Origin: Escherichia coli
GTDB lineage: Bacteria; Pseudomonadota; Gammaproteobacteria; Enterobacterales; Enterobacteriaceae
Assembly: GCF_016903815.1 (NCBI RefSeq)
Contig: NZ_CP069973.1
Length of the DNA: 64,000 nt
Strand: one strand, 5' to 3'
Part shown: positions 1-64,000 of the stretch, piece by piece
How positions within the stretch are numbered: the stretch's first letter is position 1
How the letters are laid out: each line of letters opens with the position of its first letter
The notes under the pieces: generated by a model
What the model saw: the letters and a program-made list of their open reading frames with translations, nothing else
What the model was told of the DNA's origin: nothing
Databases searched by the model: none
Position numbers and translations under genes: made by a program

Positions 1-651
1 TGATTCAGCAATCTCCGCGTCCGGGTTTGCCGAACCACCGTGTAGCACCAGCGGAATATCAATACGTCCGGCAATGTCGCGCAAAATGTCCATTTGCAGC
101 TTCGGCTGCATCCCTTTTGGATAGATGCCATGCGCTGTACCAATCGCCACAGCCAGAGTGTCGGCACCTGTACGAGCAATAAAATCGGCGGCCTGCGCCG
201 GATCTGTGTAGGTCACTTGTGAAACACCACCTTCTACCGACGTTCCTGTTTGTCCGATGGTTCCCAGTTCACCCTCAACCGACACTCCAACCGCGTGAGC
301 GAGGCGAACCACTTCTGCGGTCAGCGCCACGTTTTCTTCATACGGCAGCAGCGAACCGTCGATCATTACTGAGGTAAATCCGCAGCGAATCGCACGCAAA
401 ACATGCTCTACAGAGGCACCATGATCGAGGTGCAGTACAAACGGGACCGGACTACGCTGGGTAATTTCGCGAACGTGAGCGAAAAAGGCATCGCCCACAA
501 AATCATGTTCGCTGGGATGGATGGCAATAATCGCCGGAGTATTTGTCGCTTCTGCTTCATCCACGACTGCGCGAAGGAAACAGTTATCCGCCACATTAAA
601 TGCGCCAATGGCAAAGCCGTGCTGGCGGGTAGGTTGCAGTAATTCTTTCAT
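1..651 (-). CDS. class II ketose-bisphosphate aldolase, N-terminal part only (gene runs off the window start)
   Basis: Minus-strand translation from ATG at 649-651 reads MKELLQPTRQHGFAIGAFNV...HLDHG...GELG...AIGTAHG...LHGGS, typical class II (FbaA/KbaY/GatY) aldolase motifs; no stop before position 1. Confidence 0.8.
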   Translation of the reverse strand, partial: MKELLQPTRQHGFAIGAFNVADNCFLRAVVDEAEATNTPAIIAIHPSEHDFVGDAFFAHVREITQRSPVPFVLHLDHGASVEHVLRAIRCGFTSVMIDGSLLPYEENVALTAEVVRLAHAVGVSVEGELGTIGQTGTSVEGGVSQVTYTDPAQAADFIARTGADTLAVAIGTAHGIYPKGMQPKLQMDILRDIAGRIDIPLVLHGGSANPDAEIAES

Positions 652-743
652 CGAAACTAACATGTTAAATCTCCAGTTTCAGCGTGTAGTCCGCCCTGCC
701 GGTGCGTTATTGCACTGGCATAAAGGCCATGACAGAAAATGAA

Positions 744-1595
744 TCAGGCTTTGCCGATAGAGCCGCTCGCCTGTAAATACGGTGTAATCGCTTCTTCGAA
801 GGCCAGTTCCATAGCTTTCAGCGCGTCCACCAGTTCAATGGATATATCGTGACAGAGGGTATGCAGGAGCGCGGATTTCCCCCGTTCAAAAATGGCCGCC
901 CCCACGTTGATTTTTGCTACCCCCAGAGTCGTACAGAGCTGGAGCTGATCGAACGGCGTACCGCTACCACCATGTAATGCCAGAGGCACGCTCGAGCAGT
1001 GGAAAATCTCCGCCAGACGCTGAAAATCAATAGCAGGTACAACACCAGGCGCGTACATGCCGTGCGCCGTGCCTACCGAGACGGCCAGTAGATCAATGCC
1101 TGTCTGCGCGATAAACGCTTCCACATCAGTGGGTTGCGTCATCATGTCTGCATTGGCGGCCTGGTCGTAACGCGGCGCATCTGCCAGATGGCCCAGTTCG
1201 CCTTCAACGCAGAGCTGCGCGCTGGCGGCGAGTTCCACCACCGCCTTGGTCTGGCGCACGTTTTCCTCCAGGGGAAAAGCAGAAGCATCAATCATTAATC
1301 CGCTGAAACCAGCACGAAACGCCTGACGAATACAGTCCGGATTTTTGCCATGATCAAGCGCCAGAGTGACCGGTACTGAGGCAGATTCCGCGAGCGTTTT
1401 AACCACTGCCGCCGCGACGGGTGCAGGAAAATGCGCCAGATGCCCCTGATAGAGATTGAGAATGATTGGAGCGCGATTCTTCTCCGCCACGCGGATAGCT
1501 GCGCGAGCACTTTCCAGATTCATATAGTTGATCGCCAGCAAGGCGTAATGTTCATGCCAGGCTTTCATCACCATACTTTTCATATCGGCAAACAT
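744..1595 (-). CDS. class II ketose-bisphosphate aldolase (283 aa), second aldolase paralog of the PTS operon
   Basis: ORF-track protein with LALDHG, GELGH, VGTAHG and LHGGSG motifs of class II aldolases; tandem with the partial aldolase and the PTS genes on the same strand. Confidence 0.85.
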   Translation of the reverse strand: MFADMKSMVMKAWHEHYALLAINYMNLESARAAIRVAEKNRAPIILNLYQGHLAHFPAPVAAAVVKTLAESASVPVTLALDHGKNPDCIRQAFRAGFSGLMIDASAFPLEENVRQTKAVVELAASAQLCVEGELGHLADAPRYDQAANADMMTQPTDVEAFIAQTGIDLLAVSVGTAHGMYAPGVVPAIDFQRLAEIFHCSSVPLALHGGSGTPFDQLQLCTTLGVAKINVGAAIFERGKSALLHTLCHDISIELVDALKAMELAFEEAITPYLQASGSIGKA

Positions 1596-1606
1596 AGGGC
1601 CTCCGG

Positions 1607-2698
1607 TTATTCGAGGGTGAAAGTGATCTCTTCATCTTTCAGCTTTTGATCGCTCAGTTCGTCAAACTCTTCGTCGCGTTCCGTTACCGGTTTCTTCCAG
1701 AGTGAAAGCATCACGCCACAAATCACCGTGCCTATACCCAGCGCCAGGCAAAACAGCAGAGGATGGGTGAACAGAGGCACAACAAACATGCCGCCATGTG
1801 GAACCGGACTCTCCACGCCCCACACCATGATTAAGCCGCCCGCGACCGCCGATGCCACCACACAAGATCCCACTACTCGCAACAGGTCACGCGCGGCGAT
1901 CGGAATGACTCCTTCAGTGATCATGCAGATCCCCATCGGAAACGCGGCTTTCAGCGCCTCGCGCTCCGCACGGGTGTATTTATGGCGTGTCAGTAAGAAC
2001 GAAAGTGTGATGCCAAACGGAGGGATGATTGAGCCGACAAATTTCACGGCTTCTGGTCCGTAGACGCCACTGACCAGCAAGCCATCGGAAAACAGCGACA
2101 TGGTTTTGTTGACCGGACCACCGAAATCGAAGGTTGCCATCGCGCCAAGTATGGCCCCCATCAGGAAGCGCGATCCGCCCTGCATCGACTCGAGCAAATG
2201 AATCAGTGCTTCTTGTAACCAGGCGATGGGTTTACCAATCAGCGTCATCATTAACAGCCCACCGATAATGGTGCTTAATACCGGCAACACCATGATTGGC
2301 ATGAGTCCTTGCATCGACTGCGGCAGGCGAATATAGCGTTTAAGTAGCAAAATGGTGTAGCCCACCAGGAAACCACCCAACATACCGCCAATAAATCCGG
2401 TATGGATTTGCCCACAGAGAAAGCCGACAATCAGGCCCGGGGCAAATCCGGGACGATCGGCAATAGAATAGGCAATTGCCGCGCTAATCAGCGGCACAAT
2501 CAGCCCCATTCCCCAGCCGCCAATCTGATTAAGCATCCACGGGATTGTTCCTGTTTTTTCACCAACATCTGTACCGCCAAGAACTTGCCCCAACGCAATA
2601 CATATCCCGGCGGCCACAATAAGGGGTATCATCCACGAGATGCCGGTTAATAAATGTTTTTTAATTTCCTGTGAAACCGGAATTTTATTTTCTTTCAT
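1607..2698 (-). CDS. PTS fructose-like EIIC permease (363 aa)
   Basis: Polytopic membrane protein, glycine-rich hydrophobic segments typical of fructose-family IIC; 12 bp from the aldolase gene, same strand. Confidence 0.8.
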   Translation of the reverse strand: MKENKIPVSQEIKKHLLTGISWMIPLIVAAGICIALGQVLGGTDVGEKTGTIPWMLNQIGGWGMGLIVPLISAAIAYSIADRPGFAPGLIVGFLCGQIHTGFIGGMLGGFLVGYTILLLKRYIRLPQSMQGLMPIMVLPVLSTIIGGLLMMTLIGKPIAWLQEALIHLLESMQGGSRFLMGAILGAMATFDFGGPVNKTMSLFSDGLLVSGVYGPEAVKFVGSIIPPFGITLSFLLTRHKYTRAEREALKAAFPMGICMITEGVIPIAARDLLRVVGSCVVASAVAGGLIMVWGVESPVPHGGMFVVPLFTHPLLFCLALGIGTVICGVMLSLWKKPVTERDEEFDELSDQKLKDEEITFTLE

Positions 2699-2722
2699 AT
2701 TAAGATCCCTCCAGTATAAGGA

Positions 2723-3037
2723 TCATTTATTTCCCAGTGATTTTTCGACCTTTTCAAGAAATTGAACGGGCGATTTAATGACGATCTCTGTCTTTACTCG
2801 CACAATGCGTTTATTGGTAAAACGTTCTTCTCCTTTTATTTTCACATCCACAGCAAGAATCACGACGTCAGCAGCAGAGATCTCTGCCGCCTGTAATTCG
2901 TTTTCTGTACCAATGGTTCCCTGGGTTTCAACTTTAATGGTGTGGCCCAGTGCTTTTGCCCCTTTAATTAACTTTTCACGAGCAATATAGGTGTGAGCAA
3001 TACCCGCCGTGCAGGCGGCAACACAGACAATATTCAT
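2723..3037 (-). CDS. PTS fructose-type EIIB (104 aa)
   Basis: N-terminal MNIVCVAACTAGIAHT with the phospho-Cys motif of fructose-like IIB domains. Confidence 0.8.
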   Translation of the reverse strand: MNIVCVAACTAGIAHTYIAREKLIKGAKALGHTIKVETQGTIGTENELQAAEISAADVVILAVDVKIKGEERFTNKRIVRVKTEIVIKSPVQFLEKVEKSLGNK

Positions 3038-3054
3038 GATATACTCCCTGTTAT

Positions 3055-3525
3055 TTAGTAGACATCGGATTGTGCATACTGACTAAAGAGATCAATGATT
3101 TTTTGCGGGCTCGTCTCAACCAGCAATTGCGCTATGATGTCATCATCTGCAAGCGCGCCCGCGACCTGGGAAAGTAAACGGATATGAGTGGTATTTTGAT
3201 CTTCAAGACGTACCGCAAATAAAATAATACAGCGTACGCTACTGCCATCCAGTGTTTCCCAGGGAATATCCTGCCGGGTACGCCCGATAGCCAGCGTGGT
3301 ATTAATTACCGCAGAAGATTTACCATGCGGGATCGCAATATGATTTTCAAAACCAGTCGAGCCTTCCGCTTCGCGCTGCCAGACATCTTTAATAAAGGTT
3401 TCCCGACAATCGATCGCACCATCTTTTTTGAGAAGATTAGTTAATTCTTCAATCGCCTCCGCTTTATTCGTCGCTTGCATATCTAAAATAACGCGATTCG
3501 TATTCAGGATTTTTGTTATGTCCAT
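3055..3525 (-). CDS. PTS EIIA, fructose/mannitol/PtsN type (156 aa)
   Basis: Size and conserved His-containing region (HIAIPHGK) typical of EIIA-Fru/Ntr family. Confidence 0.75.
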   Translation of the reverse strand: MDITKILNTNRVILDMQATNKAEAIEELTNLLKKDGAIDCRETFIKDVWQREAEGSTGFENHIAIPHGKSSAVINTTLAIGRTRQDIPWETLDGSSVRCIILFAVRLEDQNTTHIRLLSQVAGALADDDIIAQLLVETSPQKIIDLFSQYAQSDVY

Positions 3526-3551
3526 TCGTCATACCTCATAAAATTCTGACA

Positions 3552-5105
3552 TTAAATTTCAACGACCCGAGATGTCGCATGATGTAATTTTTCCGTAATC
3601 ACCATTTCAGTGACTCGCTTAATATCGGCATCATTAAAAAAAGCGGTAACATAAGCGACCGGCATAGTGACTGTAGGCAAATTAATGGTCGAAATAATCA
3701 GTTCGATATTGTCAGGCAAAACCTGTGATAAATTCGCTGCTGAAATAACATCAACAATCGTCCATTCAGGAAATGCTCGCAGAATACGGCTTTTCAGTAG
3801 ATGCGAAGTTCCGATTCCGGTTGAACAGACCAGTAATACACGTTTACGGGCAATTTGCCGCTCCATCGCAGCCTGAAAATGAACGGTCAGGTAACCTACT
3901 TCATCCTCGCTCACTGCATTCTCACCCCAGGTTTTAAATACCTGATTCACCACATATTGCGTCAACCGCCAGACATCCGCTAATTCTGCTTTAATATCTT
4001 CCAGCAATGGATTACGGATATGAATGCGATAATTTAGTCGGTTAATCAGCGGCTTAATATGAACCAACAAGCCATCATATAATGCGCTGTCTTCACTAAA
4101 ATCGCAGTCCACGATGTCACTGAATACCGTAATTAAACGCCAGGTAATCAGACGCGCTTCATTGCTGGCCTGCATATGTGAAATAATGCTAACATCTTTT
4201 TGTCCATCAATCGCCACACCTGATGAAATGATATATTGATAAATAAACCAGACTTCATCATCGGGCAATGTATGTGCAATTCGTTGTTCTATCTTATGAA
4301 TCATCTGACTGGCAACATTAAAGATATTTTCATCATATTGCCTGGTTTGATCTTCTTCTCTGGATAACGCATTCCCGTGCGTGTTGCGATACATCATAAT
4401 AAGGATGTGAGTAAAAATGTTAACGTAATAAGGCTCTCCCAAAGACCAACTTAATTCATTTTCCATATCCAGTAACAATGACTGGACAAATAACACCTCT
4501 TCTTCTCCAAAATAATGGACTAATGCTTTATAACTTCCGGGATCCAGACGTGAATACACGACACCTTGCGGCTCATTATGGTTAATAATGCCGTTAATCA
4601 GTAATGCCATTGCCTGTCGGACTTGCCCTTCACTACCTTCAATATGCGTACCACTTGGGCTGCGGATCAATGATAACCCCAACGGCGCAAGCCAGGACTC
4701 AATCACTCTCAGGTCATTAACAATAGAGGCTCCACTGATAAAATAGCGCTCTGACAATTTACTGATCGACGTTTCATTCGGTGTTTCACTTAATAACTGC
4801 GACGCTATTTTAACGCGCCTGGCATTATTCATTACACCATCAATCTCTTCACATTCTGCTCCCAACAAATGATCAAGATGCAGCAAATCAGTAATATTCT
4901 TCGAGTCTAACATCACACCTGCGCCAGCACGCTTCTCAACGGTTATTCGCCATTGTTCCAGCCATTGCTCAAGTAAACGTAAATCACGTTGAATGGTTTT
5001 TTCCGAAACATTTAAATAGCCGGCAATCGTAACAATAGTCGTATATTCCCTTCGTGGTAAAAGGAATCGTAATAATCTGTTTTGTCGCGAGGTAATCATT
5101 TGCAT
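3552..5105 (-). CDS. PRD-containing PTS operon transcriptional regulator (MgA/MtlR/LicR-like, 517 aa)
   Basis: N-terminal HTH region, central PRD-like region and a C-terminal EIIB-Gat-like motif (VLLVCSTGIGTSHLL); first gene of the minus-strand PTS/aldolase operon; matches the regulator of the frz-type operon described in extraintestinal E. coli (recalled, not searched). Confidence 0.75.
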   Translation of the reverse strand: MQMITSRQNRLLRFLLPRREYTTIVTIAGYLNVSEKTIQRDLRLLEQWLEQWRITVEKRAGAGVMLDSKNITDLLHLDHLLGAECEEIDGVMNNARRVKIASQLLSETPNETSISKLSERYFISGASIVNDLRVIESWLAPLGLSLIRSPSGTHIEGSEGQVRQAMALLINGIINHNEPQGVVYSRLDPGSYKALVHYFGEEEVLFVQSLLLDMENELSWSLGEPYYVNIFTHILIMMYRNTHGNALSREEDQTRQYDENIFNVASQMIHKIEQRIAHTLPDDEVWFIYQYIISSGVAIDGQKDVSIISHMQASNEARLITWRLITVFSDIVDCDFSEDSALYDGLLVHIKPLINRLNYRIHIRNPLLEDIKAELADVWRLTQYVVNQVFKTWGENAVSEDEVGYLTVHFQAAMERQIARKRVLLVCSTGIGTSHLLKSRILRAFPEWTIVDVISAANLSQVLPDNIELIISTINLPTVTMPVAYVTAFFNDADIKRVTEMVITEKLHHATSRVVEI

Positions 5106-5399
5106 TTTTTACCCTTATCACAGATTAAGAAGCCCCATGTGGAAGAGCTTCAGTTGCCATCTCTGAGGGTAAATATAAAGCAGAATAATTTCACAACAAT
5201 ACTAAAATCTGTCCGTAGTCCGGACATGTATAAAACAAAACGGGGCGGTTAATAGATATTTTTCGGCACAGATCACATTTTCGTGATGAATAATCGTGAT
5301 CATGCTCGCAAATACGATGGAAGAAATATTTATTACCAGATGTGAGATTATTTACCGGATACGACACAAAACCATTCGTATCCGGCATTCTTCAATAGA

Positions 5400-7718
5400 T
5401 TACAACGTAATTGTCAGCGCATTCCCTTGAGGAGTCACCACCAGTCCCTGCTCACTTTCAGCCTGCGAACCACCTTGCAGACCATTTACTTTCACAATAT
5501 TGCGCAAGCACAGTGTCCAGTTCTTCGCCTCGCCCGCACCAGTCACAGTAATCGTGTTGCCAGTACGCGCCGCTTTCAGGGTGAAAAGAACGGAACCGTC
5601 AGCAGCGGGCACTTCACAGATGGCTTCATGCCCGTCTTGTAGATTAAAGAGCTGGAATGCCGTGCCTTCGTGCCACGCGTAATCGGGACGTTGCTCGTTG
5701 TTGCCCAGCGCCAGTAGGGTGTTATCACGCACATAAACGGGCAGACTCAGGAAGCTGTGCTGCTGTTTATGCCAGCGACTACCATCGAGTTCATCGTTGT
5801 GCCACAGGTGTGTCCAGCGACCTTCAGGCAAGTAGAACTGCACATCGCCCGCTTCAGTGAACACAGGCGCAACCATCACGTTGTCGCCTAACATGTATTG
5901 ACGGTCAAGGTAATCACAAGCCGGATCGTCCGGAAACTCCATCATCATGGCCCGCATCATCGGCGTACCCCGCGCGTTCGCACGAGCAGCTTCACGATAC
6001 AGATAAGGCATCATGCGGCATTTCAGTTGCGTGAAGAAGCGCACCACATCACAGGACTCATCATCGTAGGCCCACGGCACACGATAAGATTTGCTGCCAT
6101 GTAAACGGCTATGGCTGGAGAGCAAACCAAACGCGCACCAGCGTTTGTAAACGTGCGCCGGAGCGGTATTCTCAAAGCCGCCGATATCGTGGCTCCAGAA
6201 GCCAAAACCTGAAAGGCCAATAGACAAACCACCGCGCAGGCTTTCCGCCATTGATTCGTAGTTAGCGTAACAGTCGCCACCCCAGTGTACCGGGAATTTC
6301 TGCGCACCAACGGAGGCAGAGCGAGCAAACAAGACGGCTTCTTCCTCGCCAACGGTTTCCTTGAGCACGTTCCACACCAGTTCGTTGTAGATGTACGCAT
6401 AATGGTTATGCATTTTCTGCGGATCGGAACCGTCAAACCATTGAACATCGGTTGGAATACGTTCGCCAAAGTCGGTCTTAAAGCAATCAACGCCCATCGC
6501 GACCAGACCTTTCAGTTTGTCGGCGTACCATTTGCAGGTATCCGGATTGGTAAAGTCATAAATCGCCAGACCTGGCTGCCATTTATCCCACTGCCATAAC
6601 GAACCGTCCGGGTGTTTGAGTAAATAGCCTTTCTCTTGTAACTCTTTAAAGACAGGGGATTTTTGCCCGATATAGGGGTTAATCCAGACGCAGATTTTTA
6701 GCCCTTTCGCTTTCAGGCGGCGGATCATCCCTTCCGGGTCCGGGAAAGTCAGCGGGTCCCACTCAAAATCGCACCACTGGAAGGCTTTCATCCAGAAACA
6801 GTCAAAGTGGAAAACATGCAGTGGCAGATTGCGTTCCGCCATACCATCGATAAAGCTGTTTACCGTCGCTTCGTCGTAGTTGGTGGTAAATGAAGTGGTT
6901 AGCCACAGGCCGAAGGACCACGCGGGCGGCAGCGCCGGACGACCAGTAAAACGGGTATAACGATCAAGTACCGCTTTTGGCGTCGGGCCGTCGATAACAA
7001 AGTATTCGAGATATTCACTCTCAACGCTGAACTGCACTTTGGAGACTTTCTCCGATCCCACTTCAAAAGAGACGCATTGAGGATGATTGACCAGTACCCC
7101 ATAACCACGGTTAGTCATATAGAACGGAATATTTTTATACGCCTGTTCAGTACTTGTGCCGCCGTCCCGGTTCCAGGTCTCTACCGTCTGGCCATTGCGC
7201 ACCAGCGCAGTAAAGCGCTCTCCCAGACCGTAAACTGTTTCGCCAACGCCAAGATCCAGCCGCTCAAACATATAATTTCGTTGATTATTCGTGTCCTGCA
7301 CGTAGCCATTATTTTTCACCTGACTACCGGTAATACGTTCGCCGTTACGCAGAAAATCCAGTGACCAGAACTCACCTTTGCTGACACGCGCACTTAAGTT
7401 GCCACTTTTAAACTCAGCGTAACGTTCTGTGTTTTCGATTGTGACCTTCACGTCCTGCAAAATATTGAGCGGGTAATGAGGACCGTTATTCAGCGCCCCC
7501 TGAAAATGCTCAATCCGTACACCGACAATACCTTCCTGTGGGGAGAAAAAGCGCAGCGTAAATAAAGGCGTATCAAGCTGCCAGGTACGTTCACGCACAT
7601 CACGAGGGGCAGCATAGACCACCATTTCATTACCCTGCTCTTCAACCTCGAACACCTGAAGCGGGTGAATCAAATTGAGGCCAGGTTGAATCAACCAGTT
7701 TCCGTCGCTAATTTTCAT
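5400..7718 (-). CDS. yicI: alpha-xylosidase, glycoside hydrolase family 31 (772 aa)
   Basis: 772-aa GH31 protein; position next to yicJ and selC matches the E. coli core order (recalled). Confidence 0.9.
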
Positions 7719-7727
7719 TGCCGTTCC

Positions 7728-9110
7728 TTAGTTCTGCACTTTTTGAGAGGTGAATTGTTGCTGGCAACGGCGTTTGCCCTGAGCCAGCTGTTCCATAACG
7801 GTTTTCAGATTGTGCGTCGTGAGTGAGTAGTAGCGTTTAGCGATAATCGCGCTCAGCAAATAACAGATCGCCGGAACAATCGTGAATAGCGCGATAATGA
7901 TGCTAATCGTGGCGCTGTTCTGCGCTTTTTCTGCCGCATCATATCCGCCATAAGCCAGCATCCAGCCGATAAGAGCGCCGCCGAAGGCCAACCCCAGTTT
8001 GAGCACAAACAGCGTGCCAGCAAAACTGATCCCGGTCAGGCGTTTACCATTGCACCACTCGCCGTAGTCGACGGTATCGGACATCATTACCCACTGGATA
8101 GGTGTCACCAGTTGATGCAACACACCAATCACGAAGATGAAGACAAACATAGTGATGCTGGCCTGCATAGGAACAAAGAACATCGCGAGGCTAATCACTG
8201 CCAGCAGGGCGTTCGTCCACCAGAAGATAGTGACTTTACATTTCCAGTCGGTCAGCGGTTTCGCCAGTGCGGAACCAATCAGGTTACCCACGCAATAAGT
8301 GGTAAGAAAAGCGACAAACACTTCCGGCGTACCCAAAATCCATGTGACGTAATACATCATCGCCCCGCCGCGTACGCATACCGCCAGAATATTGAAAATG
8401 GTCAGGAAACCGACAATACGCCACTGGTCGTTTTGCCAGATATCACGTAAATCTTCCCGCATAGACGTCGTTGTAGGTGGTGCTTCAACGCGTTCTTTAG
8501 TGGTGAAGAAACAAAATGCCAGCATCATAAATGCCACCACGGAAAGGACCGCGATACCGCCCTGGAAACCGAGTGGTTTATTATCACCACCAATTAAATT
8601 AACCAGCGGCATCATCAGCACAGTAGAGAGCATGCCTCCCGCGGTCGCCAGCACAAAACGCCAGGATTGCAGCGAGATACGCTGAGTCGGGTCATTGGTG
8701 ATTACACCACCCAATGCGCAGTAAGGGATATTAACGATGGTATAAAGTAAGGTAAGTAGGGTGTAAGTAATTGCTGCATAAATCATTTTTCCGTTCATAC
8801 TGAGATCTGGCGTGCTATAGGCCAGTACACAGACGATCCCAAATGGCAGTGCGCCAAACAGTACCCACGGACGAAATTTACCCCAGCGAGAGCGCGTTCG
8901 ATCGGCCAACAACCCCATGCAAGGATCGGAAATCGCATCCAGTGCACGAGCGACCAAAAACATGGTTCCGACAAATCCGGCAGGAATGCCAAAAATATCG
9001 GTATAAAAGAACATCATATATAACATTACGTTATCGAAAATAATGTGGCTGGCGGCGTCTCCCATGCCATAACCAATTTTCTCTTTAACGGACAACACTT
9101 CACTCTTCAT
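7728..9110 (-). CDS. yicJ: GPH-family sugar:cation symporter
   Basis: 12-TM transporter; start placed at internal ATG (MKSEVLSVKEK...) rather than the longer 479-aa ORF beginning at 9167. Confidence 0.85.
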   Translation of the reverse strand: MKSEVLSVKEKIGYGMGDAASHIIFDNVMLYMMFFYTDIFGIPAGFVGTMFLVARALDAISDPCMGLLADRTRSRWGKFRPWVLFGALPFGIVCVLAYSTPDLSMNGKMIYAAITYTLLTLLYTIVNIPYCALGGVITNDPTQRISLQSWRFVLATAGGMLSTVLMMPLVNLIGGDNKPLGFQGGIAVLSVVAFMMLAFCFFTTKERVEAPPTTTSMREDLRDIWQNDQWRIVGFLTIFNILAVCVRGGAMMYYVTWILGTPEVFVAFLTTYCVGNLIGSALAKPLTDWKCKVTIFWWTNALLAVISLAMFFVPMQASITMFVFIFVIGVLHQLVTPIQWVMMSDTVDYGEWCNGKRLTGISFAGTLFVLKLGLAFGGALIGWMLAYGGYDAAEKAQNSATISIIIALFTIVPAICYLLSAIIAKRYYSLTTHNLKTVMEQLAQGKRRCQQQFTSQKVQN

Positions 9111-9402
9111 CTGCTTTTCCTTGATGCTATAGGGGTGCTGAGACCGATAACGCATTTTGTAAACCATCCCTGTGAGAGCGAATATTCCGATATCTGGTTA
9201 TTAATTTATGATTCTTGTTTTATGTGATCGTGGTAGCGTTAATTCCGCTCATATATCATTGTAAAATATGGGTTTTATATGAATTATAATGCTTTCGTGA
9301 TAATACGCTGCGTGTATTAGGCGGAAAAAACTGATCTGGGGGATGTAGAAACTCAAGGAAGTAGCTATAATGCGCCCCGCCTCCATGTAGCAATCGAGGC
9401 GC

Positions 9403-9497
9403 GGAAGATCGTCGTCTCCGGTGAGGCGGCTGGACTTCAAATCCAGTTGGGGCCGCCAGCGGTCCCGGGCAGGTTCGACTCCTGTGATCTTCCGCCA
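9403..9497 (+). tRNA. selC: tRNA-Sec (selenocysteine tRNA), 95 nt ending in CCA
   Basis: Sequence GGAAGATCGTCGTCTCCGGTGAGGCGGCTGGACTTCAAATCCAGTTGG...GTTCGACTCCTGTGATCTTCCGCCA read directly; UCA anticodon loop (CTTCAAATC); long variable arm. Confidence 0.95.
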
Positions 9498-9796
9498 GTT
9501 TACCTCTTCTGAACTCTCCCAATGTCAATAAATCTCTTCTAATCCCTTGTATATCAGTATTTATTTGTATCCAGAGGTCAACCTACTTCACCCCGTATCA
9601 AGTTTCTTTTGGGGGTACTTTAGGGGGTGTTATTTCCTATTGAAATACCAGCACCCCCATAATAGGAAAAATATGATATATAACAACGGCTTTTAACAAC
9701 ATCTTTGTTATACAAGGGGTGTATTGGGGGTATCAGGTTAGTTACTGGCAGAAATCCCCCTCAGGAACATGAATTCATCAAAAGCCGGAGGATGTC

Positions 9797-10981
9797 ATGG
9801 CATTAACCGATATCAAAGTGAAAACCGCAAAACCCAAAGACAAACCCTATAAGCTTGCTGATGGCGGCGGTATGTATCTACTGATTAACACTAATGGTTC
9901 TAAATACTGGCGCATGAAGTACCGCTTTGCTGGTAAAGAAAAGATGCTTTCTATTGGCGTATACCCCGATGTAACGCTAGCCGATGCTCGCGAGAAACGC
10001 AGTGAAGCCAGGAAACTCCTCGCTGCTGGAGGCGATCCAGGGGAGGCAAAAAAGGAAGAAAAAATCGCGCAGCAAATGAGTCTGCAAAATACGTTCGAGG
10101 CTATTGCTCGCGAATGGCACCAGTCAAAAGCCGATCGGTGGTCATTACGCTATCGTGATGAAATCATTGATACCTTTGAAAAAGACATTTTTCCCTACAT
10201 TGGCAAGCGCCCTATTGCCGAAATCAAACCAATGGAGTTACTGGAAGCACTGCGTAAAATGGAAAAACGTGGAGCTCTGGAGAAAATGCGCAAGGTCCGC
10301 CAGCGCTGTGGTGAGGTGTTCCGCTATGCAATTGTTACTGGCCGGGCAGACTATAACCCAGCCCCCGATCTTGCCAGTGCTTTAGCTACACCGAAAAAAG
10401 TACATTTTCCCTTTCTTACTGCTAATGAACTTCCCCACTTCCTCAACGATCTGGCGGGTTATACCGGAAGTATAATCACTAAGACAGCTACTCAGATCAT
10501 TATGTTAACCGGCGTACGAACACAAGAACTGCGTTTTGCACGCTGGGAAGATATCGATTTTGAGACAAAATTGTGGGAGATCCCGGCAGAAGTAATGAAG
10601 ATGAAGCGACCTCATATTGTGCCGCTCTCTGAGCAGGTCATTATGCTATTTAAGCAGCTTGAACCAATCTCAAAACATCATCCCCTAGTCTTTATCGGTA
10701 GAAATGATCCCCGCAAACCAATTAGTAAGGAAAGCATTAACCAAGTAATTGAATTACTTGGATATAAGGGAAGACTCACAGGGCATGGTTTCAGACACAC
10801 CATGAGTACAATTCTGCATGAACAAGGCTTTAATTCCGCCTGGATTGAAATGCAGTTAGCTCATGTGGATAAAAATTCCATCAGGGGTACCTATAATCAT
10901 GCCCTGTATCTCGATGGCCGCCGTGAAATGATGCAATGGTACGCTGATTACATTGATTCACTCTCCAGCCGGGAAAGTTAA
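9797..10981 (+). CDS. P4-family tyrosine integrase (394 aa), island integrase at selC
   Basis: N-terminus MALTDIKVKTAKPKDKPYKLADGGGMYLLI... typical of P4-type integrases; C-terminal catalytic region with HGFRHT and Y; strong RBS GGAGG; 300 bp downstream of selC. Confidence 0.85.
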   Translation: MALTDIKVKTAKPKDKPYKLADGGGMYLLINTNGSKYWRMKYRFAGKEKMLSIGVYPDVTLADAREKRSEARKLLAAGGDPGEAKKEEKIAQQMSLQNTFEAIAREWHQSKADRWSLRYRDEIIDTFEKDIFPYIGKRPIAEIKPMELLEALRKMEKRGALEKMRKVRQRCGEVFRYAIVTGRADYNPAPDLASALATPKKVHFPFLTANELPHFLNDLAGYTGSIITKTATQIIMLTGVRTQELRFARWEDIDFETKLWEIPAEVMKMKRPHIVPLSEQVIMLFKQLEPISKHHPLVFIGRNDPRKPISKESINQVIELLGYKGRLTGHGFRHTMSTILHEQGFNSAWIEMQLAHVDKNSIRGTYNHALYLDGRREMMQWYADYIDSLSSRES

Positions 10982-11391
10982 GTCAAAAATACTTTTCCCT
11001 GATGTTTTCCTCAATTAAGTATTTTATCCTCTGGCCTACAAGGCTGGAGGATTTTTGTTATTATATTATTTTTTGCGTCTTCAAACTTATTACAAAAACA
11101 TAATTAAAAGCAAATTGACATTTTTAAATTGGCAATTACAAAATACAGCCTTGCAGTTATTTCGATACCTTTAGCAAAGGAAAAGTTGATTCAGATATAA
11201 TTTAGCATTTCAATCATCTGACATCATTATAAAAAATGAGATTCACATAAAGATAAAATTATTGTTCTCAAGGAAAGCATGAAGGGGCTTTGTAAGCAAT
11301 ATTCATTCAGTGCCAAGACAGGACTTGATACACAGAATCTCAACTTTTATGCTCTCAGACTATATCACCACATGTTTTACAGGCTCAGAAA

Positions 11392-12435
11392 ATGAACGAT
11401 AGATTATGCTTTGAAGTGCACGATAACCAGGGTTATTTCGTATTTCCGGATACCTGGTTTGGCCCATTGCTGGGGGAGTTTGAAGAAGTGCTTGATGCAT
11501 ACGACGCTGATGAAATCAGCGAGACGAGTTACATCAACAAACTCCGACGCCTTGCTCAACGGGAGCCGGACTTTATTGATATACACGCTCATCTGGCATA
11601 TGCATTTCTGGAACAGAATGCCCCGCGTAAGGCACTGAACGCCGCTCTTAAAGGACTGGCGGCAGGTAATCGTATCATCCCGGAAAGTTTCTGTGGTGAA
11701 ATAATCTGGATGCATCCCGAAAACCGGCCTTATCTGCGCGCGCTTTATGCAGCAATTCTCGCAAATGTGCACTTACAGCGCCATCAGGATGCGGTTATGC
11801 TCACTGATAAAATACTGGCATACAATCCTGAAGATAATCAGGGGGCTCGCTGGTTGTTGGGTTCAGAGCTGTTACGCACCGGCGATCATGAGCGAGCCTT
11901 CAGTGTACTGAAAGAGCATGCTGATGAATTTTCACCTTACTGGTATGAACTCGGTCTCCTGCATTTTCTGAACGGGGAACATGTTAAGGCCGCCACAGCT
12001 TTTCGCCATGGCTTTGCCACAAACACTTACATCGCAGAAATGCTGTGCGGAAATCTGCATCCATTTCCACTTGCTGTGTGGCATGACTTCTCCGGCTCTC
12101 TGGATACGGCAGAAGATTACTATGCAACATACTCACCATTATGGGGACAATATCCGGAAGCATTGCTGTTTGTAAACTGGCTCTATAATCATTCCTCTGT
12201 GCTGCATGAACGGGCAGAAATCATTAAATGCGCCGAAATGCTGATGCAGGAAGATGATTTCGAAATATGCGAAAGTATTTTAAGACAGCAGGAGAAGTTG
12301 CGTGAAAGAATTGATGAGACGCTTTCTGAAAAAATTGTACAGAAATGCAGAAATATGAATGGTGAATATGTCTGGCCCTGGATATTGCCGTTTTCAGCGG
12401 CAGGCATGAAACATACTGGCATACAGTATCAGTAG
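11392..12435 (+). CDS. hypothetical protein (347 aa), island cargo of unknown function
   Basis: Long ORF after a 410-bp AT-rich spacer downstream of the integrase; predicted mainly helical, no recognised motif. Confidence 0.55.
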   Translation: MNDRLCFEVHDNQGYFVFPDTWFGPLLGEFEEVLDAYDADEISETSYINKLRRLAQREPDFIDIHAHLAYAFLEQNAPRKALNAALKGLAAGNRIIPESFCGEIIWMHPENRPYLRALYAAILANVHLQRHQDAVMLTDKILAYNPEDNQGARWLLGSELLRTGDHERAFSVLKEHADEFSPYWYELGLLHFLNGEHVKAATAFRHGFATNTYIAEMLCGNLHPFPLAVWHDFSGSLDTAEDYYATYSPLWGQYPEALLFVNWLYNHSSVLHERAEIIKCAEMLMQEDDFEICESILRQQEKLRERIDETLSEKIVQKCRNMNGEYVWPWILPFSAAGMKHTGIQYQ

Positions 12436-12832
12436 ATATTGCATTAGTGTATCCTGCACACAAGTAATAATTTATCCACCAATAATAACACTGTTAATGT
12501 CCCCTTCCCCTGGTTGTCAGCCAGGGGTTATCTTCTGAATATTTCTTTTGAAAAGGATAACACAGTAAATTATTTTTATGAATTATCCCATGGACTCATT
12601 AACACCCTTTCATAATGCTTTATTGTCAAACACGTTATGGCTGACATCAAAAAAAACCGGATTTCCTCTGCCAGCGGGTAATCACCTTCCCGGTGTTTTC
12701 GGTTGGTCTGGTTACTCCTGTCTGGTTATTAGCAAGATAATTGCTATAAACAGTGGAAAACTCATCGTACATAATCTGGTGATGAACATTACGCTTATTT
12801 TCCCTTGACCGGAAGAATCAGAGGCTGTGGTT

Positions 12833-13903
12833 TCAGTCATACAGTCCATCTCCTTTAATCGGAGTTGGCTCTTTCCCTGGCCGTATACGGCGAACAGATT
12901 CTCGTATTACCAGTTTCCCATACAAAAGTAATGCACCAACAGTTGCATCAGGACGTACAAGTCTTTGTTGTAACATATGTACCGCTTCAGTACCCAGTTC
13001 ATCGCGAGGTACATGTACTGCCGTAAGTGGCACATCTTCTATTGCAGCCAGATTAAACCCATCAATACTCATTACGGACACATCTTGTGGCACTCGTATA
13101 TTACGTTTTTTTAAAGCGTTAATTATACCTGCAGCAATGAAGTCCCCACTTGCCAAAAAAGCAGTCGGTAGCATACTTTTCTCTGTCATATCCAGCCATG
13201 CTCCGACTTTTTCTTCGGCTTCTTTGGCGCTGAAACTATTAATAGTGAGTAAATCTCTGTCATCTTTAAAGTTCTGATTCTGTCTCTCCCATGCTTCTTT
13301 AATTCCGGCAAGTCGCAGTTCCATTGTGTATCGACGTAAACACATAATGTTCATTACTCTGCGATGCCCCATTTCAAACAGAAAGTGAGACGCAAAAGCA
13401 CCAATGTTTTTGTGATCTGGAGCAACTGTGGGAAGACGCATACGTCGATCATGGCAGTTAATCATTACGCACGGCTTAGAAAAATCTGCTGCAAGATCAT
13501 GTATATGAGGATCATCAATACCAAGCAATATTGCAGCCTGTGTTTCTGCCTCATTCATGCGCGCCAGGAATTTTGAAGGTGTACTATCGAACTCATCAAG
13601 GGCACAGTAACGCAACCGAACCTCATAATGCGATAATGCCTTGCTGATGCTTTGGATTACGCGGAAATAAAAAATGTCTGTTCGCTCATCAAAAGCCCGT
13701 TGAGGAGCAAAAATGACAAGGTTGTTTAACAACATACGGCCGGATGCCATTCCATCCATAACCCCAAGCTCTCTGGCACACGCCAATACTTTCTCGCGGG
13801 CACGATAACTGGTATTAGCTTTACCCGCTAAAACCCGTGACACGGTGCTGGATGAAAGGCCTGTTCGCATGGCAATATCAGCAATCTTTAGTTTTTTTTC
13901 CAT
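12833..13903 (-). CDS. LacI-family transcriptional regulator
   Basis: N-terminal HTH (KIADIAMRTGLSSSTVSRVLAG) plus periplasmic-binding-like sugar-binding core; start placed at first ATG (the track ORF begins at an upstream TTG, 13927). Confidence 0.8.
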   Translation of the reverse strand: MEKKLKIADIAMRTGLSSSTVSRVLAGKANTSYRAREKVLACARELGVMDGMASGRMLLNNLVIFAPQRAFDERTDIFYFRVIQSISKALSHYEVRLRYCALDEFDSTPSKFLARMNEAETQAAILLGIDDPHIHDLAADFSKPCVMINCHDRRMRLPTVAPDHKNIGAFASHFLFEMGHRRVMNIMCLRRYTMELRLAGIKEAWERQNQNFKDDRDLLTINSFSAKEAEEKVGAWLDMTEKSMLPTAFLASGDFIAAGIINALKKRNIRVPQDVSVMSIDGFNLAAIEDVPLTAVHVPRDELGTEAVHMLQQRLVRPDATVGALLLYGKLVIRESVRRIRPGKEPTPIKGDGLYD

Positions 13904-14164
13904 ATTGTGATCTATCTCTAATTTCAAAATGAAAAAATTCTCATGGGATGGAATAGCCTGACTGCAAGGACTTCTGACTATTTTTAGAATTTATATGAAC
14001 TACTTATGAAAAAACGTGCACAATACCAACTTTTTTTCATCGCCCCCCTCTTTTATTGTGAATGAGTAGTTCCGGTTTAAGTATTAAGCCGAAAGGTAAA
14101 GTGGGATGTGGCAACCCCGAGCTGCGTTGTCGCTCGATCATTTATTACATCCGGTGGGGTGATT

Positions 14165-15466
14165 ATGAGTCAGGATATAAATAATAATATAGCTGTCAGC
14201 AAACACCGTCGAATAATAAGACAACTACGGTGGTGGATGTTAATCCTTTTTCTAATGGGTGTCACTGTCAATTATATTACCAGAAACTCATTAGGTATTT
14301 TGGCACCAGAGTTAAAAGACAGCCTTGGAATTACAACTGAACAATACTCCTGGATTGTTGGTGGATTTCAGCTTGCATATACCCTTTTTCAGCCACTTTG
14401 TGGATGGCTAATTGATGTTATTGGGCTCAAGATTGGATTTATGATTTGTGCTTCATTATGGGGAATTGCTTGTCTTCTGCATGCAGGAGCAGGAAGCTGG
14501 ATACAGCTTGCGTTGCTTCGTTTTTTCATGGGAGGTGCTGAGGCTTCTGCGACACCTGCAAATGCAAAAATTATAGGTGAGTGGTTTCCAAAATCTGAAC
14601 GTCCTGTTGCTGCTGGCTGGGCGGGTGTCGGTTTTTCTATCGGTGCAATGCTTGCACCACCAATTATTTACTTTGCACATGCGTCATTTGGTTGGCAGGG
14701 TGCATTTATGTTTACAGGTGCACTTGCAATTCTTTGGGTTTTCCTTTGGTGGGCGTGTTATAACACACCAGAAGAGCACCCAAACTTAAGTAAAAATGAG
14801 CTCAACTTTATCCGACAGGATAACGAAGCTCCTCCGGTAAAAATGCCTTTTCTGACCGCGTTAAAAACAGTTAGTAAAAATAAACGCTTTTATGGAATCG
14901 CTATCCCTGCATTTATGGCAGAGCCAGCATGGGCTGTAATGAGCTTTTGGGTGCCATTATATCTTGCAAAAGCATATGGCATGGACCTTAAACAAATAGC
15001 TCTGTTTGCATGGTTACCATTTCTTTGCGCTGATTTAGGAAGTATTGCCAGCGGATATCTGACAAAACTCTATACCCGTCTGTTTGGGTTAAGCAGAGTA
15101 AATTCTGTTATTGCGTCCTCTGTAAGCGGAGCATTTCTAATGGTTTCGCTTGCTGTGATTGCTTTTATCGACAATCCATATATTGCTATTGTACTTATCT
15201 CCATTGGTGGTTTTGGTCATCAGATAATTTCCTGCATGTTAAGTGCCCTGGTCGTTGAATCTTTTGATAAGGGGCAGATGGCCACTGTTAATGGAATGCG
15301 TGGTTCAGCCGCATGGATTGCCAGCTTTTTGTTCTCACTGATTATTGGCGTTACTGCTGACAAAATAGGCTTTAACCCGCTATTTATCGCCATGGGATTT
15401 TTTGATCTTATTGGTGCTTTTTTTCTGGTTACTTTTATTGCAGAACGTCGCAAAAAACGCACCTGA
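14165..15466 (+). CDS. MFS transporter (ACS/ExuT-like sugar acid/oligosaccharide permease)
   Basis: 12-TM MFS; start placed at ATG preceded by GGTGGGGTGA RBS (MSQDINNN...); the track ORF extends upstream to 14108. Confidence 0.8.
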   Translation: MSQDINNNIAVSKHRRIIRQLRWWMLILFLMGVTVNYITRNSLGILAPELKDSLGITTEQYSWIVGGFQLAYTLFQPLCGWLIDVIGLKIGFMICASLWGIACLLHAGAGSWIQLALLRFFMGGAEASATPANAKIIGEWFPKSERPVAAGWAGVGFSIGAMLAPPIIYFAHASFGWQGAFMFTGALAILWVFLWWACYNTPEEHPNLSKNELNFIRQDNEAPPVKMPFLTALKTVSKNKRFYGIAIPAFMAEPAWAVMSFWVPLYLAKAYGMDLKQIALFAWLPFLCADLGSIASGYLTKLYTRLFGLSRVNSVIASSVSGAFLMVSLAVIAFIDNPYIAIVLISIGGFGHQIISCMLSALVVESFDKGQMATVNGMRGSAAWIASFLFSLIIGVTADKIGFNPLFIAMGFFDLIGAFFLVTFIAERRKKRT

Positions 15467-15480
15467 GGGAGTATGTGGAG

Positions 15481-17862
15481 ATGAAAACATTAAAAAACTG
15501 GAAACTACAAAATCAGTCAGCCCATCATATAGAGCTATTAGTTGATGGTCAGCATTCTCTTTGCCTGTATATACTCGAAGAAAATATGTTCCGGGTTCTA
15601 TTAAAACGGAAGGGGGTTTTGTCGCTGGACCGAACCTGGAGCATTGCTCCGGAAAAGGATGTCCCGTGGGAAGGGCGTCATCGCGAAGATATTAGCGGTT
15701 TTTCACTGCCGACCTGGAACATGGAGCAGAATGATGAATTACTGACAATCACGACCAGTTCATTACGCGTAATTATTCACAAGCCTTTATGGCTTGAATG
15801 GCATTATAAGGATAATGCTGGTCAGTGGCAGGAACTTGTTAATGATCGCCCTACCAGTGCTTATCTGATAAACGCTCATGGTGATGGTGTTGCACACTAT
15901 CAAAGTCGACGTAATGACGAGCGTTTTTATGGACTTGGTGATAAATCCGGGGATCTGCAACGCACAGGAAAACGCTATGAAATGCGGAACCTGGACGCAA
16001 TGGGATATAATGCAGTAAGTACAGACCCTCTTTATAAACATATTCCATTTACAATTACTCACCGTAGCGATATTAGCTTTGGATTATTTTATGATAACCT
16101 CAGCAATAGTTGGCTGGATTTAGGTAATGAAATAGATAATTATCATACAACTTACCGCCGTTGGCAGGCTGAGGCGGGAGATATTGATTATTATCTTTTC
16201 ACTGGCAGATGTGTACTTGATATCACCAAAGCCTTTGTTCGTTTGACGGGGAAAACACTCTTCGGTCCAAAATGGAGTCTTGGGTACAGCGGTTCCACGA
16301 TGCACTATACAGATGCACCGGATGCTCAGAATCAATTGATGCAGTTTATTCGTCTTTGTAAGGAACATGCTATTCCATGTGATTCTTTCCAGCTATCTTC
16401 TGGTTATACTTCTATTAATGGTAAACGCTACGTATTCAACTGGAATTACGACAAAGTTCCACACCCTAAAATGATGAGTCAGGAGTTTCATAATGCAGGG
16501 ATACACCTGGCCGCTAATATAAAACCATGTTTATTGCAGGATCATCCTCGCTATAACGAAGTAGCAGAACAAGAGCTCTTTATTCGTGACTCTGAATACA
16601 ACGTCCCGGAACGCTCCAGCTTCTGGGATGATGAGGGTTCTCATCTGGACTTTACGAACCCACAAACAGTCGCATGGTGGCAGGAAGGTGTAACCACACA
16701 ACTACTTGAAATGGGAATTGATTCCACCTGGAATGATAACAATGAGTTTGAAGTATGGGATGGGGAAGCGCGCTGTCATGGTTTTGGCAAAGAAATCGCC
16801 ATTAAACACATTCGGCCAGTAATGCCTCTTTTAATGTGCAGAGCATCTATGGAAGCACAGCAAAAATTTGCACCGAACAAACGACCATATTTGATTTCCC
16901 GCTCTGGATGCGCCGGATTGCAGCGTTATGTTCAGACATGGAGTGGGGACAACCGAACTAACTGGGATACCCTTCGATACAACACCCGCATGGGGCTGGG
17001 AATGAGCCTCTCAGGATTGTATAACATTGGTCATGATGTCGGTGGTTTTTCTGGTGATAAGCCTGATCCAGAATTATTTGTTCGTTGGGTTCAGAACGGT
17101 GTTATGCACCCCCGATTTACGATCCACTCGTGGAATGATGATCATACTGTCAATGAACCATGGATGTATCCGGAAGTAACACCCGCGATTCGTAGTGCAA
17201 TTGAGTTACGTTATCGTCTTATGCCTTATTTATATACATTATTGTGGCAGGCACATGCCGATGATGAGCCAATATTACGTCCAACCTTCCTTGATCATGA
17301 GCACGATGTTCAGACATTTGAAGAATGTGATGATTTTATGCTGGGACGCGATATTCTGGTTGCAAGTGTCGTGGAAGCAGGGCAACGACAACGACGAGTA
17401 TGGTTACCCGACAACAAAACAGGATGGTACGACTTTTACAATGGCGAATGGTTCTGTGGTGGTCAATGGATAACAATCGACGCGCCACTGGAAAAACTAC
17501 CATTATTAGTACGTGCAGGTGCAGGTATTCCTCTTAGTGAACGTATAACATACGTGAGTGAAGCGGAAGATAATCATCGTAAATTGAAATTATTCCCAAT
17601 TAAAGGAACGGGTAAATCCACCGGACTTCTGTTTGAAGATGATGGCGAAACTTGGGGATATACTGAAGGTAATGCTCTGTGGCTTGAATGGGAGCTGGAC
17701 TGCACAGCCACTACAATTGAGTTAAGAATAAACACTCATGGAGATTATCGCCCTGCATGGGAAACATTGAAAGTGATAATTCCTCAGGGAGAAAGTCGTC
17801 AACTACTGATTAACGGCATTGAGGCTTATGAATGGAATATGAACCTATCCTGTAATGATTAA
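15481..17862 (+). CDS. glycoside hydrolase family 31 (alpha-glucosidase/alpha-xylosidase-like)
   Basis: GH31 signatures including WNDNNE and GDN; start at ATG after GAGGGAG RBS; second GH31 enzyme in the window besides yicI. Confidence 0.85.
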   Translation: MKTLKNWKLQNQSAHHIELLVDGQHSLCLYILEENMFRVLLKRKGVLSLDRTWSIAPEKDVPWEGRHREDISGFSLPTWNMEQNDELLTITTSSLRVIIHKPLWLEWHYKDNAGQWQELVNDRPTSAYLINAHGDGVAHYQSRRNDERFYGLGDKSGDLQRTGKRYEMRNLDAMGYNAVSTDPLYKHIPFTITHRSDISFGLFYDNLSNSWLDLGNEIDNYHTTYRRWQAEAGDIDYYLFTGRCVLDITKAFVRLTGKTLFGPKWSLGYSGSTMHYTDAPDAQNQLMQFIRLCKEHAIPCDSFQLSSGYTSINGKRYVFNWNYDKVPHPKMMSQEFHNAGIHLAANIKPCLLQDHPRYNEVAEQELFIRDSEYNVPERSSFWDDEGSHLDFTNPQTVAWWQEGVTTQLLEMGIDSTWNDNNEFEVWDGEARCHGFGKEIAIKHIRPVMPLLMCRASMEAQQKFAPNKRPYLISRSGCAGLQRYVQTWSGDNRTNWDTLRYNTRMGLGMSLSGLYNIGHDVGGFSGDKPDPELFVRWVQNGVMHPRFTIHSWNDDHTVNEPWMYPEVTPAIRSAIELRYRLMPYLYTLLWQAHADDEPILRPTFLDHEHDVQTFEECDDFMLGRDILVASVVEAGQRQRRVWLPDNKTGWYDFYNGEWFCGGQWITIDAPLEKLPLLVRAGAGIPLSERITYVSEAEDNHRKLKLFPIKGTGKSTGLLFEDDGETWGYTEGNALWLEWELDCTATTIELRINTHGDYRPAWETLKVIIPQGESRQLLINGIEAYEWNMNLSCND

Positions 17863-18459
17863 TTTATTGTAGAGGGTAAATCATGGCCAAATAAAGGCAC
17901 TGTAAGAGTAAAACTTATAGTGCCTTTATATACAAGCCAGATTATAACGCCATGCAATGAAACGCCCCCATGCATACGTAGATTAACTATCTCTTACCAT
18001 TTTACATATCCGAAAGAATATGTTTTAACAGAAAGGTAAAACATGAGCGATAATAAAAAAGAGCACTTCCACAATGTAATAATAAGATGGGTTATTATTT
18101 TCGCCACTATTGAATACATATATTTATTTATAAAGTTTCTCTAAAGTCTTAATACCCATCCCATCAAAAAACAATGCGGGGTTGTTAAAATAACAACATA
18201 ACACTGTTTTCATGAGAATAGTAAAGCGTTTATTCAAAACCGTTTATAGCAACCCCATAAACCCAACATAGCAATTGAGTTTAAAAAGGAGATTTCATTG
18301 TCCCCTATCAATTAAACTTCATGTTTTTTAGTTTGTTTATAAAACAACATCATATCTCCTATAAAATACTCAGCAGTATTAAACCACCTTATCTTTAACC
18401 AAACTATTTATTCCGCAAGCCCACACTTATGGATATTTACCGTTGGTAATGACTCCAAC

Positions 18460-18963
18460 TTACTGATAGTGTTTTATGTTCAGATAATGCCCGATGACCT
18501 TGTCATGCAGCTCCACCGATTTTGAGAACGACAGTGACTTCCGTCCCAGCCTTGCCAGATGTTGTCTCAGATTCAGATTATGTCGCTCAATGCGCTGAGT
18601 GTAACGCTTGCTGATAACGTGCAGCTTTCCCTTCAGGCGTGATTCATACAGCGGCCAGCCATCCGTCATCCATACCACGACCTCAAAGGCCGACAGCAGG
18701 CTCAGAAGACGCTCCAGTGTGGCCAGAGTGCGTTCACCGAAGACGTGCGCCACAACCGTCCTCCGTATCCTGTCATACGCGTAAAACAGCCAGCGCTGAC
18801 GTGATTTAGCACCGACGTAGCCCCACTGTTCGTCCATTTCAGCGCAGACAATCACATCACTGCCCGGTTGTATGCGCGAGGTTACCGACTGCGGCCTGAG
18901 TTTTTTAAGTGACGTAAAACCGTGTTGAGGCCAACGCCCATAATGCGTGCACTGGCGCGACAT
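18460..18963 (-). CDS. insB: IS1 InsB reading frame (expressed as InsAB by frameshift)
   Basis: ORF-track 167-aa frame overlapping insA inside IS1. Confidence 0.8.
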
Positions 18964-19157
18964 CCGACGCCATTCATGGCCATATCAATGATTTTCTGGT
19001 GCGTACCGGGCTGAGAGGCGGTGTAAGTGAACTGTAGTTGCCATGTTTTACGGCAATGAGAGCAGAGATAGCGCTGATGTCCGGCAGTGCTTTTGCCGTT
19101 ACGCACCACGCCTTCAGTAGCGGAGCAGGAAGGACATCTGATGGAAATGGAAGCCAC
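18882..19157 (-). CDS. insA: IS1 InsA (91 aa)
   Basis: ORF-track protein [40 protein letters not shown]... inside the IS1 copy. Confidence 0.85.
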
Positions 19158-19212
19158 GCAAGCACCTTAAAATCACCATCATACACTAAATCAGTAAGTT
19201 GGCAGCATTACC

Positions 19213-19301
19213 AAATCTGGAGCTACCACGCGTTGTTCTGGCTGGCGATAGGGATGTTGGGTATTGCGATGATTTGCCTGCTGTTTATTAAAGATATTTA
19301 G
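19213..19301 (+). pseudogene. 3' remnant of an MFS sugar-efflux gene (setC-like), truncated by IS1
   Basis: Immediately after the IS1 end an in-frame stretch ...IWSYHALFWLAIGMLGIAMICLLFIKDI-stop remains with no start; in K-12 setC lies between selC and yicL (recalled). Confidence 0.5.
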
Positions 19302-19411
19302 CTCACCAGTCTGGGCTAAGAAAAATCGGCGTGGCGCAAACAGAGCCATCCTCGCCATTTTTGCTATCATGCCTGCATACATAAACGACAAAACAGTATG
19401 CAGAGGGAAAA

Positions 19412-20335
19412 ATGGGTTCCACCAGAAAGGGGATGCTGAACGTTCTGATTGCCGCCGTGTTGTGGGGAAGTTCAGGGGTCTGCGCGCAATACATCATGGA
19501 GCAAAGCCAGATGTCGTCGCAGTTTTTGACTATGACGCGTTTGATATTCGCCGGTTTGATTCTGCTGACGCTGTCATTTGTTCATGGCGATAAAATCTTT
19601 TCTATTATTAACAATCACAAAGATGCCATTAGTCTGCTGATTTTTTCCGTGGTTGGCGCGCTAACCGTACAGCTCACCTTTTTACTGACCATTGAAAAAT
19701 CGAATGCTGCCACGGCAACGGTGCTGCAATTCCTCTCACCGACGATTATCGTCGCCTGGTTCTCACTGGTGCGTAAATCCCGCCCGGGCATTCTGGTTTT
19801 TTGCGCTATTTTGACATCGCTGGTCGGGACTTTTTTACTGGTGACACACGGTAATCCGACGTCATTATCAATCTCTCCGGCCGCGTTATTCTGGGGCATT
19901 GCCTCGGCATTTGCTGCGGCATTCTATACCACCTATCCCTCAACGCTAATTGCCCGCTATGGCACGTTGCCTGTCGTCGGCTGGAGTATGCTGATCGGCG
20001 GTCTGATTCTGTTGCCTTTTTATGCCAGACAAGGGACAAACTTTGTCGTTAACGGCAGTTTGATTCTGGCGTTTTTTTATTTGGTGGTCATTGGTACGTC
20101 CCTGACATTTAGTCTGTACCTGAAAGGAGCACAATTAATTGGCGGGCCAAAAGCCAGCATTTTGAGCTGTGCAGAGCCATTAAGTAGCGCGCTGCTCTCT
20201 TTGCTGTTGCTGGGGATCACATTCACATTACCGGACTGGCTGGGCACACTGCTGATTCTGTCATCGGTGATTTTGATTTCAATGGATTCCCGTCGCCGCG
20301 CCAGAAAAATAAATCGTCCGGCGCGGGATGAGTGA
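19412..20335 (+). CDS. yicL: EamA/DMT-family inner membrane transporter (307 aa)
   Basis: 10-TM EamA-like protein; position before nlpA matches the E. coli core. Confidence 0.85.
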
Positions 20336-20338
20336 GAA

Positions 20339-21157
20339 TTACCAGCCAGGCACCGCGCCACCGTTAAAGATGGTTTCTGCCGCTTTAGCGACTTCGGATG
20401 ATTGATAAGATTGCAGAAATTCCTTCACGTTTTCTGCATTCTTATTATCTTCCCGTGCTACCAGAATATTCACATACGGCGAATTCTTATCTTCAATAAA
20501 TACGCTGTCGTGCACCGGAGAAAGCCCGGTCTGCTGAATGTAAGTGGTGCTGATAATCGCCACATCAACTTTGGGATCATCCAGTACGCGCGGGAGCTGC
20601 GCCCCCTCGAGTTCCATAATCTGCAAATGACGAGGATTCTCGGTTATATCCAGCGCGGTAGGTAGTAACCCTTTTCCCTCTTTCAGAGTAATTAGCTTCT
20701 CTTTTTGCAACAGTAAAAGCGCGCGACCAAGGTTGGTCGGGTCGTTGGGGATCGCCACTGTCGCGCCTTCTTTTATTTGCGCCACGGTTTTGATTTTTTT
20801 GGAATAACCCGCCATGGGGAAGACAAACGTATTTCCCACCGCTACCAGTTTATAACCATGCGCCTGATTATCTTGTTCAAGAAAGGGTCGATGCTGGAAG
20901 ACGTTCGCATCAAGCTCGCCATGATTTGTCGCATCGTTCGGTAGCAACGAACCGCTAAATCCTACCAATTCAACATCGAGGCCATATTTCTCTTTTGCCA
21001 CCTTTTTAGCGACTTCCGCGACATCTTGTTCTGCGCCATTAATAACGCCCACTTTAATGTGCTTTTCATCGCTGCTGCTCTGGTCGCAACCTGCCAGCAG
21101 AATTCCTGCCAGTAATAATGCGCCCCCCGCCCGTAGATGATGTGTTGTCAGTTTCAC
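20339..21157 (-). CDS. nlpA: lipoprotein-28, methionine-binding lipoprotein family (272 aa)
   Basis: Lipoprotein signal with lipobox LAGC; NlpA/MetQ-like substrate-binding domain. Confidence 0.9.
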   Translation of the reverse strand: MKLTTHHLRAGGALLLAGILLAGCDQSSSDEKHIKVGVINGAEQDVAEVAKKVAKEKYGLDVELVGFSGSLLPNDATNHGELDANVFQHRPFLEQDNQAHGYKLVAVGNTFVFPMAGYSKKIKTVAQIKEGATVAIPNDPTNLGRALLLLQKEKLITLKEGKGLLPTALDITENPRHLQIMELEGAQLPRVLDDPKVDVAIISTTYIQQTGLSPVHDSVFIEDKNSPYVNILVAREDNKNAENVKEFLQSYQSSEVAKAAETIFNGGAVPGW

Positions 21158-21366
21158 TTTTTTATCCTTTTTTTAATCGTTAACTGACTATAATGGCAAG
21201 ATCACTACGATTTAAAAAACGAAAAGCTATCGAATAGAAGAAAAAGGTATATAAAACTGGCACTTCTTACTGACCACGCAAACACCTTTCGTACAGCATG
21301 ATGAGAGCGGCAAAAGCAAACTACACTTATGCTTCATTCGATGCACATTTGCAGAAGGTTGCAGCT

Positions 21367-21660
21367 ATGAAGCCAACGATGCTACTCATGATTACCGTAT
21401 TCCTGACTTTCCCAGCCATTTCTCAGGCCGAATCGCCATTCAGTTCTCTACAGTCGGCAAAAGAAAAGACCACGGTATTGCAAGATTTACGTAAAATTTG
21501 CACGCCACAGGCGTCATTATCAGACGAAGCGTGGGAAAAATTAATGTTGTCTGATGAGAATAACAAACAACATATCCGCGAAGCTATTGTGGCGATGGAG
21601 CGTAATAATCAGAATAACTACTGGGAAGCGCTGGGTAAAGTGGAATGCCCGGATATGTGA
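21367..21660 (+). CDS. yicS: small secreted/periplasmic protein YicS (97 aa)
   Basis: Start placed at internal Met (MKPTMLLMITVFLTFPAISQA signal peptide); the track ORF extends to 21298. Confidence 0.75.
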   Translation: MKPTMLLMITVFLTFPAISQAESPFSSLQSAKEKTTVLQDLRKICTPQASLSDEAWEKLMLSDENNKQHIREAIVAMERNNQNNYWEALGKVECPDM

Positions 21661-34400: not shown

Positions 34401-35851
34401 CCGGAAACAGCTACTTTTCCGTCCGCTGATTGCAGGGAGGCGGCTTCAATGTCATAACCTTTCAGCGCATATTTGGTTTGTAAGGAAGAAACCAGCGATT
34501 TAACCTCACCCGGCTTGCCTTTCAACGGATCGGTCAGCGTCAGCCGCACCAGCTCTTTCTTGCGATATTCAAGGACAATATTGTTATTACGATCGACCAG
34601 GTCATAGCGACTGCCCACAAGGCTGCGTCGTGCTGCAACTTCAGCCGGATCGAGCTGTTTTTGCAGTGAATGACCGGGTTGCAACGTCAACTCCATACCA
34701 ATTCGGGTGTCGTTTTCTCCCTGTTTGCCCTGCCGTTGCTCGGCACTAAAGGAGATCAGAGGAACAGGGGTATAACTCAAACCTGCGGTAATCGCGTGAG
34801 GATCATTTTGTCGCTCGTCTTTACCAAACAGCGCCACTTCATCGCCATAATATTGTTCATAGACCAACTTGCCGCCCAGCTGCGGCCAGGCCGGTAACCA
34901 GCCTTCGGCGCGAAGATCCCACCCGTTCGCCGGACGTGCTTCATAGTCATTGTCGAGTTCCGGTGCACTACGCCAGTTACTGAGGCGCAGATAACCGTTG
35001 CCGCTCAGTTTCAGGTAATCGCGCCAGTATTCAACGCCCATCCCGGTTCGGGTGTGATAGCGGGTCAGGTCATGATCGATAAACATATTGACGCCAGACA
35101 TCCAGCTCGATGTGAAATAACGCCAGCCGATACCGTGGTTGGTTTGAGTGCGATCATCCGTACGGTGAAGTGTGTGCTGGCTTAAGACCAGGTTATCCGG
35201 CGTTTCGTACCAGGGATGGAGAAATTCAAATGACGAGCTTTTAAGGCTGAAATCTTCATCCACACCAAGAGATACCCGGGCAGTTCCCCAACGACTGAGC
35301 CAGTCCGTTGCCTGCGCAGATGCAGAAGAAGCCACCCAGCCACGCGCCATACTCGCCGCCTGTTCGCTGTCCATATCGCGTGCTAAAAGTGTTCCGCTTT
35401 GCTGCGCCACTTCCGCGACCTGCATTTGCGGATCTTTGCCATCGCGCTCCATCTGCATTGCTTTCAGGTTGCGCGCTTCAGGGCTGTTACTGTTAATGAG
35501 GGGCACATCTATTTCATCGCCCTGACGCACATGGTCAAAGCCCCGCGCAAAGGTACGGAACTGATTCAGGCGACGTAATTCATCAACGGTGATACCAAAG
35601 CGTGCCGCGACCGTTGGTGGCGATTCCAACGCACCCAGGGTATATGGAATAGTTTTAACGTTCGGCAGGATCAGTGACGCGGCAGTATCCGAGTGCGCAG
35701 GATTAATATGCGTCGGGGCAGCAGCCATAACAGGGAAAATAGTTTGTGTTATCAGGCAAATACCTGCGGTCAGACGACGTAAACGATCCCCCAATCCACA
35801 TATGGTGTTATCGCCCCGACGATCGCCATTCCCATGCGCTTTCCCTGCCAT
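25487..35851 (-). CDS. giant intimin/invasin-family inverse-autotransporter adhesin with about 20 tandem Ig-like (Big) repeats; 3' end replaced by IS1 (3454 aa as read)
   Basis: N-terminal LysM-like segment and intimin-type beta-barrel region (YWRDYLKLSGNGY, ERPANGWDLR, LVYEQYYGDEVALF, SRYDLVDRNNNIVLEY), then repeated ~97-aa modules (PDGTVEISVTSQTAG...VTDAFGN...); the stop codon TAA lies inside the IS1 terminal repeat (25487-25489). Resembles the EaeX/Air adhesin described with the eip locus (recalled). Confidence 0.85.
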   Translation of the reverse strand: MAGKAHGNGDRRGDNTICGLGDRLRRLTAGICLITQTIFPVMAAAPTHINPAHSDTAASLILPNVKTIPYTLGALESPPTVAARFGITVDELRRLNQFRTFARGFDHVRQGDEIDVPLINSNSPEARNLKAMQMERDGKDPQMQVAEVAQQSGTLLARDMDSEQAASMARGWVASSASAQATDWLSRWGTARVSLGVDEDFSLKSSSFEFLHPWYETPDNLVLSQHTLHRTDDRTQTNHGIGWRYFTSSWMSGVNMFIDHDLTRYHTRTGMGVEYWRDYLKLSGNGYLRLSNWRSAPELDNDYEARPANGWDLRAEGWLPAWPQLGGKLVYEQYYGDEVALFGKDERQNDPHAITAGLSYTPVPLISFSAEQRQGKQGENDTRIGMELTLQPGHSLQKQLDPAEVAARRSLVGSRYDLVDRNNNIVLEYRKKELVRLTLTDPLKGKPGEVKSLVSSLQTKYALKGYDIEAASLQSADGKVAVSGKDIQVTIPPYRFTAMPETDNTYPIAVTAEDSKGNFSRREESMVVVEKPTLSLADSTLSVDLQILLADGKSTSMLTYTARDSSGKPIPGMTLKTQAKGLQDFALSEWKDNGNGTYTQIVTAGKTSGALSLMPQFNGDDIAKTPALIAIVANTASRADSTIETDQDNYVAGKPIVVKVTLRDDNGNGVTGRKELLKQTVKVDNTKADAVSAWTEESEGIYKASYTAHLIGDKLTAQLTMPGWQTKHSDAFSIAGDKDTAKIAAMQITANNAVARRDHNTVAVTVRDVHQNLLQGQNVTFTVVNGAAVFADPNGGIVTTDKDGIASVNLASDQAVNSLIKAEINGSSQSVEVSFITGDISQLTSTIKTDDVSYTAGGKIKVSVTLMDEQKNLVKGMASLLAGSGVVEVSGTDKNEMGNWSEESDGVYTTTRTAKIAGDRHYATLKLSTWSSAQQSDAYAIRESGAVLAYSSIVTDKTTYTAGGAIKVTVTLKDSYENLVGGQRDAINQAIQLPNTKAESIAWNEDQKGIYTATYTALLPGTGLKAQLQMSGWASALTSNDYSISGDAASAQIVAMQVTTGNPDVLANGSDRHTVNVRVEDQFGNVLPEQTVTFTVTKGAAVFANAGQSADIRTDAHGMAEVDLSSTVADASTVEAKVNQSSDSKTVNFVADVSTAQVAELVVTQDGSVADGSTANMLRVRVTDVFGNVLAGQTVSVTADNSATVAPTVITGPDGTVEISVTSQTAGTSAITASINNSSLSRNVTFVADVRTAKIADLVVTRDNSVADGAMANTLRVRVTDAFGNTLAGQTVSVMADNSATVSPTVTTEPDGTVEISVTSQTAGVSTVTASINSSSQSRNVTFVADVRTAKIADLVVIKDGSEADGSTANTLRARVTDAFGNTLGGQTVSVLADNGATVAPTVTTQPDGTVEISVTSQTAGTSTVTASINNSSLSQNVTFVADVRTAKIADLVVIKDGSVADGATANTLQVKVTDAFGNALNGQTVSVMAGNGATVTPTVITGPDGTVEISATSQTAGISTVTVTINNSSLSRNVMFVADVRTAQIADLVVIKDGAVADGAMANMLQVKVTDAFGNTLAGQTVSVLAGNGATTASTVTTQPDGTVEISVTSQTAGTSVVTASINNSSQSRNVTFIADVRTAKIADLEVIKDGSEADGSTANTLRARVTDAFGNALAGQTVSVLADNGATVALTETTKPDGTAEISVTSQTAGVSAVTVSINNSSQSRNVTFIADVRTAQIAELVVIKDGSEADGSTANTLRVRVTDAFGNALAGQTVSVLADNGATVAPTVTTQPDGTVEISVTSQTAGTSTVTASINSSSQSRNVTFIADVSTAQIADLVVIKDDSVADGAMANTLRVRVTDAFGNALAGQTVSVMAGNGATVAPTVITEPDGTVEISVTSQTAGISAVTASINSSSQSRDVTFIADVRTAKIAELEVIRDNAVADGSTANTLQVKVTDANDNTLAGQAVSVLAGNSATVASTVTTKPDGTVEISVTSQTAGTSTVTASINSSSLSRNVTFVADVSTAKIADLVVIQDNSVADGAMANTLRMRVTDAFGNTLGGQTVSVTADNSAMVASTVITGPDGTVEISVTSQTAGISIVTASINNSSLSRDVTFVADVRTAQIADLVVIKDGSEADGLTANTLQVRVTDAFGNALAGQTVSVLADNGATVAPTVTTQPDGTVEISVTSQTAGVSAVTATINSSSQSQNVTFIADVRTAKIADLVVIKDGSEADGSTANTLRARVTDAFGNALAGQAVSVMAGNSATVTPTVTTQSDGTVEFSVTSQTAGTSTVTASINSSSLSRDVTFIADVRTAQIAVLEVTQDYAVADGSTANTLRARVTDAFGNALAGQTVSVLGGNGATVSPTVITGPDGTVEISVTSQTAGASTVTASINSSSLSRNVTFVADVRTAQIAVLEVTQDYAVADGSTANTLRARVTDAFGNALAGQTVSVTAGNGATVSPTVITGPDGTVEISVTSQTAGVSAVTATINNSTASQNVMFIADVRTAKIADLVVIKDDSVADGAMANMLRARVTDAFGNALAGQTVSVMAGNGATTAPTVTTQPDGTVEISATSQTAGISTVTATINNSSLSRNVMFVADVRTAQIADLVVIKDGSVADGSTANMLRVRVTDAFGNALGGQTVSVLADNGVTTAPTVITEPDGTVEISVTSQTAGVSAVTATINSSSQSQNVTFIADVSTAKIADLVVIKDGSEADGSTANTLRVRVTDAFGNTLAGQTVSVLADNGATTAPTVITEPDGTVEISVTSQTAGVSAVTASINSSSQSRNVTFVADVRTAQIADLVVIKDGSEADGATANTLRARVTDAFGNALAGQTVSVLADNGATVAPTVTTQPDGTVEISVTSQTAGISAVTASINNSSLSRNVTFIADVSTAKIADLVVIKDGSEADGSTANTLQVKVTDANGNTLAGQTVSVLAGNSATVTPTVTTKPDGTVEISVTSQTAGISAVTASINSSSQSRNVTFIADVRTAKIADLVVIKDDSVADGAMANMLRARVTDAFGNALAGQTVSVLAGNSATVAPTMTTKPDGTVEISVTSQTAGTSTVTASINNSSQSQNVTFVPGDASQLTSIVETNKSNYTVGETITITVTLRDAFDNLVTGAASQLAADGVLTVAGTDPSEMGSWVESGGVYTTTRMATIASTNQHANLQLQTWSDGVTSDRYDIQSGSPAQATSTIATDKNAYTAGDTITVAVTLKDAHGNLVEGGESLLSGDNVTVEGAVRSGGWSETAGVYTATWSAQMAGDSHHATLKLSEWGSSKQSESYSIHSGAPVQANSAIRTDKSAYIAGEPLTVTITLRDEFGNPALGLTSEVIESYIDSFAVGGATHDAMRWVEQNNGEYTIVWTAWVAEENLVASLKLKTWATEIKSSLYGIQPGAAAKTQSTIVADKTIYIAGDSITVTVVLKDAQGNFITDGVVQLNEENG
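26480..32400. repeat. tandem array of about 20 near-identical ~291-bp coding repeats (Ig-like domain units) inside the adhesin gene
   Basis: Protein-level count of 20 near-identical units; the many plus-strand ORFs in this span are antisense artefacts of the repeat. Boundaries approximate. Confidence 0.8.
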
Positions 35852-36052
35852 TTGTCATCCCTGTCGCTATGCGTTCAGATTAAATGACCTTTCTTTAACA
35901 TGAGAGAAAATGATGATTCATGATTAGCAAATGATGAATACAGGCGGAATAATGGAAATAACAACAAGATAAGAACAATACCTGATCAAGGGTTATCAGG
36001 GGGAAGAACAGGAGAGCTTTCCCGCCAGAGCAATAACCCTCCTGTAAATACG

Positions 36053-37237
36053 TTACTTCATTTTCACCTTTGCGGTGACCAATAACGCCGTCAGCAACAT
36101 CAATGTGCCGGACAACATCAACGGCGAAGTCAGACCAATATTATCCAGCGCATAACCGCCGATTGCCGCGCCACAGGTATTAGCAAGCTGAATAACCGCC
36201 ACCTGAATAGACCCGGCTTTTTCTGCCTGATCGGCCAGTGAGCGAGTGATCCACGTTGACCAGCCGACAGGAACCAATGCAAAAGTTAGCCCCCAGATAA
36301 TCGCCACGCCGGTAGCAACGATTTTATCGCTTCCCCACAACGTCAGCACCAACGCACTCACAGCCAGTATTAACGGCGCGCCTGCTAAGGCCAGTTTTAC
36401 CGAACGTTTAAGAATGAACGACGAAAGCGACGTACCAATAAAGCTGGCGATACCAAAACTCAACAGCACCAGCGTTAAGCCATCCACGCCGAATCCCGCC
36501 AGGTTCATATACACCGGGCGAATATACGTGAAGAAAGCAAACTGCCCGGCGAAAGACATGAAGATGGCGATCATCCCTGCCATCACACCCGGACGTTGTA
36601 ATAAGCGGAAAGTATTTTGTTTCTGATGCGAGGGTTCGCCTGGCAGCGAAGGCAATGATTTGATAATCCAGAAAATACACAGCACGCCCATCACCGCCGC
36701 CGCATTAAAGACATTGCGCCAACCGATAAGCTCGCCTAAAAAACTGCCCAACGGTGCGGCAATCACCAGCGCAATAGAAACCGCGCCGAAGATCACCGAC
36801 AGCGCCTTCGGCACCGTACGCGGCGGTACCAGACGCATGGTCAGCGACGCCGACATCGCCCAGAACCCGCCCAGCGCCAGCCCCAGACAGGCACGACCGA
36901 TTAAAAGCAAACTGAATGAGTTAGCAAAGGAAACCAGCAAGCAGGAGAGCGTCAGCAAAACGGCAAACAAAATAACAACGTAGCGGCGGTCAGTGGCCTG
37001 AATTGTCTGGGTAATAAACAAACTGGCAAACATTGCCACAAAGGCGGTCACGGTCACCGATTGCCCGGCAACCCCTTCCGAAATGCCTAAATCCTGGGCC
37101 ATTGGCGTCAACAAACTGACGGGCAAAAACTCAACGATAATCAGACAGGCGACGCAAAACGCCACCGAGAATACGGCTGACCAGTTCGGTCGGGTGATGA
37201 CATCCGCGCCGCGGTTTTCGGCAATAAATTCACTCAT
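36053..37237 (-). CDS. nepI: MFS purine ribonucleoside efflux transporter
   Basis: 12-TM MFS; start placed at [13 protein letters not shown]... (the track ORF extends 16 codons upstream). Confidence 0.85.
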
Positions 37238-37470
37238 GGTGTTACCCGTGGCATGTTTCAGGGGAAAAGCCGACCACTTTAACATTGAAATGTGTGACGC
37301 ATTTAACGTTTTTGCAACTTTTACGGTGTTGTGGGAAAAGTTCGAGGCTGCTCGAAGAAATAAAAATCATAGGGCAAGGTGATATGTATTTTCGCGATTG
37401 TGTTGGGAACAAGGGATAAAGTATTGCACTTGGTGATATACTTTAATAACAGGACCTCAACGATATACGC

Positions 37471-37824
37471 GTGTTTAAAACCAAATGGTTTGCAAGGGAA
37501 GCCAGGTCTCATGCAATAACAGATGAAGAGTTGTGCCGTGCCATTTTAGAAACGGAACAAGGTAAAGCTGATGCACTTGGCGGTGGCGTTTTTAAAAAGC
37601 GCCTTCACCAAAATCGTGAGCGTGCAATTATTCTGGCAAAAGGGGGAAGCAATTGGTTTTACACGTTTTTATATGCAAAACAGGATATGTCGAACATCAA
37701 TAGTCAGGAACTGGCTGGGTTTCGTGAACTTGCAAAGCATTATGCCTTCCTGACGAAAGCCCAACTAACAGCAATGATTAACACTAAAGAACTGACAGAG
37801 ATCTGCTATGACTGCAAAAACTAA
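37471..37824 (+). CDS. putative type II toxin, RelE/HigB (Gp49-like) fold (117 aa)
   Basis: Small basic protein with GGGVFKKRL...RAIIL...FYTFLYAKQD pattern reminiscent of HigB-2/Gp49-like toxins; GTG start; overlaps the downstream HTH gene by 17 bp. Confidence 0.5.
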   Translation: MFKTKWFAREARSHAITDEELCRAILETEQGKADALGGGVFKKRLHQNRERAIILAKGGSNWFYTFLYAKQDMSNINSQELAGFRELAKHYAFLTKAQLTAMINTKELTEICYDCKN

Positions 37825-38131
37825 ATTTAAAAGTCCTGCATTTGAGGCTATTCACAGCGCAGCGGCTGGATTGTCCAGCGTCGATGCTATTTCTGCTGAA
37901 ACGATGCGTACTTTTGACAAAGCCTGCCTGACCAGCGTGCAAGACTTACAACCTGTTGAGATAAAAGCACTGCGGGAAAAATTAAAAGTGAGTCAGCCCG
38001 TCTTCGCTCACTATCTCAATACCAGCGTTTCAACTGTACAAAAATGGGAAAGTGGCGCTAAACGCCCCAATGGCATTTCATTAAAACTGCTCAGCATTGT
38101 GCAAAAACACGGGCTGGAGGTGCTGCTGTAA
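37808..38131 (+). CDS. putative antitoxin, XRE/MqsA-like HTH DNA-binding protein (107 aa)
   Basis: C-terminal HTH (LKVSQPVFAHYLNTSVSTVQKWESGAKRPNGISLKLL); toxin-first overlapping gene pair. Confidence 0.5.
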   Translation: MTAKTKFKSPAFEAIHSAAAGLSSVDAISAETMRTFDKACLTSVQDLQPVEIKALREKLKVSQPVFAHYLNTSVSTVQKWESGAKRPNGISLKLLSIVQKHGLEVLL

Positions 38132-38171
38132 ATAGAACGTAGATAATGCGTTCACCTACTGTCAGTTCCGA

Positions 38172-38245
38172 TACCGGATGCGGCGTGAACGCCTTATCCA
38201 CCCTACAGGTCAGGCGCGGTCTGTAGGCTGATAAGACGAAGCGGT
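38172..38245. repeat. REP/BIME-like extragenic palindromic repeats
   Basis: CCGGATGCGGCGTGAACGCCTTATCC...CTACAG followed by an inverted partner CTGTAGGCTGATAAGACGAAGCG, between the HTH gene and yicN. Confidence 0.5.
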
Positions 38246-38246
38246 T

Positions 38247-38699
38247 TTAATGCAGCCAGTGAACGCCCTCGGCAGGCTGAAAGAACGCGTTATAGCGCAT
38301 CTGAAAAGCATTAATATCCTGCATTTCAGGTTCGGTTTCGCGCAGAAAACCCAGCGCCAGCCTGACCTGAGCATCGGTAATCGGCGCGGCAAGGCGGGCT
38401 TTTTGTAAAATCCGATGCCATTGCAGCAGGTTCTGTTCGCTACCATCGACAATGACAATTTGCCAGATGAGCAATACCTGCGCGGCGTTTTGCAGGTGCG
38501 ACTCATCCGGGCGATGCAAATAACGTAAAAATTCGTCACCGGCTGACTTTCCCATTTGATCGACCATCGACTCCACGGGTACGACATCGATATTCAGCCG
38601 ATCGCTGAGACGGCGAATCGCTTTTCTGGCCCCGGATGTCAGCACCCGAAAACCAACCACAAACACTACCGCCAGCGTGGCGAGCATTATCCAGATCAT
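38247..38699 (-). CDS. yicN: DUF1198-family small membrane-anchored protein
   Basis: N-terminal TM helix (MIWIMLATLAVVFVVGF); start ambiguous (the track ORF begins at 38726). Confidence 0.7.
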   Translation of the reverse strand: MIWIMLATLAVVFVVGFRVLTSGARKAIRRLSDRLNIDVVPVESMVDQMGKSAGDEFLRYLHRPDESHLQNAAQVLLIWQIVIVDGSEQNLLQWHRILQKARLAAPITDAQVRLALGFLRETEPEMQDINAFQMRYNAFFQPAEGVHWLH

Positions 38700-38751
38700 G
38701 AGTTCTCCTGCGTAATCAGAACTCATGATATCTGGAAACCCTCGCCAGTTA

Positions 38752-40098
38752 CTAATCCACCAGAATAATCTTCAGTGCAAACAGAGCTGCGACCACCACC
38801 ACACACAGGTTCAGATCGCGCCAGCGCCCGGTGCACACTTTCATGATGCAGTACGACATAAAGCCGAGTGCAATCCCTTCGGTGATCGAGAAAGTAAAGG
38901 GCATCATCACCGTGGTAATAAATGCGGGCACCGATTCGGTAAAATCATCCCAGTTAACGCGCGCCAGGCTCGAAGTCATCAGCACGCCAACAAAGATTAA
39001 CGCTCCGGCGGTTGCGTAAGGAGGAACCATCGCCACCAGCGGTGAGAAGAACATAACCAACAGGAACATAACGCCGACCACAACCGCAGTCAGCCCCGTG
39101 CGACCACCGACTGCCACACCAGAAGTACTTTCAATATAGGCGGTAACAGACGAGGTGCCGATAAACGCGCCCGCCACCGAACTGACGCTATCAACATATA
39201 GCGCCTTATTCATATTGGGGAATTGACCGTTACTATCTATTAAGCCAGCTTTATCAGTTACACCAATTAATGTTCCTGACGAATCAAATAGGTTGATCAG
39301 CATAAAGGAGAAAATGATACCGGCGAGTTCAAGTGTTAACGCGCCGCTCAAATCTACTTCACCAATGACGCCGCTAATATCAGGCGGAATGGAATAGACG
39401 CCGCTAAAATGAACATCACCGAAAAATAAGCCACAGCAAGACGTCACCACAATAGAAACCAGCACCGCGGCATGAAAATGACGTGATGACAACACGGTTA
39501 TAATAAAAAACCCTAAAATACCTAACAACACGCCGTGAGAACTTAAATCGCCAATCATCACCAGGGTGTCTTTATTGGCGACAATAACGCCAGTGTTTTT
39601 TAATCCCATTAAGGCAATAAATAATCCGATTCCGCTGGTGATACCAATACGTAAACTTAATGGAATGTTGGAGATCATCCAGTAACGGATACGAAACAGC
39701 GTGAGCAAAAATAGCCCAATTGCGCCCCAGAATATCGCGCCCATCCCGGTCTGCCAGGAGATACCCATCGCCCCCACGACCACGAACGCAAAGAAGGCGT
39801 TCAGCCCCATTGCCGGAGCCAGCGCCACGGGTAAGTTAGCAAATATCCCCATCGCAATACTGCCGATACCGGCAATCAAACAGGTGGTAACAAACACCAC
39901 TTTCGGGTCCATTTGTGCCGCGCCGAGGATTTGCGGGTTCACAAAAACGATGTACACCATGGTTAAAAAAGTGGTCATCCCCGCAATCAATTCTGTGCGG
40001 ACGGTGGTCCCATGCTGAGGTAGTTTAAATAATCGCGAAAGCGTCCCTGATTCATTACTCACGTAATCGGTATTGTCATTATTCATTTTTTTGTCCAT
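38752..40098 (-). CDS. adeQ: adenine permease, NCS2/AzgA family
   Basis: NCS2 permease; start placed at MDKKMNNDNTDY... (the track ORF extends to 40164); next to the adenine deaminase gene. Confidence 0.85.
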   Translation of the reverse strand: MDKKMNNDNTDYVSNESGTLSRLFKLPQHGTTVRTELIAGMTTFLTMVYIVFVNPQILGAAQMDPKVVFVTTCLIAGIGSIAMGIFANLPVALAPAMGLNAFFAFVVVGAMGISWQTGMGAIFWGAIGLFLLTLFRIRYWMISNIPLSLRIGITSGIGLFIALMGLKNTGVIVANKDTLVMIGDLSSHGVLLGILGFFIITVLSSRHFHAAVLVSIVVTSCCGLFFGDVHFSGVYSIPPDISGVIGEVDLSGALTLELAGIIFSFMLINLFDSSGTLIGVTDKAGLIDSNGQFPNMNKALYVDSVSSVAGAFIGTSSVTAYIESTSGVAVGGRTGLTAVVVGVMFLLVMFFSPLVAMVPPYATAGALIFVGVLMTSSLARVNWDDFTESVPAFITTVMMPFTFSITEGIALGFMSYCIMKVCTGRWRDLNLCVVVVAALFALKIILVD

Positions 40099-40260
40099 TG
40101 GAGGAGATTTAATCCCTTGCTTTTGTAAAACAAATGACAACAACGGTTCAGTGATAATTATCACATTTCAATTGCACATTAATGGATATTCTTTAATAAT
40201 CTCGCGACGTTTCTTTATGATAAATAATAATCAAATTGATAAAATCAAAATGAGAAAAAT

Positions 40261-42027
40261 ATGAATAATTCTATTAACCATAAATTTCATCACATTAGCC
40301 GGGCGGAATACCAGGAATTGTTAGCCGTTTCCCGTGGCGACGCTGTTGCCGATTATATTATTGATAATGTCTCTATTCTCGACCTGATCAATGGCGGAGA
40401 AATTTCCGGCCCAATTGTGATTAAAGGACGTTACATTGCTGGTGTTGGCGCAGAATACACTGATGCTCCGGCTTTGCAGCGGATTGATGCCCGCGGCGCA
40501 ACGGCGGTGCCAGGGTTTATTGATGCTCACCTGCATATTGAATCCAGCATGATGACGCCGGTCACCTTTGAAACCGCTACCCTGCCGCGCGGCCTGACAA
40601 CTGTTATTTGCGACCCTCATGAAATCGTCAACGTGATGGGCGAAGCCGGATTCGCCTGGTTTGCCCGCTGTGCCGAACAGGCAAGGCAAAACCAGTACTT
40701 ACAGGTCAGCTCTTGCGTACCCGCCCTGGAAGGCTGCGATGTTAACGGTGCCAGTTTTACCCTTGAACAGATGCTCGCCTGGCGGGACCATCCGCAGGTT
40801 ACCGGCCTTGCAGAAATGATGGACTACCCTGGCGTAATTAGCGGGCAGAATGCACTGCTCGATAAACTGGATGCATTTCGCCACCTGACACTGGACGGTC
40901 ACTGCCCGGGTTTGGGTGGTAAAGCACTTAACGCCTATATTGCTGCGGGTATTGAAAACTGCCACGAAAGTTATCAGCTGGAAGAAGGACGCCGGAAATT
41001 ACAACTCGGCATGTCGTTGATGATCCGCGAAGGGTCCGCTGCCCGCAATCTCAACGCACTGGCACCGTTGATCAACGAATTTAACAGCCCGCAATGCATG
41101 CTCTGTACTGATGACCGTAACCCGTGGGAGATCGCCCATGAAGGACACATCGATGCCTTAATTCGCCGCCTGATCGAACAACACAATGTGCCGCTGCATG
41201 TGGCATATCGCGTCGCCAGCTGGTCGACGGCGCGCCACTTTGGTCTGAATCACCTCGGCTTACTGGCACCCGGTAAGCAGGCTGATATCGTCCTGTTGAG
41301 CGATGCGCGTAAGGTCACGGTGCAGCAGGTACTGGTGAAAGGCGAACCGATTGACGCGCAAACCTTACAGGCGGAAGAGTCGGCGAGACTGGCACAATCC
41401 GCTCCGCCATATGGCAACACCATTGCCCGCCAGCCAGTTTCCGCCAGCGACTTTGCCCTGCAATTCACGCCCGGAAAACGCTATCGGGTAATTGACGTCA
41501 TCCATAACGAATTGATTACGCACTCCCGCTCCAGCGTCTACAGCGAAAATGGTTTTGATCGCGATGATGTGTGCTTTATTGCCGTCCTTGAGCGTTACGG
41601 GCAACGTCTGGCTCCGGCTTGTGGTTTGCTCGGCGGCTTTGGTCTGAATGAAGGCGCGCTGGCTGCGACGGTCAGCCATGACAGCCATAATATTGTGGTG
41701 ATCGGTCGCAGTGCCGAAGAGATGGCGCTGGCGGTCAATCAGGTGATTCAGGATGGCGGCGGGCTGTGCGTGGTACGTAACGGCCAGGTCCAAAGTCATC
41801 TGCCGTTACCCATTGCCGGGCTGATGAGCACCGACACGGCGCAGTCGCTGGCGGAGCAAATTGACGCCTTGAAAGCCGCCGCCCGTGAATGTGGTCCGTT
41901 ACCGGATGAGCCGTTTATTCAGATGGCGTTTCTTTCTCTGCCAGTGATCCCCGCGCTGAAACTAACCAGTCAGGGGCTGTTTGATGGCGAGAAGTTTGCC
42001 TTCACCACGCTGGAAGTCACGGAATAA
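40261..42027 (+). CDS. ade: adenine deaminase (588 aa)
   Basis: Amidohydrolase-superfamily metal-binding motif ([13 protein letters not shown]) and length typical of adenine deaminase. Confidence 0.9.
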
Positions 42028-42028
42028 T

Positions 42029-42055
42029 AAAAAAAAGCCCGGCGTCATGCCGGGC
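42029..42055 (-). terminator. Rho-independent terminator downstream of uhpT (may also end ade)
   Basis: GC hairpin GCCCGGCGTCATGCCGGGC preceded on the plus strand by an A8 run, i.e. a T-tract after the hairpin on the minus strand. Confidence 0.5.
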
Positions 42056-42073
42056 AAAAGTCACCAGTTACGT

Positions 42074-43465
42074 TTATGCCACTGTCAACTGCTGAATTTT
42101 TTTCTCGCGGCGGATTTTGCGTTCTTCCATCACCGCCACTATCGCCATCAGGCAGATACAACCAATCGCGGCGATATCCAGCGCAGCGAAGGTGCCTGCC
42201 CAGCCGGTAAGGCCGAATACCGGCGTTCCATCGGCAATCATTCCCAGACCTAACTTGGCAAAGCTGTCACCAATCAGGTAAGCGAAGGTGCCTTTAATAC
42301 CATCGGCAGCGCCAATCGCTTTTTTAGGTACAAAGCCAACAGCAGCCACACCAATCAACAATTGCGGGCCAAAGACCAGGAAACCCAACGCAAAGAGAGA
42401 AGCCAGGTAGATATATTCGTTGCTGGCATGTTGATACACACCGAGCGTGGCGATAATCAGCGCCAGCGCGATGCAGGCCACCAGGCCACGGCGACCGTTC
42501 GCCAGGTCAGAGAGCCAGCCCCACAGCAGCGTACCGACCAGCGCACCAGCTTCAAACAGCGTAAAGCCCTGAATCGCCACCGCTTTAGAGAGTTTCAGTT
42601 CCTGGAACGCGTACACGGTTGACCACTGGTCGATACCAATACGCACCACATAGAGGAAAATGTTGGCGAAGCACAGTAGCCAGATCACTTTGTTTTTCAG
42701 CACATACTCAACAAAGATCTGCCACTTGGTCATATCGGTAGATTCTGTCTCTTTGTCCTCTTCGCTGATCTCCTCGCCGAACAGCTCTTCAGCTTTGCCG
42801 AGGCCATAAGATTCCGGGGAGTCGCTGCCGTAACGCAGGCCGATAAAACCGACAATCAGCGCGATAATCGACGGGAAAATAAACATGCCGATGACATGAC
42901 CATCGAACAGGTAATTTGCGCCGAACAGCGCCACACCCGCTGCGCCTGCACCGCCAAGGTTGTGAGAAATGTTCCAGAAACCGAGGAATGTCCCGCGTTT
43001 ACGACGCGGCGTCCATTTCGTGATGGTGGAGTAACTGCACGAACCGCCGGTACTCTGGAAAAAGCCGCTTAAGGCGTAGAAGGCAATCATCAGGAACAGG
43101 CTAACCGAGCCGCTGCCCATACTGGCGCTGAAGCCCAGCATACAAATGGCAGACAGGATCAGCATGAACGGCAGGAATTGTTTGGTGTTTTTGCCGTCGG
43201 CGTAGTAGGAAACCAGCGTTTTACCCACGCCATAAGTGATGGAGAAACCCAGGCCGATCATCCCCAGCTGCGTCATGCTCAACCCGTAGGTCGAGATCAT
43301 GTCGTTCTGCGCGATGTTAAAGTTCTTGCGAATCAGGTACATCGTCAGGTAGCCGATAAAGACCACCAGGTAGGATTGCATGAACGGTTTGAACCACATT
43401 TTGCGCCGCACTTCGAGCGGAAGGTCCAGGGTCGGCTTGCGAACCTGGTTTAAGAAAGCCAGCAT
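42074..43465 (-). CDS. uhpT: hexose-6-phosphate:phosphate antiporter (463 aa)
   Basis: Organophosphate:Pi antiporter MFS; gene order uhpT-uhpC-uhpB-uhpA. Confidence 0.9.
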
Positions 43466-43720
43466 GGGTTACTCCTGATTTCCCTTCATACTTCAACCCG
43501 CAGGTGCCTTAGCTGCACGCATTCCTCCCGGTCACATAGTTCACTATGCTCCCGGGACTCACGCGTTTGCTGCGTTCCTGCAACTTGAATTATTTTGGGA
43601 AAGAATTAATGAATGATGGCATTGTAAAAATCAGCAGCAAATCAGGCCTGAGATAGCGTCCAGGCAAAACCTGGAAAATTTCTTAGTTTTGCCGGATATG
43701 AAGTGAAAAGGTGAGATGCA

Positions 43721-64000: not shown

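What the first reader, a model, noticed from the sequence alone, without database searches (positions are those of the whole stretch)
1..5399. Fructose-like PTS operon with two class II aldolases and a PRD regulator upstream of yicI (frz-like islet)
Six minus-strand genes: a PRD-type regulator, EIIA, EIIB, EIIC and two tandem class II ketose-bisphosphate aldolases (the last runs off the window). This matches the accessory frz operon reported in extraintestinal pathogenic E. coli next to yicI (recalled from literature; K-12 lacks it as far as I remember). The duplicated aldolases suggest a ketose-bisphosphate pathway with unknown substrate.
Basis: partly seen in the sequence, partly recalled or inferred. 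Interest (0 to 1): 0.35.

Follow-up and report, generated by a model that had tools for sequence, protein, structure and literature searches.

The report
Known frz sugar operon beside yicI
This is the already described frz operon of E. coli, a sugar-uptake system with two zinc aldolases and its own activator, carried by about 30% of complete E. coli genomes and missing from K-12. The finding is correct but ordinary, and the sugar it handles is still unknown.

Summary
Window 1-5105 (minus strand) encodes a PRD-type activator, EIIA, EIIB and EIIC of the fructose PTS family, and two class II (PF01116) aldolases; the second runs off the window.

- The locus lies between yicI and yicH, as published for frz in strain BEN2908.
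- The published frz PCR primers match perfectly and give the published 843-bp product.
- An identical genome continues with the expected ROK kinase and cupin isomerase.
- K-12 has only a 52-bp spacer at this site.
- Among 5426 complete E. coli genomes, 1606 carry frz and 3818 have the empty site.

What I add:
- frz is transcriptionally downstream of yicI, not upstream.
- The two aldolases are old paralogues (34% identity), not a recent duplication.
- Both keep the zinc and catalytic residues but lack the arginines that bind the 6-phosphate in true bisphosphate aldolases.
- The six genes in the window are the conserved core, found in Klebsiella, Salmonella, Pantoea, Brenneria and a low-GC organism. 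The kinase and cupin are variable add-ons.
- The operon sits at the same yicI/yicH site in other Enterobacteriaceae. It looks like an old resident lost in many E. coli lineages, not an ExPEC-specific acquisition.

The substrate remains unknown. Novelty: already known.

The parts
1..663 (-). Class II aldolase no. 2 (frz sixth gene). Only the N-terminal 221 of 286 codons are in the window; the rest lies beyond the window edge.
   Evidence: Translation. The full gene in the identical genome is L001 7803-8663. It passes NCBIfam subfamily PRK08185 (526 bits, cut-off 405). Zn ligands, D82, E132/E134 and N253 are conserved.
744..1595 (-). Class II aldolase no. 1 (frz fifth gene), 283 aa. This is the faster-evolving paralogue.
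   Evidence: PF01116 E=1e-74. It passes no NCBIfam equivalog cut-off. It is 34% identical to aldolase no. 2. Zn ligands are kept, but S49, R259 and R280 (H. pylori numbering) are replaced by Y, F and A/V, and the NxDTD motif reads NVGAA.
1607..2698 (-). PTS EIIC, fructose family, 363 aa.
   Evidence: PF02378; TIGR01427 311 bits against cut-off 157; no equivalog cut-off reached. 94-97% identical in other Enterobacteriaceae, 83-85% in Pantoea and Brenneria, 75% in a low-GC contig.
2723..3037 (-). PTS EIIB, fructose type, 104 aa.
   Evidence: PF02302 and TIGR00829. The motif VAACTAGIAHT, with a cysteine, is read from the translation.
3055..3525 (-). PTS EIIA, fructose/mannitol type, 156 aa.
   Evidence: PF00359 and TIGR00848. 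The motif IAIPHG, with a histidine, is read from the translation.
3552..5105 (-). FrzR, a PRD-containing DNA-binding activator of 517 aa (HTH_11, Mga, PRD1, PRD2, EIIB-like domain). It has no C-terminal EIIA-like domain and no RNA-binding CAT domain.
   Evidence: Pfam domains. H233, H349, H409 and C427 are invariant in seven orthologues from six genera or contigs. The published frz PCR amplicon (843 bp) lies inside this gene.
5296..5310 (-). CRP-like site TGCGA-N6-TCAC in the frz upstream region (inferred).
   Evidence: Pattern match. The pattern TGnGA-N6-TCAC is invariant across six sequences from E. coli, K. aerogenes, Salmonella and two unidentified Enterobacteriaceae contigs. No binding was tested.
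5269..5280 (-). Conserved block AAATGTGATCTG, function unknown. It may be a second CRP half-site or part of an operator.
   Evidence: AAnTGTGATCTG is invariant in alignment A1.
5210..5226 (-). Palindrome TGTCCGGA-CTA-CGGACA followed by the conserved TTTAGTATTGT. Proposed operator for FrzR, placed just upstream of a weak -35 (inferred).
   Evidence: The scan flagged it as terminator-like. However, TGTCC...GGACA is sequence-invariant across genera, with variable inner bases and no compensatory changes, and its hairpin is weak (-9.5 kcal/mol, z=-2.4). That pattern fits a protein-binding site better than an RNA hairpin.
5172..5177 (-). Candidate -10 hexamer TATATT, with a weak -35 TTGTTG at 5199-5194 (16-nt spacer). 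Inferred activator-dependent promoter.
   Evidence: TATATTTA is invariant in alignment A1; sequence read. The consensus scan did not report it because the -35 matches only 3 of 6 positions.
5355..5385 (-). Stable hairpin directly after the yicI stop codon, the likely yicI terminator. It marks the right-hand boundary of the frz-specific DNA.
   Evidence: Inverted repeat of 10 nt, 100% complementary. Folding energy -18.3 kcal/mol, z=-4.0. A homologous hairpin is present in K-12.
5400..7718 (-). yicI (alpha-xylosidase), the flanking core gene. Given for context only; it is not part of frz.
   Evidence: ORF; annotation.

Best explanation
Window 1-5399 is the promoter-proximal three quarters of the known eight-gene frz operon: frzR, EIIA, EIIB, EIIC, aldolase 1, aldolase 2, ROK kinase and cupin isomerase. 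It lies between yicI and yicH.

Shown here:
- Gene content, order and intactness.
- Identity with the published frz locus.
- Absence from K-12.
- Presence in about 30% of complete E. coli genomes.
- Strong purifying selection.
- Conservation of the six-gene core far beyond E. coli.

Inferred working model:
1. A sugar of the fructose-PTS family type is taken up and phosphorylated by EIIABC. The sugar is not identified and is probably a ketose.
2. The sugar phosphate is split by one or both zinc-dependent class II aldolases into dihydroxyacetone phosphate plus an aldehyde.
3. Both aldolases lack the arginine pair that holds the 6-phosphate in true fructose- or tagatose-bisphosphate aldolases, and the conserved core contains no second kinase. 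I therefore favour direct cleavage of the PTS-made monophosphate over a bisphosphate route.
4. The ROK kinase and the D-lyxose/D-mannose-type cupin isomerase are dispensable add-ons. They would salvage a free mannose- or fructose-like sugar into fructose 6-phosphate.
5. FrzR is a DNA-binding PRD activator of the MtlR/ManR/LicR type without the terminal EIIA domain; it is not an antiterminator. It probably binds the conserved TGTCC-N7/8-GGACA palindrome next to a weak promoter. It is probably switched by phosphorylation of its conserved PRD histidines and EIIB-like cysteine, with cAMP-CRP acting at a conserved TGnGA-N6-TCAC site.

Evolutionary inference: the operon is an old resident of the yicI/yicH site in Enterobacteriaceae that many E. 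coli lineages have lost.

The confidence given (0.85) is for the identification as frz and its general nature as a PRD-activator-controlled PTS-plus-aldolase module. The individual inferred steps are less certain: about 0.4-0.5 for monophosphate cleavage and about 0.6 for the old-resident history.
For: Identity with frz:
- Same yicH/yicI position and size as published.
- Published primers give the 843-bp product.
- 98.3% identity to an APEC O2:K1 genome with the same eight genes.
- K-12 has a 52-bp spacer. The site is biallelic: 3818 empty and 1606 frz of 5426 genomes.

Functional genes under selection:
- All ORFs are intact.
- Against the APEC allele, EIIA differs at 4% of bases but only 2 of 156 residues, and EIIB at 4.1% of bases but only 1 of 104 residues.

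Domains.

Conserved core:
- Pantoea has only the six genes. Brenneria has the six plus ROK. One Enterobacteriaceae contig lacks ROK.
- A 34.5%-GC metagenome contig has an orthologous core (EIIC 75%, EIIB 77%, aldolase 2 70%, aldolase 1 50%).
- That contig's Lyx_isomer (24%) and ROK (29%) are barely related to the E. coli ones, and it adds a type I phosphomannose isomerase.

Aldolase residues:
- D82, H83, E132, E134, H180, H210 and N253 are invariant in both paralogues.
- R280 is A/V in aldolase 1 and N in aldolase 2. R259 is F in aldolase 1 and K in aldolase 2. S49 is Y and H.
- The roles of these residues are taken from PMC10665668, and the H. pylori reference sequence was verified against PDB 3C4U.

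Regulator: H233, H349, H409 and C427 are invariant, and no CAT domain was found.

Upstream conserved blocks.

Old resident locus:
- Same site in K. aerogenes and two other Enterobacteriaceae contigs.
- Frz protein identities (63-97%) fall in the range of the flanking YicH (70-81%), YicI (87-88%), YicJ (83-85%) and XanP (88-94%).
- No mobility genes or flanking repeats were seen.
- Decay remnants exist in E. coli HS-02 and GN04171.
Against: - No substrate is known, and nothing here measures transport, cleavage or regulation.
- The catalytic-loop glutamate (E142 in H. pylori) aligns with Ala in aldolase 1 and Gly in aldolase 2. One or both could be poor catalysts, or could use a different acid. 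Loop alignments are unreliable.
- Aldolase 2 keeps a lysine at the R259 position, as GatY and KbaY do. A bisphosphate substrate made by a host kinase (FruK or PfkA) is not excluded.
- frzR, EIIA and EIIB have a much lower GC3 (0.38-0.42) than the rest of the operon (0.52-0.58). Simple vertical descent does not explain this.
- In Salmonella serovar Ituri the operon sits next to a degraded foreign yicI fragment, so horizontal transfer with flanking DNA does occur.
- Published phenotypes concern fitness under stress and the type 1 fimbrial switch, not growth on a sugar (PMC8777976, PMC12928451).
Confidence: 0.85

Rival explanations
1. A conventional ketose-1,6-bisphosphate pathway. The PTS makes a ketose 1-phosphate (fructose-, tagatose-, sorbose- or psicose-like). 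A host or operon kinase adds the second phosphate. The two aldolases are ordinary bisphosphate aldolases with different stereospecificities.
For: - Both proteins are full-length PF01116 members, and their closest solved relatives are FBP and TBP aldolases.
- Aldolase 2 has Lys at the R259 position and a Lys one position after the K184 position, resembling GatY and KbaY.
- The known PTS-dependent tagatose and galactitol routes work this way (established knowledge of the gat and aga pathways; genes shown).
Against: - The conserved six-gene core contains no kinase.
- The only kinase, where present, is a ROK-family enzyme. ROK kinases act on free sugars, and this one is missing from some orthologous clusters.
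- The partner-subunit arginine R280, kept in GatY and KbaY, is lost in both frz aldolases. Aldolase 1 has lost all three 6-phosphate ligands.
Confidence: 0.3
2. Frz is mainly a sensory or regulatory PTS. Its phosphorylation state, or FrzR itself, feeds into other regulons such as the type 1 fimbrial switch, and carbon catabolism is secondary or absent.
For: Published phenotypes are fitness under oxygen restriction and late stationary phase, and a shift of the fim switch toward OFF in the mutant. No growth substrate is reported in the papers I could read (PMC8777976; PMC12928451; PMC6727828).
Against: - Two metabolic enzymes are strictly co-conserved with the transporter from E. coli to a low-GC organism.
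- Sugar-salvage enzymes have been attached to the core repeatedly.
- The enzymes are under strong purifying selection.
- These three points fit a catabolic pathway. A regulatory side-effect of its flux or phosphorylation state is compatible with catabolism rather than an alternative to it.
Confidence: 0.2
3. A recently acquired, ExPEC-specific virulence islet inserted between yicH and yicI by horizontal transfer. This is the reading implied by 'accessory islet of ExPEC'.
For: - Absent from K-12 and from the tested EHEC, ETEC and EAEC strains; present in all but one of the tested ExPEC strains (chi7122 lacks it) and in both AIEC strains.
- Low GC3 of the frzR, EIIA and EIIB genes.
- Transfer together with a yicI fragment is visible in Salmonella serovar Ituri.
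Against: - Same chromosomal site in K. aerogenes and other Enterobacteriaceae, with divergence similar to the flanking core genes.
- No integrase, IS element or direct repeats at the borders.
- Present in an EPEC strain and a commensal strain, and absent from APEC chi7122.
- Found in isolates from water, pigs, dogs and wild animals.
- Deletion remnants exist in frz-negative strains.
Confidence: 0.2
4. A cryptic, decaying gene cluster with no current function.
For: - Occasional IS1 insertions and deletions: strain 98200, GN04171 and HS-02.
- No known substrate.
Against: - 1601 of the 1606 carrier genomes cover at least 80% of the region.
- Synonymous change far exceeds amino-acid change in EIIA, EIIB, EIIC and aldolase 2.
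- Catalytic and phosphorylation-site residues are invariant across genera.
- Mutant phenotypes have been published.
Confidence: 0.03

Closest known systems
frz operon of ExPEC/APEC strain BEN2908 (Rouquet et al. 2009, J Bacteriol 191:4427; GR27 in PMC12928451)
   Same: - Same position between yicH and yicI.
- Same size: 7281 bp against 7283 bp.
- Same gene order in an O2:K1 APEC genome, at 98.3% nucleotide identity.
- The diagnostic frz primers amplify the expected 843 bp in silico.

   Different: - The window carries a minority allele. 263 genomes are at least 99% identical to it, and 1343 are 95-99% identical.
- Divergence is concentrated in EIIA and EIIB (96%), the upstream region (95.9%), frzR (98.1%) and aldolase 1 (98.4%, 8 amino-acid changes).
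- Only six of the eight genes lie inside the window.
Galactitol and N-acetylgalactosamine pathways of E. coli (gatYZABCD; kbaYZ/aga)
   Same: A PTS transporter is encoded together with a class II (PF01116) aldolase that yields DHAP. GatY and KbaY are 33-36% identical to the frz aldolases and share all metal ligands.
   Different: - GatY and KbaY work with a non-homologous helper subunit (GatZ, KbaZ). frz instead has two PF01116 paralogues.
- GatY and KbaY keep the 6-phosphate arginine R280; the frz aldolases do not.
- The PTS families differ, and frz has no dehydrogenase or deaminase.
YdjI (octuluronate-1-phosphate aldolase) and SqiA (class II sulfofructose-1-phosphate aldolase)
   Same: These are PF01116 enzymes that cleave ketose 1-monophosphates. 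They lack the partner-subunit arginine: Leu in YdjI and Ala in SqiA (PMC10665668). Both frz aldolases lack it too.
   Different: - Only about 33% identity to YdjI.
- Different gene context: those enzymes work with kinases and non-PTS transporters.
- The substrates of the frz enzymes are untested.
PRD-containing activators MtlR, ManR and LicR of Bacillus, with their fructose-family PTS operons
   Same: HTH, Mga-like domain, two PRDs and an EIIB-like domain with a conserved cysteine, encoded beside a fructose-family PTS. The comparison with the Bacillus proteins rests on established knowledge, not on a test here.
   Different: - FrzR in Enterobacterales ends after the EIIB-like domain, with no EIIA-like domain. 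The 653-aa orthologue in the low-GC contig is about 135 residues longer at the C-terminus.
- PGAP names FrzR a 'BglG family antiterminator', but it has no CAT RNA-binding domain.
Z5688 D-lyxose/D-mannose isomerase of E. coli O157:H7 (PDB 3KMH/3MPB)
   Same: The frz cupin, which lies just outside the window, matches it over its full length at E=6.6e-65.
   Different: - It is a paralogue. It scores below the NCBIfam equivalog cut-off (272 against 350).
- No O157-type copy was detectable at DNA level with the frz gene as query.

Membership tests
frz operon (Rouquet 2009) | Located between yicH and yicI | tested here: met
   yicI follows the operon in the window. The identical genome EC21 shows yicH on the other side. 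PMC12928451 gives yicH..yicI as the borders of the frz region.
frz operon (Rouquet 2009) | Published diagnostic primers frz-FP and frz-RP give an 843-bp product | tested here: met
   Both primers match with no mismatches, at 4700-4681 (minus strand) and 3858-3877 (plus strand), spanning 843 bp.
frz operon (Rouquet 2009) | Eight genes: activator, EIIA, EIIB, EIIC, two class II aldolases, ROK kinase, cupin protein | tested here: met
   Six genes are in the window. The ROK and cupin genes are in the base-identical genome and in APEC O2:K1. The published gene list itself is recalled from memory of the paper's abstract, because the paper is not held.
frz operon (Rouquet 2009) | High sequence identity to frz of B2 ExPEC strains | tested here: met
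   98.1-98.5% over 5399 bp to ST131, O2:K1 APEC and other genomes. Per-gene identity is 95.9-99.8%.
frz operon (Rouquet 2009) | Absent from K-12 | tested here: met
   MG1655 has a 52-bp yicH-yicI spacer. 3818 genomes share that empty junction.
frz operon (Rouquet 2009) | Promotes fitness under stress and favours the ON state of the fim switch | not testable with these tools
   Phenotypes come from the literature only.
Fructose-family PTS enzyme II (EIIA, EIIB, EIIC) | Domain models for the three subunits, with the phosphorylation-site His (EIIA) and Cys (EIIB) | tested here: met
   TIGR00848, TIGR00829 and TIGR01427 are all above their cut-offs. The motifs IAIPHG and AACTAGIAHT are present in the translations. 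Specificity is undetermined, since no equivalog model reaches its cut-off.
Class II (zinc) aldolases, PF01116 | Three His metal ligands, the Asp before the first His, the E-x-E-L-G motif and the Asn of the NxDTD region | tested here: met
   D82, H83, E132, E134, H180, H210 and N253 (H. pylori numbering) are invariant in all aldolase 1 and aldolase 2 sequences examined.
Ketose-1,6-bisphosphate aldolases (FBP- or TBP-specific members of PF01116) | 6-phosphate pocket: S49, R259 and partner-subunit R280 (H. pylori FBA; PMC10665668) | tested here: not met
   Aldolase 1 has Y, F and A/V at these positions. Aldolase 2 has H, K and N. GatY and KbaY have T, K and R. The test is by alignment only; no structure or assay was done.
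Ketose-1,6-bisphosphate aldolases (FBP- or TBP-specific members of PF01116) | Catalytic-loop glutamate (E142 in H. pylori, E182 in E. coli FbaA) | tested here: inconclusive
   It aligns with Ala in aldolase 1 and Gly in aldolase 2. Conserved acidic residues lie 1-4 positions away in this flexible loop.
PRD-containing transcriptional activators (MtlR/ManR/LicR type) | N-terminal HTH plus Mga-like domain, two PRDs with conserved His, and an EIIB-like domain with Cys | tested here: met
   Pfam domains. H233, H349, H409 and C427 are invariant.
PRD-containing transcriptional activators (MtlR/ManR/LicR type) | C-terminal EIIA(Mtl)-like domain | tested here: not met
   The protein ends about 90 residues after the EIIB-like cysteine, and no PF00359 hit was found.
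BglG/SacY antiterminators (the name given by PGAP) | N-terminal CAT RNA-binding domain acting on a RAT/terminator RNA | tested here: not met
   No CAT domain: the N-terminus is HTH_11 plus Mga. Only the PRD region resembles LicT or GlcT. No Rfam element was found in the leader.

The most novel reading that the evidence does not exclude
The conserved six-gene core (activator, EIIABC and two anciently diverged zinc aldolases) would be a self-contained pathway. In it the PTS-made ketose 1-monophosphate is cleaved directly, possibly by an aldolase 1/aldolase 2 hetero-oligomer. The cleavage would release DHAP plus a free aldose of mannose or lyxose configuration. The variably attached cupin isomerase, ROK kinase and, in a low-GC relative, phosphomannose isomerase would then salvage that aldose. 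This implies an unusual substrate, such as a rare or higher-carbon (C7-C9) ketose, and a PTS-aldolase logic not described for E. coli.
Probability: 0.15. Interest if true: 0.55.

Novelty: already known. Interest (0 to 1): 0.18.

Why it matters
frz is used as a virulence-associated marker in avian and human extraintestinal E. coli, yet its substrate has been unknown since 2009. The analysis here does not change what the locus is. It narrows where to look in three ways.
- The six genes in the window are the conserved functional unit.
- The aldolases are unlikely to be ordinary bisphosphate aldolases.
- The accessory enzymes point to a free mannose- or fructose-type intermediate.

The analysis also cautions against reading frz as a pathotype marker. 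It behaves as an old chromosomal locus kept in some lineages and deleted in others.

Tried and rejected
- **Primary papers not held.** Rouquet 2009, Reperant 2011 and the YdjI paper could not be read. The published gene list and phenotypes rest on secondary papers and on my memory of the abstract.
- **Substrate search.** Searches for a later paper identifying the frz substrate found none in the held library.
- **O157 paralogue.** A 'distant' DNA search with the cupin gene, meant to find the O157 Z5688-type cluster, returned only frz-positive genomes.
- **Known RNAs.** An Rfam scan of 1-9600 found only tRNA-Sec.
- **Promoter scan.** The consensus scan found nothing in the 294-bp upstream region. 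The promoter proposal rests on cross-genus conservation alone.
- **Hairpin at 5226-5210.** I first took it for a terminator or attenuator. I rejected that because its arms are sequence-invariant without compensatory changes and its folding energy is weak.
- **EAEC 042-type allele.** I guessed this from the neighbouring air/eilA genes and rejected it, because strain 042 lacks the frz region.
- **Small ORF.** The 65-aa ORF at 5191-5388 has no family match, is unannotated, and overlaps the conserved regulatory blocks. I treat it as spurious.
- **D-tagatose evolution paper.** PMC10101011 does not concern frz.

Full report
**What is in the sequence.** Window 1-5399 carries six intact genes on the minus strand.
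- 3552-5105: a 517-aa regulator.
- 3055-3525: EIIA.
- 2723-3037: EIIB.
- 1607-2698: EIIC.
- 744-1595: a 283-aa class II aldolase.
- 1-663: the first 221 codons of a second class II aldolase, which runs off the window.

Pfam and NCBIfam confirm every assignment. The three PTS proteins pass the fructose-family subfamily models but no equivalog model, so their sugar specificity is undefined. A 294-bp non-coding stretch (5106-5399) separates the regulator's start codon from the stop codon of yicI (5400-7718), which lies on the same strand. The operon is therefore transcriptionally downstream of yicI.

**Identity with frz.**
- Window 1-13399 is base-for-base identical to E. coli strain EC21. There the operon continues with a ROK-family kinase and a D-lyxose/D-mannose-type cupin isomerase, and ends 44 bp from the convergent yicH gene.
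- PMC12928451 places the frz operon of BEN2908 (Rouquet 2009) in the region bordered by yicH and yicI. The region is 7283 bp and the feature is 7227 bp, starting 44 bp after yicH. The EC21 interval is 7281 bp.
- The frz primers published for APEC typing (PMC6238794) match the window without mismatch, 843 bp apart. That is the published amplicon size, and it lies inside the regulator gene.
- An O2:K1 APEC genome has the same eight genes at the same site, at 98.3% identity.
- K-12 MG1655 has only 52 bp between yicH and yicI.

**Distribution.**
- Of 5426 complete E. coli genomes, 1606 carry the region, 1601 of them nearly full length.
- Another 3818 have the K-12-type uninterrupted junction, so the site is essentially biallelic.
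- Carriers include isolates from people, poultry, dogs, pigs, wild mammals, rivers and wastewater.
- In the strain panel of PMC12928451, frz is present in most ExPEC strains, both AIEC strains, EPEC E2348/69 and the commensal SCU-397.
- In the same panel it is absent from APEC chi7122, K-12 and the EHEC, ETEC and EAEC strains.

It therefore follows lineage rather than pathotype. The window carries a minority allele: 263 genomes are at least 99% identical and 1343 are 95-99% identical.

**Borders and history.**
- Homology between frz-positive strains and K-12 resumes 4 bp after the yicH stop codon and at the hairpin that follows yicI. That hairpin (5385-5355, -18.3 kcal/mol) is shared by both types.
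- There are no integrase genes, IS elements or direct repeats at the borders.
- Homologues of aldolase 1 were traced to their contigs. In Klebsiella aerogenes and two unidentified Enterobacteriaceae contigs the operon lies in the same yicI/yicH neighbourhood.
- E. coli-to-other-genus identities of the Frz proteins are 63-97%. This is the same range as the flanking YicH (70-81%), YicI (87-88%), YicJ (83-85%) and XanP (88-94%).
- Some E. coli show decay. HS-02 keeps only a 266-bp 5' remnant of the regulator gene plus the upstream region next to yicI. GN04171 and strain 98200 have IS1 insertions.

Together this favours an old resident locus lost in many E. coli lineages. Two observations cut the other way.
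- In Salmonella serovar Ituri the operon is preceded by a degraded extra yicI fragment and followed by an intact yicJ-yicI-yicH. It was therefore imported together with donor flank.
- The regulator, EIIA and EIIB genes have GC3 of 0.38-0.42, against 0.52-0.58 for the other five genes. K. aerogenes shows the same low overall GC over these genes. I cannot explain this.

**The conserved unit.**
- Pantoea has only the six genes seen in the window, located next to parC.
- Brenneria has those six plus ROK, inside a nif cluster.
- One Enterobacteriaceae contig has the cupin but no ROK.
- A 34.5%-GC metagenome contig has an orthologous core: EIIB 77%, EIIC 75%, aldolase 2 70%, EIIA 63%, aldolase 1 50%, regulator 41%.
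- In that contig the core is followed by a Lyx_isomer protein (24% identity), a ROK kinase (29%) and a type I phosphomannose isomerase.

The activator, transporter and both aldolases form the functional core. Enzymes that turn free mannose- or fructose-type sugars into fructose 6-phosphate have been attached to it more than once.

**The aldolases.**
- The two proteins are only 34% identical, so they are old paralogues, always found together. Aldolase 1 evolves faster: 58-86% identity across genera, against 80-92% for aldolase 2.
- I aligned them with KbaY, GatY, YdjI and H. pylori FBA. My recalled copy of the H. pylori sequence was verified as identical to PDB 3C4U.
- Both keep all metal ligands and D82, E132, E134 and N253.
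- According to PMC10665668, the 6-phosphate of FBP is held by S49, R259 and R280 of the partner subunit. In a class II sulfofructose-1-phosphate aldolase, R280 is Ala.
- Aldolase 1 has Y, F and A/V at these three positions, and NVGAA in place of NxDTD. Aldolase 2 has H, K and N. GatY and KbaY keep K and R. The monophosphate enzyme YdjI has C and L.
- The loop glutamate E142 aligns with Ala and Gly, but acidic residues lie nearby and loop alignment is uncertain.

My inference is that neither protein is a standard bisphosphate aldolase. Since the core has no second kinase, direct cleavage of the PTS product is the simplest model. This is inference from alignment, not a measurement.

**The regulator and its target.**
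- FrzR has HTH_11, an Mga-type domain, two PRDs and an EIIB-like domain. It has no CAT RNA-binding domain and no terminal EIIA domain.
- H233, H349, H409 and C427 are invariant in seven orthologues. It is a DNA-binding PRD activator, and the database name 'BglG family antiterminator' is misleading.
- An alignment of the upstream region from six sequences across genera shows five invariant blocks:
  - a CRP-like TGnGA-N6-TCAC (5310-5296);
  - AAnTGTGATCTG (5280-5269);
  - the palindrome TGTCC-N7/8-GGACA (5226-5210), followed by TTTAGTATTGT;
  - TATATTTA (5177-5170);
  - the ribosome-binding region.
- The palindrome was flagged as terminator-like. Its arms never vary and show no compensatory changes, and it folds weakly, so I read it as the activator's operator beside a weak -35.
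- No Rfam family matches the leader.

**Selection.** Against the APEC allele, EIIA and EIIB differ at about 4% of bases but at only 2 and 1 residues. EIIC and aldolase 2 have no amino-acid changes. Aldolase 1 has 8 changes at 1.6% base divergence. The operon is maintained, not decaying.

**Verdict.** The finding is real and correctly identified, and it is already known. The substrate, and the reason for two aldolases, remain open. The residue and gene-context observations above give testable leads but do not make the locus novel.

Noticed in passing
window 2700-5400 versus 1-2700: There is a compositional break inside the operon. frzR, EIIA and EIIB have GC3 of 0.38-0.42, while EIIC, both aldolases, ROK and the cupin have 0.52-0.58. 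K. aerogenes shows the same low overall GC over these genes. I cannot explain this.
   Followed up: partly
window 9403-9497 and onward: tRNA-Sec (selC) lies two genes beyond yicI. In the identical genome it is followed by a tyrosine integrase (about window 9797-10981) and island genes, so this is a selC-associated island. In BEN2908 the neighbouring region is the AGI-3 island.
   Followed up: no
window 24724-25491: An IS1-like element sits where strain EC21 has 5.3 kb. Relative to EC21 the window lacks the 3' end of the giant adhesin gene air/eaeX, eilA and part of the adjacent type III secretion translocator genes.
   Followed up: partly
window about 26580-32420: Long internal tandem repeats (steps of about 290 bp, 84-87% identity) lie within the air/eaeX inverse-autotransporter adhesin gene.
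   Followed up: no
window 5191-5388 (minus strand): A 65-aa ORF lies in the yicI-frzR spacer. It has no family match and no annotation, and it overlaps the conserved regulatory blocks. It is probably not a gene.
   Followed up: yes
L010 4833-5215 (Salmonella enterica serovar Ituri): Degraded fragments of a second yicI lie directly upstream of frzR, while an intact yicJ-yicI-yicH lies downstream of the operon. frz entered this genome together with a piece of donor yicI.
   Followed up: partly
L019/L020 1-3470 (34.5%-GC metagenome contig): Immediately upstream of the frz-like cluster is a second module made of a PRD regulator, a single class II aldolase and a fused EIIABC. Fructose-family PTS plus PF01116 aldolase therefore looks like a recurring unit. 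A type I phosphomannose isomerase ends the frz-like cluster.
   Followed up: partly
L016 3002-3267 (E. coli HS-02); L017 1953-2945 (E. coli GN04171): These are examples of frz decay. HS-02 has a deletion that leaves only the first 266 bp of frzR next to yicI and clips the end of yicH. GN04171 has an IS1 insertion that removes most of frzR.
   Followed up: yes
L004 12503-16671 (Klebsiella aerogenes): Between the frz cupin gene and yicH, K. aerogenes carries an extra RpiR-type regulator, a family 4 glycosidase and an EIICB gene. This is a second sugar module at the same site.
   Followed up: no

Follow-up and report, generated by a model that had tools for sequence, protein, structure and literature searches.

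Through in silico analysis of the selC region of an Escherichia coli chromosome (NCBI RefSeq contig NZ_CP069973.1), a truncated genomic island, a single IS1 copy and the 3' end of a setC gene have been identified. The stretch of DNA analysed, referred to here as the window, is 64,000 nucleotides long. The relevant features are located in it successively as follows:

9403–9497, plus strand: selC (tRNA-Sec)
9474–9490: attL core at the 3' end of selC, 17 bp, TTCGACTCCTGTGATCT
9797–10981, plus strand: P4/CP4-type tyrosine integrase, intact, 394 aa
11392–12435, plus strand: TPR-like protein, 347 aa
12833–13903, minus strand: LacI-family regulator, divergent from the transporter–hydrolase pair
14165–15466, plus strand: MFS transporter, anion:cation symporter type
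15481–17862, plus strand: GH31 alpha-glycosidase, 793 aa
18043–18144, plus strand: ORF for a YkgR-like small membrane protein, 33 aa
18445–19212, minus strand: IS1, complete, 768 bp
19213–19301, plus strand: 3' remnant of setC, 89 bp

The selC gene was recognised by ARAGORN and by Rfam (RF01852, 83.8 bits), tRNA-Sec being the sole match of the Rfam scan. Island DNA begins at position 9498, and the identity with an empty selC site stops where selC ends. The first island gene shows the characteristic features of a tRNA island integrase: (i) it lies beside the tRNA gene and reads away from it; (ii) its full-length Pfam matches comprise an arm-binding domain at the N-terminus (Arm-DNA-bind_3), followed by Phage_int_M and Phage_integrase, which together span the whole protein; (iii) the catalytic R, K, HxxR, H and Y are all visible in the translation. 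The identical protein (WP_001218910.1) is encoded by BL21, CFT073 and EC958.

Among the cargo genes, the TPR-like protein shows weak TPR/ANAPC3 Pfam matches and is annotated in RefSeq as a tetratricopeptide repeat protein; searches of PHROGs and PADLOC with this protein and with a 76-aa ORF returned no match. With NCBIfam matches that all lie under the curated equivalog cut-offs, the regulator resembles the RbsR/CytR/PurR type, the transporter TIGR00893 (3.5e-79), and the glycosidase resembles both the MalA alpha-glucosidase (2e-93) and the YicI alpha-xylosidase (1e-68); RefSeq agrees for the regulator and the transporter. The nearest solved structure to the glycosidase is 6jr6 (4e-82), followed by ER glucosidase II. 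A LacI-type operator palindrome was sought in the intergenic region 13904–14164, where nothing convincing was found. The cargo is predicted to be a repressor-controlled system for alpha-glycoside uptake and hydrolysis. The YkgR-like ORF, named after the RefSeq annotation of an identical sequence, is the final annotated island gene ahead of IS1. The preliminary description, which listed a 347-aa protein, a LacI regulator, an MFS transporter and a GH31 glycosidase behind a P4-type integrase 300 bp downstream of tRNA-Sec, agrees with these ORFs and with the positions of the selC end (9497) and the integrase start (9797); its reservation that the integrase might be an inactive fragment is answered by the three domains and the complete set of catalytic residues.

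Base composition and distribution are also those of an island. The GC content is about 0.42 in the island and about 0.50 in the flanks, and the right part of the island occurs sporadically, in 330 of 5,426 complete E. coli genomes; across phylogroups the island is more conserved than its flank. Flanking direct repeats, a further mark of such elements, are present in BL21, where the 17-bp core TTCGACTCCTGTGATCT is repeated as attR at position 3693828, whereas the window carries attL only. A scan of the window for this 17-mer with up to three mismatches gave one extra site, at 60327, which has three mismatches and is judged to be a chance match. Exact matches of at least 12 nt to the selC 3' region were absent from the downstream part of the window, and repeat finding likewise gave none. 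Since attL alone is present and attR is missing, the element is a truncated and not a complete member of the P4/CP4-type tRNA islands, and excision by the integrase would no longer be possible. As far as this route is concerned the remnant is probably immobilised, and excision as a circle is predicted to be negative.

The extent of the missing DNA has been determined by comparison with BL21, in which the island is uninterrupted, 20.9 kb long, and ends in the 17-bp selC 3' repeat ahead of a full-length setC. Positions 8000–18444 of the window, including 1.4 kb of chromosomal left flank, correspond to BL21 3671461–3681905 with 99.67% identity. From position 19213 the window resumes at BL21 3695581, so that 13,675 bp of BL21 are replaced by IS1: the distal island, attR, the selC–setC spacer and 1,096 bp of setC. 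The BL21 island extends 11.9 kb further than that of the window and carries there ssb, IS remnants, an autotransporter, a CbtA-type toxin module and attR; beyond the attR core follow DNA that matches an empty selC site at 98% identity and then the intact setC. The spacer of about 640 bp that separates selC and setC in empty sites is absent from the window. DNA of the BL21 distal island or of the 5' part of setC, sought elsewhere in the window as a trace of inversion or translocation, is not present there.

The IS1 copy was delimited by its sequence and its 23-bp terminal inverted repeats; insA and insB lie on the minus strand, and RefSeq annotates the transposase as intact with a programmed frameshift. 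It is at this element that the island breaks off and that the deletion ends within setC, the order being ...ATTTACCGTT – IS1 – AAATCTGGAGC. A target-site duplication (TSD) is absent around it, as the flanks read ATTTACCGTT vs. AAATCTGGAG. The setC remnant, aligned with BL21 setC at 3695581–3695669 and annotated in RefSeq as a partial pseudogene, consists of 28 whole codons and 2 nt and encodes IWSYHALFWLAIGMLGIAMICLLFIKDI-stop, the same residues with which SetC of enteroaggregative strain (EAEC) 042 ends. The preliminary reading, in which no selC 3' repeat lies downstream, IS1 abuts the last "about 29 codons" of setC (a fair wording), and attR and the 5' part of setC have been deleted with one IS1 in place, is borne out by the repeat searches, the BL21 comparison and the missing TSD. 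The comparison with known selC islands that it proposed revealed the same island in BL21, CFT073 and EC958, uninterrupted in BL21. That the deletion was mediated by IS1 is something we infer from this anatomy.

A simpler reading would be that the island was always short, i.e. that a 9-kb element integrated and IS1 landed at its natural right end. This was rejected as highly improbable: the IS1 has no TSD, setC is cut and the spacer of about 640 bp is lost, and in 124 genomes the island sequence continues across the break point without interruption.

The junctions on both sides of IS1 have been surveyed in the set of 5,426 complete E. coli genomes. The left junction, between island and IS1, is identical in 203 of them, including the islands termed GI-selC of CFT073 and EC958. 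The right junction of the window occurs in 116 genomes, and the uninterrupted BL21-type site in 124. At least five different right junctions are found on the one left junction: (i) that of the window; (ii) that of DA33137; (iii) that shared by EC958 and strain 2/0; (iv) that of FDAARGOS_1259; (v) that of CFT073. The EC958-type junction gave a count of 93 that was left unused, being contaminated by a related thrW-island arrangement whose IS1 is placed 475 bp further outward. In DA33137 the sequence to the right of IS1 begins at window position 21776, so that the deletion from this IS1 end reaches 2,563 bp further than in the window and also takes out the setC remnant, yicL, nlpA and yicS. This one-sided variability fits rearrangements anchored at one end of IS1.

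The following history is favoured, with a probability that we place slightly above even. The segment 9498–18444 represents the 8.9 kb nearest the integrase in a CP4/P4-type island at the selC 3' end, into which IS1 may have inserted a single time, between the YkgR-like ORF and ssb, and this IS1-bearing version would then have spread among lineages. In the lineage of the window, the IS1 end facing away from the integrase would have been joined to a target inside setC, most likely through intramolecular replicative transposition, the classic "adjacent deletion" of IS1. The joining event would have removed the distal island, attR, the selC–setC spacer and 1,096 bp of setC, leaving behind an intact integrase with attL only, a LacI/MFS/GH31 cargo fixed in the chromosome and an inactivated setC. 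A BL21-like island is not required as direct precursor of the remnant, since this IS1 junction also fronts GI-selC in CFT073 and EC958, which is much larger in both.

Adjacent deletions are known for IS1 classically and for IS150 (PMC11708052), and the window resembles them in several respects: the IS is kept complete with both terminal inverted repeats, the TSD is missing, and one fixed junction is combined with one varying junction, here in a nested series with stepwise extension. The long-term evolution experiment with E. coli has yielded adjacent deletions without TSD, often with stepwise extension, and in all 14 events the element was IS150 and not IS1 (PMC11708052). There the deletions were observed as a process, whereas here they are deduced from natural isolates. 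Because the simple-insertion precursor, i.e. IS1 with a TSD and with ssb downstream, was found in 0 of the 5,426 genomes, and is thus unsampled, the order of events is not directly documented and transposition is a mechanism that we infer.

The final structure would equally be produced by two directly oriented IS1 copies, one at island position 18445 and the other in setC near codon 366, whose RecA-dependent recombination would leave a hybrid IS1 with mismatched flanks. The junction pattern does not discriminate between intramolecular transposition and a recombination event involving such a second IS1 in setC. Missing TSDs often result from recombination between IS copies (PMC11708052), and IS1 is abundant in these genomes, the median number of matching places being about 10. 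Single-piece matches to a setC–IS1 junction were found among the 5,426 genomes only in the island-free O121 201805972 and VL7S7, in which an IS1 identical to that of the window (768/768), in the same orientation, lies inside setC with an 8-bp TSD (GAAATCTG). IS1 insertions at this spot of setC therefore do occur. However, the insertion of O121 201805972 and VL7S7 lies 1 bp away from the window junction (IS1 followed by GAAATCTGG vs. IS1 followed by AAATCTGG) and is therefore not the actual precursor; both IS1 copies together are present in 0 of the 5,426 genomes, and the DA33137 variant would require a further IS1 insertion and recombination. This route is considered less likely than adjacent deletion by transposition, which is retained as the preferred one. 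Thirteen other setC–IS1 matches, with at least 80% query cover, are composed of two pieces and have been read as IS1A copies elsewhere near setC.

Sequence conservation bears on how the structure was distributed. Across phylogroups the island keeps at least 99.8% identity, against 98.1–98.4% in the yicJ flank. Between the window and the B2 strains EC958 and 2/0, island and IS1 are at least 99.9–100% identical, with flanks about 2% different, and this shows movement of the IS1-bearing module between lineages. The whole segment from selC through island and IS1 to the truncated setC might then have been imported ready-made from another E. coli through recombination in the flanking core genes. Such an import would account for the spread but not for the formation of the junction, as an IS1-associated deletion would still be needed somewhere, and it is given a low probability as an alternative to the transposition-driven deletion favoured above.

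The nearest described relative is Selc*B (CP4), a prophage-like element listed at selC of E. coli B REL606/BL21 (PMC3032704). It agrees with the window in insertion site, in integrase (WP_001218910.1) and in the gene order TPR–LacI–MFS–GH31–ykgR. Whereas of the window copy only the initial 8.9 kb, up to IS1, are left, Selc*B is complete at 20.9 kb, with attR and an intact setC. The name GI-selC has been given to the islands of the UPEC strain CFT073 (68 kb) and of the ST131 strain EC958 (PMC3573123, PMC4134206). Their proximal module is identical to that of the window, with IS1 at exactly the same nucleotide and in the same orientation. In CFT073 there follows a decarboxylase/antiporter unit bounded by a second IS1; in EC958 BREX-1 follows, and strain 2/0 shares this BREX-1 junction and continues into a Dr/Afa adhesin operon. 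Both CFT073 and EC958 carry tens of kb past IS1, whereas the IS1 of the window leads directly into the end of setC.

A single IS1, fixed at one nucleotide of the selC island and shared by phylogroup A-derived, B2 and D-like backgrounds, may act as a recurrent recombination hub, at which modules (BREX-1, Dr adhesins, the decarboxylase/antiporter unit) are attached or chromosomal flank DNA is removed. The setC target would then be a hot spot for IS1, with independent insertions no more than 1 bp apart in unrelated strains. This proposal is put forward tentatively, as somewhat less than an even chance; if true, the window would be one snapshot of IS1-driven module exchange at selC and not a one-off deletion.

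The element of the window is a decayed member of an already described family (Selc*B, CP4-type; GI-selC), its type of decay has been catalogued before, and no new kind of element or mechanism is revealed. For annotation, it should be entered as a truncated selC island of Selc*B/GI-selC type with an orphan but intact integrase, and setC as a putative IS1-generated pseudogene; the predicted sugar-utilisation genes would now be effectively chromosomal. The series of one left junction and at least five right junctions illustrates clearly, in natural isolates, how one IS1 can remodel a tRNA island hot spot. The exact window junction, common to 116 complete genomes, could serve as a lineage marker.

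The same chromosomal layout, i.e. selC, an island, setC–yicL–nlpA–yicS and the eip (selC-B) locus, is found in EAEC 042, whose selC-A/selC-B organisation was described by Sheikh et al., as summarised in PMC7058095. There the selC-A slot is occupied by a P4-like satellite prophage (psu, delta, primase) with a 21-bp selC repeat and an intact setC, in contrast to the GH31 island remnant of the window with no repeat and a truncated setC. The integrase of this satellite is 71% identical to that of the window and colinear with it.

The selC element in the window is a truncated copy of an already known, described island of the CP4/P4 type, and the truncation, which over 100 sequenced genomes share, is of the well-known IS-mediated kind. 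The tRNA-Sec, the integrase gene 300 bp downstream of it, the order of the cargo, the IS1 and the setC tail had been named in the preliminary description, and all have been re-identified by ARAGORN, Rfam, ORF analysis and RefSeq annotation:

9403-9497, tRNA-Sec (selC), identified by ARAGORN and Rfam
9797 (start), integrase ORF of 394 aa
11392-12435, ORF of 347 aa
12833-13903, minus strand, LacI-family gene
14165-15466, MFS transporter gene
15481-17862, GH31 hydrolase of 793 aa
18445-19212, complete IS1 of 768 bp with terminal inverted repeats at either end, transposase genes on the minus strand
19213-19301, setC 3' remnant of 89 bp encoding IWSYHALFWLAIGMLGIAMICLLFIKDI-stop, a partial sugar-transporter pseudogene in RefSeq
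beyond the setC remnant, in this order, yicL, nlpA and yicS

Compared with EAEC 042, IWSYHALFWLAIGMLGIAMICLLFIKDI is the C-terminus of SetC, with no differences. The GC content of the island is about 42%, and its flanks have about 50%. Window positions 9000-21500 are matched at 100% identity by many complete E. coli chromosomes, that of strain 7/2 among them, and the right part of the island occurs in just 330 of 5,426 complete genomes.

The integrase possesses the arm-binding, central and catalytic domains that characterise P4/CP4 enzymes, with R, K, HxxR, H and Y all present as catalytic residues; it is full-length, not a fragment. From end to end it is 71% identical to the integrase that a P4-like satellite prophage carries at the selC site of EAEC 042. 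The cargo proteins are intact and show no differences from their BL21 counterparts. The MFS protein is of the anion:cation-symporter type, and the nearest solved structures to the GH31 hydrolase are 6jr6 and glucosidase II. Every cargo family match falls under the curated equivalog cut-offs, and the divergent LacI gene together with MFS and GH31 suggests a putative repressor-controlled unit for alpha-glycoside uptake and hydrolysis. The same pairing of transporter and GH31 enzyme as in the cargo (14165-17862) is found upstream of selC, where chromosomal yicI (GH31 alpha-xylosidase) and yicJ (GPH transporter) occupy 5400-9167, so that two GH31 systems flank selC. The island GH31 matches YicI structures at about 4e-35, the enzymes being only distantly related.

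In BL21, the E. coli B reference, the same element is uninterrupted. Window positions 8000-18444 correspond to BL21 3671461-3681905 with 99.67% identity, and from window position 19213 the alignment resumes at BL21 3695581. The 13,675 bp lying between the two blocks in BL21 contain (i) 11.9 kb of distal island, which carries ssb, remnants of IS elements, an autotransporter of 1,165 aa and a toxin module of the CbtA type; (ii) a 17-bp direct repeat of the selC 3' end, TTCGACTCCTGTGATCT, at 3693828; (iii) a spacer of about 640 bp, also found after selC at empty sites; (iv) the first 1,096 bp of setC. With the repeat and the distal island, the complete element measures 20.9 kb and has both attL and attR; it already has a catalogue entry as a CP4-type element, Selc*B (PMC3032704). 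The missing DNA does not occur anywhere else within the 64-kb window, and a repeat search of the window found the selC 3' end in a single copy, as first reported. The proposed loss of attR and the 5' part of setC at the IS1 is borne out, both being present in BL21 and replaced in the window. Since attR is lost, the integrase, though intact, is left without a partner site, and site-specific excision of the island should be impossible; "immobilised" is a reasonable reading. The setC gene is presumably inactivated.

The island-IS1 junction (18444/18445) occurs, exact to the nucleotide, in 203 genomes of the collection, the window-type junction between IS1 and the setC remnant (19212/19213) in 116, and the BL21-type uninterrupted site in 124. 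At least four other sequences follow the same left junction: a pseudogene and a BREX-1 system in EC958 and strain 2/0; DUF2254/BCCT fragments in FDAARGOS_1259; an antiporter-decarboxylase unit that ends at another IS1 in CFT073; and DNA immediately upstream of the eip chaperone gene in DA33137. The right junction of DA33137, the only such genome in the collection, maps to window position 21776, so a further 2,563 bp (setC remnant, yicL, nlpA, yicS) are gone from the same IS1 end. The GI-selC islands published for CFT073 (68 kb) and EC958 begin with this proximal module (PMC3573123, PMC4134206). Identity of the island among BL21, CFT073, EC958 and the window is at least 99.8%, against 98.1-98.4% for the neighbouring yicJ flank, and the IS1 is identical (768/768) in EC958, 2/0, DA33137 and FDAARGOS_1259. 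This indicates that the IS1-bearing module had a single origin, followed by transfer between lineages.

The BREX-1 block, with the same preceding pseudogene and IS1, is also present in the thrW island of some strains (FDAARGOS_1058, locus L013, 10394-22775; selC version in EC958, locus L009, 12166-24150, and in 2/0). Compared with its place behind the selC island, the IS1 of the thrW version is 475 bp further out, and the arrangement suggests that a defence module may have been shuffled between tRNA islands in an IS1-linked manner.

The window IS1 lacks a target-site duplication (TSD), its flanks being ATTTACCGTT and AAATCTGGAG. A retained IS, no TSD, a constant/variable junction pair and a nested deeper deletion are the signature of an IS-anchored adjacent deletion. 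Such deletions are well documented, and in the long-term evolution experiment, where the element involved was IS150 rather than IS1, they were also extended stepwise (PMC11708052). In the favoured route, given slightly better than even chances, the integrase-distal IS1 end would have transposed intramolecularly into setC, producing the deletion. The main rival, in which the IS1 would have undergone homologous recombination with another copy in setC, draws on the island-free O121 201805972 and VL7S7 (loci L010 and L011, 6158-6925). In both, the IS1 within setC is identical to the window's and has the same orientation; it is flanked by an 8-bp TSD, GAAATCTG, and lies 1 bp from the window's junction. 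Given this offset, these insertions are not the actual precursor. As independent simple insertions, they make the setC site look like a preferred IS1 target, which is compatible with both models. Among the 5,426 genomes, neither a simple island IS1 insertion with TSD nor a genome with both the island and the setC IS1 was found. The observation and interpretation of the preliminary description thus hold; added to them are the extent and content of the lost DNA, measured against BL21 with its complete copy, the element's identification with Selc*B and GI-selC, one common IS1 junction with several right-hand partners, and transposition and recombination as alternative routes.

The eip (selC-B) locus, at 21962-35851 between yicS and nepI, occupies the same interval in EAEC 042, whereas BL21 has nothing at this position. 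Its products are a SycD-like chaperone, a translocon protein resembling YopB/SseC and air/eaeX, a giant inverse autotransporter whose internal repeats are about 290 bp long. Within this type III effector locus lies a second IS1 (24724-25491; flanks 24501-24723 and 25492-35851), 93.4% identical to the first, in opposite orientation and without TSD. Compared to strain 7/2, 5,313 bp are absent here, and with them most of an eipC-like gene, eipD (IpaD-like), the regulatory gene eilA and the final 1,061 nt of air/eaeX. The site is another IS1-associated deletion in the window, and the eip locus is probably without its regulator.

Two further segments differ from BL21. A RelE/ParE toxin and HTH antitoxin pair (about 37471-38131, between nepI and yicN) falls in a gap of the BL21 alignment, and the interval from uhpA to ilvN includes about 3.4 kb (47203-50607) with no BL21 counterpart; in strain 7/2 two hypothetical genes, 1,464 and 483 bp long, are found there.

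What the first reader, a model, noticed from the sequence alone, without database searches (positions are those of the whole stretch)
9607..9667. Nested inverted and direct repeats between selC and the integrase gene
In the island-proximal attachment region the motif GGGGGT occurs twice in direct orientation (9611-9616 and 9623-9628), GGGGGTG/CACCCCC form an inverted pair (9623-9629 and 9652-9658), and TCCTATT/AATAGGA form an interleaved inverted pair (9635-9641 and 9661-9667). Their position just upstream of the integrase gene suits integrase or Xis/IHF arm-type binding sites or an int promoter operator.
Basis: seen in the sequence. Interest (0 to 1): 0.25.

Follow-up and report, generated by a model that had tools for sequence, protein, structure and literature searches.

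The report
P4-type integrase arm-binding repeats beside selC

Summary
Only the GGGGGT copies matter.

- **Clustering.** Four of the window's 11 GGGGGT copies lie within 121 bp. None of 400 simulated sequences reached that density.
- **Conservation.** The three hexamers in the finding never vary in 15 distinct integrase-bearing relatives (0 of 270 cells). Flanking columns vary in 127 of 900 cells.
- **The P4 layout.** There are two direct copies 12 bp apart, starting 112 bp after the tRNA end, and an inverted copy about 31 bp further on. Phage P4's annotated arm repeats (TTGGGGGCAT) start 113 bp from its core and have the same layout. So do most of 80 related integrase loci.
- **Link to the integrase.** The motif variant tracks the integrase's N-terminal arm-binding domain, not the tRNA target.
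- **Both arms.** G5T-class elements also carry the pair on the other side of the core, which argues against a purely RNA role.
- **TCCTATT/AATAGGA** is not conserved. The interleaved "nested" reading fails.

A second, looser copy set (9714-9763) and the published IHF site of PAI I536 (about 9692-9714) lie nearer int. Published constructs suggest those carry autorepression.

Verdict: a new member of a known kind. Integrase binding is inferred, not shown.

The parts
9403..9497 (+). selC (tRNA-Sec). Its 3' end is the attachment core of attL.
   Evidence: ARAGORN; Rfam tRNA-Sec, 83.8 bits. The 3' end aligns with the annotated P4 attP core.
9578..9602 (+). Three phased short repeats with a 10-bp period: TCAAC (9578), TCACC (9588), TCAAG (9598). 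Candidate sites for an accessory factor (excisionase or IHF type). Function unassigned.
   Evidence: Read. The TC / T / ATC columns at about alignment positions 101-102, 111 and 120-122 are invariant across window, P4 and six other lineages. P4 has TCCGA/TCCGT/TCCGG at the same places.
9609..9620 (+). Arm repeat DR1 (TTGGGGGTACTT), first direct copy of the distal set.
   Evidence: Starts 112 bp after the selC end. P4 DR1 (TTGGGGGCATAA) starts 113 bp after its core. The G5T hexamer is invariant in 15 distinct integrase-bearing relatives.
9621..9632 (+). Arm repeat DR2 (TAGGGGGTGTTA), second direct copy, 12 bp after DR1.
   Evidence: The 12-bp spacing matches P4 and nearly all relatives. Invariant hexamer.
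9631..9647 (.). Small AT-rich palindrome TATTTC-N5-GAAATA between DR2 and the inverted copy. Unassigned.
   Evidence: 88% paired across relatives, with one C-G/T-A covarying position in 5 cells. Weak evidence, and compatible with either a DNA or an RNA role.
9649..9660 (-). Inverted arm repeat IR (minus strand ATGGGGGTGCTG; plus strand CAGCACCCCCAT).
   Evidence: The C5 run starts 31 bp after the DR2 G5 run; relatives give 30-32 bp. ACCCCCATAAT is invariant in the integrase-bearing rows.
9635..9667 (.). TCCTATT (9635-9641) / AATAGGA (9661-9667) inverted pair. Judged a chance match and not part of the element.
   Evidence: 71% of cells paired; positions 2 and 5 are unpaired in 10/16 and 12/16 distinct sequences. 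7-nt inverted repeats occur 183 times in the window.
9692..9714 (.). Region holding the IHF site mapped in PAI I536. It overlaps the tandem 13-bp repeat TAACAACGGCTTT/TAACAACATCTTT (9681-9706).
   Evidence: Primer MC125 of PMC7286903 equals window 9692-9711 exactly. Primer MC124 matches 9715-9735 with one G fewer. Fragments starting at MC125 bind IHF and those starting at MC124 do not.
9714..9735 (+). Int-proximal direct copies: AAGGGGTGTA (9714-9723) and TTGGGGGTATCA (9724-9735).
   Evidence: (D1). The core of GGGG..A.TG.GG.TATCAGG is invariant in 8 divergent selC islands. In O157:H7 a deletion of about 106 bp puts this pair 113 bp from selC.
9752..9763 (-). Int-proximal inverted copy, degenerate (plus strand AAATCCCCCTCA; G5A rather than G5T).
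   Evidence: The C5 run at 9756-9760 is 30 bp after the G5 run at 9726. It is less conserved: partly deleted in STLIN_13 and ET625.
9797..10981 (+). P4-family tyrosine integrase gene. Its N-terminal arm-binding domain is the presumed reader of the repeats.
   Evidence: Pfam Arm-DNA-bind_3 (residues 3-88, E 2.8e-30), Phage_int_M and Phage_integrase. Solved N-terminal domains 3JU0/3JTZ match residues 1-95.

Best explanation
The GGGGGT copies at 9609-9660 are the arm-type integrase binding sites of the island's attL (the P' arm). They correspond to the annotated 'attP arm sequence repeats' of phage P4.

Proposed mechanism:
1. The integrase binds DNA through two separate parts. Its C-terminal domains bind and cut the core at the selC 3' end.
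2. Its N-terminal arm-binding domain (residues about 3-88) binds the two direct copies (DR1, DR2) and the inverted copy (IR) about 112-160 bp away.
3. Bending of the DNA in between lets one integrase bridge arm and core. This builds the nucleoprotein complex for excision, or for integration in the attP form.

In this lineage the standard set has been separated from int by about 135 bp. That stretch carries an IHF site and a second, looser set of copies (9714-9763). The second set, not the reported one, most likely mediates the integrase's repression of its own gene.

Shown here: the repeat layout, its conservation, its homology to P4, and its link to the N-terminal domain. Inferred: actual binding, and the division of labour between the two sets.
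For: 1. Clustering. Four of the window's 11 GGGGGT copies lie within 121 bp. None of 400 simulations matched this.

2. Homology to P4. The P4 GenBank record annotates 12-nt 'attP arm sequence repeats'. Two direct copies (TTGGGGGCATAA, TTGGGGGCATCT) begin 113 bp from the core, and an inverted copy (TTGGGGGCACAT) lies at the int start. The window has TTGGGGGTACTT and TAGGGGGTGTTA beginning 112 bp from the selC end, and an inverted ATGGGGGTGCTG, with the same 12-bp and roughly 31-bp spacings. The whole arm of about 190 bp aligns end to end with P4's with almost no gaps.

3. Generality. A motif-blind search for the best 11-14-bp-spaced direct repeat in 80 integrase relatives (58-100% aa identity; seven tRNA types) returns a 12-bp-spaced pair at tRNA end +109 to +127 in most loci. 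An inverted copy lies downstream.

4. Selection. There are 0 differences in 270 cells of the three hexamers, against 127 in 900 cells elsewhere, in 15 distinct integrase-bearing sequences (Fisher p = 7e-16; phylogeny not corrected). One locus that has lost int (LEE-linked, L006) has 3 of 18 motif positions changed, about the same as its flanks at 12 of 60. Groups B and C share no alignable sequence between DR2 and IR with the window, yet keep the motif and its geometry.

5. Link to the integrase. Pfam finds an arm DNA-binding domain. Motif classes (G5T, G5CAT, G5CYT, TGTATAG) follow the N-terminal domain rather than the tRNA target or the C-terminal part. For example, L019 is 94% identical in the C-terminal part but 66% in the N-terminal domain, and carries G5CAT. 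selC-targeting integrases use three different classes.

6. Both arms. Viral contigs L097 and L173 show attR-type junctions. A G5TA direct pair starts 99 bp before the end of a tRNA-Thr 3' fragment (P4: 97 bp). These sites lie outside any int leader.

7. Experiments on a near-identical sequence. In PAI I536, IntI represses its own promoter and IHF binds between the two sets. Constructs starting at window-equivalent 9692 retain autorepression (PMC7286903). P4 Int also represses its own promoter (stated in PMC2951348).
Against: - No binding experiment exists for this sequence. I could not read the primary P4 papers (Pierson & Kahn 1987; Piazzolla 2006), so the arm-site status rests on the P4 GenBank annotation and on secondary citations.
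- The link between motif and N-terminal domain could reflect physical linkage, because the sites sit just upstream of the 5' end of int. Some lineages with only 59-71% N-terminal identity still use G5T.
- The window has no second core copy, no P-arm pair and no excisionase homologue. In this particular island the sites may no longer serve recombination.
- Direct repeats one helical turn apart are also typical of excisionase sites.
Confidence: 0.8

Rival explanations
1. RNA stem-loop in a selC-int read-through transcript. The GGGGGUG...CACCCCC hairpin (9623-9658) forms in RNA and attenuates or stabilises int transcripts driven from the tRNA promoter, as reported for ICEKp1.
For: - ICEKp1, another element with int directly downstream of a tRNA gene (tRNA-Asn), transcribes int from the tRNA-Asn promoter. 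Stem-loops in the 161-bp spacer reduce full-length transcript (PMC13023037).
- No terminator-like site follows selC in the window, and no consensus promoter was found on the + strand.
- The predicted hairpin has -19 kcal/mol and is kept in the fold of the whole spacer.
- The inner stem TATTTC/GAAATA shows one covarying pair.
- Hairpins are also predicted in other lineages, with z from -1.3 to -4.3.
Against: - The hairpin is no better than shuffled sequence (z = -0.8).
- The six conserved stem pairs never vary, so they carry no covariation signal. The seventh is broken in half of the sequences without compensation.
- DR1, which is outside the hairpin, is just as invariant.
- In other lineages the best fold pairs the inverted copy sometimes with DR1 and sometimes with DR2. 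That is what a motif repeated in both orientations would give.
- The set keeps a fixed distance from the core, not from the int start.
- The same motif pair occurs on the far side of the core in P4 and in L097/L173, outside any int leader.
- No U-tract follows the hairpin, so it is not an intrinsic terminator.
- The two roles could coexist.
Confidence: 0.1
2. The direct repeats are binding sites for an excisionase (Vis/AlpA/Xis type) rather than for the integrase.
For: Excisionase sites are typically direct repeats about one helical turn apart (PMC7498355), and DR1 and DR2 are 12 bp apart. P4 Vis bends att DNA and also represses int.
Against: - The window has no Vis homologue (best tblastn E = 0.47), and none is annotated in the BL21(DE3) version of the island. 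The sites are nevertheless invariant.
- An inverted copy is part of the conserved set.
- The motif class follows the integrase N-terminal domain.
- The P4 record labels these repeats arm repeats.
- A different set of 10-bp-phased repeats just upstream (9578-9602) is a better excisionase candidate.
Confidence: 0.06
3. The reported region itself is the int promoter/operator. The invariant CATAAT at 9658-9663 would be a -10 box occluded by integrase bound at the inverted copy.
For: - CACCCCCATAAT is invariant in the integrase-bearing relatives.
- By my own inspection, P4's DR1 (GGGGGCATAAT) contains a CATAAT that lies 18 bp after a TTGAAA. This is not a tool result.
- Integrase autorepression is documented for P4 and for PAI I536.
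Against: - The consensus scan finds no + strand promoter here.
- By inspection, the best -35 candidates are poor (TTCCTA, 3 of 6) and fall in the non-conserved TCCTATT stretch.
- PAI I536 constructs that start at window-equivalent 9692 or 9715, and so lack this region, still express int and still show autorepression.
Confidence: 0.04

Closest known systems
Phage P4 attP arm repeats (GenBank NC_001609 features 'attP arm sequence repeat'; Pierson & Kahn 1987, cited from memory and from reference lists)
   Same: G5-centred 12-nt motif. Two direct copies 12 bp apart begin 112-113 bp from the tRNA-derived core, and a third inverted copy lies about 30 bp downstream. Int is immediately downstream in the same orientation, and the whole arm aligns end to end.
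   Different: - The motif is GGGGGT(A/G), not GGGGGCAT.
- In P4 the inverted copy overlaps the int start; here it is 137 bp upstream of it.
- A second set of copies plus an IHF site has been interposed.
- This island has no detectable P arm, attR or Vis.
PAI I536 (selC island of uropathogenic E. coli 536) intI promoter region (PMC7286903)
   Same: Essentially the same DNA. Primers MC125 and MC124 match window 9692-9711 (exact) and 9715-9735 (one G fewer). IntI autorepression and an IHF site between the two motif sets were shown experimentally.
   Different: That study did not map integrase binding sites, and its minimal constructs exclude the region reported here. PAI I536 is mobile and has a right-end repeat according to the paper, whereas the island in this window shows none.
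[quoted passage not shown]
   Same: Arm-type sites lie between a tRNA gene and int, and integrase (with the excisionase) represses int through them.
   Different: The integrase lineage and motif differ (TAAA-containing P' sites). There the sites overlap the -10/-35 boxes directly.
Lambda Int arm-type sites P'1-P'3 (general knowledge; summarised in PMC2951348)
   Same: An integrase with two DNA-binding parts, adjacent direct arm sites, and IHF-assisted bridging to the core.
   Different: Unrelated motif, a different family of N-terminal domain, and no inverted copy in the P' arm.
ICEKp1 int 5'-UTR stem-loops (PMC13023037)
   Same: The spacer between a tRNA gene and the downstream int contains inverted repeats that can fold.
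   Different: There the effect was shown at the RNA level by deleting stem-loops. Here the evidence favours DNA sites (fixed distance to the core, copies in the other arm, no covariation).

Membership tests
P4-type attachment-site arm repeats (integrase arm-type sites) | Adjacent tyrosine integrase of the P4 family with an N-terminal arm DNA-binding domain | tested here: met
   Pfam Arm-DNA-bind_3 at residues 3-88 (E 2.8e-30), plus Phage_int_M and Phage_integrase. PDB N-terminal domains 3JU0/3JTZ match residues 1-95.
P4-type attachment-site arm repeats (integrase arm-type sites) | Located in the arm between a tRNA 3'-end core and int, with int downstream in the tRNA's orientation | tested here: met
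   tRNA-Sec 9403-9497 (+), repeats 9609-9660, int 9797-10981 (+).
P4-type attachment-site arm repeats (integrase arm-type sites) | Several copies of one short motif, distinct from the core, more clustered than chance | tested here: met
   Four GGGGGT copies in 121 bp out of 11 in 64 kb; 0 of 400 simulations reach this.
P4-type attachment-site arm repeats (integrase arm-type sites) | Same positions and spacing as P4's annotated repeats (about 113 bp from the core; 12-bp direct spacing; inverted copy about 30 bp on) | tested here: met
   112 bp / 12 bp / 31 bp in the window against 113 / 12 / 30 in P4. The arms align end to end. The same geometry holds in most of 80 relatives.
P4-type attachment-site arm repeats (integrase arm-type sites) | Conserved in homologous islands beyond background | tested here: met
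   0 of 270 motif cells differ against 127 of 900 elsewhere. Conserved where flanks are unalignable.
P4-type attachment-site arm repeats (integrase arm-type sites) | Matching repeats in the other arm (P arm, next to attR in the integrated state) | tested here: not met
   This window has no second core copy and no other G5T pair, so this island lacks the feature, probably through decay. The G5T class as such has it: L097 and L173 carry a pair starting 99 bp before the core end, against 97 bp in P4.
P4-type attachment-site arm repeats (integrase arm-type sites) | Bound by the integrase N-terminal domain | not testable with these tools
   Needs a gel-shift or footprinting experiment. The only support is indirect: the motif class tracks the N-terminal domain.
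IHF binding site of the attachment arm | Experimentally bound IHF site within the reported coordinates | tested here: not met
   The site mapped in PAI I536 lies between primers MC125 and MC124, which correspond to window 9692-9714 and are outside 9607-9667.
Excisionase (Vis/AlpA/Xis) binding sites | Cognate excisionase encoded by the element | tested here: not met
   tblastn of P4 Vis against the window gives a best E of 0.47. None is annotated in the BL21(DE3) island.
Excisionase (Vis/AlpA/Xis) binding sites | Direct repeats about one helical turn apart | tested here: met
   DR1 and DR2 are 12 bp apart. This feature is shared with integrase arm sites, so it does not discriminate.
Structured RNA element (5'-UTR stem-loop or H-type pseudoknot) | Pairing supported by covariation and by stability beyond shuffled sequence | tested here: not met
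   - Stem 1: six invariant pairs and one uncompensated break.
- Stem 2 (the interleaved pair): 71% paired.
- Hairpin z = -0.8.
- No Rfam family other than tRNA-Sec.
Structured RNA element (5'-UTR stem-loop or H-type pseudoknot) | The region is transcribed on the + strand (selC read-through or own promoter) | not testable with these tools
   No terminator-like site follows selC and no + strand consensus promoter was found. Needs RNA data.

The most novel reading that the evidence does not exclude
In this selC lineage the arm-site set has been duplicated, or separated from int, so that two jobs done by a single set in P4 are now split. The distal set (the finding) keeps the exact P4 distance from the core and serves recombination. 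The proximal set, together with the IHF site, acts as the operator for integrase autorepression. Natural collapse to one set, as in the O157:H7 deletion of about 106 bp that places the proximal pair exactly 113 bp from selC, would then change island stability. More broadly, the lineage-specific motif variants (G5T, G5CAT, G5CYT, TGTATAG) that move together with the N-terminal domain would amount to a readable arm-site specificity code for P4-family integrases.
Probability: 0.25. Interest if true: 0.4.

Novelty: new member of a known kind. Interest (0 to 1): 0.25.

Why it matters
It gives exact, testable coordinates for the integrase contacts of a selC island attachment arm found in roughly a fifth to a third of complete E. 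coli genomes (1134 to 1812 of 5426, depending on search sensitivity). Carriers include BL21(DE3), O104:H4 and ATCC 25922. Integrase autorepression has been measured for a close relative, PAI I536, but its binding sites were never mapped. The survey also yields a simple rule for finding arm sites in P4-family islands: a 12-bp-spaced pair about 113 bp from the tRNA end. It further suggests that arm motif and N-terminal domain are exchanged together. None of this changes the accepted picture of how such islands recombine.

Tried and rejected
- **Rfam scan of 9200-10000 at E up to 10.** Only tRNA-Sec matched.
- **Consensus promoter and terminator scan.** It found no + strand promoter and no terminator. 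The only hit was a minus-strand TTGTTA-16-TATTAT at 9686-9659. I could not place the int promoter from sequence, and hand-picked candidates were all weak.
- **Interleaved pairs as an H-type pseudoknot.** Rejected, because the second stem is not conserved.
- **Hairpin stability.** Not better than shuffles in the window.
- **Search for the island's other end.** No second copy of the selC 3' end at up to 3 mismatches, and no other G5T pair. K-12 could not define the right junction, because its own selC flank matches the window only to 9512 and looks like another island remnant.
- **Search for a Vis/AlpA homologue.** None found.
- **Core-copy search in 120 viral loci.** It found nothing within the DNA held. 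P arms were instead recognised by reading contexts.
- **Mutual information between N-terminal residues and motif class.** It gives candidate positions (6, 10, 29, 31, 50, 53), but the result is confounded by phylogeny and I do not rely on it.
- **Primary P4 papers.** Piazzolla 2006 is not held in the library, and two literature calls failed on term length.
- **A redundant search.** The second E. coli search added little.

Full report
**1. The observation**

The window carries yicI-yicJ, tRNA-Sec (9403-9497, +) and, 299 bp downstream, a 394-aa integrase ORF (9797-10981, +).

Their statistical weight differs.
- GGGGGT is rare in the window: 11 copies on both strands, against about 21 expected from shuffles.
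- Four of those copies lie at 9611(+), 9623(+), 9653(-) and 9726(+).
- None of 400 first-order Markov simulations had four copies within 125 bp.
- Perfect 7-nt inverted repeats with short loops, by contrast, occur 183 times in the window. Neither inverted pair means anything without further evidence.

**2. Conservation**

The same selC-int spacer occurs in 1134 (megablast) to 1812 (blastn) of 5426 complete E. coli genomes. These include BL21(DE3) at 99.7% identity, O104:H4 and ATCC 25922.

An alignment of eight divergent E. coli versions, and one of 18 sequences that includes Photorhabdus, Salmonella diarizonae, Yersinia, Yokenella, Trabulsiella, Lelliottia and Pseudocitrobacter, give these results:
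- The three GGGGGT hexamers in the finding never vary in 15 distinct integrase-bearing sequences (0 of 270 cells).
- The other columns differ in 127 of 900 cells (Fisher p = 7e-16, not corrected for shared ancestry).
- The one locus that has lost int (a LEE-linked version with IS remnants, L006) has 3 of 18 motif positions changed. That is about the same rate as its flanks (12 of 60). It is a single case, but it suggests the constraint disappears with the integrase.
- The TCCTATT/AATAGGA pair is only 71% paired, with two positions unpaired in most sequences.

The interleaved, pseudoknot-like reading therefore fails. The second pair is a chance feature of this window.

**3. What it is**

The GenBank record of phage P4 annotates 12-nt 'attP arm sequence repeats'. 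Read in the sense of int, the arrangement is:
- the core, which is the leuX 3' end;
- 113 bp further on, TTGGGGGCATAA and TTGGGGGCATCT in tandem;
- an inverted TTGGGGGCACAT overlapping the int start;
- two more direct copies on the far side of the core.

The window has TTGGGGGTACTT (9609-9620) and TAGGGGGTGTTA (9621-9632), starting 112 bp after the selC end. It also has an inverted ATGGGGGTGCTG (9649-9660), with its C5 run 31 bp after the G5 run of the second direct copy. An alignment from the core to the inverted copy runs end to end with almost no gaps between the window, P4 and six other lineages.

I then fetched 80 loci encoding relatives of the integrase (58-100% identity; targets tRNA-Sec, Arg, Ser, Thr, Phe, Gly and Asn). 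In each I searched, without assuming a motif, for the best direct repeat spaced 11-14 bp between the tRNA and int.
- In most loci this returns a 12-bp-spaced pair at tRNA end +109 to +127, with an inverted copy downstream.
- In the standard arrangement (P4 and most lineages) the inverted copy sits between the ribosome-binding site and the ATG, for example gagatgCCCCCaATG.
- In the window's lineage the set keeps its distance from the core but lies 137 bp upstream of the ATG.
- Two other selC lineages have int about 80 and 45 bp downstream of the set.

The feature tied to these repeats is therefore the core, not the int start. That points to a role in the geometry of the recombination complex.

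**4. Link to the integrase**

The integrase has a Pfam arm DNA-binding domain at residues 3-88.

The motif comes in lineage-specific variants: GGGGGT(A/G), GGGGGCAT, GGGGGC(C/T)T and TGTATAG. Within a locus, all copies change together.

The variant follows the N-terminal domain, not the tRNA target or the rest of the protein.
- selC-targeting integrases whose C-terminal part is 84-94% identical to the window's, but whose N-terminal domain is only 63-69% identical, use GGGGGCAT or, in L031, GGGGCTT. L019 is an example (94% C-terminal, 66% N-terminal).
- Those with an N-terminal domain at least 83% identical use GGGGGT.
- Two selC integrases with 49% N-terminal identity use TGTATAG.

This fits co-adapted sites and reader domain moving as one block. 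Physical linkage alone could also produce the pattern.

**5. DNA or RNA?**

A 2026 study of ICEKp1 shows that an int gene lying directly downstream of a tRNA gene (tRNA-Asn) can be transcribed from the tRNA promoter. It also shows that stem-loops in the spacer lower the full-length transcript. The window has no terminator-like site after selC, and 9623-9658 can fold at -19 kcal/mol. The RNA reading therefore had to be tested.

Evidence against it:
- the fold is no better than shuffles (z = -0.8);
- the conserved pairs never vary, so there is no covariation signal;
- the first direct copy lies outside the hairpin and is equally invariant;
- in other lineages the best fold pairs the inverted copy with either direct copy, inconsistently;
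- the same motif pair occurs on the other side of the core, outside any int leader.

The last point holds for P4. It also holds for two viral contigs of the G5T class, L097 and L173. There a GGGGGTA pair starts 99 bp before the end of a tRNA-Thr 3' fragment with no full tRNA gene present, which is the signature of an attR junction. The matching distance in P4 is 97 bp.

I keep the RNA role as a minor and possibly additional function.

**6. The surroundings and published experiments**

Downstream of the finding lies a second, looser set of copies: AAGGGGTGTA (9714-9723), TTGGGGGTATCA (9724-9735) and an inverted, degenerate TCCCCC (9756-9760). It has the same internal geometry, a 10-11 bp direct spacing and a 30-bp gap to the inverted copy.

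Primers from the study of PAI I536, the selC island of E. coli 536, map onto the window. MC125 equals 9692-9711 exactly, and MC124 matches 9715-9735 with one G fewer. That study reported:
- IHF binds fragments that start at MC125 but not those that start at MC124. This places the IHF site at about 9692-9714, between the two sets.
- IntI strongly represses its own promoter.
- Constructs starting at MC125 retain tight autorepression, and constructs starting at MC124 still express int.

The reported region is thus not needed for autorepression in those plasmid constructs. This is why I assign the operator role to the proximal set and the recombination role to the distal set, which keeps the P4 distance from the core. 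That split is my inference.

In O157:H7 a deletion of about 106 bp removes the distal set and leaves the proximal pair exactly 113 bp from selC. This is what recombination between the two sets would produce.

**7. State of this particular island**

In the window the island is short: int, a TPR protein, a LacI-family regulator, and ORFs at the positions of BL21(DE3)'s MFS transporter and family-31 glycosidase genes. An ORF of yicL's length follows.

I found no second copy of the selC 3' end, no other G5T pair and no Vis/AlpA homologue. The island therefore appears to have lost its other attachment end. Here the sites may now serve only integrase regulation, or may simply be retained from recently mobile ancestors.

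**8. Verdict**

The second inverted pair, the nested structure and the IHF and operator branches are not supported for these coordinates.

This is a new member of a well-known kind, P4-type arm repeats. Its modest new points are the two-set arrangement around an IHF site and the way motif variants track the N-terminal domain. Binding by the integrase remains to be shown.

Noticed in passing
window 9578-9602: Three short repeats with an exact 10-bp period (TCAAC, TCACC, TCAAG) lie just upstream of the first arm repeat. The matching columns are invariant across P4 (TCCGA/TCCGT/TCCGG) and six other lineages, and the repeat sequence changes by lineage. They may be excisionase or IHF sites.
   Followed up: partly
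window 9681-9763: Three features sit here: a tandem 13-bp repeat TAACAACGGCTTT/TAACAACATCTTT (9681-9706), the region of the IHF site published for PAI I536 (9692-9714), and a second, looser set of G5T copies (9714-9735 and 9752-9763). Together with the distal set they look like an old duplication of a unit of about 105 bp.
   Followed up: partly
L007 (E. coli O157:H7 strain 1130) 1500-1700: A deletion of about 106 bp relative to the window removes the distal set. It places the proximal pair (GTGGGGGTG/TTGGGGGTA, 11 bp apart) exactly 113 bp after selC, as if the two sets had recombined.
   Followed up: partly
L006 (E. coli Z1323HEC0108, LEE next to selC) 1598-1760: Int is replaced by IS3 remnants and LEE genes. 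The arm remains, but the G5T copies carry substitutions or a deletion (GGGGAT, C-CTCCC, GAGGAT). They are invariant in every integrase-bearing relative.
   Followed up: partly
L019, L023-L031, L036-L037 (selC integrases from other genera): These integrases are mosaic. The C-terminal part is up to 94% identical to the window's while the N-terminal arm-binding domain is only 49-69% identical. The upstream repeats switch to GGGGGCAT, GGGGCTT or TGTATAG accordingly.
   Followed up: partly
window 9498-19400: The island here is only about 9-10 kb (int, TPR protein, LacI-family regulator, and ORFs at the positions of BL21(DE3)'s MFS transporter and GH31 glycosidase genes). It runs into an ORF of yicL's length with no sign of setC. 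There is no right-end core repeat, no P-arm pair and no excisionase gene, so it looks immobilised. BL21(DE3) has a longer version of about 21.5 kb that ends at setC.
   Followed up: partly
window 25487-35851 (- strand): A single ORF of 3454 aa that has no counterpart in the BL21(DE3) region. It was not examined.
   Followed up: no
L092 (E. coli K-12 MG1655) 418-660: K-12's selC site is not empty. The sequence just after selC (AAAATGCCTCTCCTGA...CCCCTTGTAATACTG) resembles the start of the same island arm and is followed by the yicT pseudogene. K-12 matches the window only up to 9512.
   Followed up: partly
L090 (phage P4) 3912-3926: The annotated P4 int start codon (ATG at 3926) lies inside the inverted arm repeat. 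The start that aligns with all relatives is the next ATG, at 3914. From memory, Piazzolla et al. 2006 reported two possible Int start codons.
   Followed up: no
L129 and L136 (viral contigs), about 130 bp before to 150 bp after the pattern match: Another lineage has an expanded set: two or three direct GGGGGTA copies followed by four inverted TACCCCC copies spread over about 110 bp before int. Displacement of int from the standard set is therefore not unique to the selC lineage.
   Followed up: no
L098, L108, L112, L113, L114, L122 (viral contigs): These contigs carry tandem arrays of three to five GGGGGT(G/A)NNTT units at 11-12-bp period with no integrase homologue nearby. Some share an 'aaaacgaaatgt' element between arrays. 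They may be iteron-like sites of unrelated phages.
   Followed up: no
window 9659-9686 (- strand): The only consensus promoter-like match in the spacer is on the minus strand (TTGTTA-16-TATTAT) and points towards selC. The minus-strand version of the hairpin folds slightly better than shuffles (z = -2.2).
   Followed up: no
window 9544-9556 and 9706-9718: A 13-nt inverted repeat (CCCTTGTATATCA / TGTTATACAAGGG, 92% complementary) brackets the whole distal set. Its right arm overlaps the IHF-site region. Significance unknown.
   Followed up: no

Follow-up and report, generated by a model that had tools for sequence, protein, structure and literature searches.

The open reading frame (ORF) that follows the integrase gene in a selC-linked island of Escherichia coli is almost certainly a ShiA/SisB-type allele of the ShiA/SisA/SisB family. 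The preliminary description of the window, that is, of the whole 64-kb stretch of DNA analysed here, had presented this ORF as an orphan of unknown function, a claim that has to be dropped: the ORF corresponds to the named gene shiA/sisB, for which animal-model phenotypes have been published, and as a gene that is already known it is not reportable as a new island gene. For its mode of action we propose a cytoplasmic, non-enzymatic tetratricopeptide repeat (TPR) scaffold that would hold a partner in a conserved groove, act inside the bacterium and affect the host indirectly, an explanation to which, taken as a whole, we give a probability of about 55%.

We base the ShiA/SisB-type assignment on sequence identity, on the reproduction of a published identity value and on primer matches. 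At the protein level, 334 of the 347 residues (96.3%, full length) are identical to those of the Shigella flexneri protein P0001 (ShiA), and the published identities to S. flexneri ShiA are 96.8% for SisB and 83.3% for SisA (PMC13340028). Comparing P0001 with P0006, the common pheV/pheU allele, we recovered exactly the published ShiA-SisA value (289/347, 83.3%). Furthermore, each of the shiA/sis primers has a single, perfect match in the ORF (11614-11633, + strand; 11880-11905, - strand), and the predicted PCR product of 292 bp has the published size (PMC3256949). The ORF thus shares with ShiA, SisA and SisB the full-length identity range, the primer amplicon and the slot after a P4-type integrase at selC, pheV or pheU. 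RefSeq names the product 'tetratricopeptide repeat protein' (WP_000999850.1), and a 1044-bp gene given this name by PGAP has been equated with SisA (PMC13340028). The order selC-int-shiA has been described for Shigella SHI-2 and for the STEC selC island GIselC (PMC6174562), and the homologues reported elsewhere are sisA and sisB of UPEC and the 'ShiA/SisA' of two STEC islands, SE-PAI and LAA (PMC7545054, PMC13340028).

The features of the locus are, in window coordinates:

9403..9497 (+): tRNA-Sec gene (selC), integration site of the island (ARAGORN; Rfam RF01852, 83.8 bits)
9474-9489: attL core, the selC 3' end TTCGACTCCTGTGATC, present as a single copy within the 64-kb window (repeat named in PMC6174562)
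9797..10981 (+): P4-type tyrosine integrase, 394 aa (RefSeq WP_001218910.1, 'tyrosine-type recombinase/integrase')
10982..11391 (+): AT-rich spacer, 410 bp, with promoter-like sites at 11115-11144 (10/12 match) and 11325-11353
11026..11052 (+): terminator-like hairpin ending the integrase transcript, 12-bp stem and T run
11241..12760 (+): homology block common to the pheV, pheU and plasmid copies, the 'shiA cassette' (blastn)
11392..12435 (+): shiA/sisB-type gene, ATG start, 347 aa, 40.2 kDa, pI 5.1, cytoplasmic TPR-like alpha-solenoid
11614..11905 (+): published shiA/sis PCR amplicon, 292 bp, both primers with 0 mismatches (PMC3256949)
12507..12527 (+): terminator-like GC-rich hairpin, 72 bp past the shiA/sisB-type stop codon
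12595..12793 (-): degraded 3' remnant of a phosphoethanolamine-transferase gene, with in-frame stops and a frameshift (tblastn, blastn)

The ORF is real and not a chance reading frame, because dN/dS among the TPR alleles (0.12-0.26) indicates purifying selection, because an exhaustive search of 1.84 billion representative proteins returned 91 matches at E<=1e-30 (401 at E<=1e-10, many of them full-length at 28-45% identity), and because the start codon is conserved across the family, as are motifs over the whole length. The 347-aa frame at 11392-12435 is confirmed as it had been described, on the + strand with an ATG start, and so is its position directly 3' of the island integrase as the first cargo gene, in the order selC, integrase, ORF. 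The 410-bp spacer had been called AT-rich and promoter-like, and we agree: with 31% GC it is well below the island (43%) and the window (49%), and promoter-like sites in 10900-12900 number 11, against 4.6 +/- 2.2 in shuffled sequences, among them TTGACA-18-CAAAAT at 11115-11144. An Rfam scan found no RNA family in the spacer. With the integrase-gene terminator at 11026-11052, the shiA/sisB-type ORF forms a separate transcription unit, and, judging by the predicted sites, the gene has a promoter region and a terminator to itself and so makes up a self-contained monocistronic cassette.

The selC island and the portable cassette

The window covers the selC locus of E. coli (yicI, yicJ, selC, island, yicL), and its positions 9300-13000 are 100% identical to many complete genomes. 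Of 5426 complete E. coli genomes, 2536 (about 47%) carry a member of the shiA family. The number of places ranges from 1 to 6 in a genome, and in total 3300 places are chromosomal and 21 lie on plasmids. Full-length chromosomal copies inspected in E. coli always lie directly behind a P4-type integrase, which has 394 aa for the selC copy, 396 aa for the pheV and pheU copies and 421 aa for further pheV/pheU copies, and the order of integrase and TPR gene was found in 24 of 24 contigs for P0006, directly or as similar collapsed places. The suggestion of an integrase-proximal accessory gene of a tRNA-linked island therefore holds, with the order kept at selC, pheV and pheU, and the linkage check proposed along with it gives the same answer in E. 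coli, where the full-length chromosomal copies adjoin an integrase at one of these three sites.

The integrases upstream of the gene are only 41-62% identical to each other with saturated dS, against 85-95% identity and dS of 0.2-0.58 for the TPR alleles. At the nucleotide level, the cassette block is 84-95% identical and the flanking integrases 55-66%, and blastn places the homology between islands from 17-150 bp 5' of the ATG to 325-400 bp past the stop codon. Judging from these alignments, the shared unit is a cassette of roughly 1.4-1.6 kb and not an integrase-plus-TPR module, and this sharing of the cassette alone argues against the TPR gene being a dedicated partner of the integrase. In the pheV/pheU islands, an intact phosphoethanolamine-transferase gene converges on the TPR gene, and it is the ancestral right-hand neighbour of the cassette. 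Intact copies without an integrase were found on an ETEC eatA plasmid and on IncF plasmids, and O157:H7 has a degraded copy in the ter/iha island. K-12 has no member of the family, and a search of its leuX-intB-yjgX locus for a remnant of the gene found none.

The 76-aa 'hypothetical protein' ORF that RefSeq places at 12578-12808 (+) overlaps the phosphoethanolamine-transferase remnant on the opposite strand. This ORF is probably spurious, because it overlaps a degraded copy of a gene that is intact in the pheV/pheU islands.

The right end of the island (~18460-19400) consists of an IS1 and a truncated sugar-transporter gene adjoining yicL. With a single copy of the selC 3' repeat and an IS1 end next to yicL, the island of roughly 9.5 kb would be unable to excise and is, as read from its sequence, an immobile remnant that has lost attR. 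Between selC and the integrase start (9608-9628 and 9620-9740) are several GGGGGT-containing repeats, such as TTTGGGGGTACTTTAGGGGGT, described as a direct repeat in PMC6174562, which may be arm-type binding sites of the integrase. The main cargo of the island (12833-17862) comprises a LacI-family regulator (-), followed by an MFS transporter and a GH31 glycosidase (+). This sugar-utilisation module may correspond to the carbohydrate-uptake cluster of the selC island in the avian strain BEN2908.

Positions 1-24723 of the window are identical to E. coli strain 7/2, and an IS1 copy at 24724-25491 replaces about 5.3 kb of that strain (L001 35425-40737). The replaced segment codes for a needle-tip protein of the IpaD/SipD kind and the regulator EilA, and it also contains the greater part of a hypothetical gene and the 3' end of the adhesin gene air/eaeX. 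The pattern suggests that IS1 deleted part of the ETT2-related eip/eilA/air region. The 3454-aa ORF at 25487-35851 (-) is the air/eaeX inverse autotransporter (about 60% GC), which contains a long array of tandem repeats of roughly 290 bp, mutually 84-88% identical, and whose 3' end runs into the IS1.

Fold, relatives and mode of action

The AlphaFold (AF2) model of the ShiA/SisB-type protein is an all-alpha TPR solenoid with a pLDDT of 95.6, right-handed and built of antiparallel helix pairs. This structure prediction upholds the earlier statement that the protein is mostly helical, while the companion statement that no motif could be recognised does not stand, given that two models of the Pfam TPR clan pass their thresholds (ANAPC3 with 33.9 against 27.2 bits, TPR_19 with 25.1 against 25). 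TPR_2 or TPR_19 matches at E<=1 in 57 of 61 family members. The conserved residues of the putative groove are NRP 111-113, D148, R205, N211/Y213, W251, E273/R274 and PW 329-330. Hydropathy over 19 residues peaks at 0.75, and the N-terminus does not resemble a signal sequence; sequence analysis found no signal peptide and no membrane segment, and a review describes ShiA as 'predicted cytoplasmic' (PMC7545054). Further searches added little: searching the PDB with the single sequence returned EMC2 alone (E=0.1), a viral fold library gave generic TPR proteins and no specific viral structural match, a PHROGs scan gave nothing usable, and looking for homologues a second time by word index, now using the family alignment, gained little.

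Beyond E. coli, in a scan of one genome per species, full-length relatives with 34-45% identity were found in many environmental bacteria, among them Verrucomicrobium, Vitreoscilla, Rubrivivax, Methylobacterium, Rhizobium, Agrobacterium vitis, Mesorhizobium, Paracoccus, Sphingobium, Asticcacaulis, Myxococcota and Acidobacteria. Plasmids carry copies in Aeromonas, Serratia, Pseudomonas, Rhizobium and Sphingobium, and 45 of the 75 plasmid records with a family gene are predicted to be conjugative. No homologue was found in 50,697 phage records.

A search over 25 distant loci found no neighbour conserved across the family and no relative of the window integrase, and outside the enterobacterial clade tRNA linkage was absent except at 1 locus. 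In two beta-proteobacteria (Rubrivivax and AAP65), a large DUF3701 tyrosine recombinase lies directly upstream on the same strand. Other neighbours at the distant loci are an ISL3 transposase, GmrSD, NACHT with Mrr, a GHKL ATPase with HSDR_N, DUF4365, HipA (five loci), Fic/Doc, an AAA_21/AbiEii-like ATPase and AAA_22 ATPases; neighbours of the GmrSD, NACHT+Mrr, GHKL+HSDR_N, HipA, Fic or AAA_21 kind occur at 12 of about 20 distant loci, with no partner common to them. Collectively, these results place the family in variable, mobile and conflict-rich regions of many non-pathogens, and for this reason host immunomodulation is unlikely to be its ancestral function.

Several of the distant loci have an arrangement of their own. 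A HipA-family kinase of exactly 410 aa is convergent to the TPR homologue in five unrelated genera (L021, L023, L024, L027 and L031, from Methylobacterium, Myxococcota, Pannonibacter, Agrobacterium vitis and Oryzicola), with a constant gap of ~145 bp in 4 of the 5 loci, which suggests that the TPR-hipA pair moves horizontally as a block. In Morganella morganii (L052 3325-4901), a homologue with 55% identity is enclosed in a Tn3-family transposon. On one side of it is the divergent transposase gene and on the other a serine resolvase gene, the start of which shares ~30 bp with the 3' end of the homologue. In Roseiarcus fermentans (L025 7751-8001), the homologue starts about 175 bp past a tRNA-Ala gene with no integrase between them.

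The phenotypes attributed to the gene concern the host. According to papers citing the original studies (PMC7545054 and PMC13340028 among them), Shigella lacking a functional shiA elicits stronger inflammation, and sisA/sisB are thought to dampen the inflammatory response of the host when UPEC infects the urinary tract; the animal models are the rabbit loop and mouse lung for Shigella and mouse UTI for UPEC. A 2026 study of LAA deleted sisA together with three neighbouring genes, namely the PEtN transferase gene, hes and part of atoS (PMC13340028), so that its result is not specific to sisA. As to expression and carriage, 6 of 8 UPEC isolates were found to express sisA in the urine of patients (PMC2978726), shiA is induced anaerobically and independently of FNR (PMC4229854), the shiA/sis gene was found in 35% of EAEC cases and 36% of controls, and a 347-aa ShiA-like protein has been reported in strain REL606 (both PMC3256949).

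Building on the identity, gene reality, fold, cassette structure and distribution that this analysis establishes, we picture the gene product as a soluble, acidic 40-kDa cytoplasmic protein made almost entirely of TPR-like helix pairs, whose cassette sits next to the integrase within a selC island that has decayed. This protein would serve as a non-enzymatic scaffold, its conserved groove binding a partner protein or peptide, and its site of action would lie inside the bacterium; an altered bacterial physiology or surface would then dampen host inflammation indirectly. We favour action inside the bacterium because of the environmental homologues, the ~47% carriage in E. coli, the copy in REL606 and the equal prevalence in EAEC cases and controls. 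Counting against this proposal, no neighbour that might be the partner of the scaffold is conserved family-wide. The environmental homologues, at 34-45% identity, may differ in function from the enterobacterial clade.

These results bear on the use of shiA/sisA as a virulence marker in STEC, EAEC and UPEC typing. Since nearly half of the complete E. coli genomes and many free-living bacteria carry the family, we argue that its ancestral role is not host immunomodulation.

Alternative explanations

An exported immunomodulatory effector acting directly in host cells, with a solenoid resembling that of TCF25/Rqc1, is an unlikely explanation. Because the phenotypes are host-side and are reportedly complemented by a single gene, direct action in host cells through an unrecognised export route would be compatible with them, and the absence of a signal peptide would be compatible with type III or non-classical secretion in Shigella. 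Under this hypothesis the solenoid could bind ubiquitin or a RING E3 ligase and thereby redirect the ubiquitin-chain signalling that drives inflammation. Against it, the window protein has no signal peptide, UPEC CFT073 is not known to have a virulence type III secretion system, and homologues occur in free-living soil and water bacteria. Furthermore, the window protein has no Tcf25 match at E<=1, hhalign scores of generic TPR proteins match that of TCF25, and the reported RING-contact residue F195 of TCF25 appears to lie N-terminal to the aligned region. The gene also shows no association with disease in EAEC (PMC3256949).

The resemblance to TCF25 that underlies this hypothesis comes from relatives of the window protein. 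While the protein itself has no match at E<=1 and so stays below the gathering threshold of the Pfam Tcf25 model (PF04910, 24.2 bits), the relative P0222, which hhalign links to the ShiA family at 99.7%, has Tcf25 as its top match with 50.5 bits (residues 44-225 to profile positions 27-221); P0215 reaches 26.3 bits and four more relatives 15.6-19.8 bits, all colinear, and a Tcf25 match at E<=1 is found in 16 of the 61 family members. We also aligned the family profile with the domain of human TCF25, a sequence that scores 445 bits over the full Tcf25 profile and matches no TPR model. The hhalign probability was 90% (E=1.7e-6, 169 columns), pairing NRPfLRa with ENRsFylal and nPxDNxG with lePdeDpl; reversed or shuffled TCF25 gave 0.1-0.5%, and generic TPR controls gave 54-98%, for which reason we downgraded the alignment. 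Rqc1 was absent among the PDB matches listed for P0222 (phmmer) and for the family profile (hmmsearch), and a literature search found no published connection between ShiA and TCF25. We therefore take the resemblance, which is one of sequence profiles, as a lead and not as family membership.

TCF25/Rqc1 binds ubiquitin and the RING domain of Listerin/Ltn1 near the ribosomal exit tunnel (PMC12047659, PMC12215860). A joint reading, which we consider quite improbable, would make the ShiA/SisA family a mobile prokaryotic branch of TCF25/Rqc1 with a primarily intracellular role and the inflammation phenotype as a by-product. If this were true, such a branch would reside on mobile elements in hosts as different as Escherichia, Rhizobiales, Burkholderiales, Verrucomicrobia and Acidobacteria, with a role, for example, at the large ribosomal subunit or in protein tagging or quality control during element-host conflict. 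Alternatively within the same reading, a ubiquitin-orienting scaffold might have been co-opted by pathogens against host ubiquitin signalling.

A gene of mobile-element conflict, whether anti-phage, anti-defence, or a regulator or sensor of toxin or restriction modules, would fit the surroundings of the family, and we regard it as similarly improbable; such a role would be why islands have kept the gene beside the integrase. The gene lies directly behind at least four kinds of integrase (three P4-type, one DUF3701 tyrosine recombinase), inside the Morganella Tn3-family transposon by the resolvase and beside an ISL3 transposase, its distant neighbours include GmrSD, NACHT+Mrr, GHKL+HSDR_N, DUF4365, HipA, Fic/Doc and AAA_21/AbiEii-like proteins, and it is plasmid-borne, mostly in records predicted to be conjugative (45/75). 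This association, however, is by location only: no family of PADLOC-DB v2 matches at E<=1, there is no effector or nucleotide-binding domain, no neighbour is conserved family-wide, neither a phage-genome homologue nor a specific viral structural match was found, and most distant loci have no tRNA nearby. The anti-phage role suggested in the preliminary description has no direct support, with no PADLOC match and no homologue in the phage records; indirectly, it is supported only by the restriction, NLR-like and toxin genes that surround distant homologues.

A directionality or regulatory factor for excision or integration of the island is very unlikely. The same-strand order of integrase and TPR gene is constant at selC, pheV, pheU, Rubrivivax and the beta-proteobacterium AAP65, as expected of an integrase accessory, but the two genes do not co-diverge (integrases 41-62% with saturated dS, TPR alleles 85-95%) and are separated by a terminator, and intact plasmid copies have no integrase at all. 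In the window, the gene is intact although the island has lost attR and would be unable to excise, and the protein, with 347 aa and no DNA-binding domain, is unlike Xis/AlpA-type factors. Co-evolution of the TPR gene with the integrase was rejected on this discordant divergence.

An enzyme or transporter can practically be dismissed, since the labels 'putative quinone reductase/NADPH oxidoreductase' and 'transporter gene' appear only as statements citing Moss et al. 1999 (PMC6174562, PMC7545054) and are contradicted by the sequence and the predicted structure, with no oxidoreductase family in Pfam, NCBIfam or PDB searches, an all-alpha solenoid model in place of a nucleotide- or flavin-binding fold, and no membrane segment. 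The 'quinone reductase' and 'transporter' labels for ShiA should stop spreading. Homology to a characterised enzyme or regulator, named in the preliminary description as one of two findings that would count against its proposal, was not found, and neither was the other, a consistent chromosomal location unlinked to mobile elements.

Comparison with known systems

Compared with TCF25/Rqc1 (PF04910), a eukaryotic factor of ribosome-associated quality control, only the first ~220 of 337 profile positions align with the ShiA family, at an identity of about 15-18%, and the family has a C-terminal module of its own (residues ~215-347) whose motifs do not align to TCF25. The setting differs as well, since E. 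coli is not known to encode ubiquitin or Listerin.

Generic bacterial TPR scaffolds (MamA, LapB/YciM, PilF, SycD/IpgC/SctY) share the helix-pair solenoid and the canonical TPR units, which correspond to residues ~120-210 of the window protein. Each of them, however, covers at most about 195 residues of the window model, and the N-terminal beta-hairpin and conserved C-terminal third of the family have no counterpart in them. As a class II chaperone of type III secretion (SctY, NCBIfam equivalog), the window protein fails, scoring 27.7 bits against a cutoff of 70.

The closest known systems are ShiA of S. flexneri SHI-2 and SisB and SisA of UPEC CFT073, with which the window protein shares its 347-aa length, at 96.3% identity to ShiA and 85-86% to SisA-type alleles. 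Shigella ShiA and the window allele differ at 13 residues, most of which fall within the C-terminal 75. The island itself differs from SHI-2 in its cargo, with a LacI-MFS-GH31 sugar module where SHI-2 has aerobactin genes, and in being truncated by IS1 and without attR, whereas the slot of the gene, directly after a P4-type integrase at selC, is the same in both.

What the first reader, a model, noticed from the sequence alone, without database searches (positions are those of the whole stretch)
12833..17862. Island cargo forms a self-contained sugar-utilisation module next to a paralogous core module
The island carries a divergently arranged LacI regulator, an MFS permease and a GH31 glycosidase. 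Within 10 kb on the other side of selC the core has yicI (GH31 alpha-xylosidase) plus yicJ (GPH symporter). Two GH31 enzymes with dedicated transporters flanking one tRNA suggests acquisition of a new oligosaccharide specificity, perhaps for a host-derived glycan.
Basis: inference. Interest (0 to 1): 0.4.

Follow-up and report, generated by a model that had tools for sequence, protein, structure and literature searches.

The report
Known selC-island sugar module, likely glucuronide-specific
The three genes are real and intact, but they are the already described aec-35/36/37 carbohydrate cluster of E. coli selC islands. Comparison with other bacteria suggests they import and split a glucuronic-acid-containing sugar, not an ordinary glucoside, which has not been tested.

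Summary
Downstream of selC (9403-9497) lie a P4-type integrase, a TPR protein, a LacI-family regulator (12833-13903, -), an MFS permease (14165-15466, +) and a GH31 glycosidase (15481-17862, +), all intact. yicJ and yicI lie on the other side of selC.

The window is E. coli. The trio is present in 329 of 5426 complete genomes, including BL21. By gene order, selC position and island repeats it matches aec-35/36/37 of island AGI-3 (Chouikha 2006), so the cluster is already known.

It is not a duplicate of yicIJ. The two GH31 enzymes are 25% identical and the transporters belong to different families. In other Enterobacterales the trio sits elsewhere, so the adjacency comes from integration at selC.

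New here:
- The permease is ExuT-like (43% identity to the hexuronate transporter).
- The GH31 belongs to a large clade with no solved structure, in which the canonical glycone-binding Asp-Ile is Ser-Ser and WNDMNE is WNDNNE.
- In Erwiniaceae and in three further contexts, two of them 45-46% identical relatives, the enzyme sits beside glucuronate catabolic genes or a second ExuT-family or TRAP carboxylate transporter.
- Two conserved palindromic operators lie at 13929-13944 and 14006-14021.

Best reading: a repressor-controlled module for uptake and hydrolysis of an alpha-linked glucuronide. The substrate is inferred, not shown.

The parts
12833..13903 (-). LacI-family repressor (aec-35 type), 356 aa, transcribed divergently from the permease
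   Evidence: Pfam LacI HTH, Peripla_BP_1 and Peripla_BP_3 match. It is below the cut-off of every NCBIfam equivalog, so its specificity is not assigned. It is conserved divergently from the MFS gene in 71 of 87 species loci at 49-79% identity.
13929..13944 (.). Predicted operator O1, ATGAAAAAATTCTCAT, 26-41 bp upstream of the repressor's ATG
   Evidence: A 16-bp palindrome with consensus ATGAAAAAATTTTCAT occupies the same offset in 72 of 72 LacI-type loci from many genera. It is the only match with at most one mismatch in the 64-kb window. Binding was not tested.
14006..14021 (.). Predicted operator O2, ATGAAAAAACGTGCAC, 77 bp from O1 and about 145 bp upstream of the permease ATG
   Evidence: A second palindrome (consensus ATGAAAATTTTTGCAA/C) occupies a fixed offset in 69 of 72 loci. 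It overlaps inverted repeat I1. The E. coli variant is identical to that of Kluyvera and Pseudocitrobacter.
14165..15466 (+). ExuT-like MFS permease of the anion:cation symporter family (aec-36 type), 433 aa
   Evidence: It is 43% identical over 414 residues to E. coli ExuT, E=5e-120. TIGR00893 scores 266 bits. The best solved structure is DgoT, and the carboxylate-binding Arg47 and the proton-site Glu133 equivalents are conserved. One source names it 'ACS family hexuronate transporter-like'.
15481..17862 (+). Cytoplasmic GH31 glycosidase (aec-37 type), 793 aa. Nucleophile Asp419 lies in WNDNNE and acid/base Asp490 in SGDN. The -1 subsite is non-canonical: Ser306-Ser307 and Asn420.
   Evidence: Pfam GH31 domains match. 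The AlphaFold2 model has pLDDT 96.9, and its best PDB match is FjDex31A with TM 0.86 at only 26% identity. Motif comparison with YicI, YihQ, glucosidase II and Dex31A is, and clade-wide conservation. A GGGAG Shine-Dalgarno sequence lies 9 nt upstream, and the gene starts 14 nt after the permease stop. There is no hydrophobic N-terminal signal sequence.
17893..17927 (+). Possible transcription terminator hairpin after the GH31 gene (AAAGGCACT...AGTGCCTTT)
   Evidence: Read directly from the sequence. The loop is long, the T-run is weak, and the terminator scan did not call it. Inference only.
9403..9497 (+). selC (tRNA-Sec), the integration site of the island
   Evidence: ARAGORN. The 16-bp selC 3' repeat TTCGACTCCTGTGATC (9474-9489) and the TTTGGGGGTACTTTAGGGGGT repeat (9608-9628) reported for AGI-3-type islands are both present, once each.
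9797..10981 (+). P4-type tyrosine integrase of the island
   Evidence: Pfam Arm-DNA-bind_3, Phage_int_M and Phage_integrase match. The annotation in strains 7/2 and BL21 agrees.
18445..19212 (-). IS1 copy that truncates the island and most of setC, forming the present right-hand border
   Evidence: Identity with the BL21 island stops at 18444, where the IS1 end GGTAATGACTCCAACTTACTG begins. An IS1 transposase and a setC remnant are annotated in strain 7/2.
5400..9110 (-). Core yicJ-yicI operon: GPH symporter 7728-9110 and GH31 alpha-xylosidase 5400-7718. This is the 'neighbouring module' of the finding and is not part of the island.
   Evidence: YicI is 25% identical to the island GH31.

Best explanation
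The segment is a horizontally acquired, LacI-type-repressed operon for using an alpha-linked hexuronide. It is the aec-35/36/37 cluster of E. coli selC islands.

Proposed mechanism:
1. The repressor binds two palindromic operators in the divergent promoter region and is released by an unknown inducer.
2. The ExuT-like anion:proton symporter imports a small carboxylated glycoside.
3. The cytoplasmic GH31 enzyme is a retaining hydrolase. The side of its glycone pocket that faces O4/C6 of the sugar is rebuilt. It cleaves the glycoside and releases D-glucuronate plus a second product.
4. Glucuronate enters the core UxaC-UxuB-UxuA-KdgK-Eda pathway.

The most specific version is that glucuronate, or 4-O-methyl-glucuronate, is the glycone, so the enzyme is a GH31 alpha-glucuronidase.

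Shown here: gene integrity, family assignments, active-site substitutions, conserved operators and synteny. Inferred: the substrate, repression and induction, and the direction of transport.
For: 1. Transporter. It is 43% identical to ExuT along its full length. The DgoT carboxylate-binding Arg and the proton-site Glu are conserved.

2. Synteny in Enterobacterales. The orthologous MFS-GH31 pair (77-80% identity for both proteins) replaces LacI by uxuA-(uxuB)-uxaC plus an ExuR-like GntR regulator in 11 loci, from Pantoea, Erwinia and one isolate labelled Klebsiella sp.. All 11 intergenic regions carry one or two TTGGTnnACCAA palindromes. These match the ExuR/UxuR box as I know it from the literature.

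3. Limnobaculum has the GH31 gene next to uxuA, GntR, uxuB, uxaC and a TRAP transporter instead of the MFS.

4. Distant relatives. A 45%-identical relative lies between dctM and dctP inside a cluster of uxuB-like, uxaC, ManD-type dehydratase, KDG kinase and KDPG aldolase genes. A 46%-identical relative is paired with another ExuT-family MFS.

5. Active site. The residues that by my recollection of the maltase-glucoamylase structure bind O2/O3 and do the catalysis are kept: Arg474, Asp490, His549, Trp417, Asp419, Trp487 and Phe523. Those on the O4/C6 side are replaced: the Asp-Ile of YicI, YihQ, glucosidase II and Dex31A becomes Ser306-Ser307, Met after the nucleophile becomes Asn420, and SRW/SRY becomes STM. 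Arg316-x-x-Phe-Asn-Trp has the spacing of the sulfonate-binding Arg301 motif of sulfoquinovosidase. The signature is conserved in about 130 of the 150 best 50%-identity clusters.

6. Published phenotype, from my memory of the abstract of Chouikha et al. 2006, which I could not read here: deleting aec-35 to aec-37 altered assimilation of seven carbohydrates and slowed growth on galacturonate and trehalose.
Against: - No biochemical datum exists for any member of this GH31 clade, and no paper on a GH31 alpha-glucuronidase was found.
- In 71 of 87 loci, including E. coli, the trio has no catabolic neighbours. The glucuronate link therefore rests on a minority of contexts.
- The closest solved structures are a dextranase and glucosidase II, both acting on neutral glucosides.
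- The carboxylate-contacting residues are not identified. Two of the three sulfoquinovosidase anion-binding residues are not conserved: Trp304 is Phe here and Tyr508 is Phe.
- The remembered phenotype names galacturonate and trehalose, not glucuronate.
- Whether an ExuT-type carrier can move a disaccharide is unknown.
Confidence: 0.55

Rival explanations
1. It is an ordinary alpha-glucosidase module. The permease takes up a neutral alpha-glucoside (isomalto-, nigero- or kojibiose-type, or a trehalose analogue), and the GH31 releases glucose, as the database name 'alpha-glucosidase' implies.
For: Best sequence and fold matches are alpha-glucosidase II and a GH31 dextranase. NCBIfam MalA is the top model. 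Sources name the protein alpha-glucosidase. The remembered trehalose phenotype of the deletion mutant fits.
Against: The MalA score is 314 bits against a cut-off of 800. The canonical Asp that every aligned gluco- or xylo-specific GH31 keeps is Ser here, along with three further -1 subsite changes. The transporter is of the organic-anion family with the carboxylate-binding Arg kept. Linkage to uxu/uxaC genes and to TRAP carboxylate transporters recurs.
Confidence: 0.15
2. Glucuronate is the aglycone, not the glycone. The enzyme removes an alpha-linked neutral sugar (xylose, glucose, mannose or a hexosamine) from a glucuronate residue, for example Xyl-alpha-1,3-GlcA or a Hex-alpha-1,4-GlcA fragment of plant glycosyl-inositol-phosphoceramides. 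The transporter recognises the uronate end.
For: The transporter and synteny evidence is the same as for the main explanation. GH31 already contains alpha-xylosidases and alpha-N-acetylgalactosaminidases. The altered O4/C6 side of the pocket could also fit a glycone other than glucose.
Against: An aglycone role does not explain why the glycone pocket loses the acidic residue. The Arg316 spacing resembles the C6-anion-binding motif of sulfoquinovosidase. There is no direct evidence either way.
Confidence: 0.15
3. It is a galacturonide module. The enzyme is an alpha-galacturonidase acting on pectin fragments such as digalacturonate or GalA-alpha-1,2-Rha, and the permease imports them.
For: Loss of the O4-binding Asp would suit an axial O4. 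The transporter is ExuT-like, and ExuT carries both glucuronate and galacturonate (established knowledge). The remembered galacturonate growth defect of the deletion mutant fits. The family is common in the pectinolytic genera Pectobacterium and Dickeya.
Against: The linked catabolic genes are those of the glucuronate branch: uxuA or ManD-type mannonate dehydratase, and uxuB-like. No altronate dehydratase (uxaA) lies next to the enzyme in any locus examined.
Confidence: 0.1
4. The genes are silent or decaying island cargo with no present function in E. coli.
For: IS1 has truncated the island 580 bp downstream. One strain lost the permease and the hydrolase through IS1. Only 6% of complete genomes carry the cluster. 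The consensus scan calls no strong sigma-70 promoter in the intergenic region.
Against: All three frames are intact and identical across hundreds of genomes of diverse origin. The catalytic residues, both operators and the ribosome-binding sites are conserved. From memory, a deletion phenotype was published. The cluster is used as an APEC marker.
Confidence: 0.04

Closest known systems
aec-35/aec-36/aec-37 cluster of genomic island AGI-3 (E. coli BEN2908; Chouikha et al., J Bacteriol 2006, 188:977)
   Same: A selC-inserted island with the order integrase, then a LacI regulator, an MFS transporter and a glycosidase. The island repeats reported for AGI-3-type islands are present. [quoted passage not shown]
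   Different: The window's island is a 9-kb remnant cut by IS1 and lacks the other AGI-3 modules, such as the fos locus. Sequence identity with GenBank AY857617 could not be computed because the record is not in the available collections. The biochemical substrate was, as far as I know, never defined.
E. coli YicI/YicJ (GH31 alpha-xylosidase plus GPH symporter)
   Same: A GH31 fold with the same catalytic Asp pair, paired with a secondary transporter, lying 300 bp from selC.
   Different: 25% identity. The NCBIfam alpha-xylosidase model scores 232 bits against a cut-off of 606. The pocket residues differ (FDCFW versus QLSSGY). The transporter family differs, and yicIJ has no LacI regulator.
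E. coli YihQ sulfoquinovosidase system (GH31 acting on a C6-anionic glucoside)
   Same: A GH31 enzyme dedicated to a sugar with an anionic C6 substituent, feeding a dedicated catabolic route. The Arg-x-x-aromatic-Asn-Trp spacing is shared.
   Different: The phmmer E-value is only 1.5e-31. Trp304 and Tyr508 are both Phe here. YihQ keeps the canonical Asp289, whereas this enzyme has Ser. The transporters are GPH, not ExuT-like.
ExuT and the ExuR/UxuR hexuronate regulon of Enterobacterales
   Same: The permease is an ExuT homologue. In Erwiniaceae the pair sits beside uxuA-uxuB-uxaC-exuR-like genes behind ExuR-type boxes.
   Different: In E. coli and most Enterobacterales the pair is controlled by its own LacI-type regulator with different operators. 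Identity to ExuT is 43%, so it is a distinct orthologous group.
Flavobacterium johnsoniae FjDex31A and ER alpha-glucosidase II (closest solved structures)
   Same: The overall four-domain GH31 architecture: TM 0.82-0.86 and E=4e-82 to 5.5e-79.
   Different: About 26% identity. They have the canonical DI and DM(G/N)E motifs and act on neutral alpha-glucans or glycans.

Membership tests
Glycoside hydrolase family 31 | N-terminal beta-sandwich, (beta/alpha)8 catalytic barrel and two C-terminal beta-sandwich domains | tested here: met
   Pfam PF13802, PF01055, PF21365 and PF17137 all score above their cut-offs. The AlphaFold2 model has pLDDT 96.9, with TM 0.86 to 6jr6 and 0.83 to glucosidase II.
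Glycoside hydrolase family 31 | Catalytic nucleophile Asp in the W-x-D-x-x-E motif and acid/base Asp in the G-D-N motif | tested here: met
   Asp419 (TWNDNNE) and Asp490 (WSGDN) align with the YicI, YihQ, Dex31A and glucosidase II catalytic residues and are invariant in 74 sequences.
Canonical GH31 alpha-glucosidases (EC 3.2.1.20 type; MalA, glucosidase II, MGAM) | Glycone-pocket Asp-Ile after beta-3 (D327-I328 of N-terminal MGAM by my recollection), Met after the nucleophile, and the SR(W/Y) motif | tested here: not met
   Ser306-Ser307, Asn420 and Ser-Thr-Met occupy these positions. The NCBIfam MalA equivalog scores 314 bits against a cut-off of 800.
YicI-type alpha-xylosidase | Score above the NCBIfam PRK10658 cut-off, and the FDCFW pocket motif | tested here: not met
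   232 bits against a cut-off of 606. 25% identity to YicI. The motif is QLSSGY instead.
Sulfoquinovosidase (YihQ type) | The sulfonate-binding triad Arg301, Trp304 and Tyr508 | tested here: not met
   Arg316 is conserved at the same spacing, but the Trp304 and Tyr508 equivalents are both Phe. The NCBIfam PRK10426 model scores 139 bits against a cut-off of 553.
GH31 alpha-glucuronidase (hypothetical new specificity) | Hydrolysis of an alpha-D-glucuronide with release of glucuronate | not testable with these tools
   Only indirect evidence: transporter type, pocket changes and synteny with uxu/uxaC/TRAP genes.
MFS anion:cation symporter family (ExuT/DgoT type) | Twelve-helix MFS with the TM1 Arg that binds the substrate carboxylate and the TM4 Glu proton site. 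The residue roles are from my recollection of the DgoT structure paper. | tested here: met
   The alignment to DgoT 6e9n gives YITR for YVDR and EA for EA. It is 43% identical to ExuT. TIGR00893 scores 266 bits, below its subfamily cut-off of 395, so it is a relative and not a named orthologue.
LacI/GalR repressor family | N-terminal HTH, a periplasmic-binding-protein-like effector domain, and a palindromic operator near the regulated promoter | tested here: met
   Pfam domains match. Two 16-bp palindromes are positionally conserved in 72 and 69 of 72 loci. Binding itself was not tested.
aec-35 to aec-37 locus of AGI-3 | Nucleotide identity with GenBank AY857617 | not testable with these tools
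   The record and the original paper are not held. Identity is inferred from gene order, selC location, shared island repeats and secondary descriptions.
tRNA-inserted integrative genomic island | Integrase next to the tRNA, and a direct repeat of the tRNA 3' end at the far border | tested here: inconclusive
   The integrase lies 300 bp from selC. Only one copy of the 16-bp repeat is in the window, because IS1 has removed the distal part of the island and most of setC.

The most novel reading that the evidence does not exclude
The island enzyme and its clade are the first GH31 alpha-glucuronidases. The clade comprises roughly 130 of the 150 best 50%-identity clusters and has relatives in at least 557 species genomes. 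In it the canonical glycone Asp is replaced (signature SSGY/WNDNNE) so that the pocket accepts a C6 carboxylate, possibly with a 4-O-methyl group. Together with an ExuT-like carrier this gives Enterobacterales, including E. coli B/BL21 and many ExPEC strains, a cytoplasmic route for alpha-glucuronides such as xylan-derived aldouronates or alpha-glucuronosyl-glycerol or -inositol. From memory, Enterobacter asburiae JDR-1 uses methylglucuronoxylose through an intracellular alpha-glucuronidase that was never identified; this clade could be that enzyme, and E. asburiae carries the trio (locus L019).
Probability: 0.35. Interest if true: 0.55.

Novelty: already known. Interest (0 to 1): 0.33.

Why it matters
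As a genomic feature it is ordinary. It is a known accessory carbohydrate cluster on a selC island, and it is already used as an APEC marker.

What would matter is the biochemistry. The annotation 'alpha-glucosidase' is probably wrong for a very widespread enzyme clade. If the glucuronide reading holds, it would:
- add a new specificity to GH31;
- explain the reported fitness and virulence effect as access to an extra uronate source;
- provide an alpha-glucuronidase plus transporter pair useful for converting hemicellulose hydrolysates.

The identical genes are in BL21, so the hypothesis can be tested with standard laboratory strains.

Tried and rejected
- The original paper (PubMed id, PMC id and DOI) is not held. 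Its content is cited from memory and from secondary sources.
- Searching for 'aec-35' and variants found only marker lists.
- Searches for a GH31 alpha-glucuronidase, for methylglucuronoxylose genes and for the GH31 subfamily paper found nothing relevant.
- Recent duplication of yicI is rejected: 25% identity.
- A functional link to the neighbouring ybiW-ybiY genes in Klebsiella and Kluyvera was considered (describes YbiW as acting on 1,5-anhydroglucitol-6-phosphate). It is rejected because Cronobacter, Buttiauxella and Cedecea have the trio directly after moeB without those genes, and Yersiniaceae have it between housekeeping genes.
- An alpha-glucan-lyase-like chemistry was considered. It is rejected because the acid/base Asp490 is kept and the Ile position is Ser, not Asn.
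- The promoter and terminator consensus scans gave nothing above chance in the intergenic region.
- A CRP-like TGTGA half-site near 14058 is not conserved between genera.
- The contexts of clade members P0151 and P0154 lie on short contigs and were uninformative.
- Clustering of flanking ORFs found no further conserved accessory enzyme.
- No donor could be named. The E. coli copy has the lowest G+C (43%) of the 88 orthologues, and the nearest proteins (Kluyvera, 85%) come from G+C-rich genomes.

Full report
**What is there**

The window is E. coli chromosome around selC. From left to right:
- a PTS-aldolase operon with a BglG-family regulator, 744-5105 (-);
- yicI, 5400-7718 (-), and yicJ, 7728-9110 (-);
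- tRNA-Sec, 9403-9497;
- a P4-type integrase, 9797-10981;
- a TPR protein, 11392-12435;
- a LacI-family regulator, 12833-13903 (-);
- an MFS permease, 14165-15466 (+);
- a GH31 glycosidase, 15481-17862 (+);
- a small ykgR-like ORF, an IS1, a 90-bp remnant of setC, then the core genes yicL, nlpA and yicS.

The finding's coordinates run exactly from the regulator's stop codon to the hydrolase's stop codon. The three proteins are identical to RefSeq proteins of strain 7/2 and of BL21. Each was seen on at least 1000 contigs. They are full length against orthologues from 87 other species.

**It is a known cluster**

A selC island with the order integrase, LacI regulator, MFS transporter and glycosidase is what Chouikha et al. 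(J Bacteriol 2006, 188:977) described as aec-35, aec-36 and aec-37 of island AGI-3 in avian strain BEN2908. I could not read that paper.

From my memory of its abstract:
- the cluster was found in 11.6% of the strains tested;
- it lay at selC in 97% of carriers;
- its deletion altered assimilation of seven carbohydrates;
- its deletion slowed growth on galacturonate and trehalose;
- its deletion attenuated virulence in chickens.

Held papers support the identification.
- The 16-bp selC repeat and the TTTGGGGGTACTTTAGGGGGT repeat reported for that island type are in the window at 9474-9489 and 9608-9628.
- aec35-37 is scored in APEC marker panels.

Direct alignment with AY857617 was not possible.

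In complete E. coli genomes the cluster occurs in 329 of 5426, including BL21 and, by a source name, strain B REL606. It lay at selC in every case I opened.

In this window the island is a 9-kb remnant. Identity with the BL21 island ends at 18444, where an IS1 starts. In another strain an IS1 has removed the permease and the hydrolase.

**Relation to yicIJ**

The island GH31 and YicI share 25% identity over 545 residues. The permeases belong to different families: MFS_1 of the anion:cation symporter type, versus GPH/MFS_2. This is not a duplication.

The same trio lies between ybiU or moeB and ybiT in Klebsiella, Kluyvera, Citrobacter, Enterobacter, Cronobacter and Buttiauxella. In Yersinia, Serratia and Rahnella it lies between der/bamB/hisS and xseA/guaBA. 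The two GH31 systems flank selC only because the island integrated there.

**What the proteins are**

The permease is 43% identical to the hexuronate transporter ExuT over its whole length. This is far closer than to any other named model. In the alignment to the D-galactonate transporter structure it keeps the TM1 Arg and the TM4 Glu. By my recollection of that structure's paper, these bind the substrate carboxylate and the coupling proton.

The hydrolase has all GH31 domains, a confident model (pLDDT 96.9) and the catalytic pair Asp419/Asp490. It has no N-terminal hydrophobic signal sequence, so it is probably cytoplasmic.

Its nearest solved relatives, a Flavobacterium dextranase and ER glucosidase II, are only about 26% identical. 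It falls below the cut-offs of the MalA, YicI and YihQ models.

Aligned with YicI, YihQ, glucosidase II and the dextranase, it differs as follows:
- Arg474, His549, Trp417, Trp487 and Phe523 are kept;
- the Asp-Ile pair that all four comparators share (LDI, QDI, FDC, QDW) is Ser306-Ser307;
- the residue after the nucleophile (Met in the two glucosidases, Phe in YicI and YihQ) is Asn420;
- the SRW motif is STM.

By my recollection of the maltase-glucoamylase structure, the conserved residues contact O2/O3 of the glycone, and the replaced ones line its O4/C6 side.

Arg316-Tyr-Val-Phe-Asn-Trp has the same spacing as Arg301-Val-Met-Trp304-Asn-Trp of sulfoquinovosidase, where Arg301 binds the C6 sulfonate. 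The Trp304 and Tyr508 equivalents, however, are Phe.

The signature is not an E. coli oddity. In the 150 best 50%-identity clusters of a 1.8-billion-protein library, about 130 carry (F/M)xLSSGY or FHFGSGY together with WNDNNE, down to about 35% identity. The remaining ~20 show the canonical YLDIDY/WNDMNEP. At least 557 species genomes encode relatives matching YVFNWNY or TWNDNNE. No solved structure belongs to this clade.

**Genomic context gives the functional clue**

Among 87 species loci, the ExuT-like gene lies directly upstream of the GH31 gene in 83, and the LacI gene lies divergently in 71. The exceptions are informative.

- In eight Pantoea loci, two Erwinia loci and one isolate labelled Klebsiella sp., the orthologous pair has no LacI gene. 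It faces uxuA-(uxuB)-uxaC and an ExuR-like GntR/FCD regulator. The pair is 77-80% identical to the E. coli proteins but only about 42% identical to ExuT.
- All 11 of these intergenic regions contain one or two TTGGT(T/C)(A/G)ACCAA palindromes. These match the ExuR/UxuR box known from the literature.
- In Limnobaculum the GH31 gene lies beside uxuA, a GntR regulator, a TRAP transporter, uxuB and uxaC.
- A relative 45% identical, from a G+C-rich metagenomic contig, sits between dctM and dctP. That cluster also encodes UxaC, a UxuB-like dehydrogenase, a ManD-type dehydratase, a PfkB kinase and a KDPG-type aldolase, which together form a complete glucuronate-to-pyruvate route.
- Another relative, 46% identical, is paired with a different ExuT-family permease and a porin.
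- A 38% relative follows a GPH transporter and a carboxylesterase of the BD-FAE type.

The linked genes belong to the glucuronate branch (mannonate dehydratase). No altronate dehydratase was seen. I therefore infer that the enzyme's product is D-glucuronate. The rebuilt O4/C6 side of the pocket makes glucuronate, perhaps 4-O-methylated, the likelier glycone. A role as aglycone is not excluded.

**Regulation**

Across 72 LacI-type loci, two 16-bp palindromes occupy fixed positions 77 bp apart, with consensus ATGAAAAAATTTTCAT and ATGAAAATTTTTGCAA/C. The first is present in all 72 loci and the second in 69.

In the window they are O1, 13929-13944 (ATGAAAAAATTCTCAT), and O2, 14006-14021 (ATGAAAAAACGTGCAC). 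O1 lies 26-41 bp upstream of the repressor start. O2 lies about 145 bp upstream of the permease start. O1 is the only match with at most one mismatch in the 64 kb.

This arrangement suggests autoregulation plus repression of the permease-hydrolase operon. Promoters were not identifiable by consensus. Binding and the inducer are untested.

The permease and hydrolase genes are 14 nt apart, with a GGGAG ribosome-binding site before the second. This fits one transcript.

**Verdict**

The feature is real, intact and self-contained, but already described, and its position next to yicIJ is incidental. The evidence points to an alpha-linked glucuronide, not to a host glycan or a xylo- or gluco-oligosaccharide.

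My confidence in the broad reading (a glucuronate-yielding glycoside) is about 0.55. For the specific claim of a GH31 alpha-glucuronidase it is about 0.35. Nothing here is biochemical proof. The database name 'alpha-glucosidase' should be treated as unverified.

The identical genes are in BL21, so the decisive assays are simple.

Noticed in passing
window 744-5105 (-): An accessory operon lies between yicH and yicI: two class II aldolases, PTS fructose-type IIC/IIB/IIA components and a BglG-family regulator. It is absent from BL21. It looks like the 'frz' metabolic operon of ExPEC described by the same French group, which I recognise from memory; the reference is listed.
   Followed up: partly
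window 11392-12435 (+): A TPR protein lies directly after the island integrase. By position it corresponds to the shiA gene that a held paper says is shared between selC islands and Shigella SHI-2. It gives a weak, sub-threshold match to a type III secretion chaperone model.
   Followed up: partly
window 24724-25491: A second, inverted IS1 copy is 93% identical to the first. Relative to strain 7/2 it replaces about 5.3 kb carrying part of eipC, eipD, eilA and the 3' end of the air/eaeX adhesin gene. The remaining ORF, 25487-35851, encodes 3454 aa.
   Followed up: partly
window 12700-12836: The 137 bp just outside the regulator's stop codon occur in about 1300 further E. coli genomes that lack the cluster, often next to a phosphoethanolamine transferase gene. 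The module junction therefore lies within a few bases of the LacI stop codon.
   Followed up: no
window 18043-18144 (+): A 33-codon ORF annotated in RefSeq as a YkgR-like small membrane protein follows the hydrolase gene. It is kept in BL21 and other carriers. Its relation to the module is unknown.
   Followed up: no
window 12833-17862 compared with loci L002-L091: The E. coli copy of the hydrolase gene has the lowest G+C (43%) of the 88 orthologues, well below its flanks (49%) and its closest protein relatives. None of the sampled species is the direct donor.
   Followed up: partly
loci L002, L011, L013-L035 (Klebsiella, Kluyvera, Citrobacter, Enterobacter): In these genera the trio is inserted between ybiU and ybiT, next to ybiV-ybiW-ybiY. 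A held review describes YbiW as cleaving 1,5-anhydroglucitol-6-phosphate. I judged this coincidental, because other genera lack that neighbourhood.
   Followed up: partly
locus L095 283-5336 and locus L096: A 38%-identical member of the same GH31 clade lies in a three-gene operon with a GPH transporter and a BD-FAE-type carboxylesterase, near a dockerin protein. The contig has 44% G+C and looks like a Firmicute. This may hint at xylan-side-chain substrates.
   Followed up: no

Follow-up and report, generated by a model that had tools for sequence, protein, structure and literature searches.

A member of the YkgR family of small membrane proteins is encoded in the AT-rich DNA between a GH31 glycosidase gene and an IS1 copy in the selC island of Escherichia coli. 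The gene, here called ykgR', runs from an ATG at 18043 to a TAA stop ending at 18144 on the + strand of the window (the whole stretch of 64,000 nucleotides that was analysed), and its 33 codons specify the product MSDNKKEHFHNVIIRWVIIFATIEYIYLFIKFL. With a probability of about 0.8, judged from sequence comparisons, ykgR' is a genuine gene for a 33-residue, single-helix inner-membrane YkgR paralog, which takes the terminal place in a LacI-MFS-GH31 cassette of the selC island and exists beside the near-core ykgR. It is annotated as a CDS by PGAP, matches the family model NF041474 and keeps its frame in a diverged copy of the cassette. The main correction for the window is thus that a spacer taken to be non-coding contains an annotated gene.

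Reading frame and spacer

The spacer occupies 17863-18444 and is bounded by the GH31 gene (15475/15481..17862) and IS1 (18445..19212). It is 582 bp long and has a G+C content of 31.6%, compared with 49.3% for the whole window. The original prediction had correctly described an AT-rich spacer between these two features, and the coordinates, strand and 33-aa translation that it gave for the ORF are all exact. It was mistaken in calling 17863..18444 non-coding, as RefSeq/PGAP annotates ykgR' there as a CDS, and it did not recognise the peptide as a named, annotated family member. The GAAAGG that it had noted upstream of the start is present at 18031..18036 (+ strand), 6 nt 5' of the ATG, with AAAGGT conserved in the diverged cassette (contig L008, see below). 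As a Shine-Dalgarno-like element it is weak: the duplex with the anti-Shine-Dalgarno sequence has an energy of -3.9 kcal/mol, which falls outside the best 5% of spacer positions.

By itself, the ORF is no more than is expected by chance. Of dinucleotide-preserving shuffles of the spacer, 68% contain one or more ATG ORFs with a length of 33 aa or above, and two are observed against a shuffle mean of 1.09. If GTG and TTG starts are counted together with ATG, the real spacer wholly contains four ORFs of at least 33 codons. The ranking of ykgR' above chance therefore comes from homology and conservation, not from ORF statistics.

Family membership and catalogue status

The ykgR' peptide matches the NCBIfam model NF041474 ('small membrane protein YkgR') over its full length, with residues 1-33 aligned to profile positions 1-33 of 33 (65.9 bits, E = 1.7e-18). 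The curated cut-off of this model, which is of the 'equivalog' type, is 40 bits, and K-12 YkgR scores 78.1 bits. NF041474 is the sole NCBIfam match of the peptide. Pfam, PADLOC, PHROGs and PDB sequence searches with it gave no match, the Pfam set being one without PF28062 (YkgR), in which K-12 YkgR is likewise unmatched. By every sequence criterion tested, ykgR' is a member of the YkgR family.

Of 5426 complete E. coli genomes, 330 contain the spacer DNA with at least 99% identity, and PGAP names the ORF ykgR, with the accession WP_001313396.1, in all listed genomes of those 330. RefSeq records the exact peptide from at least 1000 contigs, under the title 'MULTISPECIES: small membrane protein YkgR [Enterobacteriaceae]'. 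Since RefSeq annotates it, ykgR' is a catalogued and already known gene. The exact peptide or WP_001313396 is mentioned in no paper found. Two aspects of the family appear to be new, limited literature searching having found no paper on either: that YkgR proteins ride mobile elements, including phage-plasmids in which they are unannotated, and that only one face of their helix is conserved.

Relationship to K-12 ykgR

K-12 YkgR (b4671, MKENKVQQISHKLINIVVFVAIVEYAYLFLHFY) is 36% identical to the ykgR' peptide. Both have 33 aa, with a polar N-terminus of about 11 residues and then one helix to the C-terminus, and they share I14, V17, E24, Y25, Y27 and L28 as well as a basic residue or His at position 31. 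Both also pass the NF041474 cut-off. Their locations differ, however, as K-12 ykgR lies between ykgM and ykgP, whereas ykgR' lies in the selC island cassette. The flanking DNA of the two genes is not alignable, and their upstream signals are non-homologous.

Canonical ykgR DNA is found in 5070 of the 5426 complete E. coli genomes (93%) and the island copy in 330 (6%), while a concatenated query of both matches 5076. Thus, around 324 genomes carry both copies. They are seen at two places in strain EC958; the window itself contains one YkgR-like ORF only. An ortholog would be expected as a single copy at the same locus as K-12 ykgR, and ykgR' is found at another locus and in addition to the canonical gene. 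By sequence and position, it is a divergent, apparently horizontally acquired paralog, not an ortholog, of K-12 ykgR. Identical function is therefore not assured, and the 'equivalog' label overstates knowledge. The name YkgR is being extended in this way to paralogs that have just 36% identity with the prototype, which calls for caution.

Conservation of the frame in a diverged cassette

A 36-residue relative, P0038, about 70% identical to ykgR', came out of a profile search against 1.84 billion protein representatives. The contig of P0038, L008, belongs to an assembly labelled E. coli, and none of the complete E. coli genomes matches its flanks. P0038 is encoded directly 3' of the same LacI-MFS-GH31 module as in the window. 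Positions 12836-18137 of the window have 83.4% DNA identity with L008, the alignment ending 7 nt before the ykgR' stop, and the two GH31 proteins are 91.6% identical. Identity is 83% in the last 600 nt of GH31, 54% in the spacer from the GH31 stop to the ATG (shuffles 48 +/- 2), 73% in the ykgR' ORF (79% excluding an indel) and 44.5% in the 180 nt 3' of the ykgR' stop (shuffles 45). The similarity of the window and L008 thus ends at the ykgR' stop codon.

The indel in the ORF is of 9 nt and in frame. The codon differences comprise 5 synonymous changes and 9 replacements, and all nine replacements are conservative (N/K, F/M, V/M, I/L, R/K, I/V, T/A, I/L and L/F). The nucleotide differences at codon positions 1/2/3 number 8/2/11, so that second positions account for only 2 of 21 (binomial estimate, p ~0.013). 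In all seven divergent family members, the sense frame alone is free of internal stops. Copies of the ykgR' spacer within E. coli are at least 99% identical, and all 11 of the full-length variants examined in the 90%-identity cluster of ykgR' are single or double missense variants. Judged on one diverged cassette only, L008, the pattern of substitution shows the signature of purifying selection on the ykgR' frame. The search for conservation in related islands, proposed with the original prediction, thus has a positive answer in L008. As the frame is conserved in this related cassette, the reading of ykgR' as a chance ORF is disfavoured.

Cassette and island

ykgR' is the last gene of a mobile sugar-utilisation cassette of 5.61 kb (12835..18444), and follows GH31 after 180 nt. 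As annotated, the cassette carries genes for a LacI-family regulator (12833-13903, minus strand), an MFS transporter (14165-15466) and the GH31 glycosidase (15481-17862, with an ORF start also at 15475), the last on the same strand as ykgR'. After ykgR' comes an AT-rich tail of 300 bp (18145-18444) with no conserved ORF, no Rfam match and no resemblance to what follows the copy in L008. The G+C content of 12000-18444 is about 40-46%, below that of the E. coli flanks.

The cassette segment 12835-18444 is 99.66% identical to part of the Escherichia albertii IncK2/Z plasmid pEA26_3. The homology stops at the exact base where the IS1 of the window begins (18444/18445), which suggests either IS1-associated movement or a shared end of the cassette. 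This IS1 (768 bp, minus strand), delimited by its inverted repeats and by annotation, ends the island in this strain. It abuts a 90-bp 3' remnant of setC (18445-19301 for the two together). At the other end of the island, the tRNA-Sec gene selC (9403..9497, + strand; ARAGORN and annotation) is the integration site, with the integrase gene next to it. The gene order of the window is yicI, yicJ, selC, integrase, a TPR protein, a hypothetical protein, the LacI-family regulator, MFS, GH31 and ykgR', followed by IS1, the setC remnant, yicL, nlpA, yicS, the eip type III translocon genes, eilA and air.

The selC island of EC958 is known as GI-selC (PMC4134206), and continues past IS1 into BREX genes. 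The island of the window is a short, IS1-truncated form of it. The short arrangement, represented by 13000-23000 of the window, is covered to at least 80% by 89 complete genomes. Further along the window, after nlpA and yicS (~21960-36000+), there is a type III translocon and chaperone set (SycD/LcrH-like, YopB/SseC-like and IpaD/SipD-like), together with the HilA-family regulator eilA and the inverse autotransporter adhesin air/eaeX.

The cassette has about 75% DNA identity to the GH31 loci of every sampled Enterobacterales species. Since no sampled species is closer than this, the 100,044 species representatives do not include the donor lineage of the cassette. A scan with the GH31 C-terminus, taking one genome per species, found 80 loci with 66-87% protein identity in Kluyvera, Enterobacter, Citrobacter, Kosakonia, Buttiauxella, Pantoea, Pseudomonas and others. 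DNA homology to these loci ends at the 3' end of GH31. An HMM of seven YkgR members, which recovered all positive controls, detected no YkgR-like ORF in the 3 kb flanking each side of the 80 loci. A general, conserved link between ykgR' and GH31 was rejected on this ground. It follows that ykgR' is dispensable for the cassette, and that it is restricted to the lower-G+C cassette lineage of the window and L008. The linkage of GH31 and ykgR' is, on the loci compared, a recent and not a general one.

Protein anatomy

The best 19-residue Kyte-Doolittle window of the ykgR' peptide covers residues 12-30, with a mean of 2.05. The single hydrophobic segment of the original prediction is thus retained, while the N-terminus, there called charged, is described here as polar. 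AlphaFold2 with the family alignment predicts a single helix at residues 3-32 (mean pLDDT 84). Together with the hydropathy, the family alignment and the one-sided conservation described below, this model points to a transmembrane helix encoded by codons 12-33 (18076..18141, + strand).

In an alignment of eight members, M1, I14, V17, E24, Y25, Y27 and L28 are invariant, and all are kept in ykgR'. Position 31 is K, R or H in all eight members, and K in ykgR'. With residues 12-33 placed at 100 degrees per residue, the helical moment of conservation is 10.05, against 3.55 +/- 1.79 in permutations (p = 0.0006). Conservation falls on one face, which bears a polar/aromatic stripe and is made up of L13, I14, V17, A21, E24, Y25, L28, K31 and F32. 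On this stripe a basic residue follows a buried Glu at a distance of seven positions, an arrangement that would have the look of a specific helix-helix contact.

Other members of the family

The YkgR family is narrow. Only 29 matches at E <=1e-3 are found among the 1.84 billion representatives, and most of these are truncated or chimeric forms of canonical YkgR. Other divergent members are found in several different settings. P0056 (MNSEKLESVGKKLITGVIAVAVVEYAYLLIRFF) and P0041 (MEASRKDQISNLLIRAVIAIAVVEYIYLFARYF) come from SSU5-type contigs, of about 106 kb and 49-112 kb, respectively. P0054 (MTPEKKEYISNLLIKSVTVIAATEYLYLFVRFM) lies beside ParM/StbA, ProQ/FinO and Tn3 genes, and P0046 (MNSEKKERFSKMLIQGVIALTIIEYLYLFIRYF) adjoins yiaY and IS elements. 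P0056, P0041 and P0046 exceed the NF041474 cut-off, whereas P0054 is below it. P0035, on contig L007 (Logan SRR27475582), was rejected as a close relative; it is an artefact, as L007 is the E. coli locus of ykgR' itself, with T in place of each C. The change resembles a bisulfite-type conversion and yields false proteins such as MSDNKKEYFYNVIIRWVIIFVIIEYIYLFIKFF.

The SSU5-type contigs encode Dam, RNase H, DHFR, ThyA and NrdB, and the genes around their YkgR-like ORF are all on the other strand. In Salmonella phage SSU5, an unannotated ORF (JQ965645, 76289-76387, minus strand; 2501-2599 of the extracted locus L102) has 100% identity with P0056, and SSU5 is a recognised phage-plasmid (PMC7969092). 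The SSU5-type ORF, seen also in L013-L021 at 6001-6102, is flanked by a gene for an exonuclease and a hypothetical one. It has its own Shine-Dalgarno-like motif, and a hairpin is found 3' of it (with a T-run in L013). For the P0041-type copy, tblastn gave a match in neither PLSDB nor INPHARED.

Upstream of K-12 ykgR (L002 7250-7300, minus strand) and of an SSU5-type copy (L018 ~5950-5990), the motif TCGTTATTTATATA is followed by a short GC hairpin. The motif is shared by these two despite their diverged coding sequences, and is absent upstream of ykgR'. The shared motif and hairpin may be a promoter and 5'-UTR module.

A decayed copy of the P0046 type is found on IncK2/Z plasmids between a PerC-family regulator gene and yiaY (L004 2971-3084 and L005 2974-3087). 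It reads ...EKKERFSKILIQGVMALA*VEYMYIFIRY, with no ATG and with an in-frame TAG.

Expression signals

A perfect hairpin of 16 bp (17891..17929) comes immediately 3' of the GH31 stop and is followed by UAUAUAC. This is the probable terminator of the MFS-GH31 operon. The hairpin has an energy of -21.7 kcal/mol (z = -7.45), and none of 200 shuffles is as stable; its L008 counterpart is weaker, at -6.2 kcal/mol. As UAUAUAC is a poor U-run, termination here may be leaky. No consensus promoter was found between the hairpin and the ykgR' ATG, the sole + strand site overlapping the start codon. A candidate -10 hexamer, TACCAT (17995..18000, + strand), is aligned with TATCAT in L008, and no convincing -35 accompanies it. 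Expression of ykgR' would depend either on read-through past the GH31 hairpin or on a weak promoter belonging to ykgR' itself.

There is no meaningful Rfam match in the spacer, and none to an antitoxin or sRNA family in 17400-18700. A consensus-based scan found 2 promoter-like sites, where 4.1 are expected, and 0 terminators, with no antisense signal in excess of chance. The region 3' of the ykgR' stop folds no better than its shuffles (z = -0.98).

Alternative explanations

The terminal position of ykgR' raises the possibility of a regulator specific to the cassette, which would be co-expressed by read-through and bind the MFS transporter encoded next to it, or else a sugar transporter that competes, tuning uptake as SgrT does on PtsG and AcrZ on AcrB. 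ykgR' is on the same strand as GH31 and 180 nt downstream, keeps its terminal position in two cassettes that are 17% apart in DNA, and moves with the cassette as one unit between chromosome and plasmid. The scan found no convincing promoter of its own, and read-through is plausible for a hairpin without a clean U-run. That hairpin nevertheless puts -21.7 kcal/mol between GH31 and ykgR'. Furthermore, 0 of 80 other-species GH31 loci have a YkgR-like ORF, with homology ending at the GH31 3' end, and relatives of the peptide occur far from any such cassette, in the ykgM-ykgP region, on SSU5 phage-plasmids, on a ParM/Tn3 plasmid and next to yiaY. A cassette-specific regulator is therefore considered unlikely. 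A type I toxin-like peptide was one option of the original prediction, and is much less probable again. Such a peptide would damage membranes, be silenced by an antisense RNA and stabilise the island, plasmid or phage-plasmid. It would suit a small, hydrophobic product from AT-rich DNA of mobile elements (island, plasmids and phage-plasmids), the stand-alone SSU5-type copy on the strand opposite to its neighbours, and the finding of YkgR as an RseP substrate alongside Hok toxins (PMC10470546). However, there is no similarity to a toxin family (NCBIfam gives YkgR only, and Pfam, PADLOC and PHROGs are empty), no Rfam antitoxin or sRNA in 17400-18700, and no excess of antisense promoter or terminator signals over chance. 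K-12 YkgR accumulates when over-produced and its fusions reach about 25 mg/L, with toxicity not mentioned in the available text of the two studies (PMC7549839, PMC7558204), and the severe growth inhibition in the RseP study is that of the Hok toxin HokA (PMC10470546).

A functionless relic, arising by chance or in decay and named through its HMM match only, is equally hard to sustain and is regarded as very improbable. ORFs of the same size arise in 68% of spacer shuffles, the Shine-Dalgarno element is weak, the gene is missing from 80 related GH31 loci, and a relative on IncK2/Z plasmids is clearly a pseudogene, lacking an ATG and carrying an in-frame TAG. The family match of ykgR' is however full-length (65.9 bits, E = 1.7e-18) with all invariant residues kept, and conservation between the two cassettes is limited to the ORF, with an in-frame indel and 2 of 21 changes at second positions (p ~0.013). 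The 11 of 11 full-length variants with missense changes also argue against decay. The option of a small membrane protein, the remaining one of the three readings offered at the outset without a preference, is the one favoured by the full-length match to the YkgR model and by a frame that appears to be under purifying selection in the diverged cassette.

Function

The preferred reading, a genuine YkgR paralog of the inner membrane, draws its functional content from the prototype. When induced with arabinose, K-12 YkgR accumulates, and its cross-linking to SRP is post-translational, taking place once the peptide has left the ribosome (PMC7549839). It does not insert spontaneously into liposomes, according to a review citing the same study (PMC12648545), and reviews describe the targeting of YohP and YkgR by SRP to SecYEG or YidC (PMC12648545, PMC10502375). 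An N-in/C-out topology is relayed from Fontaine 2011 in a study in which YkgR serves as a high-yield periplasmic fusion tag, at up to about 25 mg/L (PMC7558204). The available text of this and the SRP study mentions no toxicity on tag use or over-production (PMC7549839, PMC7558204). K-12 YkgR also belongs to the class I substrates of RseP, both in vivo and in vitro (PMC10470546), and is induced in stationary phase (PMC10502375). The topology, SRP and RseP data are those of K-12 YkgR, mostly tagged and 36% identical to ykgR'.

By homology, ykgR' is probably handled like K-12 YkgR. The peptide would be bound by SRP post-translationally, after its release from the ribosome, and would then be delivered to SecYEG or YidC, as for YohP and as the reviews describe. 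It would insert N-in/C-out, with residues 12-33 spanning the membrane, and be turned over by the intramembrane protease RseP. A more tentative proposal, for which the chances are put at somewhat below even, is that ykgR' has no activity of its own and packs its conserved face on a larger conserved inner-membrane protein, or on itself. As family members occur in unrelated contexts, the partner would more probably be a conserved protein of the host than the MFS transporter of the cassette.

A broader possibility, on which little weight is placed, is that YkgR peptides are cargo of mobile elements, acting through their conserved face on an inner-membrane machine of the host to the benefit of the element, and that the near-core ykgR is a domesticated copy. 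Self-contained genes of 33 codons would be carried on SSU5 phage-plasmids, IncK2/Z and other plasmids, and island cassettes. The intramembrane face of E24, Y25, L28 and the basic residue at 31 would contact the host machine. Possible roles would be to exclude competing elements, to retune a transporter, or to occupy RseP or the SRP insertion route.

Comparison with known systems

The type I toxins (Hok/Gef, Ldr, Ibs, TisB and ShoB) resemble ykgR' in being small hydrophobic peptides on mobile DNA, and several Hok proteins have in common with YkgR that they are RseP substrates (PMC10470546). ykgR' differs from them in having no homology to any and, in the Rfam and consensus scans, no antitoxin RNA signal, and its prototype is without reported toxicity in the available text of the two over-production studies (PMC7549839, PMC7558204).

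The family offers several handles for finding a partner: divergent copies on phage-plasmids, plasmids and an island cassette, the presence of two copies in many strains, and conservation on one face. Small membrane proteins that modulate larger ones include SgrT (PtsG), AcrZ (AcrB), MgrB (PhoQ) and MgtS (MgtA). Having no sequence similarity to these four, ykgR' would resemble them in way of working only, and not by membership. The likeness is in size, in the single transmembrane helix and in the lack of catalytic potential, and the one-faced conservation of ykgR' is as would be expected for a helix-helix contact of the modulator type.

Follow-up and report, generated by a model that had tools for sequence, protein, structure and literature searches.

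A probable chromosomal toxin–antitoxin operon of the HigB2/HigA2 kind between nepI and yicN in Escherichia coli

What is encoded by the two small, overlapping genes that lie between nepI and yicN in some strains of Escherichia coli, and why are they missing from K-12? The pair was analyzed in a 64,000-nucleotide stretch of contig NZ_CP069973.1 (RefSeq assembly GCF_016903815.1), called the window here. The first gene (37471..37824, + strand) encodes a protein of 117 residues when read from its GTG start and of 119 residues when read from the ancestral start codon upstream. The second gene (37808..38131, + strand) has an ATG start and encodes 107 residues. The 5′ end of the second gene overlaps the 3′ end of the first by 17 nt on the same strand (37808..37824), an arrangement that would probably couple the translation of the two proteins. 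One flank of the pair is formed by nepI (36053..37285, − strand), which is divergent from the first gene, and the other by yicN (38247..38726, − strand), with adeQ and adeD beyond. The RefSeq labels of the two products are "type II toxin-antitoxin system RelE/ParE family toxin" and "helix-turn-helix domain-containing protein". An earlier note on this DNA described a toxin-first type II toxin–antitoxin module with a basic toxin. The two ORFs, their positions, their strand and the 17-bp overlap were all confirmed, the computed pI of the toxin is 9.0, and profile matches, fold, conserved pairing and the RefSeq annotation agree on a module of this type. The best explanation is a chromosomal type II toxin–antitoxin operon of the HigB2/HigA2 kind, composed of a PF_RelE toxin and a YiaG/HigA2-like antitoxin, and this reading is given a probability of roughly 80%. 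Its basis is the family, fold, residue conservation, pairing and purifying selection documented here. In the window strain, the module may be either working or mildly attenuated.

The toxin matches the Pfam family PF06296 ("RelE") along its full length (E 1.3e-39, 135.6 bits, model positions 3-120 of 120). Together with the HTH_3 and MqsA_antitoxin matches of the second protein, this result excludes a chance resemblance. No other Pfam family is matched at E ≤ 10, including Gp49 (PF05973) and MqsR (PF15723), and no NCBIfam or PADLOC model matches the toxin (0 PADLOC families). The HMM search thus places the first ORF inside the RelE superfamily, in agreement with the RelE/HigB pattern noted earlier, whereas the accompanying description of the protein as Gp49-like is not borne out. 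In a 2025 survey of the RelE/ParE superfamily, PF06296 is named PF_RelE (Gerdes 2025, PMC11980606), and its characterized member is HigB-2 of Vibrio cholerae, a ribosome-dependent mRNA nuclease that is encoded toxin-first (PMC11980606). The V. cholerae HigB2 sequence used as a query was verified to be identical to PDB chain 5ja9_C, and itself matches PF06296 (E 3.3e-8). Searches by sequence with phmmer or with two family profiles returned no relevant PDB match for the window toxin. Because these direct searches reach no solved structure, the relationship to HigB2 is remote (~20% identity), and the link between the two toxins comes from Pfam, fold search and hhalign only.

The toxin was modeled with AlphaFold2 from an alignment of 25 homologues (pLDDT 85), and the best seven PDB matches of this model in Foldseek are all HigB2. 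The toxin is therefore predicted to adopt the RelE/ParE (BECR) fold, with V. cholerae HigB2 as its closest counterpart. The active site of HigB2, as defined by mutagenesis, consists of R51, R64, Y82 and K84 (PMC5416850). In an hhalign comparison (E 3.3e-4, with a probability of only 38%), these four residues pair with R44, R51, Y68 and K70 of the window toxin, and the alignment includes a similar local stretch, IYGKNEMSDL in HigB2 and LYAKQDMSNI in the window toxin. Across the wider family, conservation is 90% or more for R44, R51 and K70, and the position of Y68 is occupied by Tyr or Phe. The toxin ORF of the window is intact and retains all four putative catalytic residues.

Since the HigB-like toxin SehA is not an RNase, the fold alone does not prove RNase activity, and a RelE-fold protein with another target has to be weighed: it could inhibit a protein, as SehA does with RNase III, or poison gyrase in the manner of ParE. 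SehA belongs to a different family, inhibits RNase III and does not cut mRNA, and it lacks conserved active-site residues (PMC12817084). Its residue pattern does not fit the window toxin, in which conserved residues are aligned with those on which HigB2 activity depends, and the one characterized PF06296 member is a ribosome-dependent mRNase. Another target is therefore judged to be decidedly improbable. Identity with SehAB was also considered and rejected: SehA is built of three helices, three strands and an alpha-4 helix, and nothing in the window toxin corresponds to its key residues Y53, D61 and H88-Y98. The Salmonella orthologue of the window toxin is P0036, which is encoded beside nepI.

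For the second protein, the profile matches are HTH_3 (E 1.2e-7) and MqsA_antitoxin (E 1e-5), the latter confined to the C-terminal half of the model, as anticipated by the earlier description of a C-terminal XRE/MqsA-like helix-turn-helix. Among PDB sequences, its highest-ranking match is to V. cholerae HigA-2 (5jaa, E 8e-10); this match spans residues 46-102, the XRE helix-turn-helix, and residues about 1-45 form a putative toxin-binding segment. The N-terminal motif K-S-x-A-F-x-A-I-H-S-A-A, including its F-x-A-I-H portion, is kept from enterobacteria to a distant bacterium (L017) and also in a fusion protein (P0178). The complex was modeled with AlphaFold2 from paired homologues as a single chain, with a flexible linker between toxin and antitoxin. 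In this model (pTM 0.69), the pLDDT of the toxin rises to about 94, and the N-terminal helices of the antitoxin (residues 10-24 and 30-40) have pLDDT values of 88-97. These confidence values fit a predicted interface in which the N-terminal segment of the antitoxin folds on the toxin.

Several narrower assignments of the antitoxin were rejected. It scores 41.1 bits with the MqsA-family model TIGR03830, short of the cut-off of 61.8, and the aligned part is limited to profile positions 47-119, the helix-turn-helix half; the protein has a single Cys residue and lacks the N-terminal zinc-binding CxxC domain of MqsA. The NadS equivalog (NF041265; 41.3 bits against a cut-off of 60) and the YiaG equivalog (NF007481; 29.2 bits against a cut-off of 110) fall short as well, and PADLOC gives weak generic helix-turn-helix matches only. 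The gene order was earlier likened to both higBA and mqsRA modules. The first comparison holds in its HigB2 form, and the second does not, as the toxin has no MqsR match and the antitoxin has no zinc-finger half.

Relative to HigB2, the beta2-beta3 loop of the window toxin is 6 residues shorter, and the C-terminus carries an extra helix, a strand and an E-I-C-Y-D tail. Among close relatives, the final strand and the following E-I-C-(H/Y)-D sequence are kept (37792-37821, toxin residues 108-117). The variable position of this tail, which is missing from V. cholerae HigB2, is His in most relatives and Tyr in the window toxin. In YoeB, YafQ and RelE, C-terminal His or Tyr residues act as catalytic or regulatory residues. 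From the extra C-terminal helix, the final strand, the tail and the apparent two N-terminal helices of the antitoxin, it could be proposed that the nepI-linked enterobacterial branch of PF06296 differs mechanistically from HigB2, that the tail adds a catalytic or regulatory residue, and that start-codon and nonsense alleles tune dosage. This combined proposal is tentative and rather doubtful. If it is true, the ATG-to-ATA and nonsense alleles described below might set toxin dosage between E. coli lineages.

The pairing of the two genes extends well beyond E. coli. A PF06296 gene followed by an overlapping HTH_3 gene (107-110 aa) is found in Citrobacter koseri, Salmonella enterica, Yersinia enterocolitica and Pantoea, and the same layout is seen in a mine-drainage bacterium and one further distant bacterium, giving six other taxa in total. 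The 17-nt overlap is identical in the C. koseri, Salmonella and Yersinia pairs. In addition, toxin and full antitoxin are joined in one natural polypeptide, the metagenomic protein P0178 (247 aa), which includes an F-E-A-I-H-S-A-A motif and the helix-turn-helix. The toxin and antitoxin genes form a unit. In C. koseri (L008) and S. enterica (L011), a pair of 119 and 107 residues lies head-to-head with a nepI homologue; to the right, Citrobacter has yicN and Salmonella has a PTS/aldolase cluster. Among the three nepI-linked genera, pS is saturated (about 0.72-0.77) and pN is 0.06-0.19. The low pN relative to the saturated pS indicates that both the toxin and the antitoxin genes are under strong purifying selection.

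The head-to-head arrangement with nepI in three genera, along with a haplotype boundary that precedes the nepI start by about 95 bp, could also be read in another way: the second ORF would be a transcription factor for divergent nepI or for nearby purine genes, with the first ORF as its cofactor, and no addiction module would exist. However, the same pair occurs in unrelated contexts (Yersinia, Pantoea, other bacteria and plasmids), K-12 retains nepI without the pair, and the conserved inverted repeat described below sits on the putative −10 element of the pair itself. A role of this kind is considered extremely unlikely.

A different question is why a HigB2/HigA2-type module would be kept. 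With the same mechanism, its main role could be abortive-infection phage defense or the stabilization of neighboring DNA, rather than stress or persistence. Plasmids of Rhizobiales, Pseudomonas and Legionella carry toxin homologues of ~55% identity, most of them beside a regulator gene, V. cholerae higBA-2 stabilizes plasmids (PMC11980606), and RelE/ParE toxins occur in defense systems (PMC11980606). In one metagenome-assembled genome, from mine drainage (L016 1-2680), a homologous pair adjoins three tandem tyrosine-recombinase (integrase) genes, which suggests a mobile context for that copy. In contrast, the window toxin has no PADLOC match, the search for phage-borne homologues found none, and the pair occupies one fixed housekeeping locus, free of mobile-element genes, in Escherichia, Citrobacter and Salmonella. 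Most E. coli have also lost it, and nothing has taken its place. The selective reason is thus unlikely to be defense or stabilization at this locus, and the contribution to persistence or phage defense suggested in the earlier note gained no support.

Upstream of the toxin gene, a repeat search identified an inverted repeat, TAAAGTATTGCAC / GTGATATACTTTA (37417..37445, + strand), with 13-nt arms that are 85% complementary. Its core, TATTGCAC-N3-GTGATATA, has the counterpart TATAGCAC-TAA-GTGCTATA in C. koseri and is kept in Salmonella too. This repeat is a candidate operator for an antitoxin dimer. Inside it lies a candidate extended −10 element, TGaTATACT (37434..37442, + strand), of which the form TGnTATACT is common to E. 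coli, C. koseri and Salmonella. A scan for consensus two-hexamer promoters found no promoter, so the −10 assignment comes from reading the sequence. A Shine-Dalgarno sequence for the toxin gene, AGGA (37451..37454, + strand), precedes the ancestral ATG by 10 nt and the GTG by 16 nt, and the longer ACAGGA is kept in all three genera. The repeat core, TGnTATACT and ACAGGA are conserved in Citrobacter and Salmonella although the rest of the spacer has diverged. The V. cholerae HigA2 operator consists of one 19-bp inverted repeat that covers the −10 (PMC11006873). The candidate operator here matches that layout, with a single inverted repeat over the putative −10, and differs in sequence.

Comparison of the nepI-yicN interval across strains showed that the pair is present in about a third of complete E. 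coli genomes (1716/5426), always as one chromosomal copy. As stated in the earlier note, nepI lies directly beside yicN in K-12: strain MG1655 lacks the pair, and the two genes are separated by a spacer of 210 bp (L018 3241-3450) with no gene between them. The haplotype-specific segment that contains the module spans 840 bp (37332..38171, + strand) and is replaced by 41 bp in K-12-type genomes. Its bounds were set by a blastn comparison of an empty allele (L002) with the window, which shows 99% identity on the left as far as 37331 and on the right from 38172 onward. The GC content of the segment is 43%, compared with 49% for the window.

The 41-bp filler of the K-12-type empty allele (L002 2960-3000) contains GAAACGGAACAGGGCAAAG, which matches the toxin codons for E-T-E-Q-G-K (37549-37567) at 17 of 19 positions. 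Both mismatches are at synonymous third positions, none of 1000 shuffles scored as high, and only the Escherichia version of the toxin gene has the matching stretch. For the first half of the filler, comparison with the module gave no significant match. Based on this toxin fossil and on the same nepI-side position of the pair in Citrobacter and Salmonella, the absence of the pair is interpreted as a deletion and its presence as ancestral. A recent mobile-element insertion was rejected given the lack of flanking repeats and mobility genes, the synteny in three genera and the fossil in the empty allele. The pair had been called likely accessory, which is correct insofar as K-12 lacks it; it is better described as an ancestral pair that was deleted in K-12-type strains.

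The REP/BIME element reported beside the pair (about 38172-38240) does adjoin it. It belongs, however, to the 3′ end of yicN and is common to the filled and empty alleles, and it is therefore not part of the module. An Rfam match of window positions 38138-38240 to the REP-derived naRNA4 is sub-threshold (32.9 against 59.5 bits), and the Rfam scan otherwise gave one spurious microRNA match only. As the terminator scan detected no intrinsic terminator 3′ of the antitoxin gene, transcription may instead stop at the REP hairpins. Elsewhere in the window, on the far side of nepI, a giant ORF (25487-35851, − strand) encodes 3454 residues and contains numerous tandem repeats, each about 100 aa long. 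In strain 7/2 it is annotated as the inverse autotransporter adhesin EaeX/Air, and the gene is missing from K-12, where yicS abuts nepI. The gene measures 11,421 bp in strain 7/2 and the ORF 10,365 bp in the window; hence, the repeat number differs.

Is the toxin still made in the window strain? Toxin homologues begin with MRVFKTKWF, that is, from an ATG two codons upstream of the called GTG. This ancestral start codon (37465..37467, + strand) is ATG in most carriers and ATA in the window. ATA is also found in O157:H7 strain PV15-279, and four other sampled carriers have ATG. Among the 1716 carriers, the exact ATA allele of the window is present in 466 and ATG in at least 1074, with 176 not called as either allele. 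With the ancestral ATG lost, translation of the toxin must start at the poorly spaced GTG (37471) and is hence probably reduced, so that the window allele probably lowers toxin output. A separate allele is seen in E. coli O157:H7 TR01 (L003 927-1280), in which a stop codon interrupts the toxin gene (W62*), which is labeled a pseudogene, and the antitoxin is intact, an example of toxin-first decay. The ATA-start and W62* alleles indicate ongoing attenuation or inactivation of the toxin in some lineages.

These alleles raise the possibility that the locus is a decaying or attenuated remnant, which would produce little or no toxin and would serve mainly as an autoregulated helix-turn-helix protein without toxic output. 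The sole in-frame start left in the window is the GTG 16 nt from the Shine-Dalgarno sequence, more than a quarter of carriers (466/1716) share the ATA allele, another lineage combines a premature toxin stop with an intact antitoxin, and the whole module is deleted in two thirds of E. coli genomes. Against this, the toxin ORF is otherwise intact, with its four putative catalytic residues in place. E. coli does initiate translation at GTG codons, and in PGAP annotations the toxin begins at the downstream GTG for ATG and ATA alleles alike. Toxins of this kind act at very low levels. A remnant is therefore credible, if on the unlikely side, and an operon of the HigB2/HigA2 kind that works or is mildly attenuated remains the preferred reading.

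For such an operon, a mechanism can be proposed from the V. cholerae system. The toxin would enter the ribosomal A site and cleave translated mRNA via R44, R51, Y68 and K70. The N-terminal segment of the antitoxin would fold onto the toxin and block it, and an antitoxin dimer would bind the inverted repeat over the −10 and repress the operon. Toxin would be freed when the labile antitoxin is degraded or no longer made.

Both this kind of toxin–antitoxin system and its family are known from earlier work, and existing annotation labels the genes as a toxin and a helix-turn-helix protein. A literature search on the yicN/nepI/yicM locus, its WP accessions and COG4737 found no study of the pair. 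The small additions made here are the family assignment, a conserved operator candidate, the three-genus synteny, the remnant of the toxin gene in the K-12 spacer and the allele at the start codon. The pair represents one more RelE-superfamily module in the variable toxin–antitoxin repertoire of pathogenic and commensal E. coli. The locus provides a clean natural series for attenuation and loss of such a module: an intact ATG, an ATA start, a nonsense allele and a deletion with a 19-nt fossil. As an E. coli-native member of the HigB2 family, the pair could be studied in its own host.

Among known systems, MqsR/MqsA of E. coli K-12 shares the toxin-first order, and the C-terminal XRE helix-turn-helix of the window antitoxin matches the second half of the MqsA profile. 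The systems differ in that the window toxin does not match PF15723 and the window antitoxin is without the zinc-binding half. HigB/HigA of Proteus vulgaris Rts1 and of E. coli K-12 likewise have a toxin-first order, a RelE-superfamily toxin and a helix-turn-helix antitoxin; the Rts1 and K-12 HigA antitoxins are fully folded and leave the active site uncovered (PMC5416850). Salmonella SehA/SehB is similar as a toxin-first, HigB-like module on an enterobacterial chromosome, with a helix-turn-helix antitoxin that represses its own operon. The closest counterpart is V. cholerae HigB2/HigA2 (higBA-2; PDB IDs: 5ja8, 5ja9, 5jaa and 8a0x), which is also encoded toxin-first with a PF06296 toxin. HigB2 is the best structural match of the window toxin, and its four catalytic residues align with conserved window residues. 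HigA2 has an N-terminal neutralizing segment and a C-terminal XRE helix-turn-helix, and the window antitoxin has a homologous helix-turn-helix behind a putative toxin-binding segment. In contrast, the N-terminus is modeled as two helices in the window antitoxin and consists of a helix and a strand in HigA2, and higBA-2 is a superintegron cassette, whereas the window pair has a fixed chromosomal site beside nepI. The layout also agrees with that of the relE-yiaG modules, in which a PF06296 toxin is encoded upstream of a HigA2-like XRE helix-turn-helix protein (Gerdes 2025, PMC11980606). For these modules, natural toxin–antitoxin fusions exist, and the N-terminal helices of the antitoxin are predicted to contact the toxin (PMC11980606). 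The subfamily highlighted in that survey (PMC11980606) has toxins with long disordered N-terminal extensions, which are missing from the window toxin and present in its relatives P0115 and P0125.
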